A DNA stretch of 64,000 nt, from NCBI GenBank assembly GCA_951406725.2, contig OX597817.1, positions 124,124,001 to 124,188,000 of the forward strand, given 5' to 3'. The notes under the pieces were generated by a model. It saw only the letters and a program-made list of their open reading frames with translations, was not told where the DNA came from and did no database searches. Both the position numbers and the translations under genes were made by a program. This document shows positions 1-64,000 of the stretch, in pieces; the first letter of the stretch is position 1, and the number at the start of each line of letters is the position of its first letter. The stretch is from Octopus vulgaris (lineage: Eukaryota).

Positions 1-59
1 TATGCATATGTGGCAGGTGTTGCGGTTGTTTGGATATATATATATATATATAGAATTTT

Positions 60-576
60 TATATAGAGAAACTAAGGCGGGCGTTAGGGTAGGCGTTAGT
101 GAGTTTTAATGTGAAGATGGGGTTAAGACAGTTGTGTGATGTCTCCGTGGTTGTTTAATTTGTATATGGATGGTGTAGTGAGAGATGTAAATGCTAGAAC
201 CTTTGGTAGGGGAGCCCAAATAGTGGGAGAAAATAGAGAGAAATGGCAGATGAGTCAGTTGTTGTTTCTGGTGATACAGCACTGGTGGCGGATTCGGAAG
301 AGCAACTGAGGAGACTGGTCGTAGAGTTTGGAAGAGTGTGTGAGAGGAGGAAACTGAAAGTGAATGTAGCTAAGAGTAAGGTGATGAGATGTTCAGGAGA
401 TGGAATGGCTGGTAGGATGGATGTGAGTATAAGTGGTGAGATGTTAGAGAATGTGAGTGTTTTTAAGTATCAGCGATCACATGTGACGGCGGATGGGTGG
501 TTGGCTGAGGAAGTGGGATATAGAGTGAGGAAAAGGAGTAAGATACTTGGAGTTGTGAAAGGTATGCTGAGAGATA
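60..576 (+). mobile_element. Degenerate LINE reverse-transcriptase fragment (RTE/L2-like), cut by the assembly gap
   Basis: ORF 243-576 reads GDTALVADSEEQLRRLVVEFGRVCERRKLKVNVAKSKVM...LENVSVFKY, typical of the region after YADD in non-LTR RTs. Upstream bases resemble a decayed GLRQGC-SPWLFN motif. Confidence 0.8.
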
Positions 577-676
577 NNNNNNNNNNNNNNNNNNNNNNNN
601 NNNNNNNNNNNNNNNNNNNNNNNNNNNNNNNNNNNNNNNNNNNNNNNNNNNNNNNNNNNNNNNNNNNNNNNNNNNN
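577..676. other. Assembly gap (100 N) followed by (TA)n microsatellite
   Basis: Run of N; (TA)n at about 677-750. Confidence 0.99.
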
Positions 677-725
<49 letters not shown>

Positions 726-756
726 ATATACATATATATATATATATACATACAAT

Positions 757-993
757 AACGTAAGGTGTACTAGCCATCTGAATGTGGCTAGCCACTGGGG
801 GTGGGGGTGTTACTGATGCTTTTAGCCCCAGGTGATCAACATCACCAGATGGACTTTAGACACTATCTCAGTGCCCTTGTGTTATTTGCAAAGGGAGGTC
901 ATCCTCCTCGAAAACCTAAGTACTACATACGGACTATAGTTTCAAGGTAATTGCCTCTCGTCAACGCATGGTAAGCACCGGTCTTCGATGAAG
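757..993 (-). repeat. Partial hammerhead-repeat (retrozyme-like) monomer downstream of Tx1 copy 1
   Basis: Matches the 355-bp unit at 6518-6872. It begins on the minus strand with the target duplication at 976-993. Confidence 0.9.
926..970 (-). ncRNA. Type I hammerhead ribozyme motif (copy A)
   Basis: Minus strand reads CAUGCG-UUGACGA-GAGG caauua CCUU-GAA-AC uaua GU-C^-CGUAUG: stem I, core with C3U, stem II, GAAA, palindromic stem III, GUC cleavage triplet. Confidence 0.8.
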
Positions 994-1354
994 TTTTCTT
1001 TATTATGATCAATAGATCTAACATAGAATGGATACATTACAGGACAAAACAATTACAAAAATGCTATGCGAGTTCGAATGAAATTTTAAAAATTACAAAA
1101 TTAAAATTTTATGTCACTTGAACGAAAACTTGGCTTACTTTGCCTTGAAACGAAACCTTGGCTTACTTTTGCCTTTATCACGAGAACTTTTAGTGCGTAT
1201 GTTTTCTTTTCATTTCTTTTTTTTTATTATTAATTCTTTATTTTAAACAGTTATGTACAGTGAAAGGTAATGGGAGGTACCAGTTTCAATTTTGAACCCG
1301 GCAGCCTATAAATCCCAGCAGCTGATTTTTCTTTTCCTCGATGATTAAGCTGGG

Positions 1355-4300
1355 TTACTTCTCACCCACCTTTCTCATCACATCCTTCCAACGTTCCATA
1401 TACTCTTTCTGTGGCAGGCTCCTCTTCTCCAACCCCATCTTGCTCTTCAGATGATATCCGAAGTATTTTAACAAACCGGGGCCAGAGATAAAGGACCCTT
1501 TCACCAGACCTTCCACTCTAGTTCTCCATACACACTCTTTCAATACTGCCACCGTACAGTAAAAACAAGCCTTACCTTCCTTTGAGAGTCCAGTTGGCGG
1601 TATCATCTTAATCATAGATCCAGCCGACAGCTGTACTCGTCCCAGATGCGACAACACGTGTTCCACGTAACTTATCAAGCCTGACAGCTCCCGACATTGT
1701 ACAAAAGCGTGTTGAACGGTTTCATCGTCCAACCCACATCTTGGACACGTCGGTGGCACTGACATTCCGTGCCTGGATAACTTCTCGCGAACAGGTAATG
1801 CATTCCTATAGCACTGCCAGGTCAGGGATTTTTGGTAATTATCCAAATACCCCGGCCTGAAAGTCTTCTTAAACAGGTTGGAGAGTTGATCCTCATCGAA
1901 CCCCAGAGCCCTTCCTAGGACGTCGTCATTTTTCCTCCTACCAGCCCTTTATAGAACACCGAGGTGGTATTCCCGCTGCCGGCCTTACCCATCTTGTGGA
2001 TCAGCCAGAGTGCCTGTCGGCACTCCTTCTGCCATGAAGTCAGTTTACGTCCTTTAATGAGACCGGGTGTAAATCCCTCCATAGAGGCCGGTCGCGGGAA
2101 GAATTCCTCTGCCAGCGAACTCCACACCTTATCATCCTCCAGGTAACACCAGAGGTGTCTCAGCCTCAACGCATGCTTGCGCATCATTAGCCAAGGCATC
2201 CCCAGTCCACCCTTTAGCGGTTCCTGGCAACACACGGAGCGTCTCACAAGTGGCTTTCCTCCTTTCCACAAAAAGCGGAAAAGAAGTCGTTCCAACTTGT
2301 TTAACCACGAATCGGGGCAAGGCACGACGGTCAGGCGGTAGGTGACGACAGAGGCTATAAACATCTGTGCCACCTCCGCCCTCCCTTTCAAGGAAAGATG
2401 CCTTCCGGACCACTTCCGTACTATGGCATCCACCTTGCTCGTTACCTCGCTCCAATTCTTCTCCGTCTGGGAGTCTGGACCAAACCAGACTCCGAGCAAT
2501 TTAACAGGACCATCCGTCCAGTGTCCAACAACACTGGACGGTATCTGCTTGTTCCTCCAGGTGCCGAGGCGCAAACCGATGGACTTGTCCCTGTTAACTT
2601 TTGCCCCTGCCACCGCTTCGTATCTATGGAGAGCACCTACTACCCGAGGTAGCTGTGTTCCGTTGGACACGATGAGGGTGACGTCATCCGCATAGGCAGA
2701 AACAGACTTACCGCATCCGATTTCATTAGGGTTGCCTCCCAACTTCTCCAGCTTCCGCAGCAATGGCTCAAGAGCCAAAACATACAGGAGCGGGGACAAG
2801 GGGCACCCTTGACGAACTGAACGCTTGATCGAAAACGGCTCCGTTAGGTAACCGTTTATCTGGACTGTGGACTTGATGCCGCTGTACATAGCTGAGATCC
2901 ACCCGCAGAAGCCAGGGCCCAGCCCAGCCGCTTCGAGAACCGCCGCCAAGTACCGATGGTCCACCCTATCAAACGCTTTACTTTGGTCTAAATGGACCAA
3001 TGCCCCTCCTTTGCCGTCTAATTTCCCGACCCTATCTATAGTGTAGCGGAGAAGGTGAAGATTATCCTGGATCGACCTGCCTGGGATTGCACATGTCTGT
3101 GCCTTCCCGACAAGTTTCTTCACGACAGCCGTCAACCTTTTTGCTAACACCTTGGCCAAAATCTTAAACTCTACATTAAGTAGAGTTATGGGCCTGTAAT
3201 TACTAATACTGTCCCCCTTGCTCCGGGTCTTTCTGGACCAGCGTCACAACTCCCCGACTCACAGAGCTGGGAATCCTCCCATTCTGTTGCCAGTTTGCAT
3301 AGACGCTTGCCAGTATGTCCCCGAACAAGTCCGGCATACAACAATAAAATTCATAGGGTAGACCATCCAATCCCGGTGACTTTTCCCCGGCGCACTCGGC
3401 CATAACCCCTCTTACCTCTGCGGGAGAGATCGATCCTTCACAGCACTCCGCCTCACCTGCCGAGAGCCGAGGCCCACCAGCTAGGAAGTCCTTTAAGGTC
3501 TCCCCACGCTCGAGCGGGCTACCGCCCCCAAACAGCCGTGCGAAATGCTGGTGAAGGACCTTCTGCATCTCCTCCTGTCCATAGATCTTGCGGTCCTGCT
3601 CGTCAGTTAAGGACATAATACAGGACTTTTTGCCCTTCTGACTCTCCTCACGACGGGCCCATCCGGCAACGTTAATACCTTCTCGTTTTCCTGCACGTAA
3701 CTTTAGCTCTGACTCTACACCCCTCGTGCTTGGCGTTGAGGTGACGGTACAATACCGCTCTCGCTGCCAACACTCCGGATGCACAGCCAGATTCCATAGC
3801 CTCGTCTAAGTTCTTAACTAATTCGCCCTCTATTCTAGTCCTATCTAAACTTAGCTGCTTGCTAAATCTAATGGACTCCAAACGGATGGCTCTTTTGAGG
3901 GCGTGCCACCATCTATTATTAATGATGGTGCCACATAATGCCCTCTGTACTAATTCCTTAATCCGGGTACGGAAAGCTTCACAGGTCAAAATAGACTTGT
4001 TCATCTTCCAGTACCCGGGACCTTGTCTATGGCATTTATCTACATGTACCTCACACGTTACAAGTTTGTGATCCGTGTAAGGCACAACAGAGAATTGTGG
4101 ACAGCTAACACTATTCCTATCTCGTTCCTTAACAAATACTCTATCTATGTACGATCTGAGTGAGCCGTCGTTATTACTCCACGTCCACTGTGGAACGTTC
4201 GGCTCATCCAGTCGAAAACGGTCTACTAGATTAAAGCTCGCTAGTAGAGCCTTGAGGCCAGGATTCCCCTTCCTATCGCTCGAGCCTACACCATCCACCC

Positions 4301-4737
4301 GCGCATCGAGAATGGTGTTGAAATCCCCTACCAAGACTACCGTTTTGGACGTCACTAGAAAGTGCTCCAGTTCCCGATAAAAACCGGTCTGCCCACGTCC
4401 GTTAGGAGCGTAGACAGCCACCAACCTGAAGGACTGCTTACTCACGTGCGTCACATCTAGGACAACCAGCCTACCTTCTGGGTCCAAAAAGACAGTACTT
4501 ACCTGTAAGTCCAAGTTCTTCCCTGAAAAGAACTGCCACGCCTGCACCTCCCCCTCGGCTAGGAGAAATAAATTTCTCGTAACCATTGAGAAGTGGTGAG
4601 AACGCTTGCGGTCCCTTCATCTTGGACTCGGTAACAATAGCTACTTCGATTCTATGTGAAATGAGGTCGTCACGAAAACAAGCCTGTTTCCATTTCGATC
4701 CCATTCCACGCACATTTATACAACCTAACTTAATCAT
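1355..4737 (-). CDS. Tx1 ORF2p (APE endonuclease, reverse transcriptase, C-terminal CCHC), split by about four single-base indels
   Basis: ORF pieces 4471-4737, 3672-4586, 3203-3784, 1915-3159 and 1355-1846. Motifs INVRG, GDFN, YIDRVF, TDH, LDQSKAFDRV, RQGCPLSP, YADD, CPRC..ETVQHAFVQC. Confidence 0.9.
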
Positions 4738-4759
4738 CGAGAAAAAGAAAATTATTTAC

Positions 4760-6265
4760 TCACGGTTGCGAGAGGGAGCCTGACAGATTCTTTCTGCCTG
4801 TCTCCCCCCCACTCGCCGTTGCTGCTGGGTGTTTCACCGGCGTTGCCACCGGGCTCTGGGTTGGTGTGGCTGCCGGGCTAACGGGTAATTTCCCAGTTGT
4901 CACCTCCTGGGTGACATCCTTAATGAAGCCGGCTTTTACGTGGCTTTGTAAGGTTTTGTCTTTCCATCCTTCTTCGCCGACCCTTCCATATCGCCACTCC
5001 GCTTCCTTCTCGGTCGCTTTGTAGCACCTGATCAGCGTACTTGCTTTCACCCATGTTTCTACTCTCACGTTCTTTGTGGTGTATGCAATAATTTTTTCGT
5101 TGGGTTTAAACCCTTTTACAGTTGGGGGGTGGGGTTTGTTAAAGTGCTGGCCTATAAGTGTAGTACCGCCGGGGTGGGATTGGAGAATATTTTTAATTTG
5201 TTCGTCTGCGTTGTTTTTTTTTTTTGATACGGGTGGGGAGTCAGGGGTGATGGATTTTTCCTTTTGTTGGACACGTTCGTAAATTCCATGTCTTCTTGTT
5301 TATTTGTTTTTGTTGCATTATTTTCCTCATCCTTTCCTTTCTCATTTTGCATTTCGTTCTTGTCTTCCTCCTTTTTGGAGTTCGACCTGTTTATTTTTTC
5401 CTCCTTGTTTTCGCCAGCCGTTACTTTTTTCTCCACTTTGCTGCTTTCTGCGTTCTTCACAGCGTTTTGTGGGGGGGCGTTGCCCGCATTATTTTTTTTT
5501 GTGCAAACAGAGCGAACGTGGCCCTTTTGCCCGCACTTAAAACATCTGGGCCTGCGTCCTTCCACCGAAACTCGTATGGAGTGCCCCTCCCCCACGAAGA
5601 CTCTGTCTGGTAGGCTTTCCAACGTCGCATTTTCCGCCTGGATTATCATCTCCAGCTGCTGGCCTCTCCAGTGTTTTGCAATTTTTCTCTTCATACTTAA
5701 AATTGTCAATTTTGATTCAACATCAAAAATGACCGCTGTTGCCGCCCACATCACGTCGTAGCCCGTTGGTATATCTTCTAGGGTCACTTTTGCGGTTCTG
5801 CATCCTAAATATAAGGGTAGCAGTATTATACTCTCGTTTTTCAACGTTTGTGTCGAAATTTGCCTTGCTACTTCCGCCGTTTCAAAATGCGCCTCCACTG
5901 TAGCGCTTCTTGCACCTCGGTTGACATGACTAACTTTACTCCATATTGGAGCCATACACTTTTCGACCATTTCGTTTTTCACGTCGGTCATTCGTTTTTC
6001 CTTGATATTGTACACCCTGTAGGTGACCATTTTTTCCTTTATTGCTTGTATAGTTTCGGGGGCGGTACCAATCGTGTTTCTTCACCACTTTTTTGCACCA
6101 GCGATCTAAACTTGAATAATCTTTCCATTGATACCTCCATTTCTTCGACTTCGCCACCTACGGCGTCTGAAAAACTGGGTTTTGTCTGTGTTTCCTTTTG
6201 TTTAACAGTTGTTATACTTTCTCCCATCTCGGGAAAGTCTTTTTTGAACTTAAGTCTAATTCCAT
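4760..6265 (-). CDS. Tx1 ORF1p (gag-like, zinc knuckle), frameshifted
   Basis: ORF pieces 6039-6227, 5152-6030 and 4760-5068. CFKCGQKGHVRSVC (CX2CX4HX4C) is followed by a K/E/N-rich low-complexity region. Confidence 0.82.
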
Positions 6266-6517
6266 ATTAGACAACACAAACTTGTCACAAATGACAAGAG
6301 AATTTTTTTTTTCCAAAAATAACCTATACAGGTTAAGAGTTCACACAAAACAGCACACAGAAATTTTCTACCCCGAAGGGCGAAAATTACTGGGTCAAAA
6401 ACAGTTCAACAATGATATTACTTGTAACACGACAGAGTAGACAAACGGAAACGAACTCACACAACGATTTGCAGCAACAGAAAAATATTGGTATACACCG
6501 AGGAAAAATTCAAAAAA

Positions 6518-6944
6518 CACCGGTCTTCGATGAAGGAGTCCCCTTGCAAATAATATATAACGTTTTTCACAGCAACCACTGTCACTGATTTAGAAAAACT
6601 GTCTGAAAGCAATAATAAATCTCTGAACGAGATATAAACAGTAACCGCTCGACAACGTAAGGTGTACTAGCCATCTGAATGTGGCTAGCCACTGGGGGTG
6701 GGGTGTTACTGATGCTTTTAGCCCCAGGCGATCAACGTCACCAGATGGACTTTAGACACTATCTCAGTGCTCTTGTGTTATTTGCAAAGGGAGGTCATCC
6801 TCCCTCGAAGACCTAAGTACTACATACGGACTATAGTTTCAAGGTAATTGCCTCTCATTAACGCATGGTAAGCACCGGTCTTCGATGAAGGAGTCCCCTT
6901 GCAAATAATATATAACGTTTTTCACAGCAACCACTGTCACTGAT
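6518..6944 (-). repeat. Hammerhead-repeat array upstream of copy 1 (one 355-bp unit plus a partial unit)
   Basis: CACCGGTCTTCGATGAAG recurs at 6518 and 6873 (period 355). The site at 6873-6890 is an empty target. Confidence 0.9.
6823..6867 (-). ncRNA. Hammerhead motif copy B, core mutated (UUAAUGA)
   Basis: Same stems as the other copies, but G5 is replaced by A, so probably inactive. Confidence 0.65.
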
Positions 6945-7484
6945 AGCATCAGTAACACCCCACCCCAGCGGCTAGCCACATTCAGATGGCTAGTACACCT
7001 TACGTTGTCGAGCGGTTACTGTTTATATCTCATTCAGAGATTTATTATTGCTTTCAGACAGTTTTTCTAAATCAGTGACAGTGGTTGCTGTGAAAAACGT
7101 TATATATTATTTGCAAGGGGACTCCTTCATCGAAGACCGGTGCTTACCATGCGTTGACGAGAGGCAATTACCTTGAAACTATAGTCCGTATATAGTACTT
7201 AGGTCTTCGAGGGAAGATGGCAAATAACACTGAGCACTGAGATGTGTCTAAAGTCCATCTGGTGACGTTGATCGCCTGGGGCTAAAAGCATCAGTAACAC
7301 CCCACCCCCAGTGGCCCACATTCAGATGGCTAGTATACCTTACGTTGTTGAGCGGTTACTGTTTATATCTCGTTCAGAGATTTATTATTGCTTTCAGACA
7401 GTTTTTCTAAATCAGTGACAGTGGTTGCTGTGAAAAACGTTAAATATATTATTTGCAAGGGGACTCCTTCATCGAAGACCGGTG
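6945..7484 (+). repeat. Hammerhead-repeat array upstream of copy 2 (partial unit plus one ~342-bp unit with small deletions)
   Basis: CTTCATCGAAGACCGGTG occurs at 7125-7142 (empty site) and 7467-7484 (5' target duplication). Confidence 0.9.
7148..7192 (+). ncRNA. Type I hammerhead ribozyme motif (copy C)
   Basis: CATGCG 7148-53, TTGACGA 7154-60, GAGG-caatta-CCTT 7161-74, GAAAC-tata-GTC 7175-86, CGTATA 7187-92. Predicted cut after 7186. Confidence 0.78.
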
Positions 7485-7735
7485 TTTTTTGAATTTTCCT
7501 CGGTGTATACCAATATTTTTCTGTTGCTGCAAATCGTTGTGTGAGTTCGTTTCCGTTTGTCTACTCTGTCGTGTTACAAGTAATATCATTGTTGAACTGT
7601 TTTTGACCCAGTAATTTTCGCCCTTCGGGGTAGAAAATTTCTGTGTGCTGTTTTGTGTGAACTCTTAACCTGTATAGGTTATTTTTGGAAAAAAAAAATT
7701 CTCTTGTCATTTGTGACAAGTTTGTGTTGTCTAAT

Positions 7736-9248
7736 ATGGAATTAGACTTAAGTTCAAAAAAAGACTTTCCCGAGATGGGAGAAAGTATAACAACTGTTAA
7801 ACAAAAGGAAACACAGACAAAACCCAGTTTTTCAGACGCCGTAGGTGGCGAAGTCGAAGAAATGGAGGTATCAATGGAAAGATTATTCAAGTTTAGATCG
7901 CTGGTGCAAAAAAGTGGTGAAGAAACACGATTGGTACCGCCCCCGAAACTATACAAGCAATAAAGGAAAAAATGGTCACCTACAGGGTGTACAATATCAA
8001 GGAAAAACGAATGACCGACGTGAAAAACGAAATGGTCGAAAAGTGTATGGCTCCAATATGGAGTAAAGTTAGTCATGTCAACCGAGGTGCAAGAAGCGCT
8101 ACAGTGGAGGCGCATTTTGAAACGGCGGAAGTAGCAAGGCAAATTTCGACACAAACGTTGAAAAACGAGAGTATAATACTGCTACCCTTATATTTAGGAT
8201 GCAGAACCGCAAAAGTGACCCTAGAAGATATACCAACGGGCTACGACGTGATGTGGGCGGCAACAGCGGTCATTTTTGATGTTGAATCAAAATTGACAAT
8301 TTTAAGTATGAAGAGAAAATTGCAAAACACTGGAGAGGCCAGCAGCTGGAGATGATAATCCAGGCGGAAAATGCGACGTTGGAAAGCCTACCAGACAGAG
8401 TCTTCGTGGGGGAGGGGCACTCCATACGAGTTTCGGTGGAAGGACGCAGGCCCAGATGTTTTAAGTGCGGGCAAAAGGGCCACGTTCGCTCTGTTTGCAC
8501 AAAAAAAAATAATGCGGGCAACGCCCCCCCACAAAACGCTGTGAAGAACGCAGAAGCAGCAAAGTGGAGAAAAAAGTAACGGCTGGCGAAAACAAGGAGG
8601 AAAAAATAAACAGGTCGAACTCCAAAAAGGAGGAAGACAAGAACGAAATGCAAAATGAGAAAGGAAAGGATGAGGAAAATAATGCAACAAAAACAAATAA
8701 ACAAGAAGACATGGAATTTACGAACGTGTCCAACAAAAGGAAAATATCCATCACCCCTGACTCCCCACCCGTATCAAAAAAAAAACAACGCAGACGAACA
8801 AATTAAAAATATTCTCCAATCCCACCCCGGCGGTACTACACTTATAGGCCAGCACTTTAACAAACCCCACCCCCCAACTGTAAAAGGGTTTAAACCCAAC
8901 GAAAAAATTATTGCATACACCACAAAGAACGTGAGAGTAGAAACATGGGTGAAAGCAAGTACGCTGATCAGGTGCTACAAAGCGACCGAGAAGGAAGCGG
9001 AGTGGCGATATGGAAGGGTCGGCGAAGAAGGATGGAAAGACAAAACCTTACAAAGCCACGTAAAAGCCGGCTTCATTAAGGATGTCACCCAGGAGGTGAC
9101 AACTGGGAAATTACCCGTTAGCCCGGCAGCCACACCAACCCAGAGCCCGGTGGCAACGCCGGTGAAACACCCAGCAGCAACGGCGAGTGGGGGGGGGGGG
9201 AGACAGGCAGAAAGAATCTGTCAGGCTCCCTCTCGCAACCGTGAGTAA
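7736..9248 (+). CDS. Tx1 ORF1p (zinc knuckle), frameshifted
   Basis: ATG at 7736. ORF pieces 7685-7963, 7972-8355, 8352-8579, 8564-8806 and 8655-9248. CX2CX4HX4C knuckle. Confidence 0.82.
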
Positions 9249-9267
9249 ATAATTTTCTTTTTTCTCG

Positions 9268-12200
9268 ATGATTAAGTTAGGTTGTATAAATGTGCGTGGA
9301 ATGGGATCGAAATGGAAACAGGCTTGTTTTCGTGACGACCTCATTTCACATAGAATCGAAGTAGCTATTGTTACCGAGTCCAAGATGAAGGGACCGCAAG
9401 CGTTCTCACCACTTCTCAATGGTTACGAGAAATTTATTTCTCCTAGCCGAGGGGGAGGTGCAGGCGTGGCAGTTCTTTTCAGGAAGAACTTGGACTTACA
9501 GGTAAGTACTGTCTTTTTGGACCCAGAAGGTAGGCTGGTTGTCCTAGATGTGACGCACGTGAGTAAGCAGTCCTTCAGGTTGGTGGCTGTCTACGCTCCT
9601 AACGGACGTGGGCAGACCGGTTTTTATCGGGAACTGGAGCACTTTCTAGTGACGTCCAAAACGGTAGTCTTGGTAGGGGATTTCAACACCATTCTCGATG
9701 CGCGGGTGGATGGTGTAGGCTCGAGCGATAGGAAGGGGAATCCTGGCCTCAAGGCTCTACTAGCGAGCTTTAATCTAGTAGACCGTTTTCGACTGGATGA
9801 GCCGAACGTTCCACAGTGGACGTGGAGTAATAACGACGGCTCACTCAGATCGTACATAGATAGAGTATTTGTTAAGGAACGAGATAGGAATAGTGTTAGC
9901 TGTCCACAATTCTCTGTTGTGCCTTACACGGATCACAAACTTGTAACGTGTGAGGTACATGTAGATAAATGCCATAGACAAGGTCCCGGGTACTGGAAGA
10001 TGAACAAGTCTATTTTGACCTGTGAAGCTTTCCGTACCCGGATTAAGGAATTAGTACAGAGGGCATTATGTGGCACCATCATTAATAATAGATGGTGGCA
10101 CGCCCTCAAAAGAGCCATCCGTTTGGAGTCCATTAGATTTAGCAAGCAGCTAAGTTTAGATAGGACTAGAATAGAGGGCGAATTAGTTAAGAACTTAGAC
10201 GAGGCTATGGAATCTGGCTGTGCATCCGGAGTGTTGGCAGCGAGAGCGGTATTGTACCGTCACCTCAACGCCAAGCACGAGGGGTGTAGAGTCAGAGCTA
10301 AGTTACGTGCAGGAAAACGAGAAGGTATTAACGTTGCCGGATGGGCCCGTCGTGAGGAGAGTCAGAAGGGCAAAAAGTCCTGTATTATGTCCTTAACTGA
10401 CGAGCAGGACCGCAAGATCTATGGACAGGAGGAGATGCAGAAGGTCCTTCACCAGCATTTCGCACGGCTGTTTGGGGGCGGTGCCCGCTCGAGCGTGGGG
10501 AGACCTTAAAGGACTTCCTAGCTGGTGGGCCTCGGCTCTCGGCAGGTGTGGCGGAGTGCTGTGAAGGATCGATCTCTCCCGCAGAGGTAAGAGGGGTTAT
10601 GGCCGAGTGCGCCGGGGAAAAGTCACCGGGATTGGATGGTCTACCCTATGAATTTTATTGTTGTATGCCGGACTTGTTCGGGGACATACTGGCAAGCGTC
10701 TATGCAAACTGGCAACAGAATGGGAGGATTCCCAGCTCTGTGAGTCGGGGAGTTGTGACGCTGGTCCAGAAAGACCCGAGCAAGGGGGACAGTATTAGTA
10801 ATTACAGGCCCATAACTCTACTTAATGTAGAGTTTAAGATTTTGGCCAAGGTGTTAGCAAAAAGGTTGACGGCTGTCGTGAAGAAACTTGTCGGGAAGGC
10901 ACAGACATGTGCAATCCCAGGCAGGTCGATCCAGGATAATCTTCACCTTCTCCGCTACACTATAGATAGGGTCGGGAAATTAGACGGCAAAGGAGGGGCA
11001 TTGGTCCATTTAGACCAAAGTAAAGCGTTTGATAGGGTGGACCATCGGTACTTGGCGGCGGTTCTCGAAGCGGCTGGGCTGGGCCCTGGCTTCTGCGGGT
11101 GGATCTCAGCTATGTACAGCGGCATCAAGTCCACAGTCCAGATAAACGGTTACCTAACGGAGCCGTTTTCGATCAAGCGTTCAGTTCGTCAAGGGTGCCC
11201 CTTGTCCCCGCTCCTGTATGTTTTGGCTCTTGAGCCATTGCTGCGGAAGCTGGAGAAGTTGGGAGGCAACCCTAATGAAATCGGATGCGGTAAGTCTGTT
11301 TCTGCCTATGCGGATGACGTCACCCTCATCGTGTCCAACGGAACACAGCTACCTCGGGTAGTAGGTGCTCTCCATAGATACGAAGCGGTGGCAGGGGCAA
11401 AAGTTAACAGGGACAAGTCCATCGGTTTGCGCCTCGGCACCTGGAGGAACAAGCAGATACCGTCCAGTGTTGTTGGACACTGGACGGATGGTCCTGTTAA
11501 ATTGCTCGGAGTCTGGTTTGGTCCAGACTCCCAGACGGAGAAGAATTGGAGCGAGGTAACGAGCAAGGTGGATGCCATAGTACGGAAGTGGTCCGGAAGG
11601 CATCTTTCCTTGAAAGGGAGGGCGGAGGTGGCACAGATGTTTATAGCCTCTGTCGTCACCTACCGCCTGACCGTCGTGCCTTGCCCCGATTCGTGGTTAA
11701 ACAAGTTGGAACGACTTCTTTTCCGCTTTTTGTGGAAAGGAGGAAAGCCACTTGTGAGACGCTCCGTGTGTTGCCAGGAACCGCTAAAGGGTGGACTGGG
11801 GATGCCTTGGCTAATGATGCGCAAGCATGCGTTGAGGCTGAGACACCTCTGGTGTTACCTGGAGGATGATAAGGTGTGGAGTTCGCTGGCAGAGGAATTC
11901 TTCCCGCGACCGGCCTCTATGGAGGGATTTACACCCGGTCTCATTAAAGGACGTAAACTGACTTCATGGCAGAAGGAGTGCCGACAGGCACTCTGGCTGA
12001 TCCACAAGATGGGTAAGGCCGGCAGCGGGAATACCACCTCGGTGTTCTATAAAGGGCTGGTAGGAGGAAAAAATGACGACGTCCTAGGAAGGGCTCTGGG
12101 GTTCGATGAGGATCAACTCTCCAACCTGTTTAAGAAGACTTTCAGGCCGGGGTATTTGGATAATTACCAAAAATCCCTGACCTGGCAGTGCTATAGGAAT

Positions 12201-12656
12201 GCATTACCTGTTCGCGAGAAGTTATCCAGGCACGGAATGTCAGTGCCACCGACGTGTCCAAGATGTGGGTTGGACGATGAAACCGTTCAACACGCTTTTG
12301 TACAATGTCGGGAGCTGTCAGGCTTGATAAGTTACGTGGAACACGTGTTGTCGCATCTGGGACGAGTACAGCTGTCGGCTGGATCTATGATTAAGATGAT
12401 ACCGCCAACTGGACTCTCAAAGGAAGGTAAGGCTTGTTTTTACTGTACGGTGGCAGTATTGAAAGAGTGTGTATGGAGAACTAGAGTGGAAGGTCTGGTG
12501 AAAGGGTCCTTTATCTCTGGCCCCGGTTTGTTAAAATACTTCGGATATCATCTGAAGAGCAAGATGGGGTTGGAGAAGAGGAGCCTGCCACAGAAAGAGT
12601 ATATGGAACGTTGGAAGGATGTGATGAGAAAGGTGGGTGAGAGTAACCCAGCTTAA
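9268..12656 (+). CDS. Tx1 ORF2p (APE + RT + CCHC), one single-base frameshift near 10492
   Basis: ORFs 9268-10509 and 10548-12656. Copy 1 has an extra A (GGTAGCCCG) that would join them into about 1129 aa. Confidence 0.92.
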
Positions 12657-13007
12657 TCATCGAGGAAAAGAAAAATCAGCTGCTGGGATTTATAGGCTGC
12701 CGGGTTCAAAATTGAAACTGGTACCTCCCATTACCTTTCACTGTACATAACTGTTTAAAATAAAGAATAATAATAAAAAAAAAAGAAATGAAAAGAAAAC
12801 ATACGCACTAAAAGTTCTCGTGATAAAGGCAAAAGTAAGCCAAGGTTTCGTTTCAAGGCAAAGTAAGCCAAGTTTTCGTTCAAGTGACATAAAATTTTAA
12901 TTTTGTAATTTTTAAAATTTCATTCGAACTCGCATAGCATTTTTGTAATTGTTTTGTCCTGTAATGTATCCATTCTATGTTAGATCTATTGATCATAATA
13001 AAGAAAA

Positions 13008-13244
13008 TTTCATCGAAGACCGGTGTTTACCATACGTTGACGAGAGGCAATTACCTTGAAACTATAGTCCGTATGTAGTACTTAGGTTTTCGAGGGAGGA
13101 TGACCTCCCTTTACAAATAACACAAGGGCACTGAGATAGTGTCTAAAGTCCATCTGGTGACGTTGATCGCCTGGGGCTAAAAGCATCAGTAACACCCCAC
13201 CCCCAGTGGCTAGCAACATTCAGATGGCTAGTACACCTTACATT
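13008..13244 (+). repeat. Partial hammerhead-repeat monomer downstream of Tx1 copy 2
   Basis: Starts with the target duplication and ends at ...GTACACCTTACATT, the same point in the monomer as the opposite arm. Confidence 0.9.
13031..13075 (+). ncRNA. Type I hammerhead ribozyme motif (copy D)
   Basis: CATACG/CGTATG perfect stem I, TTGACGA core, GAGG-caatta-CCTT, GAAAC-tata-GTC. Predicted cut after 13069. Confidence 0.8.
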
Positions 13245-13929
13245 ATATTTACATTGTTTTTTACATAAAACCAACATAAATATTACTGTTGTAAAACAAA
13301 CTCTAAAATGATATAGTATATTTGTCTCTGTCATTGTTTCCTTTTAGCTAATTTTTCTCTGAAATTCCTGATTAAGAAGCATTTAGCTTTATTGTTTTTA
13401 TTTATTTTTATGTTAGTGTTGCTATTTAACTGTGGATCAACCTTGATTGTGCTGGTCATTAATCCAACGATTTCCAACTATGGGTAACATATCCTTCCTG
13501 TGCATTTCTTACCTAGAAGCATCTTATCCAGTATGTTACAGCCTCCTTTGTAAGACACCAAGATTTAATATAAAAGAGGTTTGACTGCTATTTTTAGCAT
13601 GTCAGAGAAAGATGTAGAACAGTTACGAGCATCCTATTGCCCACAAACCACATACAGCCTGCATAACTTTCTGTATGGCATGTCTCATGAAAGACTACCC
13701 TGAATTATTTTAATAGTGCAGCTCACCTGGTGTTGAGCCAAGCCTTATGCGATCAACTTCTTGATTACCCTCATTTTTAAGTCTTCCCTAACTACTAGTA
13801 AGCTGTCTGACTGGACTGATGCACATTGTCTGTCACTGGTGTTATACTACATCTATGGCTAAATCAGGGTCATCTATCTTAACTATATGAGTACACTGGG
13901 TTTAGGGTAAAAAGATAAAGTTACGTTCT

Positions 13930-14167
13930 TGAATTATGTTGACTCAAAAAGGTGGGTGTCCGGGTTTCCATGGTGTATAAATTCCACCCCTGGATGGGAC
14001 GCCAGTCCATTGCAAGATTACTCATTTTTGCCAGCTGAGTGGACTGGAGCAGCATGGAAGGAAGTGCTTTACTTCAAGAACACAATGTGTCGCCCAGTCC
14101 AGGAATCAAAACCACAATCTTACGATCATGAGTCTACCACCTTAACACTTAAGCCACACACCTCCAC
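13930..14167 (-). mobile_element. tRNA-derived SINE
   Basis: Minus strand begins GGAGGTGTGTGGCTTAAGTGTTAAGG... with A/B-box-like head; related to 24420-24672. Confidence 0.6.
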
Positions 14168-14534
14168 CACTGGGTTTAGGAGCCCAATTCAGACCTATGT
14201 ATGTTGTGGTTTGCTGTCAATAAATTATTGATAACAAGCCCAAATACTACAGAGCCTAGCATTCATATGCCCAGGGGTCTACAAGACTGTTAAAGTGGTT
14301 CTGGGCAAAATAACTAGGTACAATGAAAAGGTATTTTTCACCGTTCTATTTTAGTTCTTCATAAACTGACTATTACCCACCGCTAAGTATTAGTAATTTT
14401 ACCCACCTCACTCTTTATTAATGAGTAGGTAAAATAGTGTTTCATTTGTTTAACATCTGTTTCACCATGCTAGCATGGCTTGGATGAGAATTGATTTTGA
14501 CACTGGGGTTTTACATATTCATATAACAAATACT

Positions 14535-16610
14535 TGGTATATGAATACAACAATACTGCAAGGATTTGGTGAGAATTTATAATAGGAAAAGAAAAGAAAA
14601 GAAAAAAATTCTGAGATGCTAGCCAAAAGATGACCAGATTAAAGAAGACGTATGATTTTCTAATGTTGTATTCATTCCACATCTTGACAGTCAGTTGCCT
14701 GACTTTCCATAGTTAGAGATATCCAAATTATATGATTAACCTTATTGACTTTGAAGAATGTTACAGTTGGTTTACATATGCATGCCAACTTTCTTTCACT
14801 CCTTTCCTTCTTTGTACCTCTCACTCACTTACCCTTTTATATCACCTGCTTTTGCTGATCTCCTTTCTATTATTCTTTGTTCTGTCAGCTTCTCACTGAA
14901 CATATTGTCCAGTATGTCTCCTTTCATCTTATATTTAGACAAAGATGTTTTTCTAATTTCCCTCTATAACAACTTCCTGTTAATCTTTTTTCTCAAATTG
15001 AAAGAGAACAGTCTTTGTTAATACAATAAAAAAAAGTATATAGTTCACAGATGAGATCCAGAGATTCTCAGTATAGAAGACACTTAGCAGTGCTCCTTTA
15101 CAGGGGATCAGTTCTAAGAGGAATTGTCTTCTATACTAAAAAGAAATAGTATATCTGATTGTTCCTGTTTTTCATATCATGATCCAGTGTGCTTTCACTC
15201 ATAATACTTGATGCTGTTTTATTTTACACACACACACACACACACATATAACATAAAATACAAAATGGGACAAGAACGCAAAACATCCAGATAGATAATA
15301 CAAAGAAAACAAGGACGGGTCATTCAGAGTTTTCTTTCCTCAGTCGAGTTCCAGATTATCTTTGCAATTTTGGCTGGTTATACTTGAGATTGCTCCAATC
15401 TGGCCAGCCCCAAGGAAAAACTAAGCTAAAAGCATTAGATTCCTTGGAAGAAAGCAGCGAATGTATACAAAAACAAGGACAAAAAAACGGAGTAAGTTAC
15501 ACAAATACAAATAACAAGACATAACAACAGGTCTCTTTTGACTAAGGATAAACTAAATTAAGCTGGCGTGCGTGGAAGTAAAGTCTTATGGCAGGGATAC
15601 AAGATTTCACAGACACAGGACACACAATATGTGTATATATATAAGAAGCTTGCTTCCCAACTATATGTCTCCAGGTTCAGTGACTTCTACTACCAATCAA
15701 ACCCTTCTAAGTTGATTTGGTAGATGGAAAATGAAAGAAACCTGTCGTATGTATGTATGTATTTATCTATCTATCTGTGTGTGTGTGTCTTTGTGTTTTC
15801 CCCATCACCATTTGACAACTGGTGTTGGTGTGCTTGTGTCCCTGTAACTTAGTGGTTCAACAAAAGAACCATTGGAATAAGTGCTAGGCTTAAGAAATAA
15901 GTTCTGGGATCGATTTGTTCAACTGAAACCCTTCAAGGCAGTGCTGTAGCATGGCTCCAGACAAATCACTGAAACAAGTAAAGGAATATATAAATACACA
16001 GTGGACTTGATATAGTTTCCATTTGTATGGTTTCCACCAATGACAAGCCACTTGTTTGATTGGTGGCACTTGCCAAAGGAGCTTCTTATTATCAGCCCTG
16101 AATCAGTACAATTATGAAATTATATGGCTTCAATGGAACTGAGGCCATATAATTTGCATCCATATAATTTTTCTTTTTGCCTTCATTATGTTGAACCAAT
16201 TTAAAACCATTTTAATTTTATTAAACATGCAATTTCTCATACCCCTTTTCCACCCTCAGTGCCCTCAGCTCACGAGGAAAACTGTCCTAAGCAACAAGGT
16301 TTCTAGATAATTGATGAATATTTTGTTAATGTGACAGAGAATAAATCCTTTTATAATCTTGGCAATAGTACTAGGAATACCCCCTACTGTAACATTCTTC
16401 AAAGTCAGTAGGGTTAATCATATAACTTGGATAACTCTGACTATGAAAATGTCAGGCAACTGACTGTCAAGCATGTGAAATAAATACATGAGAACATCAC
16501 ATATCTACGTTAGTCTGGTCGTCTTTTGGCAAGCATCTCTTAATAATTTTTCTTTTCCTATCATAAATTCTCACCAAATCCTTGTAGTATCTTTGTATTT
16601 ATATACTATG
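14535..16610. repeat. Inverted pair of ~230-bp diverged segments (14535-14768 and 16386-16610)
   Basis: For example CTTGACAGTCAGTTGCCTGAC vs GTCAGGCAACTGACTGTCAAG, and GACTTTGAAGAATGTTACAGT vs ACTGTAACATTCTTCAAAGTC. Confidence 0.85.
15640..15985 (+). mobile_element. tRNA-derived SINE with internal microsatellite
   Basis: AAGAAGCTTGCTTCCCAAC head and GACAACTGGTGTTGGTG...ACTGAAACAAGTAAA tail, shared with the copies at 48493-49200 and 50095-51130. Confidence 0.7.
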
Positions 16611-17142
16611 CATTGGAATGCATTTTAGAGAGATTATATTAAGTCACTCAGGAATGTACATTTGAGTGGCTTGCTGCTCTTGGAGTTCTCAACAGAATCT
16701 AAATTGACAACTTAAGTAGTATTTCCAAAACATTGCTGCCATGTCAGAGAAGGTAACATTGTGGAACATGGAAATAGGATTATATTGAAGATAATATAAC
16801 ACTGTTCATAGATTTAGGCATTCATCATTATCACATATAGCAGTGACTATCTTTTTTTTTTTTATCATTACCCAAATTATTAACAGAGCAAGAGAATTTT
16901 CTCTTCAATTAGGTATCCTGTGACATGAGGAAAAAAAAAGATCAAAAATATAAAATTCTATAATTGCTTCTCTGTAAATTGTCTTGATGTGGTTTCTAAA
17001 ATGCCTCCGTCACGTAAACTGTTTGTTTGAAGTATTGCAGGTGTAAAAATAAATATAATATTTGATATTTCAGAATATATCAAAACTTCTCCCATTCTAT
17101 GTATGTACAGATTGAGACACACATCAATAAGAAAGCCTCTAA

Positions 17143-17995
17143 AAGGTGGCAAGCTGGCAGAAGTGTTAGCATGTCAGGTGAAATGCTTAGCAGTATTTCA
17201 TCTGTCTTTATGTTCTGAGTTCAAATTCTGCCGAAGTCGACTTTGCCTTTCCTTCCTTCGGGGTCGATAAATTAAGTACCAGTTGCATACTGGGGTCGAT
17301 CTAATTGACTGGACCCCTCTCCAAAAATTTCGGGCCTTGTGCATAGAGTAGAAAAGAATAAGAAAGCCTCTGTCTGGTCACTGGGCCTGCTAGTAATAGC
17401 AGCTGTCACTCCATAAAATCACATCCTGCTGCATTAACAAACAAAGAACATCTTGGATATTATATCTGAAAAATAAGAAGATTGACATAATTTTATGCAG
17501 TAACTTGACCTATTAAAAATAGAAACCAAATGTTCCTTCACTCACAGCACATTGGCTCATACTATTGATTTCAAATTTTGGCACAATGCCAGCAATTTCG
17601 AGGGAGAAGTTAAGTCGATTACATCAACCCCAGTGTTCAACCAGTATTTATTTTATCAGCCCTGTAAGGATGAAGGCAAAGTCAACCTCAGTGGAATTTG
17701 AACTCAGAATGTAGGGATGGTTGAAATACTGCTAAGCATTTTGTGTACTAACAATTCCGCCAGCTCAACCACCCATCTTATAATATTAGTTGTGAATTTT
17801 GGCACAAGGCCAGCAATTTCAAGGGAAGGTTAAGTCGATTACCTTGACCCCAATTCTCAACTGGTACTTATTTTATCGATCCAGAAAATGTGAAAGGCAA
17901 AGTTGACTGCAGTGGATTTTGAACTCAGGGCATAAGGACAGACAAAGTGCTGCTAAGCATTTTGCCTAACATGCTAACAATCCTACCAGATCACC
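17143..17995. mobile_element. Cluster of three Nin/Deu-domain-like tRNA SINEs (17143-17360 +; 17570-17770 -; 17795-17995 -)
   Basis: GAGTTCAAATTC B-box followed by GACTTTGCCTTTC(A)TCCTTTCGGGGTCGATAAA..AAGTACCAG-like core. Confidence 0.8.
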
Positions 17996-18124
17996 ATTCT
18001 ATACCATCTTCTAATATTAAGATCATATTAGCTAATGCTGTCCTAAATGCACTATGAATGGAAAACAGTAGTTGATTGCAGTTCAGATGTCTTTGACCAC
18101 ATGTTACTAGTAACCAATTATTTA

Positions 18125-18260
18125 AAAGAGATGAGCATCAAAACTGTCCATCACTCTCCCTATAGTCCAGACTTAGCTCCCTGTGATTGTTGTTCCTGAA
18201 GCTGAATGGGATCTTCATTTTGAAGATGAAGTAGGCTGTGAGAAAGGTTCTGAACACCAT
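18125..18260 (+). mobile_element. mariner transposase remnant
   Basis: Encodes HHSPYSPDLAPCD (YSPDLAP motif). Confidence 0.75.
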
Positions 18261-18280
18261 CCCTAAATCTAAATATATCT

Positions 18281-18311
<31 letters not shown>

Positions 18312-18324
18312 CATACATATACAT

Positions 18325-18510
18325 ATATAAATAAAAAAATAGAGTTTAATGCAGGTATTATTCAAATACTTTTACTTCCGACACATGTTTTGAAGATATC
18401 ACTGATATTATTTCTCCTTTGGAATAATATCAGTGATATCTTCGAAACATATGTCAGAAGTAAAAGTATTTGAATAACACCTGCATTAAACTCCATTTAT
18501 TTATTTATAT
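18325..18510. repeat. Fold-back palindrome, ~85-bp arms with a very short loop
   Basis: GAGTTTAATGCAGGT...GAAGATATCACTGATATTATT pairs with AATAATATCAGTGATATCTTC...ACCTGCATTAAACTC. Confidence 0.92.
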
Positions 18511-18669
18511 ATTATACAAAAAATTCCACGTAAACCCGAAGTTTCTACCTTTAAAAACAAGGAGTTACAACCTCTTTACTTGTGTGATTTTTTGCTACCT
18601 TGGTAACTATTTATCTATTTTTTCCGTGTTAGTTGTTAACAAGGGAAAAATACACTCATCTATTTATAT

Positions 18670-18706
<37 letters not shown>

Positions 18707-21700
18707 GAGAGAGAGAGACAGACAGACAGACAGAAGCAAAGGGAGATTTGAGGTGTAAACAAATGAGCCCAGTACTTGAAGTTCTATTTGAGAATTTTTG
18801 GTGGGACCTATCTTCATTGACTAGTTGAAGTTATATGGGTAGTTTGATAAAACAATGATATAAGATAGTTTATATATACACCATGGTAGAGGAAAGAGTC
18901 TACAGGGTTGAGGTGGTTTATGCTTACATAGGATGATGGAGCATACTAATAGTGATGGGCAGAAGCTGTTTCAAATGGTGGGGTAACCAGTTTTATTGGG
19001 CCAAATTACAACCCAGTTTGCATGTTAATGCATAACAGTGTATTATAATTTTATCCAGATACATGTAGTACTCAATGATTGTGCATGGAAAAGAAATACT
19101 CTTACTATCAGTAACCAACAGTTGCTTACCTCTAATTGTGCATGAGCCAACTAACCAGTCATTTGAAATTGATTAACAGGATGGCAACAATAAGAAAGAT
19201 GAATTTCCCCATTGAGGTATAATGCGGGATGCTGCAAAATATTCTGTTTCATTGGATTGTGTGAGAGTGGTTCAATAGACCACCACTTTTGAGAGGCAGG
19301 GTCATTGTGAATATGTATTAAGCACTTAGACGTTGTACACACAACATCTAATCATGCTGTATACAACATATATAACAGAAGTAACATAAAGACCTAAGAT
19401 TCATTAAAACAGTTTTAATCCATGTATATTCTATCAGCTGATTTTCTAAGTAAATTATCCAGTAATATGGATTGGGTTATAAATGCAAGAATAAAATATT
19501 GTAGCGAATCATAAAGTTTATGAATTCTACAAGAGAATTAAGTCTTGCACTTAAATGATTTTAATGTTATAAGTGATTATATAAGCTCAAAATCCAAATG
19601 ATTATAATTTCTTACTAATTAGCTCTAATTCAGTTTTAATACAGCCAAAACCATATATACTTGTGAAGTGAATCGAAAGTAGATCATCTGGTTGTCTGAA
19701 AGTTATATGGTATCTTATTTTATGTAAAAATGCACAGCTGTTATTTTTGAATTACATTGAAAACTACAGTTTAAGACATATTTTCCCAAGATTTGTAGAG
19801 TTTCATTCTACAACCACTTCAGCTCACATAGTTTGCATATTAGACATTTTTTAAATCTAAGTTCTATTAAAATTTGTATTCTAGAAAACCATTAAATTTG
19901 TTATATATACAAGGTGCATTCTAGAAGTTTTAAGACATTTTTAGTAGAGGCAGTTATGAATATTCTAGATGATGGTAATTGTAGTATATCATTACTATAC
20001 ATCTAATAAGCTGACCTAATGCATCTTCTCAAAACTCCTTTTTATTTCACATGACCTATTGTTTTTGCATTTTCCTGCGCCTACAATTTAACAAGATTCT
20101 ACATAATAAATAACTAAATAATGTTACTTTATTTTAAAATAAGCAGTATGTCATAAAAGCCTACATTTGCATTCCAGTACTTTCTCTCACAGATTTGACA
20201 CTTGTTATTTAATCATAACTTTTGCTATGTCTCAGATATTGTTAGCATAACAAAACTATTCATAAGTTCAATAGTTATATACAAAGTGAGCGAAAAGAAA
20301 TCAATATTTCATTATAAAGCCAAATATTCAATAAAATTATCTGAGCCAGCTAAAAAAAATCATATTGACCTAAAACACTACATCTTTTCTTACTGATATT
20401 TATCATTTTATTGCATAGAATAGATTTGAAAGTATTCAAGAATTCTGAATAAAAATTAAATGAAATTTTAAGATAAGAATTCTAATTGCTGAAAGTGATA
20501 AGGAATAAATAGTCTTGACATTAATGACTCCACTGGGATCAAAAAAATGTCCTTTTGTTTACAACTAATTTCTTCAAACATTCAACTGCCATTATTTTAA
20601 TATACATTATATGCAGTTTGAAAAGTAGTTTTCCTTCAACAGTTCTTAATATTTAGGGGAATTATTCTGATAATTTCCATACTAAAAAAACTAGTAGAAA
20701 AATCCCTCTGTTTACTTGCAAGCGCAATGCAATTTGGAATTTCAAAGTGACTTCCACCTGTCTAGCTAAAATCGCTAATATATTTTGTCTTCTTTTGGAA
20801 TGCAACTTTTATTATATTACAGAAAATTTATTCACTACTGGCATACATCAGTTACGTAACTTTCATGTTTTAAACAAATCTTTTAAATAAAATAATCACT
20901 TTTAAGCAATAGAAACTATTGCCACTGCTAGCCTGCTAACAGAAGTAACAATTTCTATTGGAAGTATATGCTATATGTACAATATTCCATAGCCACAGGC
21001 TATGAAGTGTGTGCATTAGGTTTTAAATATCTCAAGGATATTGCATTCAGTATCTTCGCTGGTTATTTTTCTTCTTTACTGTTTTTTACTACTGAAGTAA
21101 AATACTAGCCTCCAGTTTGGAAACTGATTTTTATTTTGAATTTTTTGCATTATTCAAAAGTAAATAAGGCAGTCAGCTAGCAAGATAAAACCCATTTCCT
21201 TTTTTGCGCTGGACATGATTACTTTTGGGTGACCTACCAAATTATAAAACACAATGTACTACACTGGAGCAATTGTGATGCTGTAACTCCCAAGATTGGT
21301 TGTAACACAACCAATGGATTGCTATTTCAACCTCTCGGAATCTCGTTCAATTCTAGGTTACTTAGAAAATAACATAATTTTTCAGATCATTTTTGTATCA
21401 ATTGATATTCAGAATAAATCAACCAATGTTGCATATTTAGTGATTACTGAGCAACGAAATTCTGTAACATGCCATAAGGAATATAGATTTATTCTATATA
21501 AGAATACATAAAACTTTGCTATAAACCAATTTAAGGATTGTGACTCTAAGAAATGCATGTAAGTCAAATGATTAATTTCATAAACTAACTGCTAAATCTA
21601 CATACAACATTGAATAATATTGTTTAGATGCTGAATCGATTATTTACAGCCTAACTGAGATGGCATGTATGGCTCTAGTACACTGAAGGTGAAAGAGATC

Positions 21701-22644
21701 TAAATTTATCAAAACCATAATTTCAGGGGTTCTTTTCCTTGCATGTTTTTATGGTAATAATCAATTACACATAGGGTAGAATGTCTTGTGATTTCCTTGA
21801 AGAAATATTAAAATGTATAGCAAAAAATTACACAGCATCATATTTTAAATCCCATCCCTGTATATAAAGTAAATTGTACATCATGTGAAGGAATGTGCGA
21901 TGTTATCACCCAGGCAAACATTCTTAGTCTGACAGTACATACAGTTATGGGACTGAAACCCATGTTAATTACAGCATGTAATCTGGAATTGGGCTGTTGC
22001 AATTTCTAGTCTCCTTAGACAAATCTTATAATCTGCATTGCCTCACATTCCCACATAGACTCTCCTAAGACAAATCTTATACACTCTTTGAGCATTGACA
22101 CTTTTATAACCGTTCTGTTACTTCTGGAATGAGGCATTACTTTATTGAAGAGAACTGAAGTTCATGAATGGAAAAATGGGACTCTATCTAACCACTTGTC
22201 CTTCTGATGTGAGTGTTGTTCTTGATACATTGTCTAAATAAGAACAGATAGTCATGGATAGAATGCTTTTGGCCATAGCTCTACTCAGTTAAGGCTGATC
22301 TGGTTCTAACCAGCAATATATCTAGTGTACCTTATTATATATACTGTCATCAATTACAGACAAAAAGTAAACATACATAATCTTGTTTTGCAGTATTATA
22401 TAGATTATGCTATATGCTGAGTAGAATAATGTATAACACTACCCTCTCAGCATAACAAAATGTTGACATGGTACCTGTTGCTAGCTTACAAAGCGCTGAC
22501 TCGGATTCACCAGGTGTGAGTAAGTCAAAAGTGACTCAAGATCATGGTAATTTGTTTCATAATAATACTTTCTATTAGGGAGATGTACTTGCATAGCAAG
22601 TGACCTGATCTGAGATCGTGTGCTGGAACGAAAACAATTGCAGC

Positions 22645-22789
22645 GTGGAAGGTGTTTATAAATCATTTAAGAAACACAACAGGTCGCGGTCTCAAAGCGA
22701 CAAAAATATTTTGACAAATTAAATTTAAATGTTGAAGTGAATCTAACGGTTTTTATGTGTTTCTTAAATGGCTTATAAACACCTTCCAC
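22645..22789. repeat. Inverted repeat with ~34-bp arms
   Basis: GTGGAAGGTGTTTATAAATCATTTAAGAAACACA vs TGTGTTTCTTAAATGGCTTATAAACACCTTCCAC. Confidence 0.85.
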
Positions 22790-36302: not shown

Positions 36303-37994
36303 TTGTATATATATGTCCAATGTGAAGATTGTGTACAAGATGTAATTTCAATATTTTAATTTGCAAAAAAATTTCAATGCTAGAGTGCAATTTTTCTAAA
36401 GATTTCTGACAGAAAAGAGTGGTTAGGATTTGAGAAGAATTAGATTAATATAAATGTATACTTTTAAAATTAATATTTTAAAACTTAAAAAGCAAAATAT
36501 TTTTAGAACAAATTAATTGCAGTGTGATATGTACACATGCATAAACAAATATACACATATATATATGCACATTTTAAAGATGTATTTTTTAAATTTTGTT
36601 GTAGACATTTCAATGACTAAATCCAAATTCATATTTATTTTCAATGTTCTCTTTTTTTTAGTGCTTGCTTGTTGATGTTAAATAAAAGTAAAATATTGAA
36701 CATTAACCAATACAAAATTTCAACTTTTAATTAATTTAAAACCAAAGCAACTTAATATGTAAATGATAATGCAAAGATAAAAAAAATCTATTTTGGCATT
36801 TTTTCATTGTTTACATCAACATTGAATGCTTTTGTTTATTTTTTTTTCCTCTTTATTTTCTTAATTTTCATCTCACACTTCAACTTTGAAATTACAAGTT
36901 CAGGATAACTAGACAATCTGGCGACAATAGAATTTCTTCTCAGAATATTTATGAAGACAGATGGAACATGTAAAAAAAGGAAAAAAAATCTATGATGCTT
37001 TATGTTTTATAAAGAAGCAGAAAAATATAAATTACTTTAAACAATTAATTGCTAAATCTTATAAGAAATACTCCTACCTTATTTCATTGGTTAATGGCTG
37101 TAATTCAATGTAAAACAAACAGAGAGATCAGATTTTAACATTTGACCACTCATAAGGGGACTGGTTGATTGTATGTATTGGTGTATTCAGACAGTTATCC
37201 GACTCTCATGTACTTTTAAAAGCATATATACGTGAATACATACATACAAATATACATACATGCATAAATACATATACATGTACAAACGTTTTTGTTCTCT
37301 TTAATCTTGTTTCTGCATGTCGTCATATTATACGAAGAATTTTCTAAAACTTAGAAAATAATTGAGCATTCATAGACAAAATTATTGGTTAGTAACTTAA
37401 TAGCACAATACAAATTTTCTTCAGTGCTATATGGAAAGTGGTTTTGAATAACAAGCAGGATGGAAGTTGGTAGGTTTTCTAATATGTAGTATGCTTATTT
37501 TAAGGTATATGCAGAGGACTTTTTGTAGATGCAAAAGGGATTAGGTGTTTAGGTGGGCCAAATGTTCAGGGAACAATATGAAATGGAGAAGAAAAAGGAA
37601 CTTTTGTTTTTTAAATCTTAAAGCAGTGTAGTGAAAATATCTGTGTTAGGAGAGGAGTGCAAGTTGCAGAAATATAAACATGGGGAATGTATGTTGATAG
37701 TAAGTCAGTGACAAAGGATGGATAAGGATGAATTATTGGAGTGTTATGATAATATAAACATTAAGGTCAAGTTTACTTGTCAGTCATACTGGATAAAACA
37801 ACACAAAAACAAATACCACTGATTCAATACTCCATGTCACTACAAATGTGGCTTTGTGCTAACAGCAAGCTATTATTAATATCATCATTAATGTAGGAGT
37901 CAGCTTTTCAGACATCATAATAAACTTCTCCTTTATACTCTACATCTCTCCACACCAACTCCTTTGTCTTCATTTCCTCTCATATCACCTTTAA

Positions 37995-38214
37995 CCCTTT
38001 TGTTACCAGCCTGGCTGAAACCAGCTCTGGCCCTGAGTACAAATGTCTTGCTTTCATAAATTTTGAATTAAAATCTTCCACCAAACCTTAGTCGCAATTA
38101 ATGTTCCTAACACTAGCTGAATGATAACTAAGTCATTTTACTAAATTCTTTGTTATATTTAAAGTAATTGAAAGAAACACAGAGCATCTCAAAATAAATG
38201 AAGTTACGAAAGGG
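37995..38214. mobile_element. piggyBac-type MITE, opposite orientation to 30712-30932
   Basis: TTAA target duplication (37991-94, 38215-18); CCCTTT...AAAGGG termini; internal identity to the first copy. Confidence 0.85.
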
Positions 38215-38249
38215 TTAACCATGTCTTCCTAAAATTCTCTTCCTTTGCT

Positions 38250-39420
38250 TTTTTCCACAATCATTACCCATGTCTCACTCTCAAAAAACCACGGCACTTC
38301 TTACACATGCAGCATACAACTTACTTTTTAGCTTCAGTACTCCTCTTCCTGTTAGCTCACAACTCAGTTTCTAGAACTTCTTTCATGTGCATCTCATTCC
38401 AATTATCCTCTCCAAATCTTCACCTTCTCCATTTAACATGCTATCAGAGTAACAACATAAACTCACACTTTCCATCTTCACACCATTTTCAAAATTAACA
38501 TTTCCTTTATCTGTAGCTCCATACATACCACATGCTTAAACGTCACTGCCACGTTCATATATAACTACCATGCATTGTTATACTTTCAGTAAATCTGTTT
38601 CCTTTGAATACATATTGTGCTATTAAGTGTTTGCTCCAACAACCTTCCTGCTCACTGCAAAGGGCTACTTTTCTAATCTTTACATTTTACCATGTGTTTC
38701 ATCACTTATGATCATCTTCATGATATCCACCAACGTACATTATGCTTTTATACATACTTTTCACCTATTCATTTTCATTTCATCAATAATCTCAGCTATT
38801 AACATGAGGACATCTGTTAACATAGTAAACCCTCTGCTATGCTTCAGGTCAGTATCTTCACAGCTACAAAGAGTAGTGGGCCTAGTACAAACCCCTGATG
38901 CACTACAACATTTACTTCAACTCGTTACTGTTGTATCCCATATATTGTCATCACTATTTCAACTGCTTATTCCTCTAGTTCTCTCTTTATACCTGTGTTA
39001 CCTCTTTTCTTGGATCCCAGCCAAAAGCTTTTCCCAGATTAACAAATACAAGAAAGAACTTTCTCTTATCTCTTTACTTTGCTTGTAACTGACTTACAAT
39101 AAAAATTGCATCTGACATTCCTGTTACCAACATAAGTCCAAACTGCATTTCATGAAACTTCCATTATCTCCTTATCTTTACTTAAAAACACTAATACTGT
39201 CATTCCCTGTTCCAGTAGCTTAATCACTCTGTACAAGTCACAGACCAGGGGATCAGAGGAATGAAATAACCCAACTCCCAAATCACTAGAATATGGTGAA
39301 TATGGTATTCTTCACCATCAACTTATAGGCTATAACTAAATTCAAGCCATATGTACCATTAACCTTTTGGCAAGCAAACCATCGTCTTAATGACTCAGCT
39401 AATTGCCACTATCATTATCA
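38250..39420 (-). mobile_element. Highly decayed RTE-like RT fragment
   Basis: Minus strand retains MQFG- and KAF-like motifs, comparable to the RTE at 60050-62300. Confidence 0.5.
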
Positions 39421-40497
39421 TTGATCGAATGAATTGTAATTGCATCTTTTAGTTTCATAATGAATATAGTATATTAACTCAATGTATTCATAGATACTTC
39501 ACTTTATTATATCACTGAAAAATATTTCCTTTAGATTAATGAAATTAATAATTTAATAATAACAAATAATTTCATAAATGACTAATAATTCAATTATTTA
39601 TTTAGCAATAGTAAGAGTGTTTTAATAGTCACTCAGTCAACTTCAATTTATCTTTTTAATGTAACATTTCTATTTTTGTACCATTCATTACATCATGTGT
39701 TATTTGGATGTAATTTATTATTAAAATATTGGAATATTCATTTCATAGGTAATATTTTACATGTCTTTTTTTTTTTTTTTTACACGGTCCCAAGAATTTA
39801 TATTAACAGTCCATGGATTTATTACATAGAAGATTTAATAAATATGTTCCTGCCTTGACATAAAATCCTATAATAGCATCAACATATTACAAAATTTTTC
39901 TCATCTGTCAATTTTTAGTTTTTATTTCTCAAAAAAAAAAAATCAAGGTTTAGAAAGAAAAAATAACATCCTTGTATTTATTTCCTATCCCATGATATGA
40001 AGCATAAAGTTATGAAAAAAACTGACGAAAGCAAAAAACAAAACAATATGCCGAGATGTCTTTGAGTCATTTCTCGCATCCCTGTAAAACTTGAACAAAA
40101 TCCAATAGCAGATTTTTGAAGCAAGTCACGCTAGGGTTTTCCATAGTTAAACAGTTGTATGCAATCCATAACCAGTGATGTAGTAATCAATAAGATCTAT
40201 GCAGTCTATACTGTAACATCCAAATGTTTAAAATACATGGTGTACCTAACTTTGACTTCCTTCAGTGAAGGAGGGGGAGGAAGAGGTATGGTGAGGGTGA
40301 CACTGGGATAGGAGAAAGAGAAATGGAGAGAGATAGAAAGAGAGAGAGAGAAATAGAGGAAGACAAAAAGAAATTGAGAGAGAGAGAAAAAGAGACAGAC
40401 AGATAGAAAGAATGAGAGGAAAGGAAAAAGGTGGTAAGAGATTATTCTCAATGATTAAGATATAAATATATATGTTGAGTGTGTTTACAGGATAGAA

Positions 40498-40557
<60 letters not shown>

Positions 40558-40750
40558 AGGGTAAGAGAGAGAAAGAATGACATCAGCTATAACTGAGTTA
40601 ACACTGTTGAAAATACTTGAAAATCACATAACAAGAAAACAAAATTATTCAAACAAATCTCTCTCTCTCGTTCTCTCATTGCAGTTATAATTCATATGAA
40701 TAGTATGAGAATATTTTGAAAGATTTAGGATATCTGCAAAAATAAGTAGA

Positions 40751-40808
<58 letters not shown>

Positions 40809-41036
40809 TTAGATAGGTGATCTTTTGCCAATTTTATTCTAAAGTGTATGGATATATGTTGAAGTAAATAAAAAGGTTTCTTTTTTTCATTGTGAATATG
40901 CAAGCCATATAAGGCTCTAAATGAAAGTAGAATTTCCTGGATGAGTAGGTGCTTACTGGTAATGTTCATAGATATTAGCCATGCAGTGTGTGTAGGTTGA
41001 GTTGTTTACTTCCAGGTGGCACAATTGTAGTATGTA

Positions 41037-41071
<35 letters not shown>

Positions 41072-41079
41072 TGATTGTA

Positions 41080-41133
<54 letters not shown>

Positions 41134-41444
41134 TAGGCGCAATGGCCTAGTGGTTAGGGCAGCGGACTCGCCGTTGCAGGATCGCGGTTTCGATTCCCAG
41201 ACTGGGCGTTGTGTGTGTTTATTGAGCGAAAACACCTAAAAGCTCGACGAGGCTCCAGCAGGGGGGGGGGGTGATCCCTGCTGTACTCTTTCACCACTCT
41301 ATCTTCTGTTGGCCTGCTCGCTTAGCCAGCGGTGTGGCGTCACTCGAAGGCTAAAACAATGTGAACGCATTGTGACCAGCAATGTGTAACAACATCTGAT
41401 GGTCTGGTCGGTCATGTGATCACGTGATATATATATATATATAT

Positions 41445-42723
41445 ATGTTTTGGGAACATGGCTAACACTCAAATTGACACCTAAACATTCTGAAATATTC
41501 ATATTGGAGCTTCTGGCATGACTGCCAAGCAGTACAGCATGTCATTTCCACATTTCTGGCAGAGTGAATTGCATCATGGTGCTGAATGTCTCATAGATGG
41601 TGCCCAACTACCCCTACCATGCAGCGTAGTTGACAAGCCCAAAAATAAACAATGCGCATGTGGGAAATCACAATGGTGACAATTTACCCTGTATATATAT
41701 AAATGTATTTCATGTTATTTGCACTGTTGGTGATGTCCTGTATCCATATATATGCATGTATATATACATACATGCATACATACATATATATATATACGAC
41801 GGGCTTCTTTCAGTTTCCTTCAACTAAATCCACTCACAAAGCTTTGGTCAGCCTGAAGCTATAATAAAAGACACATGCCCAAGGTGCCACATAGTGGGAT
41901 TGAACCTGGAACCATGTGGTTGAGAAGTAAGCTTCTTACCACACAGCCACACCTGCATACAAAAAAAAATATATATATATATAACTGGCTTCTAGCAATT
42001 TGGGTTTAAATCCTGCTGAAACCAACTTTGACTTTCATTCTCTCTCCCCTCTTTCCTCCTCTTCATATCTCCCTCTCCCTCATCTTTCCCTCTCTTCTTC
42101 ATCCCCTTATCCAATTCTCCCTTTTCCTCCTTCAATCTCTCCCTCCCTCATACTTCCACCCTCTCCTTATCTCTCCCCACTTCTCTCATTCTGACTTTAA
42201 ACCCTGCTGACACCAACTCTTTACATTTTATCCTAACAAGATTGATAGATAAAGATTTTAGCCAGGATTGATGAAGCCTTCCCTGCTTCCAGTTGTTTAC
42301 ATCCTAGATATTCTGTTAGGTCAAAAGGGTGGCAGGACTTAGAAAATCTCTGTATCTGCTCTTGACTACCTGGGCATTAAAAACCGTTAGCCTACATAAT
42401 ACATGCTTCCAACTAATCTTTGATTGCACTTGGCAGCTGTAGAATTTTCATCCTTCTGATGCAACATGTTACATAAATGCAATTGTTATTGAGCCTTTAT
42501 CGAACTAATAGACATACTTCAGCCATTAGAATGTGGCCATGCTGGGGCACCACCTTGATTTTTTTTTAGTGCTACTTTTTTTTTTAAAACCTGGCACTTA
42601 TTCTATCATTTTCTTTTGCCAAGTCGCTAAGTTATGGGAACATAAATATCAGTTGTCAAGTGGTAGAGGCAGGGACAAACACAGACACACACACAAAATA
42701 CATAAATACATACACACACACAC

Positions 42724-42769
<46 letters not shown>

Positions 42770-42953
42770 GTAAAATATGAAAAATCAACGAAAATGCATA
42801 TTGCAAATAGAAAAAGGCTATTTATGACAGGTAACAACAAATATATACATTTAGATTGACAGAGGTGGGTGGTAATACAAGTCATAAAGGTCATTATTAT
42901 GAGATGATTATAAGATGATAAAGTAAGAGAACAAAACGAACCAACGGTTTACG

Positions 42954-42995
<42 letters not shown>

Positions 42996-44912
42996 GAGGC
43001 ACATGGCCTAGTGGTTAGAGCAGCGGACTCGTGGTTGAGGGATCATGGTTTCGAATCTCAGACTGGGCGATGTGCGTATTTATGAGCGAAACGTCTAAAC
43101 TCCACGTGCCTCCAGCAGAAGGTGATGGTGAACTTCTGCTGACTCTTTCACCACAACTTTCTCTCACTCTTTCCTCCTGGATCTTGCAGCTCTTCTGGAT
43201 GCTCTACCCATTTATGTTGATATATGTTGCCATAATCCTTTCCTTCAGTTCATCTTTGGTGTTGTTAAGAAGTTTTGTCGGTCTCTAACTCAACTGCACC
43301 CTACACATAATAATCAAGGGGATTGCAGTCAAGGGAGTCAGGTGACCAGATGTTAGGGGTGATGTGGTTGCAGAAATTGTCTGACAGCCATGACTAGGTT
43401 CTGCTGTTAGTGTAGCATTGTGCAGCGTGCTGTTGTCAGACATAAGGTCTTCCAGCAGCAACCCTCTTGACCCAGGAAAGCACTACCTCCTCCAGGAACT
43501 TGGGGTAGGCCTCCGTGTCAAGTTTAAGGCCATGTGAGAAGATGAATGGAGCCATAATGTCAACATAACTAGTGATCACTCCAAACACCCTGATGTTGAC
43601 TGGATGTTTGATTTTCATCACTCTTGGTACATGTTTTGGGAACATGGCTAACACTCAAATTGACACCTAAACATTCTGAAATATTCATATTGGAGCTTCT
43701 GGCATGACTGCCAAGCAGTACAGCATGTCATTTCCACATTTCTGGCAGAGTGAATTGCATCATGGTGCTGAATGTCTCATAGATGGTGCCCAACTACCCC
43801 TACCATGCAGCGTAGTTGACAAGCCCAAAAATAAACAATGCGCATGTGGGAAATCACAATGGTGACAATTTACCCTGTATATATATAAATGTATTTCATG
43901 TTATTTGCACTGTTGGTGATGTCCTGTATCCATATATATGCATGTATATATACATACATGCATACATACATATATATATATACGACGGGCTTCTTTCAGT
44001 TTCCTTCAACTAAATCCACTCACAAAGCTTTGGTCAGCCTGAAGCTATAATAAAAGACACATGCCCAAGGTGCCACATAGTGGGATTGAACCTGGAACCA
44101 TGTGGTTGAGAAGTAAGCTTCTTACCACACAGCCACACCTGCATACAAAAAAATATATATATATATATATATAACTGGCTTCTAGCAATTTGGGTTTAAA
44201 TCCTGCTGAAACCAACTTTGACTTTCATTCTCTCTCCCCTCTTTCCTCCTCTTCATATCTCCCTCTCCCTCATCTTTCCCTCTCTTCTTCATCCCCTTAT
44301 CCAATTCTCCCTTTTCCTCCTTCAATCTCTCCCTCCCTCATACTTCCACCCTCTCCTTATCTCTCCCCACTTCTCTCATTCTGACTTTAAACCCTGCTGA
44401 CACCAACTCTTTACATTTTATCCTAACAAGATTGATAGATAAAGATTTTAGCCAGGATTGATGAAGCCTTCCCTGCTTCCAGTTGTTTACATCCTAAATA
44501 TTCTGTTAGGTCAAGGGTGGCAGGACTTAGAAAATCTCTGTATCTGCTCTTGACTACCTGGGCATTAAAAACCGTTAGCCTACATAATACATGCTTCCAA
44601 CTAATCTTTGATTGCACTTGGCAGCTGTAGAATTTTCATCCTTCTGATGCAACATGTTACATAAATGCAATTGTTATTGAGCCTTTATCGAACTAATAGA
44701 CATACTTCAGCCATTAGAATGTGGCCATGCTGGGGCACCACCTTGATTTTTTTTTAGTGCTACTTTTTTTTTTTAAAACCTGGCACTTATTCTATCATTT
44801 TCTTTTGCCAAGTCGCTAAGTTATGGGAACATAAATATCAGTTGTCAAGTGGTAGAGGCAGGGACAAACACAGACACACACACAAAATACATAAATACAT
44901 ACACACACACAC

Positions 44913-44956
<44 letters not shown>

Positions 44957-45140
44957 GTAAAATATGAAAAATCAACGAAAATGCATATTGCAAATAGAAA
45001 AAGGCTATTTATGACAGGTAACAACAAATATATACATTTAGATTGACAGAGGTGGGTGGTAATACAAGTCATAAAGGTCATTATTATGAGATGATTATAA
45101 GATGATAAAGTAAGAGAACAAAACGAACCAACGGTTTACG

Positions 45141-45190
<50 letters not shown>

Positions 45191-46336
45191 GAGGCACATG
45201 GCCTAGTGGTTAGAGCAGCGGACTCGTGGTTGAGGGATCATGGTTTCGAATCTCAGACTGGGCGATGTGCGTATTTATGAGCGAAACGTCTAAACTCCAC
45301 GTGCGTCCAGCAGAAGGTGATGGTGAACTTCTGCTGACTCTTTCACCACAACTTTCTCTCACTCTTTCCTCCTGGATCTTGCAGCTCTTCTGGATGCTCT
45401 ACCCATTTATGTTGATATATGTTGCCATAATCCTTTCCTTCAGTTCATCTTTGGTGTTGTTAAGAAGTTTTGTCGGTCTCTAACTCAACTGCACCCTACA
45501 CATAATAATCAAGGGGATTGCAGTCAAGGGAGTCAGGTGACCAGATGTTAGGGGTGATGTGGTTGCAGAAATTGTCTGACAGCCATGACTAGGTTCTGCT
45601 GTTAGTGTAGCATTGTGCAGCGTGCTGTTGTCAGACATAAGGTCTTCCAGCAGCAACCCTCTTGACCCAGGAAAGCACTACCTCCTCCAGGAACTTGGGG
45701 TAGGCCTCCGTGTCAAGTTTAAGGCCATGTGAGAAGATGAATGGAGCCATAATGTCAACATAACTAGTGATCACTCCAAACACCCTGATGTTGACTGGAT
45801 GTTTGATTTTCATCACTCTTGGTACATGTTTTGGGAACATGGCTAACACTCAAATTGACACCTAAACATTCTGAAATATTCATATTGGAGCTTCTGGCAT
45901 GACTGCCAAGCAGTACAGCATGTCATTTCCACATTTCTGGCAGAGTGAATTGGATCATGGTGCTGATTGTCTCATAGATGGTGCCCAACTGCCCCTACCA
46001 CACAGCGTAGTTGACAAGCCCAAAAATAAACAATGCGCATGTGGGAAATCACAATGGTGACAATTTACCCTGTATATATATAAATGTATTTCATGTTATT
46101 TGCACTGTTGGTGATGTCCTGTATCCATATATGCATGTATATATACATACATACATACATATATATATACGACGGGCTTCTTTCAGTTTCCTTCTACTAA
46201 ATCCACTCCCAAAGCTTTGGTCAGCCTGAAGCTATAATAAAAGACACATGCCCAAGGTGCCACATAGTGGGATTGAACCTGGAACCATGTGGTTGAGAAG
46301 TAAGCTTCTTACCACACAGCCACACCTGCATACAAA
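41445..46336. repeat. Tandem duplication, ~2.19-kb unit x ~2.2
   Basis: ATGTTTTGGGAACATGG starts at 41445, 43631 and 45826; the ORF track is repeated accordingly. Confidence 0.95.
43280..43655 (-). mobile_element. Tc1/mariner-superfamily transposase remnant (second copy at 45475-45850)
   Basis: VFGVITS..IMAPFIF..AY.KFLEEVVLSW...RPYV*QQ, and a WSPDSLDCNP-like third-acidic-residue motif. Confidence 0.75.
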
Positions 46337-46693
46337 TACTAAAATTTATATGAAACCAAATGCCAACTAGACCCCATCATTTTACCTTTATAATCTCTAA
46401 AATTCCATTATGTAATTATTTTTTAAATATGTGAATGCATATATCTGCCTCATACATAAGAGGTATAAATGTTCACTATCAGTTATTCTTACTTCCTTTT
46501 GAAGTATTGCCTGGTATGTTTTCTACTCCTTTTAGCCTTAGTCACATAGGTGGAATGGATCTGCATAATTGTTAGGAAAGGTGTTATTAATGAAATATTC
46601 AACTGTTTATAGTATTGTTCTTAACATTTGCCCAGTTATTAGAAATACAGAAGGCAGTAGATTAGCAGAATTGTTTGATATGTAGACAAAATA

Positions 46694-47259
46694 TTGGATT
46701 GTCCGGAAAGTTTGTGCCAATTTTTAAAGGAAAGAAAAAGGTCAATAAATACTTGCCATTATATTTTTAATCAACCAAATATGAACCATTTTGTTGCACA
46801 ATGCGTCTCCATCTTTCCTTTAACTTGAAAATACCCTATTCCCAGAACTGAGGTGGTTTCATGGCAAAGAATTCATCAGGGTATCTTTTTATGTCATCCA
46901 AGGAATTGAAATTTTTACCATTAAGACTATTCTGCAGAGACCTGAATAAGTGGAAATCCGAAGGAGCAGTATCTGGTGAATATGGAGGGTGGGGTAACAC
47001 ATCCCAGCCAAACTGCAGCAATTTTTGTCTGGTTCCCAAAGCATCAAGTGCCGAAAATGAACTTTGTTATCTTCCATTTTAAAGGGTTACACAATTAACA
47101 CAGGTTATAGGAACATAAATCTTCTTCTACGAAAAGATAGCTTAAACTCTGTTCTAATTGGAGGTGTAGTCAAATCCTATTTCATGGACTCAACCATGTT
47201 CTAAAATAAGTCGAAATGTAAGCTACTGTAAATCGGCACAAACTTTCCGGACAACCCAA
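46694..47259 (-). mobile_element. Internally deleted mariner element with both TIRs
   Basis: TA target duplication (46692-93, 47260-61); ~30-bp TIRs TTGGATTGTCCGGAAAGTTTGTGCC / GGCACAAACTTTCCGGACAACCCAA; WDVLPHPPYSPDTAPSDFHLF. Confidence 0.92.
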
Positions 47260-50197
47260 TACCTAGTGGTGTTTGATTATGCAGCTTTCCATTCTGCATT
47301 CTGTTCTGGCTGAATTTGCTTTCCTTTCTTCTGGAGTTAATAAGCCAAGTCAAGTACTAGGGCTAATTGAATGCTTCTTTCCCCAAAATCTGTGATCTTG
47401 TACAGATTTTAGAATTCATTATTGTAATTAGCTCTTCCAATTACATTCCTTACAGAATCCTTGTCATCATCATTGTTGTAACCACCACCATCATCATTAC
47501 TATTATCCTTATCGTTGTCATTGTCATCATTGCAGTTGCTATTGCAATCATAGTTGTCATCATCATCATAACTTAGTCTCTTGCTCTCAGCAAGAAGGAG
47601 TTGTCTGATTTTTGTCTCCAATATAGATGTTTTGTCCACTTGTCTGTGAGCACTTGCTGTTATCAAGTCAAACCTTCCATGCTCCTAAAGGTTTCAGCAA
47701 CCTGCCTTCTGTTACTGGCAACTTTTGTAGTCAATACTCCCTTTAGATATTATCCAATCTCATCACACCAGTTCATACTGGCTCATTTGTCTCTTTTACA
47801 CACGTCAGCAGGTCTTTAATTTCCACTTGCCTTTTCATCTTCCATGTTTCTCTTCGTGTGAGTTAAATGATCCCTATTCATCTTATTATAGGAAATTTAT
47901 TTCTCTACATCCTTTGCAGATCACCATTTAACTCCAATGGCATTTTCCCATATCTGTTGGCACGTTAGACTACTGAAGATTCCGATAGTCTTCCTTTTGC
48001 ATTGAAAGACAAAAGACTTTATTGTCAATTGATGTAATGGCTCACTAAAACTCTTCTTACCCATTCTTGTACAAGCTAGATTCATGTTCAGCAATAATTA
48101 TAGCCAACAAACAGGTTTCCGAAAGCCCTTGGAATTCTAATGTTGCTATGCATAAAGATAAAAATTATATCCCAGTTTAGTTCCCAAGGCTATTGATGTG
48201 ATTTGTGATGCCTGTTGACCCTTTCCTATGCTTTACCCAAAAACTGCTGAGGAAGAAATGAAAAATTGTTTCTTAAGCATTCTGTTAAGAAAATCCTTCT
48301 GTTCTCATTCCTTTCTCTTTAATCTTTCAATATGTTTATATATTTGCGCAAATATGATTCGCTTTCTTGCTATTTGGAGTTTTACACAAGGCAATCACTC
48401 AGTCTTTGCTGGCATGACTCACTCCAGGAATGGTCTGACTAATATGTAATGTTCAGATAACCTGAGAAAAAAATCATATACTATTCAAAATTATGGCTGT
48501 GTGGTAAGAAGTTTGTTTCTCAACCACATTGCTCAAGGTTCAGTCCTTCTGTGTGGTCTCAGGCCAATCAAAACATTATGAGTAGATTTTGGTAGATGGA
48601 AACTGAAAGAAGCCTCTCATGTATGTGTGTGTATATCTATGTATGCTTGTGCTTCTTTTCCACCACTACATGACAACAGGTATTGGTTTACAAAACTCTA
48701 CTTGCAAAGGCCTGTTGAGGCAAGTGAAAATCAAAATCGAAATTTACGCACCAGTGCCGGTGGTGCGTAAGAGAACCATCTGAACGTGGCCATTGCCAGC
48801 GCCGCCCCGACTGGCCTCATGCCGGTGTCATGTAAAAAGTACCATCCGATCGTGGCCGTTGCCAGCCTCGCCTGGCACATAAAAAGCACTCACTACACTC
48901 ACGGAGTGGTTGGCATTAGGAAGGGCATCCAGCTGTAGAAACATTGCCAGATCAGACTGGGCCTGGTGCAGCCTTCTGGCTTCCCAGACCCCAGTTGAAC
49001 CGTCCAACCCATGGTAGCATGGAAAGCAGATGCTAAACGATGACGATGATTGTAACTTAGTGGTTTGGTAATAGAGAACAGTAGAATAAGTCTCTGATTT
49101 AAAAATATGTACTGAGGTTAATGTGTTTGACTAAAGCCCTTCCAGGCAGCACACTAGCATGGCAACAGTTCAATAACTGAAACAAATAAATGATAAAAGA
49201 TAAACTCTATCAGATGTATTGAGTACACTTTCCATTGTATACACATACACACACACAGATATATACATATACAGGCACAAGTATGTCTGGGTGATTACAA
49301 AGTACAGCGTTTGGGATCAGTCCCACTATATGACACACGAGTAAGTATCTTCTTACTGTAGCCTTGGGTTGGCCACTACCTTGTCAGTAATGTTGGCAGA
49401 TGGACACAGAAAAGTCTAATATGTGTGTGCTTGTGTGTGTGTGAATGTTATTCTGCATGTTCTCATTAAATTTGGCTGGACCATAAAGGGCATCTTATTT
49501 CTTTATTACCCACAAGGGGCTAAACATAGAGGGGACAAAGAAGGACAGACAAAGGGATTAAGTCGAGTACATCGAGCCCAGTGCATAACTGGTACTTAAT
49601 TTATTGACCCTGAAAGGATGAAAGGCAAAGTCAACCTCGGCGGAATTTGAACATCAGAACGTTAAGGCAGAAGAAATACTGCTAAGCATTTCATCCAGGA
49701 TGCTAATGTTTCTGCCAGCTCGCTGCCTTAAAGGTAAGCAAGATACCATAAAGGGTATCATTCTTACCTTCTTTATTGCAAAATAACCCTTAGTTTTGAT
49801 TTAGATGTGTGATTTTTGACCTTATCAATAATAAACGATGATTTCAAATACAAAAGCAACTAAAGTTCAAGGGACATTCACGGTGAATATTATTAGTTTG
49901 ATGCTAGAACAAAATGTTATAAAGTTCAGAGAAAATGTATGACATTTTGGGCAGAAGCCAGAGAAAAGTCCAGAGAAAAGAATGAAGAAAGAGGAAAGTG
50001 AGATAGGAACAGAGAGTGAAGAAAGAAACACATGTGTAACTAATATGTTTGATCACTAACTGGAAGTTTATGGTCTTTAAGACAAGAGAGTGCTTAGGCA
50101 TGGCTGTGTGATAAGAAGCTACTTCCCACCACTATGCTTATAGCCTCTGACCAAATCAAGTCAGTATAGATTTAATATACAGAAATGGAAAAGTATC

Positions 50198-50245
<48 letters not shown>

Positions 50246-50430
50246 GTATATATGTATGTATGTATGTATATATGTATGTATGTATGTATATATGTATGTA
50301 TGTATATGTATGTATGTATATAGTCCCACTGCATGTATGCAACTTTGGTAAGTATCTCCTATCATAGCCTTCAGACCAACCAAAGCTTTGTGAGTGGATT
50401 TAATATACAGAAACTGAAAAGATGCCCATC

Positions 50431-50431
<1 letters not shown>

Positions 50432-50482
<51 letters not shown>

Positions 50483-50555
50483 GTATATATGTATGTATGT
50501 ATGTATATATGTATGTATGTATGTATATATGTATGTATGTATATATGTATGTATG

Positions 50556-50589
<34 letters not shown>

Positions 50590-50876
50590 TGTATATATGT
50601 ATGTATGTATGTATATATGTATGTATGTATATATGTATGTATGTATATATGTATGTATGTATGTATATATGTATGTATGTATATATGTATGTATGTATGT
50701 ATATATGTATGTATGTATATATGTATGTATGTATGTATATATGTATGTATGTATATATGTATGTATGTATATATGTATGTATGTATATATGTATGTATGT
50801 ATATATGTATGTATGTATGTATATATGTATGTATGTGTGTATGTATGTGTGTATGTATGTGTGTGTGTGTGTGTGT
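50432..50876. repeat. Expanded (TA)n/(TATG)n/(TG)n microsatellite inside a SINE
   Basis: Seen directly; explains the spurious MYVC-repeat ORFs. Confidence 0.95.
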
Positions 50877-51730
50877 ATTTATGTATTTATGTATTTATTT
50901 GTGCGTGTCTTTGCATCTGTGTTTGTCCCGCTGCCATCACTTGACAACCGATGTTGGTGTGTTTACATCTCCGTAACTTAGCAGTTTGGCAAAAGAGACT
51001 AATAGAATAAATACTAGGCTTACAAAGAATATGTCCTGGAGTTGATTTCTTTGACTAAAACCATTTCAGGTAGTCCTCCAGCATGGTCACAGCCAAATGA
51101 CTGAAACAAGTAAAAGAACATAAGAATAAGAAATATATGTGTGTATCTATGTGACTATGCATGTGTAAGTGTATATATGTGAGGGTACTTGTACACTTAA
51201 TGTGTGTATATATATATTTCTATACTTGTGTGTGTGTGTGCATGTGTGTATGTGTACGTGAGTGTCTGCATGTATAAGGCTTGTAAGTTGTGTGTTTGTT
51301 TGTGAAAGAGTGCTAGAGTAGTGGGATAAATATTATATGAGTGTTTGTACCTGACTTTGCATGTGTATGTTTGTTTACATGTACTTTTGTATGTGTGTGT
51401 AATTAGTTTATGGCTGTGGGTGTGTTGGTGTTGGTATGCCAGGTTAGTAGCAGCTGAAAAAAAAAGGCTGGAGCAGCATGCTGAATGATGTGTGTGAATA
51501 TGTGTATGTATCTGACTAATATCACATCCACCCCAGCGATACTTTGGAGTACCTAGTTCTGGATGATCTTAATCTTGGATTACTTCGTTGGATTATATTT
51601 CGTTTTGGGATTTGGTTTGCAAGATTCTTTATATGAGTTCGTGTGGTGAAGCATATTCTGTTGTGTCTGGAGAGAGTCATTTTCTTTTTGTGCCTTATAA
51701 TGTAACACGCTCACTGGTAAAATTTTCCAC

Positions 51731-51891
51731 TTCTTATTTTTATTTTCCTAAAATTTTCGTTGCATCTTGCAAACTTTTCAATAGTCTTGACTCAAGACTA
51801 ATAGTCTTGACTCAAGACTAATAGTCTTGAGTCAAGACTATTGACAAGGTTGCAAGACGAAACGAAAATTTTAGGAAAATAAAAATAAGAA
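51731..51891. repeat. Inverted repeat whose centre is three tandem 20-bp self-complementary units
   Basis: ATAGTCTTGACTCAAGACTA x2 plus ATAGTCTTGAGTCAAGACTA at 51781-51840, with ~50-bp outer arms. Confidence 0.9.
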
Positions 51892-52251
51892 ATTCCTTGG
51901 ATTATGTTATCCCTTTTGATTACTTTACAAAGTAAACTCAATATTTACCCTTAGTTATGCCACCCTACCTGAAGAACAGATTGCACCAGGAAGAACATCA
52001 AGATATAAAAAATCTGTCTCAATATGTATAATCCAACTCATGCTCTATAGAAAAATGGATGTGAAACACTCATTAAGGAATGAGCATGTGCAATGTATCT
52101 TGCTTCTGCCATTAGACTGTATCCATAATAGGGTTCTGCTTAGAATGATTTTAATCATTGATATTGATACTAGTAATATTTGTGTCTTTATCTTTACTAG
52201 TTTTAGCTCGAGAGCTGCAGCTATGCTGGGGGAGTGCTGTTAAATAACAAA

Positions 52252-52323
52252 TTTCCACACCAGGAATTGAGCCAGGGCCACCTAGGTGAAAGCCAGGAAT
52301 CCTAACCTCTAAACCACATGGGA
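52252..52323 (-). pseudogene. tRNA-Glu (TTC) pseudogene
   Basis: Minus strand TCCCATGTGGTTTAGAGGTTAGGATTCCTGGCTTTCACCTAGGTGGCCCTGGCTCAATTCCTGGTGTGGAAA resembles metazoan tRNA-Glu but has a broken B-box/T-loop and stem mismatches. Confidence 0.8.
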
Positions 52324-52993
52324 TACTTATATATTTTAAGCTTGGTTATTATTTCATAACAATATTCATTACACCACTTGTGGAGGCACATGGCCTTGTG
52401 GTTAGAGCTGCAGACTAACGGTTGAGGGATCACGGGTTCAAATCTCAGACCAGGCGATGTGTGTGTTTATGAGCGAAACACCTAAGCTCCATGCGGCTCT
52501 GGCAGAAGGTAATGGCGAACTTCTTCTGACTCTTTCGCCATAACTTTCTCTCACTCTTTCCTCCTGCATCTTGCAGCTCACCTGGGATGGACTGGTGTCC
52601 CATCCAAGTGGGGAACCTATATGCCAAGGAAACCGGGAAACCGGCCCTTATGAGCCAGGCAGGGCTCGAGAAGGAACGAATGAACGAACACCACAAGTTA
52701 CCAGGCATAAACACTGACAGCAATTTTTCAAGTAGGTTAAGCATAAAAGCTGACAATGACATAATGCAAACACACATTCATACCTGCACATGAGTGCAAC
52801 TGCACACAAATCATAGCCATCACTTGTAGATGAACATGACCTGTTTAGTATGTAACATGCTTTTCACAACCCCAGCAGAATATTGAAGATGTGCAAGCTG
52901 TTGGGAGAAAAAGCTGCACCAGTACTTGGCTGGTATTCAATCTTCAGTTTTGTAGACTGGAGCAATGTGAGATAAAGTATTTTGCTAAATGAT

Positions 52994-53032
<39 letters not shown>

Positions 53033-53835
53033 GTTTAACGTCCGCTTTCCATGCTAGCATGGGTTGGACGGTTCAACTGGGGTCTGGGGAACCCGAAGGC
53101 TGCACCAGGCCAGTCAGATCTGGCAGTGTTTCTACAGCTGGATGCCCTTCTTAATGCCAACCGCTCCGAGAGTGTAGTGGGTGATTTTATGTGCCACCGA
53201 CACAGGTGCCAGACGAGACTGGCGGACGGCCACGCTCGGATGGTGTTTGTTACATGCCCACAGCATGGAGGCCAGACGATGCGGTACTGGCTACGGCCAC
53301 GTTCGGATGGTTTTCTTATGTGCTACCGGCACTGGTACCACAAAGATACAAATTCCATTGATGTTCATCTATTTTGATTTGGTTTGATATAATGGTTTCA
53401 AATTTTGGCAAATGGCCAGCAATTTTGATGATGGGGTAAGCCAATCTCATTGACTCCAGTGCTCAACTAGTACTTATTTCATCAGTCCTGAAAGGCAAAG
53501 CTGACCCTAGCACAGTTTGAACTCAAAATGTAAACAGATGAAATGCCACTAAGAATATTGCCTGGTGTGCTAACGATTCTGTCAGTGCACTGTGACATAA
53601 TACCATCAACTTATCCAGAACTCACAATCTCATGATAGTTAGCTCAATATACTAACCATTAGGCTATAGGCTATGTACCTTCAGTTTATACATACGTGTA
53701 TACACAGAATAGATTTACAGAGAATTTTTGTCTATTTCATTCAGAAGGCTTTGGTCAAACTGGAGCTTGAGTAAAAGACACCAACGTAACCTTCTGAATC
53801 TATAACTATATCCGTGCCAATCTCTATCTATCTAT

Positions 53836-53884
<49 letters not shown>

Positions 53885-54681
53885 TTTTTTATATATTCAT
53901 ACACACATATACATGATTCTCTGATTTGTTTTAGTCCCTACAACAGGACCATGATGGTAGGAGTTTGGGGTAGAGGGAGAGAGAGAGAGAAAGGGAGAGA
54001 GAGAGAGAGGAAATAATTCATAGAAATAATTTTACTTGCTATAATATTGTATAATATAACCTTTATATATTAACTTACGTAAATAATTTAATTAACATAC
54101 AGAAAATAGATAGCACTTGTTTAAAACTTATATAACTAGTGTACTAACCTAAGATAAAACCAGTTAATTCTTTATTCATATAACATTCCTATCAGATTTG
54201 TGACATATAAGCACAGTAAGAAATTATGTTCTATTTCCTTCTATAAATAAAGGATGAATTAAAAATTAACAGTTACTTATTTTCTTTTAATTTTACTAGA
54301 ACTTCTTTTGAATGCACACATATTTTTCAACACTTTTTGATATTGTTTGTTTTTACTTCTCTTGCTGTAAGCTAATACTGATAAAAGAATACATAGGAAT
54401 TTATTTCTGTCAGAATACCATAAACATTTTACTTTTTCTATTTGATAAGATTTCAATCTGTTTATATTTTATATAATTCTATTTTTCTCATATTTTATAT
54501 ATTTTTTTCCCATCTATTTTTGCAAATATATTCAGTTGTTTTTTTTTTGTTTTTGATATTCTTCTTACACAGCTTTCTGATACAGAAATACAACTCATAT
54601 TTTAGATTTTCAGATAAAGACACCTTACTGTTTCACAAGCTGGCATCAATATGTGACATCGACTAATCTATGTGCACTTAC

Positions 54682-54781
54682 CTTTACTGTAAGCATTCTT
54701 CAAACTTTGGTGTATTCCAGCTGCTCTCCATCTTTTGCTGTTTGAGTATTTCACAGAAACAAGATCTGTCATCACAGACAT
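54682..54781 (-). other. Candidate 100-bp spliced exon of an unidentified transcript
   Basis: Minus strand TTTTCATTCAG|ATGTCTGTG...AGTAAAG|GTAAGT; one frame is open; more GC-rich than the flanks; no recognisable protein. Confidence 0.3.
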
Positions 54782-56369
54782 CTGAATGAAAATCTTAACT
54801 CCTTGATGCATGAATGACTTAAAGATGCATAGACTGCCAAGGCTGCAGAGACTGCAGTGCATTGCGTGTGAATTATATGGCAGAAATGCATTCATGAATT
54901 TAACCATCCCCACTCCTCTCACTCACTCAAATCCATTTTTTCTCTTTTTATTATCATTTTTTGTTTTTTACATTGAAAACTATATGCTTAACAATATTTA
55001 TTTTCTTTTTTAAATATCTATATGTTTCTATTTTGATACAAATACTCATATCTTTAGAAATACTGACATATATATGACTACTTATCTGAACTCTTTCTAT
55101 ATGATTAGGTTTTCAATAATCAAAATACACACAAGTACAAAAGTTGAGTTCTCACTGTATATGTTAACAAGCACTAAGGGAAAATTTACTGCACCAAATT
55201 CTTTCACCATGTGATAAATACATTTTCAGCCAGATATTCAAATTTGAAGAAGTATAATATAAAATTTTCAATTATTGTTTTCATATTTGATTTTTTTTTT
55301 CTCCTTTGGAAGATAGTGTTGATGACGATTGAAAATGATGGAGTGGTGTTCTCACGACAACCATATTGTGATTTGTTTTTGTTGTTTTTTCTTTCTTTTA
55401 CTGTTGAATTTTATAGAAAATTGAGACAGTTACTTTAAATAGATATAATTACAGCGTATTAATTTATAATGAAATAGGAATTCAGGTAGTTGTTGCTGGC
55501 CCAAAACTTTGGTTTCTAATGTTGATGAAAATGGAAAAGTAGGGAAAAGTTGATATGAAGCTAAGTCATGTAATAATTCTATTTCCTAAAATTTTCACAA
55601 TTGCAGTTCGTGTCTCCTTTCAGGTGTTATAATAAACAGAGAAATCATATAAATGTTATCCACCCACACCAAAGGACAAAATATCATGTTCATTGATTAA
55701 TGAAGAATATATTTAACCAATTTCATTGCTATTTTCCAAATGTCATTCCTCCGTTTAGAGATTTTAATTAATTTTAAATATTAAAAAAAAAAATTAAAAA
55801 TTTGATAAAATAAATTTCCATTCTTATTCATAATTATAGTGGAAGGGTTTAATTTGAATATGAACACATTAATATGAAAGGTTTCGTATCATATAACCAG
55901 AGATAGTTCCATGCAGATTGATGTTAAAAGTGTTAACTGAGCGAAGCCAAGAAATAGCTTAATTCATAAGAGTAGGTTAACTAATAGAAGCCAATAAGTG
56001 GTTTAAACACCTAATTTCTTAAAACCAGTATTTTCATTTACATTTAAATCATGGCATTTTATCACTTTAAGTCCTTTGAATACATAATTGGAATTTTAAC
56101 ATATGGTCATCTGGGATTGAAATAGTTTCCAATTAAGACAAACATTTATCTGTATCATTAACCAGGCAATGATCAATGTGTGTATTGAATGACAAGTAGT
56201 AAAAGTTTTCCTCTCAAAAAAGTGGAAAGAAGGCAGAAATGCTGAACTGTGGGAATATATGTTGGTATGTAGGCCAAACCATCATAATGGAATTAACTAT
56301 ATGTCCTTTGGCAAAGTAGTGCAGTGGGACTTAAATTATTTATAAATTAACTGCAAGCCTTAATAAATT

Positions 56370-57344
56370 AGTCTGGTGAGATTGATATAGTCATTACTAT
56401 TACAGCCTCTATCACTGCTGCTGCTACTACTAACAGCCACTTCCTAATAGTAATATCCCAAGTAAGAAGCAAAAGACAGTTGCCACTGTTTTACCTGTGA
56501 CTACTACTTCAATCACAATGACAGTAACAACAACCCAGCAACTACTTGCTACTAGAACCCCAGTATAAGTGTCCAATATGTCCATGCTTTAAGGTGGTCC
56601 AATATGTAGGAAAGTATGAGTCTGGATTTTTACTAATTCTGCACATTTTGCTTGAACTTTTTAAGATCCACATTGGCTAATGTCTTTCTAAAGAAGTTTC
56701 TTTGAAATAATGGTGGCTAATTATTAAAATAATTGGGATCAAGTAATTTTTACATTAACATGTGAGCACTTAAGGTTCTAGCTGTTTAGTTGAGCACACA
56801 CATCATCTATGATATTTTCACTGATTTAAGGGACTGCACTCATTAAAAGTCTAAAATACTATATTATATTCTCTAACATCAAAACAGCCATCAAACTTCC
56901 TTACCACCCATACTGCAGCTGATTCTTTTGATCCTTTGTCAAAAATAATCTCGACCAACATTTCAAAATCTCCCTCATGGACAAAAGTAACTATTTACAT
57001 TTTTATCAAAATACACTACAGGCTTCAAACTTTTTATAACATGATTTAATTATGCTAGAAAAAAAAAAAGGGAAAATAGATTGACACAAGCTAAATTAAA
57101 TTAACCTCTCATGATATCAGTTTTAGAAGTTTGCATATTTTTCTTACAAAATTCACATGGTGCTGGTAGTTGCTGGGTTGTTGTTACTGTTATTGTGATT
57201 GAAGTAATAGTCACAGGTTAAACAGGGGCAACTGTCTTTTGCTTCTTACTTGGGATATTATTATTAAGAAGTGGCTGTTAGTAGTAGCAGCAGCAGCCGT
57301 GATAGAGGCTGTAATAGTAGTGACTATATCAATCTCACTAGACT
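56370..57344. repeat. Inverted pair of ~175-bp segments (56370-56545, 57166-57344)
   Basis: ATATCCCAAGTAAGAAGCAAAAGACAGTTGCC vs GGCAACTGTCTTTTGCTTCTTACTTGGGATAT. Confidence 0.9.
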
Positions 57345-58020
57345 TGATAAATTCCTAGAAAAGAATTATCCACTGTCCTTAATTGAATTACAGAATACAA
57401 CAAGCCAAGCATACAACATCCAGGAACTAAAGCAAGCAAAAACAGAAAATATTCCCACCTATCCTAAAATCAGTGAGGCATAAAACATCATATTCCAAAC
57501 GAAATCAATGCTGAAAAAGGGCCCCAGGATGAACGAAATCCTTAAAAAATATACGATGATAAGTAAAAGTAAAAGACAGTTCAAATCAATGAAAACAATA
57601 CAAACAACAACTAAACTTCCCCCAATAATAACAGATCCAACAGCAAAAATATGTCAAAGATCCAAATGTGGTATATGCTTAAATCCGGACAAGGATTGGA
57701 GATCTATTTTAAACCAGAACAACCCGTCATAATAAAAATAATTTCACTTCTGTCTCTGAAAACTTAATCTATGCAATTAAATCTTCAAGACGTAGGGATA
57801 ACCACCACTTAGGGGAGACCAGAACCTCCCTTAAGACAATGCATGTGAATCACAAATTAAGATACCGAAATATAGACAAATAAGACTCCATGAACATATA
57901 AACATGTGTGCAGGTAGGAAACAAACAAATTTTGCAATTTTCCCTTTATAATAATTTGGCAATTGCGCAATACAACAGAAATCCATCAACAAATAAAACT
58001 TTTATAAATACTAACCACAT
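57345..58020 (+). mobile_element. Penelope-like element remnant (linker and GIY-YIG endonuclease)
   Basis: KICQRSKCGICL (Cys linker), then across frameshifts ENLIYAI...HLGETRTSL and PKYRQ..HEHINMCA...FAIFP. Confidence 0.7.
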
Positions 58021-58942
58021 CAAAGCCTCTGTGGGAGAGAAAGGATGACAGTTACAAAAACTTCTATGGTTTCTGCTGATGCTGCTGTCATTACAGTTCT
58101 ATAATTTCTGCTACAGGTGCCACTGTCACTACCTATTTCTTTACTATCCACAAGGGGCTAAACACAGAGGGGATAAACAAGGACAGACAAACGGATTAAG
58201 TTGATTGCATCTACCCCAGTGCGTAACTGGTACTTATTTAATCGACCCCGAAAGGATGAAAGGCAAAGTCGACCTTGGCAGAATTTGAACTCAGAACATA
58301 GTGGTAGACGAACTACCACTAAGCATTTCGCCCGGCGTGCTAACGTTTCTGCCAGCTTGCCGCCTTGCCGCTGACACTACCACAACCATTACTACTGCAA
58401 CTATTGACTAAGCTGTTTCGCTAGTGAGACTGCTACAGTAACTACTATGGCTACCACTATTGCTGCTGCTACTACTACCAATAGCTACTCCTTAATGACA
58501 ACATCCCAAGTAAGGTACAAAAGATAAATGTTGATACTTAAACTGTTACTACTACAACTACGACAATGACGATGATGACTACGGCTACAACGACAACATT
58601 GCAGCCATCAGAAAGAAACTAACATATGCATTTTGTAAGGGAAATGTGAAGTTCCAGAACTGACATCATGAAAGATTAATTTAATTTAATTTATTTCTGT
58701 TTACTTTCCCTTTTCTTCTAGCATGTCTAAGTCTTCTTATAATATTGATTGAAACTGGTAGCATATCTTGATAGAAATGTAAATAGTTTCTTTACTTTGT
58801 CCATGATAAATAGATTCAAAGTATATTCTTTCTGTTTCAACACACACACATCACACATACACACACACATACACACACACACACACACACTCACTCACAC
58901 ACTCACTCACTCACTCACTCACTCACTCACTCACTCACTCAC

Positions 58943-58979
<37 letters not shown>

Positions 58980-59494
58980 GGACCTTACTTTGCTGAGATT
59001 GATAAGTCTTCTTGAACACTGAATTGCCAATCCTCTTGGTTTTCTTGTCATGCCCTCTGAGGGCCTTCTTCACTTCTTCATCCCACACTTTCTTGGATTT
59101 CTCTCATCCACAAATTCAAGCCATATTTAGCGCCCAGAGAAGATGAAATATTGGTTTCAAATTTTGGCACAAGGCCAGCATTTATGAAAGGCAAAGTTGA
59201 CCCGGACAGAATTTGAACTCAGAATTTGGAGGGAGACAAAATACTGCTGTTTTTCCTAGTGTGCTGACAGTTACACCAGTTCACCACCTTAAGAAGAAGA
59301 AGAAGAAGAATTATTGCAAGCAACAAATACTGACTCTCATTGAAGGATGAACAAAATAATTAAAACTGCTGGTCTGTTAGGTTATATGTATGTATGTATG
59401 CATGTATGTATGTGTGTGTATATGTTTGCACATATGTAAGTATGTATGGATATATGTGTGTATGTGTGTGTGTGTATACATATTATATATATAT

Positions 59495-62300
59495 CATCAT
59501 TATCATGTAACGTCCGTTTTCCAAACTGATCTGGGTTGGACGGCTTGACAGGGGCTGGCAAGCCAGGAGGCTGCACCAGGCTCCAATCTTATCTGGCAAG
59601 GTTTCTACAGCTGGATGGCCTTCCTAATGCCAACCACTCCAAGAGTGTAGTGGGTGCTTTTCACATGCCATTGGCATGGGAGCCAGCTAAGCTGCACTGG
59701 CATTGGCCACATTCAGGTGGTGCTATTTAGGTATCACCATCACAGGAGCCAGTTGGCATGGGGTGGCTGACATCGACCACTTTCAGATGGTGATTTTCAT
59801 GTGCCACCAGCATGGGGAGCCTGTCAGGAGGCACTGGCTTTGACCCACACATGAATGGTGCTTAGTGCATCAGCTAACTACAATATCCATTTTGAGTTCG
59901 ATTTGACTGAGATTCTGTTTGGGATTTTGATTTTACTTGACTCAATAGGTCTTCTCAAGCAAGGTGTGTCCCCTGACAAGTCAAAGGTATTTTTTAAATG
60001 AGCTGGTTATGCGACACTGGTATAGGCTATGTCTGTGATCTCACTTTACTTGCCGAGTCTTCTCAATTACTGCATATCTCCAAAGGTCTTGGTCTCTTGT
60101 CATTGCCACTGTGAGGCCCAACGTTTGAATGTCATGCTTCACCACCTCATCCCATGTCTTCCTGGGTCTCCCTCTTTCACAGGTTCCTTCCAATGTTAGG
60201 GAGAGACACTTCTTCACACAGCTGTCCTCATCCGTACACAGGACATGCCCATATCAGTGGAGTTGTCTTTCTTGTATACCACATCCGATGCTTCTTATGG
60301 CCAACATTTCTCCCAGGGCGCTTCCACTCTGTTGTGTATGCACAATGACATTGCACATACAGTGGATCATACTAGCTTCATTTCTTTCACACCTACATAA
60401 ATCCACAACAGTTATGGCCCATATTTCACTACTGTGTAGAATGGCCGTTCGCACACATGAATCATTCAATCTACCTTTCACTCTGAATGAGAGGCCCTTT
60501 GTCACCAGCAGAGGTAGGAGCTTTCTGAACTTTGCCCAGGCTATTCTTATTCTAGTTCTGGTAGTGATTCAGCTATGAGAGAAAGGTCATCAGCATAGAG
60601 GAGCTCCAAGAAGCAACCTGTCTTGAATATTCATTCCCACTACAGACTTGGTCACCTAGGTAGCAGAAGTTATCAACTACTTCTAGTTTCTCCCCCTGGT
60701 ATGTGATGGAATCTGTTTTTTGAACATCTTTGGTGTTTATTGCCCCCTGTACATTTGCCGTACACAAAAACTATTTTCCCAGTTAACCTTCCTTTGATGT
60801 TGCTGAACCTCTTATGTATCCATAGCTTACACTGAGTACATCTTATTGAGTTTCTACCTTCACCTTTTCTACAGATTGAGCAGGGCCTTTTCCCTGAAGG
60901 GGTTTGTGATTTGTTTGCCTTCCTACTTACTAGGACTTCGGTTTTTGCTACATTGACTCTAAGGCCCTTCGATTCTAGACTGTGCTTCCACACATGAAAT
61001 TTCATCTCTAGTTCTGGTAGTGATTCAGCTATGAGAGCAAGGTCATCAGCATAGAGGAGCTCCCAGAGGCAACCTGTCTTGAATTCCTCTGTTATTGCCT
61101 GTAGGACTATGATGAATAAGAGTAGACTGAGGACCCCTACTTCTACCCGAAACTCTTCACTGAACTATTTGCTGACCCTTACTTTACTGACAGCATCCCT
61201 GTACATGGGTTGTACAACTCTTACTAACCTCTTGTCTATCCCTAGTTTCCGCATCACCCACCAGATAAGAGATTGAGGGACCCTCTCAAAGGCTTTCTCC
61301 AAGTCAACAAAAGCCAAGTATAAGGGTTTATCTTTGGCTAGGTATTTTTCCTGCAGTTGCTGTACCAGAAATATAGCATCAGTAGTGCTTCTACCTGGCA
61401 CAAAACCGAACTGCATCTCATCTATGTTGATTCTCTCCCTAATTAGTTAGGCTATGACCCTCTCTGTGAACTTCATCACCTGCTCCAGCAATTTGGTACC
61501 CCTGTAATTATTTCTATCTAAAACATCACCTTTGCCTTTGTAGCAGTTGACTATGGTGCTGCTTCACCAGTCATTGGGTATCACTTCTTAATGAACTACC
61601 TGATTTACAATACGAGTGACTAGAACATAACCCATACTACCAAATATTTTAAGCATCTCAGCAGTGATTCCTGATGGGCTAGGGGCTTTTCCTGAGTTCC
61701 TATCCTTAATTGCTTTATCTACCAGGGTGCTATTCATTTGAGTAGTTGGTCTATCAACTGGGTTAATATTTGGCAGGCTCTCCTCCTCCCATTCATTTTC
61801 CACATTCAGCAGCCTTTCATAATAGTATCTCCAAGCCTCTTTCTTTGCAAAATCATTAAAAGTAAGTGCACCATCATCCATGCAGACACATTTCTCTCCT
61901 GTAACATCACAATTTTCTCTCTCACACTGTCTTGCAATTCGAAATACTTCAGTTCTTTGGTCGTCACGTCACTGAATATTGGCAAACTTCTTTTCTGCTT
62001 CTTCCTTGGCTATATATACCTGTCTTCCAGCCTCCCTTCTGGCTATCTGGTAAAGTTCCCTGCTACCCTAACTCTTCCAGGTTTTACAAGCGTGTTTCTT
62101 TGCTCTGATGGCCTTGTCTACAGTATTATTCCACCACCACTTTACCCTAGGTCTGGAAGGGACTTTGCACCAGTCACAGATTTGGTCTGTGGTGCTTAGT
62201 AAGCTGTTACGTAGGAATTTCCAGTTACCCTCTATGGAGCATACACTAGAAAGGAAAGTGTTGTTGAAGAGGTCACAGATGTGTGACAAAAGATTTCTGG
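59495..62300 (-). mobile_element. 5'-truncated decayed RTE-clade LINE with 3' UTR and tail
   Basis: WWWN, GKAPSPSGI, MQFGFVPGRSTTDAIF, AFVDLEKAF, LLYADD, KGLRVNVAKT, and the PCSICRK..SIRCTQCKLWIHK zinc-finger insert. Confidence 0.9.
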
Positions 62301-62408
62301 ACAATGGACATGAGTTAGAATAATAACAGTAATAAATGAGTGAAGAATGAATATACAGTGCATGTGTTTATTTGACAAAGAAAAAATGACCGTCCCGAAA
62401 TACAACAC

Positions 62409-62452
<44 letters not shown>

Positions 62453-62544
62453 TATGTGTATATGTGTGTGTATGTATGTATGTGTGTATGTATGTATGTA
62501 TGTATGTATGTATGTACGTATGTACGTACGTACGTACGTACGTA

Positions 62545-64000
62545 CTAGCAGAGCCACCTGGCGTTGCCCAAGAATGAAATTTTTCCTTACATATTAGAAG
62601 AAAAGAGGAAAATATGTTGTAGAGAAATTTGTTATTCTAAATTCAATTTATTCTTCAATTGGGATACTATTTATTCTTTAAATTGGGAAATCAATTCTGA
62701 ATTTATAATACAAATTATTATATACGAAAATACAAAATTTACCACTTTTATAAAAGGAGATAAATTCTACCACATATGTTGAAGGAAATTATGTGAGAGT
62801 TTCTGGGTAAACAACATTCCTTGTTTTCTGGTTTGGAGCATAGACAAAGTTGACCATGAGAAAAGCAAGCCAGTAGATTTCAAAGACTAACCTTGCGCTT
62901 TATTAATAGACATTGCAAAGCAAAGTCACATTGGGAATTGTGTTCATTTGAATTCAAAGTGCATGTCTGTTGGTTTTATTGGAATTCTTGGAACGAAAAC
63001 CTTTTCCCCAGACACATCCAGAGATGATGGTAGTTCTTATCACATTAAGTGATAATGTCTTCACAATCAAACTTATCCCATTGCATAATTTAGGAGGATC
63101 TAAATTTGTTAGAAGCATTATTGGAACTTCTGCCTTCAGAAAAATTTTATGTGGAGGAATTCCAGGTGGCTCAAGAGAATTAAGGAACTCTGTTGGGTAA
63201 TGGACAGCTTGATTTTCATCAAGGACTGAATCAACTGATTTGTACTTCTTAATGACTATTGGAATTTTATGCATTAATTCATGAAGAATTTTTGCTACTG
63301 TTTCATTTTTTGGAGTAAGAATTACTCTTTCACACAACCATGTTTGTGGATCATAATTACTACCTAAGTCTGGCAATATCCTGTTCTTCAGTTCAGCTGA
63401 AGAATTCACCATGATAGCAATATGAGCCAAATTGACATCACCATTCCCATCAAATGGTACTTTCCCATTCCCTAATTGGCGGAGCCAGGTTGAAAACCGT
63501 TTTGCACATTGGTTCCCATGTAATGAAGCTCACACGCTAGTATTGAAAGAGGATTTCAATACTTTATTCCATAGGTGTGAAGACTTAATGCATGCTTTTA
63601 TTTCATCAGATCTTGTTCATCTCAGAATGAGTGGTAATGTCTGTCTCAAGTCTCCTGATAAAAGTGATGTAACTCCTCCCATAGATTTATTGTTGCCTCT
63701 GATGTCCTGTAAGGTCTTACTAAGATATGGTGCATTCATCCCAAATGATAGGTGGCATTGGCACAACACTTCTGCTGAAGCTAAACCTTTGCTAATGTTA
63801 CAAATTAGATTACCTTGTGACCATGTTTAGTGGTAATTTAAAAGCAGAATGAGCTGTTCGTCCTCCTGGGAGAATGCTGACAACAAAGCCAGACAATGGT
63901 ACAGCAACTGCAATTTCTCTTTTGTTGTCTTACATTGGAGAGAAGCAACGTTACAAATGTTTTACCTGTGTCACCAGGAATATCAAGAAACATCTGCTTT
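62545..64000 (-). mobile_element. Helitron 3' portion (Pif1 helicase pseudogene), continues past the window
   Basis: ORF 62954-63430 has VILTPKNE, YPTEFLNSLEPPGIPPH, PIMLLTNLDPPKLCNG. 3' end GGGCAACGCCAGG..CTAG|T. Confidence 0.9.

Follow-up and report, generated by a model that had tools for sequence, protein, structure and literature searches.

The LINE examined here probably inserts where small-RNA promoters begin transcription: its target resembles the start of an snRNA-type promoter, which snRNA genes and hammerhead-bearing retrozymes of Octopus vulgaris have in common, and sequence comparison suggests that the element lives by stealing these promoters. The common feature of its targets is a position behind an snRNA upstream motif, not a particular 17-mer or the retrozyme itself. 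The account as a whole, in which a young APE-type LINE would live on snRNA-type Pol II promoters, with tail-guided insertion and with the retrozyme merely as host, is considered reasonably probable.

The window, a stretch of 64,000 nucleotides of contig OX597817.1, contains a composite (755..13246) in which 355-bp hammerhead retrozyme units, arrayed in tandem and in inverted orientation, carry two LINE insertions. Its arms, 755-6944 and 7071-13246, are inverted copies of each other with 99.1% identity and a turn at 6944/6945, which rules out a plain tandem array. Both outer ends lie near unit position 219, and a (TA)n tract adjoins the left one. The left LINE copy (994..6517, minus strand) is 5.5 kb long, with ORF1 and an APE-RT ORF2, and is flanked by an 18-bp 3' target-site duplication (976..993, minus strand) and a 5' duplication with the putative +1 inside (6518..6535, minus strand). 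The right copy (7485..13007, plus strand) starts with a T run, lacks a poly(A) tail and ends in AATAAAGAAAA; its 5' duplication (7468..7484, plus strand; predicted +1 at 7471) and 3' duplication (13009..13025, plus strand) measure 17 bp, base 13008 being T where the target has C. Both LINEs and all six 17-18-mers are located in the window sequence where the earlier note had put them. Homopolymer indels are frequent in the assembly of the window, which is also interrupted by a gap (578-676).

In the right copy, ORF1 spans 7736..9248 (plus strand), with a zinc knuckle slightly below the Pfam cut-off, and ORF2 spans 9268..12656 (plus strand), with APE endonuclease, RT and zf-RVT domains; Pfam returns the same set, including the weak knuckle, for each window element. 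Both window copies are frameshifted through homopolymer indels in this assembly. Elsewhere in the genome, ORF1 is found in one frame of 503 aa (copy L130), and ORF2 is open over 1129 aa in copy L121 and in the equally young C24 copy. Near-identical copies, at most 0.5% apart, are found in retrozyme A, in retrozyme B (70-77% like A) and in U2. Because of the open ORF2 and these near-identical copies, the LINE is probably active now or was until recently. Among PDB entries, ORF2 is nearer to L1 ORF2 (E 1e-62) than to R2 (E 1e-25), and the domains, target-site duplications and 5'-truncated copies are those of an APE-type non-LTR retrotransposon of the L1 group. It is best explained as a young target-specific APE-type element of the L1/Tx1 group. 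Membership of Tx1 in a wide sense is likely. Of the 26 3' ends, 24 lie at retrozyme or U2 sites, in line with the Tx1-type preference for multicopy sequence, for which more than 20% of flanks is the threshold in the accessible part of PMC4494074. No named Tx1 reference sequence was returned by protein searches; the top metagenome matches include Keno-type elements at 28-30% identity, and the deep nodes of the FastTree RT tree are weak. The endonuclease hairpin loop is almost unchanged across the LINE subfamilies and has the length of that of L1, two residues shorter than the loop of Tx1L. A companion family of 1.6 kb, with a LINE-like 3' end, encodes an ORF1-like protein only, and the ORF1-only element is present at A2, B, D, D2 and U2 sites.

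A genome-wide census of 26 exact LINE 3' ends places 19 at the hammerhead-repeat site, five where U2 genes begin and two elsewhere. Duplications of 16-19 bp flank 22 of the 24 copies with both ends, 15 of these without mismatch, and some bear locus-private variants on both sides (L131, L016). Among the 5'-truncated copies, L016 has the duplication on both sides, and L066 has it at the 5' junction. The earlier note had claimed that the LINE targets a ribozyme-bearing retrozyme at one site and had proposed a check on the flanks of genomic copies; the claim holds at many independent loci, 5'-truncated copies included. Its definition of the target stands for the retrozyme site but not for the 17-mer or the retrozyme as such, since the same young subfamily enters U2 starts and relatives enter U1 at +1. 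At U2 the duplication covers -3 to +14, and the U2 sequence itself stays intact. Relatives are inserted at U1 nucleotide 1 (+1) and in further hammerhead retrozyme families, including families with unrelated 17-mers. The subfamilies sort by target. Related targets are alike (U2-B, 11/17; U1-D, 9/17), and those of some close relatives are unlike (G-U1, 5/17; A-U1, 4/17); targets A, B, C and U2 have TTYATCG and GG at +11/+12 in common. Off-target insertions are represented by L018 (perfect 16-bp duplication, no motif), L161 and L169. A search for a LINE 3' junction at U5 +1 gave no match, a separate search having yielded 26 U5 loci, and no LINE of the studied lineage stands directly before the 15 U1 and 12 U5 genes examined. 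For the U1-adjacent copy L228, the predicted 5' end was not found at L234; nor was the predicted LINE 3' end found at L230.

The motif upstream of these sites is ATCAGT, located at -57 to -61 of the U1 (15/15), U2 (28/30) and U5 (11/12) genes of this genome and of none of ten U6 loci. One of the 28 U2 motifs reads ATTAGT, and the two U2 misses are LINE-interrupted loci. In an exact-motif test, which leaves out 13 G-family sites with a variant motif (best matrix match at -74 in 13/13) and takes in three off-target or rearranged copies, ATCAGY occurs 70-77 bases upstream of 35 of the 42 outermost LINE 5' junctions, compared with 91/20,000 in the control. The seven misses are L122 (deletion, motif at -64), L134 (variant), L155 (motif absent), L018, L161, L169 and L173. 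In the window, ATCAGTG, the core of the motif of the U1/U2/U5 genes, is a putative proximal sequence element; it precedes the right LINE by 74 bases (7411..7417, plus strand) and the left one by 72 (6583..6589, minus strand). The retrozyme units thus have an upstream element at the U1/U2/U5 spacing. It is the presence of the motif both at snRNA genes and upstream of most LINE junctions that makes the target look like an snRNA-type start site. Hosts without homology to each other have the same distance to the insertion site (-73 in U2, -71 to -76 in retrozymes and -74 in the G family), and this distance is held across families whose targets have only 3-7 of 17 bases in common. The motif is only 6-7 bases long, and the 35 junctions that bear it are not independent, as retrozyme families are related; the unrelated host classes are retrozyme, U2 and U1. 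Among the copies examined, none has a native U1 promoter joined to the LINE 5' end, so that the spacing at U1 is a predicted one.

Copies that changed target carry the first 14-17 bases of the old target as a head, which is expected if the host promoter transcribes the LINE, and these heads start where the motif spacing predicts. All four full-length U2-inserted copies have 14 extra bases that match the family B target from the A predicted as +1; the four heads probably descend from one donor. Furthermore, in a relative away from the U1 cluster, the head consists of U1 1-17 and the tail of six bases of U1. One off-promoter copy (L105/L229) lies at a site that begins like U1; this copy and L161 match the target sequence, and no motif was seen at either.

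Each unit of the repeat has a type I hammerhead, which agrees with the definition of a retrozyme as a repeat with such a motif in each 150-450-bp unit. Downstream of the right LINE it occupies 13031..13075 (plus strand; core 13037-13043), and its cut, predicted after 13069, would fall 62 bases beyond the LINE; at another locus, L134, the 3' flank stops exactly at the predicted cut. Its counterpart downstream of the left LINE lies at 926..970 (minus strand). The inner right unit has its hammerhead at 7148..7192 (plus strand), behind the empty site 7125-7142, and the inner left unit at 6823..6867 (minus strand), behind the empty site 6873-6890; the latter, with its core changed at G5, is probably inactive. 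The window core, UUGACGA (U3-G8), is non-canonical. The hammerhead fold claimed in the earlier note is upheld by the motif and by covariation, although Rfam gives no hammerhead at gathering score nor at E up to 10 and minimum-energy folding of the single sequence does not yield the fold. Across diverged repeat families, 95.4% of 174 cells are paired, with 30 two-sided changes and 0/500 shuffles as high, in a set of 14 hand-chosen sequences and with a shuffle that ignores relatedness. Motif and covariation thus support the hammerhead of the window repeat, and its cleavage is a prediction. A helix III as short as this one is reported to make hammerheads dependent on dimers, according to the accessible part of PMC4209133.

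The mechanism that we infer, for promoter function and ribozyme cleavage as well as for site choice, is read from sequence. Retrozyme units would have a U1/U2-type promoter with its +1 inside the LINE target. The endonuclease would nick at about -3 and the second strand would be cut at about +14 (+1 and +17 in older subfamilies). With cuts at these positions, the upstream duplicate would keep promoter and +1 joined to the LINE, and the host RNA sequence would stay whole but lose its promoter. The LINE RNA would start at the host +1 with a host head of 14-17 bases and read on into the downstream duplicate, and this RNA may be cleaved by the hammerhead some 60 bases beyond the LINE. The target-matching tail, together with a loosely specific endonuclease, would then steer the next insertion to a similar site, and only copies behind a promoter would serve as donors. 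A requirement of downstream target sequence for accurate priming is reported for R1Bm in the accessible part of PMC7265360. The retrozyme, for its part, would be moved by a Penelope-like element and would be a host alone.

Of the two roles that the earlier note had left to the LINE, parasite of the retrozyme or RT partner that mobilises it, the first is retained, because the repeat moves like a Penelope-type element. Fifteen of 22 retrozyme loci have inverted parts, and 18 end at unit position ~219 or ~266, 15 of these running into TA tracts; no 17-bp duplication was seen at these ends. Tandem and inverted copies, a fixed 3' end, a one-sided tail and microsatellite targets, all observed for the host repeat, are Penelope-type traits; the accessible part of 10.1101/2021.04.23.441226 describes Penelope-like elements with inverted 5' copies, a one-ended tail and insertion into microsatellites. 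By its structure, the host repeat in the composite is thus a non-autonomous Penelope-type element; such ends rule out a DNA-transposon host as in Xenopus Tx1. Penelope-type RT/GIY-YIG ORFs exist in this genome, and at two loci examined (L171, L172), neighbouring PLE ORFs, no matching repeat was found at the ends. That the LINE is the partner RT is suggested by its physical closeness to the retrozyme and by the open ORF2 of some copies, but the inverted, fixed-end structure in TA tracts, the available Penelope-type ORFs and a retrozyme 3' end different from that of the LINE largely refute this idea and make it most improbable. For the window only, and not for genome-wide targeting, the two copies might also be one insertion, copied by gene conversion, Penelope-type re-mobilisation or an assembly error, a caveat already raised in the earlier note. 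They differ by one clear substitution plus indels in a region rich in homopolymer indels and close to the assembly gap, and two hits in one composite are unexpected, as only two of the 22 closest retrozyme loci, the window included, bear a LINE. The caveat is largely answered by two LINE-free counterparts of this inverted composite on C2 (L062 and L063), which have the same inversion point (6944..6945). Each arm also retains variants of its own: no substitution separates the left outer unit from the left unit of L062, whereas the two outer units of the window differ by seven. Furthermore, the 3' junction base is C in one copy and T in the other, and the C24 copy is equally close to both, so that one active donor accounts for their near-identity. 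A single insertion is thus less probable than two.

Sequence guidance alone explains site choice poorly, since the G and A targets differ so much from that of U1 while the endonuclease loop barely changes. Tentatively, the ORF1 or ORF2 protein could bind the snRNA promoter complex (SNAPc or partners) on the motif, with the endonuclease cutting at a set distance; such tethering, which we hold possible though short of an even chance, is compatible with the tail-guided step. The equal spacing in non-homologous hosts, the dissimilar G and U1 targets of sister subfamilies, the near-identical hairpin loop and the range of sites of the ORF1-only element all point to it, with a precedent in TRE5-A ORF1 and TFIIIB (PMC5006619, accessible part). 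Against it, subfamilies stay with their own target class rather than entering all such promoters, U5 +1 yields no junction and the off-promoter copy L105/L229 lies at a site that begins like U1. In its boldest form, with sites found via SNAPc and not DNA sequence, cuts across the +1 of U1, U2 and retrozyme promoters, and a capped start and hammerhead 3' end taken from the host, the proposal is doubtful. It is improbable, on the other hand, that the retrozyme motif is no working promoter and that an ordinary sequence-specific LINE has met a retrozyme target resembling the first bases of U2/U1, for example, through a captured snRNA 5' region. The shortness of the motif, the TTYATCG and GG common to A, B, C and U2, and the motif-less matches at L105/L229 and L161 would fit such a LINE; the spacing kept across dissimilar targets and the heads that begin at the spacing-predicted position would not.

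Target-specific LINEs and LINEs nested in other transposons are already known. In the literature searched, no LINE lineage was found at snRNA-type promoter starts common to spliceosomal genes and ribozyme retroelements; the Fig. 3 table of PMC4494074 or Repbase could list a similar target. The LINE junctions indicate where animal retrozymes may have their promoter and start site, and target switching is visible in near-identical copies in retrozyme A, retrozyme B and U2 that keep the previous target as head. A further question is whether a transcription factor can guide a metazoan LINE, and the LINE can be assayed, as open ORF2 and near-identical copies exist. If SNAPc guides it, the system would correspond, at Pol II promoters, to the targeting of Ty3/TRE5, invertebrate retrozymes would be snRNA-type transcription units, and the U1/U2 heads on LINEs and SINEs would have a simple origin.

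HAL1 are half-L1 elements, which the 1.6-kb companion family resembles in its ORF1-like coding capacity and LINE-like 3' end; unlike HAL1, it is found at the same target site as the complete LINE and forms tandem stacks with it. An snRNA-type promoter is reportedly present in newt satellite 2. Animal non-LTR retrozymes and Penelope-like pLTR hammerheads likewise have ~350-bp units in tandem and inverted copies and type I motifs in which helix I measures 6 bp, helix II 4 bp and helix III is short and palindromic, with a U3-A8 core variant; the accessible parts of these papers make no mention of an snRNA-type promoter motif or a dedicated LINE parasite (PMC7229834, PMC4209133, 10.64898/2026.07.22.740005). 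Keno, a U2-specific member of the Tx1 clade, is also an APE-type LINE with two ORFs, inserted in U2 with a duplication and in tandems, but is reported to break U2 at about nucleotide 38-39, as is Utopia (PMC4640811, PMC4494074, accessible parts), whereas the window LINE duplicates -3 to +14 and mostly sits in retrozymes. Junction-defined Keno-type elements (L235-L237, L242, L243, L246) form a supported branch of the FastTree RT tree, apart from the window LINE; the different U2 site and RT branch rule out that the latter is a Keno. Tx1L of Xenopus and the crocodilian Tx1-Mar are likewise nested in non-autonomous mobile elements, always at one site, but their hosts are DNA transposons, piggyBac and Mariner (PMC4494074, accessible part), whereas the window LINE sits in an RNA-based hammerhead element, at a putative snRNA-type start. 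Finally, TRE5-A and TRE3 of Dictyostelium and yeast Ty3 likewise insert at a set distance from small-RNA promoters into varied target sequences; these are Pol III genes with TFIIIB, in microbes (PMC5006619, accessible part), whereas the LINE described here would use Pol II snRNA-type promoters in an animal, with putative tethering.

The window contains two 5.5-kb LINE copies placed head to head, one on the minus strand (994-6517) and one on the plus strand (7485-13007). Both carry ORF1 and an ORF2 with APE, RT and zf-RVT domains, and the flanking duplications are present where the earlier note had put them (18 bp around the left copy, 17 bp around the right). They lie in an inverted pair of 355-bp units (755-13246, turning at 6944/6945, 99.1% identity). 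The same note had cautioned that a single insertion might later have been duplicated. However, a LINE-free version of the composite, with an identical inversion point, is found at two loci of contig C2 (L062 and L063). The left outer unit of the window shows no substitution relative to the left unit of L062, and seven relative to the right outer unit of the window. Between the two LINEs there is a single clear substitution, along with a 3-base shift of the alignment within a T-rich tract and 21 gap columns; a copy on contig C24 is equally close to both. The empty composites, the arm-private variants and the equidistant copy indicate that the composite is older than the LINE and that both arms gained it afterwards, most simply if the same donor inserted twice. 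A less likely alternative is that one arm was converted by the other, or that the assembly is at fault here.

Elsewhere in the window, tRNA matches are located at 31418-31491 (plus strand) and, weaker, at 52252-52323 (minus strand), with remnants of GIY-YIG (57850-58017), RT (60673-61164) and Pif1 helicase (62954-63529) sequences. An RT-like remnant with no Pfam match (237-575) precedes the gap at 578-676. At 42056-45181, a set of short repeats is seen twice with an offset of 2190 bases, suggestive of a 2.2-kb segment duplicated in place.

The genome searched has 227 contigs and a total of 2.8 Gb. A 3'-end search scored 40 of 216 candidates. When the young family's 3' end was searched as an exact pattern, it occurred at 26 places, each of which the other searches had also found. 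The same hammerhead-repeat site adjoins 19 of these ends, three of them assigned via a tandem neighbour; five adjoin a U2 gene start, identified by its RF00004 match, and two lie elsewhere (L018, L161). The off-target insertions L018 and L169 are in or beside an abundant SINE that we take to be tRNA-derived, which may be chance. A duplication of 16-19 bp accompanies 22 of the 24 copies read at both ends and is free of mismatch in 15 of the 22. In L131 and the truncated L016, private variants are present in both flanking duplicates, as expected of true duplications. LINE copies that diverge by no more than about 0.5% occur in retrozyme family A, in family B (70-77% like A) and in U2, so each host was entered by an insertion of its own rather than by a LINE duplicated together with its flank (family names A-H are labels coined in this analysis). 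The feature is real: targeting of one hammerhead-repeat site, as first claimed from the window, holds at many independent loci and extends to a 5'-truncated copy, L016, with its duplication on both sides.

Related elements use comparable sites. Older subfamilies (about 85-91% identical) occupy families D and H. A sister family, sampled at 17 5' junctions, sits 16 times in the site of family G, again a hammerhead repeat, and once in U1 nucleotides 1-17; one sister-type 3' end directly adjoins the first nucleotide of an intact U1 gene, within the U1 cluster. A 1.6-kb family whose sole encoded protein (440 aa) resembles the LINE ORF1 at 27-34% shares the sites of the LINE, often in tandem with it (L137, L139, L141, L142, L148, L150, L154, L164, L315/L317), with one copy at the U2 transcription start (+1) on contig C7. 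In coding for an ORF1-like protein alone, it resembles HAL1 (half-L1) elements. More full LINE families, with RT proteins 80-89% identical, are stacked in tandem at the retrozyme site (L132 6490-9900; L135 6806-9900; L136 1-3084). Two loci about 270 kb apart on contig C16 (L144 and L146) are duplicates of one segment, where an older LINE copy is interrupted by an LTR-type element with an integrase.

The hammerhead seen in the host repeat is upheld by pairing and covariation. Type I in form, it has three helices (6, 4 and 3 pairs), and its loop 3 is palindromic. In an alignment of 14 chosen sequences, 95.4% of the 174 cells are paired and 30 changes are two-sided; none of 500 shuffles scored as high, and slid controls pair at 12-48%. 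The core reads CUGANGA in four sequences, U3-A8 in two and U3-G8 in two, including the window, with other changes in six; hence, ribozyme activity is not to be presumed for many copies. The U3-A8 pair is reported as a natural covariant (PMC4209133). A first scan for the 355-bp unit gave 2857 candidates, and 22 distinct loci among the best 30 matches were surveyed. Inverted parts are present in 15 of them, 18 have an end near unit position 219 or 266, 15 continue into TA tracts and two bear the LINE. Inverted parts, fixed ends and TA-tract junctions are Penelope-like traits (10.1101/2021.04.23.441226). The structure of the loci agrees with a published proposal that derives animal retrozymes, as non-autonomous elements, from Penelope. 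Penelope-type RT/GIY-YIG reading frames adjoin retrozyme arrays (L171 1717-3972; L172 3125-5026), and no matching terminal repeat was seen at these two.

When the 17-mer targets are aligned at the cut, 9-16 bases are common to those of A, B, C and U2, whereas G and U1 share five, A and U1 four, and D and G three. The feature common to the targets lies upstream. The motif ATCAGT, read as the core of a proximal sequence element (a label given in this analysis), is found at -57 to -61 in 15/15 U1, 28/30 U2, 11/12 U5 and 0/10 U6 loci, taken from the best 15 of 42, 30 of 48, 12 of 26 and 10 of 48 matches, respectively. Of 42 outermost 5' junctions, 35 have it 70-77 bases before the element, compared with 91 of 20,000 random stretches. 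The distance in U2 is 73. At the 13 G sites that have their native flank, the highest-scoring matrix match is a variant of the motif, at a distance of 74. Applied to the retrozyme, the snRNA spacing would make the A of the target's ATCG the +1 position. As the retrozyme families are related, the independent target classes are three (retrozyme, U2, U1), and no promoter-side junction at U1 was seen among the junctions examined. An snRNA-type promoter has been reported for newt satellite 2. Dispersed U2 copies on many contigs (L100-L102, L106, L108-L110, L113, L119) have retained almost the same promoter and 3' flank, so their dispersal took place at the DNA level rather than through processed copies. 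U2-cluster spacers on contig C3 (L094, L095, L120) hold distant ORF1-like fragments (33-42%).

Traces of the LINE RNA are visible at some junctions. In all four full-length U2-inserted copies, 14 bases separate the U2 duplication from the LINE and match the family B target, starting at the inferred +1 A. One relative outside the U1 cluster has U1 1-17 as head and six U1 bases as tail. This U1 head could also stem from template switching onto snRNA, discussed for SINEU heads in PMC4494074. At L134, the 3' flank is retrozyme exactly up to the hammerhead cut, followed by another element, and the left and right duplications are unlike each other. The junction (about locus position 3105) joins a 5'-truncated ORF1-only element at the predicted cut; the template may have switched here to the end of an RNA cut by the ribozyme. 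L121 has two duplication mismatches despite near-identity to the window LINEs, so one side probably derives from donor RNA. The heads, L134 and L121, few events in all, fit an RNA starting at the host +1 and reading into the downstream target.

Target-primed reverse transcription across +1 would join promoter and start to the LINE and leave the host RNA sequence whole and promoterless. Site choice probably combines three things: an endonuclease of loose specificity, base pairing by the read-through tail, for which R1Bm offers a reported precedent (PMC7265360), and selection for promoter-bearing donors. Its main rival, tethering of the LINE to the promoter complex, accounts for the unlike target sequences and the unchanged endonuclease loop but does not explain why subfamilies sort according to target, why the U5 genes are empty or how the off-promoter copy arose; it is the less likely of the two.

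Judged from its sequence, the LINE belongs to the L1 group, with Tx1 membership likely; its closest proteins (59% and about 40%) are unnamed. Identity with Keno was rejected, as the U2 site differs and Keno-type elements form another branch. In a set of 80 metagenome loci, six of these were identified from their U2 junctions, inside U2 genes (L235, L236, L237, L242, L243, L246); L246 has a short U2 head, and another metagenome locus, L239, a U1 1-31 head. No description of a LINE lineage whose sites are snRNA-type starts shared by snRNA genes and retrozymes was found in the literature covered, which leaves aside most subscription journals and Repbase. Like Tx1L and Tx1-Mar, this LINE is nested inside another mobile element, and promoter use is possibly something it has in common with TRE5 and Ty3.

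Follow-up and report, generated by a model that had tools for sequence, protein, structure and literature searches.

Two LINE copies in an inverted repeat

The window, by which we mean the whole 64,000-nucleotide stretch of Octopus vulgaris DNA that was analysed, contains a single inverted repeat with arms at 755-6944 and 7071-13246 that share 99.1% identity. Each arm carries a LINE of L1/Tx1 type. The right copy (7485-13008, plus strand) is 5.5 kb long and lacks poly(A), and the left copy (994-6517, minus strand) differs from it by four substitutions. Both ORFs are frameshifted in the right copy, and the left copy is frameshifted as well. On the plus strand of the right copy, an ORF1 region with a zinc knuckle covers 7736-8660, with approximate limits taken from a near-identical copy (L135, C24:20.246-20.252 Mb), and ORF2, with an AP-like endonuclease, a reverse transcriptase, and a zf-RVT domain, covers 9253-12656. 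The 5' UTR of the LINE is about 250 nt long. At the other end, an AATAAA on the plus strand (12997-13002), a candidate 3'-processing signal, lies 6 nt ahead of the element end, which reads AATAAAGAAAAT without an A-tract and includes the T at 13008.

Unlike the window copies, L135 has open reading frames, of 332 and 1134 residues. Its predicted domains (a zinc knuckle just below the cut-off, an AP-like endonuclease, a reverse transcriptase, and a C-terminal zf-RVT) are those of an L1-group LINE, and human L1 ORF2p is the best solved relative (E 7e-63). We tentatively place the element in the Tx1 clade from its structure and target specificity, the 39 homologues compared being without a named Tx1 reference. 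The family has a low copy number, with an exact 3'-end pattern matching 25 places. Both window copies and L135 grouped with four copies resident in U2 genes (support 100/98) in an element tree whose 26 rows are the 30 long copies less L153, L155, L163, and L167.

The LINE copies are flanked by units of a repeat with a period of about 355 bp, which we call the retrozyme. Around the right copy, on the plus strand, a unit of subfamily 'a' with small deletions lies upstream (7126-7467) and a truncated unit lies downstream (13009-13244). Around the left copy, on the minus strand, the upstream unit (6518-6889) has a damaged hammerhead core (UUAAUGA, 6861-6855), and the downstream unit (757-993) has a hammerhead with a predicted cut after 932. 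The left copy is bounded by an 18-bp duplication on the minus strand (6518-6535 and 976-993). Between the arms lies the centre of a retrozyme palindrome (6870-7145, with no strand assigned and the inversion point at 6944/6945), which matches a LINE-free locus on contig C2 with 97.4% identity over 973 bases, inversion point included.

When the arms were compared, 12 of 504 flank sites differed, versus 4 of 5513 body sites, and the 3' junctions of the two LINE copies were one base apart. We considered a single snap-back copy of a LINE-containing RNA as the source of the inversion and rejected it as the simplest reading, because flank and body divergence are unequal, the 3' junctions differ, and a LINE-free palindrome exists. 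The simplest reading of these sequences would be an older retrozyme palindrome that received two recent insertions, and it is possible that one LINE was copied into the other arm. The palindrome with the same inversion point and no LINE occurs at C2:152.135 and 152.388 Mb (L171, L172), and its inversion unites two ATCAGT copies of the retrozyme unit. Elsewhere in the window are two tRNA-like Rfam matches (31418-31491, plus strand; 52252-52323, minus strand, the latter weak), other mobile-element ORF fragments recognized by eye (reverse transcriptase-like at 237-576 and 60673-61164, helicase-like at 62954-63529), and a gap of 100 N bases near 577-676.

A hammerhead retrozyme as host repeat

Both units around the right copy contain a predicted type I hammerhead on the plus strand with the core UUGACGA, upstream at 7129-7210 with a predicted cut after 7186 and downstream at 13012-13093 with the core at 13037-13043 and a predicted cut after 13069. 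In the DNA, the downstream motif consists of the core TTGACGA, a 4-bp stem II (GAGG/CCTT), GAAA, a proximal stem I (13031-13036 with 13070-13075), and a stem III of 2-3 bp within the palindrome ACTATAGT, with the predicted cut following GTC. The earlier note on this DNA had described the LINE as free of poly(A) and co-oriented with the hammerhead strand, which was borne out, as were its two predicted cuts, one 298 nt before the element start at 7485 and the other 61-62 nt past the element end, since 13008 belongs to the element. It had also spoken of an array; hammerhead repeat units do flank the element, but the run is short, with the downstream unit stopping at 13244 and no further hammerhead found after it.

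The stems are well supported by comparison. Across 19 hand-picked related units of several subfamilies, which speak for structure and not for activity, 93.4% of 528 stem cells pair, while structures slid out of register pair in only 19-43%. Changes on both sides of a pair occur in 33 cells versus 12.1 in shuffles (0/500) and are seen in both stem I and stem II. Compensatory change thus appears to have kept the three stems that surround the core, as expected for type I hammerheads. Rfam gave no hammerhead in the window at its gathering score, and free-energy folding of 13005-13100 did not yield the catalytic fold. The window cores (U3UGACGA) have U and not C at position 3, and the canonical CUGAUGA is found in subfamily 'c'. 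UUGACGA is cited in PMC7151607 as a natural, slower variant. Both local hammerheads at L135 have the core UUGACAA, whose U3-A8 pairing is a naturally occurring covariation according to PMC4209133.

The host repeat is dispersed in short tandem runs with inverted partial pieces (138 matches at 40 scored candidates out of 2501). It has the short tandem units of 150-450 bp, with one type I hammerhead each and no protein-coding gene, that are expected of a non-LTR retrozyme, and its layout fits that described for such repeats (PMC7229834). An origin from Penelope elements has been proposed for retrozymes (bioRxiv 10.64898/2026.07.22.740005; PMC4209133). We looked for an autonomous Penelope with this repeat as its terminal repeat and rejected the idea, as neither unit matched in 15 Penelope loci, leaving aside one chimera. 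In that chimera (L163/L175/L177, G000:C10:101.157-101.162 Mb), (TA)n is followed by a 'b' retrozyme piece in inverted orientation, a short inversion, 3.3 kb of LINE 3' sequence, nine target-like bases foreign to Penelope, and the 3' portion of an ORF of Penelope type that has a GIY-YIG domain. It may reflect a template switch from Penelope RNA to read-through LINE RNA, or a later insertion at the DNA level.

Of 25 full-length copies, 3 have an intact-looking upstream hammerhead and 3 have a damaged one, and none was found at the other 19. Two of the three intact cases are duplicates that share a deletion, and one of the 19 was examined over 112 nt only. The downstream motif was present at 16 of the 25, with the canonical core in two of these 16 and U3 combined with G8 in eight. 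Some assembled contigs, whose status as RNA is a guess, also match this region. One continues from the element across its 3' junction into a tandem flank, and of 20 loose ends the 17 shown all lack poly(A). As contigs cannot reveal starts, ends, or strand, they were counted neither for nor against any reading. Some contigs begin at 13065-13066, where the variable stem III loop lies, and these starts were not taken as cleavage.

One insertion register in two target classes

Junctions in the DNA place insertions of this LINE family almost always at one register in two kinds of target, the hammerhead repeats and the first bases of U2 genes. The right copy is bounded by a 17-bp target-site duplication, TTCATCGAAGACCGGTG, at 7468-7484 (5' copy) and 13009-13025 (3' copy) on the plus strand. 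Counted from the A of a shared ATCG as +1, this covers -3 to +14, and duplications in retrozymes and in U2 genes alike have about this extent. Among 30 element 3' ends, which are the best 30 of 40 scored and were chosen by similarity, 19 adjoin retrozymes of several subfamilies, 5 adjoin a U2 start, 4 adjoin the target site followed by another LINE, and 2 lie elsewhere. The ends are fixed, none of the 30 has an A-tract, and none of the 30 insertions has the 62-nt 3' flank copied ahead of the duplication.

U2 and retrozyme starts have TT(C/T)ATCG in common, which could be a nuclease motif. Copies with the same type of target cluster on the element tree (9 changes versus 15.3 when shuffled, 0/200 shuffles). 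This fits targeting guided by RNA flanks and also the ages of the retrozyme subfamilies; the clustering is confounded by age and near-copies. An off-target insertion, L165, is 300 bp long with a 15-16-bp duplication, and begins precisely at the element end without target homology or poly(A).

U2 clusters that carry the LINE lie at C3:20.78-20.84 Mb (L140-L142, L162) and C23:43.31 Mb (L146). In such a cluster the rebuilt U2 sequence sits 5.5 kb from its own promoter, and a U2 copy separated in this way would likely be silenced. Related LINE families are found in tandem at the same target site (L073, L077, L080, L084-L087, and L090; L052, L054, L059, and L060), all ending in AATAAAGA plus a few bases. 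Subfamily 'd' of the retrozyme (L173, L174, L088, L089) is divergent, with the core CCGAUGA and a longer stem III, and is the target of an older branch of the LINE family.

Sequences at the 5' junction

Near-identical copies allowed us to separate travelling from local sequence at the 5' end. Between the right copy and L135, 2 of 5515 sites differ in the body, 18 of 265 upstream, and 7 of 62 downstream; between the left copy and L135, 3 sites differ in the body and 16 of 281 upstream. Upstream flanks are thus about 6% apart around elements with only two or three changes in 5.5 kb, and the unit upstream of L135 has local variants in common with its own downstream unit. Because flanks diverge while bodies match, the 284 nt between the upstream cut and the duplication are local and not derived from the donor.

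A short donor piece does travel. In all four full-length U2-resident copies, the U2 duplication is followed by ATCGCTACGTGGTG and then by the body. But for one change, this leader is identical to 14 nt of retrozyme subfamily 'b' counted from its ATCG, and it starts exactly at the retrozyme ATCG, on the base that corresponds to U2 +1 (7471 in the window). The four copies lie on two contigs, behind two U2 promoter types, and are 17-42 substitutions apart; two of them retain frames of 1069 and 1089 residues, and no hammerhead is present there. Their leaders have one variant base in common and may go back to a single founding event, with 1 nt of microhomology, that was followed by spread from U2 to U2. 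At L135 and L148, the 5' and 3' duplication copies differ at two positions within +1 to +14, as expected for a donor-derived leader. In R2, tandem additions at 5' junctions are described as marking the 5' end of the RNA (PMC3774820). Judged from the junctions, either each U2 leader would record an RNA begun at +1, or the copies would have spread from U2 to U2 without a hammerhead.

A probably borrowed snRNA-type promoter

The retrozyme units contain a candidate promoter at the place where the leader would require one. An ATCAGT hexamer on the plus strand at 7411-7416, a predicted snRNA-type proximal sequence element, lies at -60 from ATCG, with a predicted transcription start at 7471 and a predicted RNA leader covering 7471-7484 on the same strand. 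In this organism's U1 and U2 genes, ATYAGT occurs at -57 to -61 in 30 of 30 scored genes (32 were fetched and two with a LINE upstream were dropped; the 30 represent four promoter types only). Retrozyme units have ATCAG at -56 to -61, and the hexamer is found at the expected distance in 19 of 25 full-length LINE copies. This spacing matches an snRNA-type promoter, as far as sequence can predict one.

A matrix built from the U1 and U2 genes was applied to 11 retrozyme units, where the top site fell at -58 to -60 in eight and the second-ranked site did so in one. In the two divergent 'd' units the top site was at -64/-65, with the choice of +1 uncertain there, and one 'c' unit scored best on the other strand. 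The background was 25 of 14,256 positions. Scores of the retrozymes (6-15 bits) are below those of the U1 and U2 genes on which the matrix was trained (17-24). In 12 U6 matches, viewed by eye and many of them pseudogene-like, the hexamer was not seen at that place, so U6 does not serve as the promoter model. For newt satellite 2, another hammerhead repeat, an snRNA-type Pol II promoter is cited in PMC2220036. The earlier note mentions neither this promoter type nor the U2 targets.

Taken together, the shared register in both targets, the hexamer, the 14-nt leader, and the local flanks suggest that the LINE's RNA is likely started by a host snRNA-type promoter and not released by the upstream ribozyme. 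Pol II would start at the A of ATCG and give an RNA whose 5' end holds 14 nt of target. The end of the cDNA could then anneal to the top-strand overhang, giving a seamless full-length insertion, and each new copy would again stand behind a promoter. Several points count against promoter borrowing. The match rests mostly on one hexamer, which lies in a hairpin stem of the folded unit, and RNA structure may help to conserve it. Five full-length copies stand behind another LINE without an adjacent promoter. In addition, vertebrate snRNA-type promoters are coupled to 3'-box processing, and a translated, polyadenylated 5.5-kb RNA from such a promoter is a prediction for this animal.

The 3' end of the RNA

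The AATAAA is found 6 nt before the end in 30 of 30 element ends and also in the sister-family ends seen in tandem. Cleavage for polyadenylation falls 10-30 nt downstream of AATAAA, so it would take place inside the duplicated target, a site that would serve U2, tandem, and retrozyme hosts alike. Judging by the junctions, the nick would leave a primer strand whose end is the complement of UUCAUCG; a read-through RNA would be able to pair with this primer, unlike poly(A). The RNA may thus pass the element end and be cleaved and polyadenylated inside the duplicated target, with a few target-matching bases pairing with the primer and the poly(A) never being copied. We hold this view tentatively, at a little under even confidence and less firmly than the promoter at the 5' end. 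The target-homologous read-through that the earlier note proposed is plausible and has indirect support from the fixed ends without A-tracts and from this primer end; since L165 starts at the element end with no homology to its target, pairing is not obligatory.

Alternative sources of the RNA ends

The earlier note had proposed that read-through of the array is cut at 7186 and 13069, and that the released RNA of element plus one repeat unit, possibly circular, is the template. Both hammerheads are indeed present and co-oriented at the right copy, their stems covary, and retrozyme monomers of other animals are described as being released and circularized in this way (PMC7229834). The upstream ribozyme nevertheless does not appear to set the 5' end, given the local origin of the 284 nt, the absence of an upstream hammerhead in most full-length copies, and the damage to that of the left window copy. 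At the U2 junctions 14 and not 298 donor bases are found, beginning at ATCG, and either origin of the U2 leaders would contradict such a template; nor was the 62-nt flank ever copied. The circle of element plus one unit is left without support by the same junctions and local flanks. Transcription from the start of the upstream unit itself, at 7129, could yield such an RNA as a side product. The model is largely refuted for the general template, and we consider it highly improbable. The parallel that had been drawn to the ribozyme release of R2 does not hold either, as no ribozyme cleavage at or near the 5' junction is indicated.

A hammerhead role at the 3' end has more in its favour. In retrozyme-resident copies, the 5' end could come from the promoter and the 3' end, at +58, from the borrowed hammerhead. 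The RNA would then retain 61 nt that match the target and finish in a cyclic phosphate, and this end would guide priming. The downstream motif at most full-length copies, the fixed ends without A-tracts, the record of UUGACGA as a natural variant, and the clustering of targets on the tree agree with this, and a longer target-matching read-through is reported to improve insertion by R2Ol (PMC6795142). The duplication was said to regenerate the 5' arm of stem I; it restores the 5' strand of distal stem I, but proximal stem I comes from ordinary flank. Against a hammerhead end stand the rarity of canonical cores and the frequency of U3 with G8, the AATAAA kept upstream of the cut in all 30 ends and in the tandem sister families, and the confounding of the tree by age and near-copies. 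With its stem III of 2-3 bp, the hammerhead may also depend on pairing up as a dimer (PMC4209133), and a transcript that starts at 7471 would have no such partner. Downstream cleavage is thus possible in retrozyme-resident copies but not required, as sisters with long ORFs sit in U2 without any hammerhead. We regard this combination of ends as unlikely, consider the downstream hammerhead a doubtful, optional second terminator confined to retrozyme-resident copies, and find AATAAA-directed processing the likelier of the two. In a wider version, the host unit would supply both ends of the LINE's RNA: the promoter would give a 5' end that is capped and carries 14 target bases, and the hammerhead a 3' end that is free of poly(A) and carries 61. 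Together they would help to steer a near-unchanged protein between retrozyme subfamilies and U2. This is speculative and rather improbable; if true, the target of a LINE could be reprogrammed through its RNA flanks alone.

It is also conceivable that an internal promoter fires slightly upstream, in the flank, as that of human L1 can, and that the endonuclease alone picks the target, with the hexamer being incidental. The 5' UTR offers room for such a promoter, the copies behind other LINEs are full-length, TT(C/T)ATCG could be what the nuclease recognizes, and L165 would be an off-target use. A leader that begins on the equivalent of U2 +1, at the hexamer spacing of U1 and U2 genes and in subfamilies only about 70-80% alike, argues against it, as does entry into both target classes at the same register, and we judge it improbable. 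Host snRNA-type initiation is our preferred reading of the 5' end.

Meaning and comparison with known systems

LINEs with a specific target are already known, with rDNA, U2, tRNA genes, and other transposons as their sites. The present family points to another rule, which is to land just behind an snRNA-type start, be it that of U2 or of a parasitic ribozyme repeat. Its near-identical elements in different targets form a natural series in which to study how targets are switched and what RNA flanks contribute to target-primed reverse transcription, and their junctions offer DNA-level evidence for the start of retrozyme transcription in a mollusc-like genome. The involvement of ribozymes at both ends was the more surprising claim, and it fails at the 5' end. 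Our literature search, whose scope did not extend to Repbase and the supplements of PMC4494074, found no report of a LINE targeting retrozymes or snRNA start sites; a tree in PMC4494074 labels some Tx1 targets 'Sat', which may bear on novelty.

The element resembles Tx1L in Tx1D and Tx1-Mar in Mariner-N4, as described in PMC4494074, in being an AP-endonuclease LINE with an L1-like ORF2 that enters one site in another repeat. It differs from them in its targets, a hammerhead retrozyme and the U2 start, and in its constant register to a predicted snRNA-type start. Insertion into U2 snRNA genes, sometimes in tandem, is shared with Keno (Tx1 clade) and Utopia (PMC4640811). For these, the downstream U2 sequence is given as beginning at nucleotide 39, whereas the flank here starts at -3, which sets the element apart from Keno. 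Unlike in Keno and Utopia as described there, the duplication rebuilds the whole U2 downstream, and most copies lie in retrozymes.

Compared with non-LTR retrozymes and newt satellite 2 (PMC7229834; bioRxiv 10.64898/2026.07.22.740005; PMC2220036), the host units are alike in their dispersed tandem organization at about 355 bp, type I hammerhead, and palindromic short stem III, as well as in having inverted 5' pieces in the manner of Penelope and, ahead of the cut, a predicted snRNA-type promoter. Unlike the repeats described in those sources, these units are a LINE landing site, their commonest core is UUGACGA, and their cleavage and circles are predictions. With R2, as described in PMC3774820, the LINE shares transcription borrowed from the target unit (predicted here), target bases at the RNA 5' end, uniform junctions, and occasional tandem additions. 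The 5' end of R2 RNA is cut by its own HDV-like ribozyme, 0-36 nt upstream (PMC3774820). Here, by contrast, the junctions record a 5' end that coincides with a predicted promoter start; the closest ribozyme cut upstream is 298 nt off and often absent.
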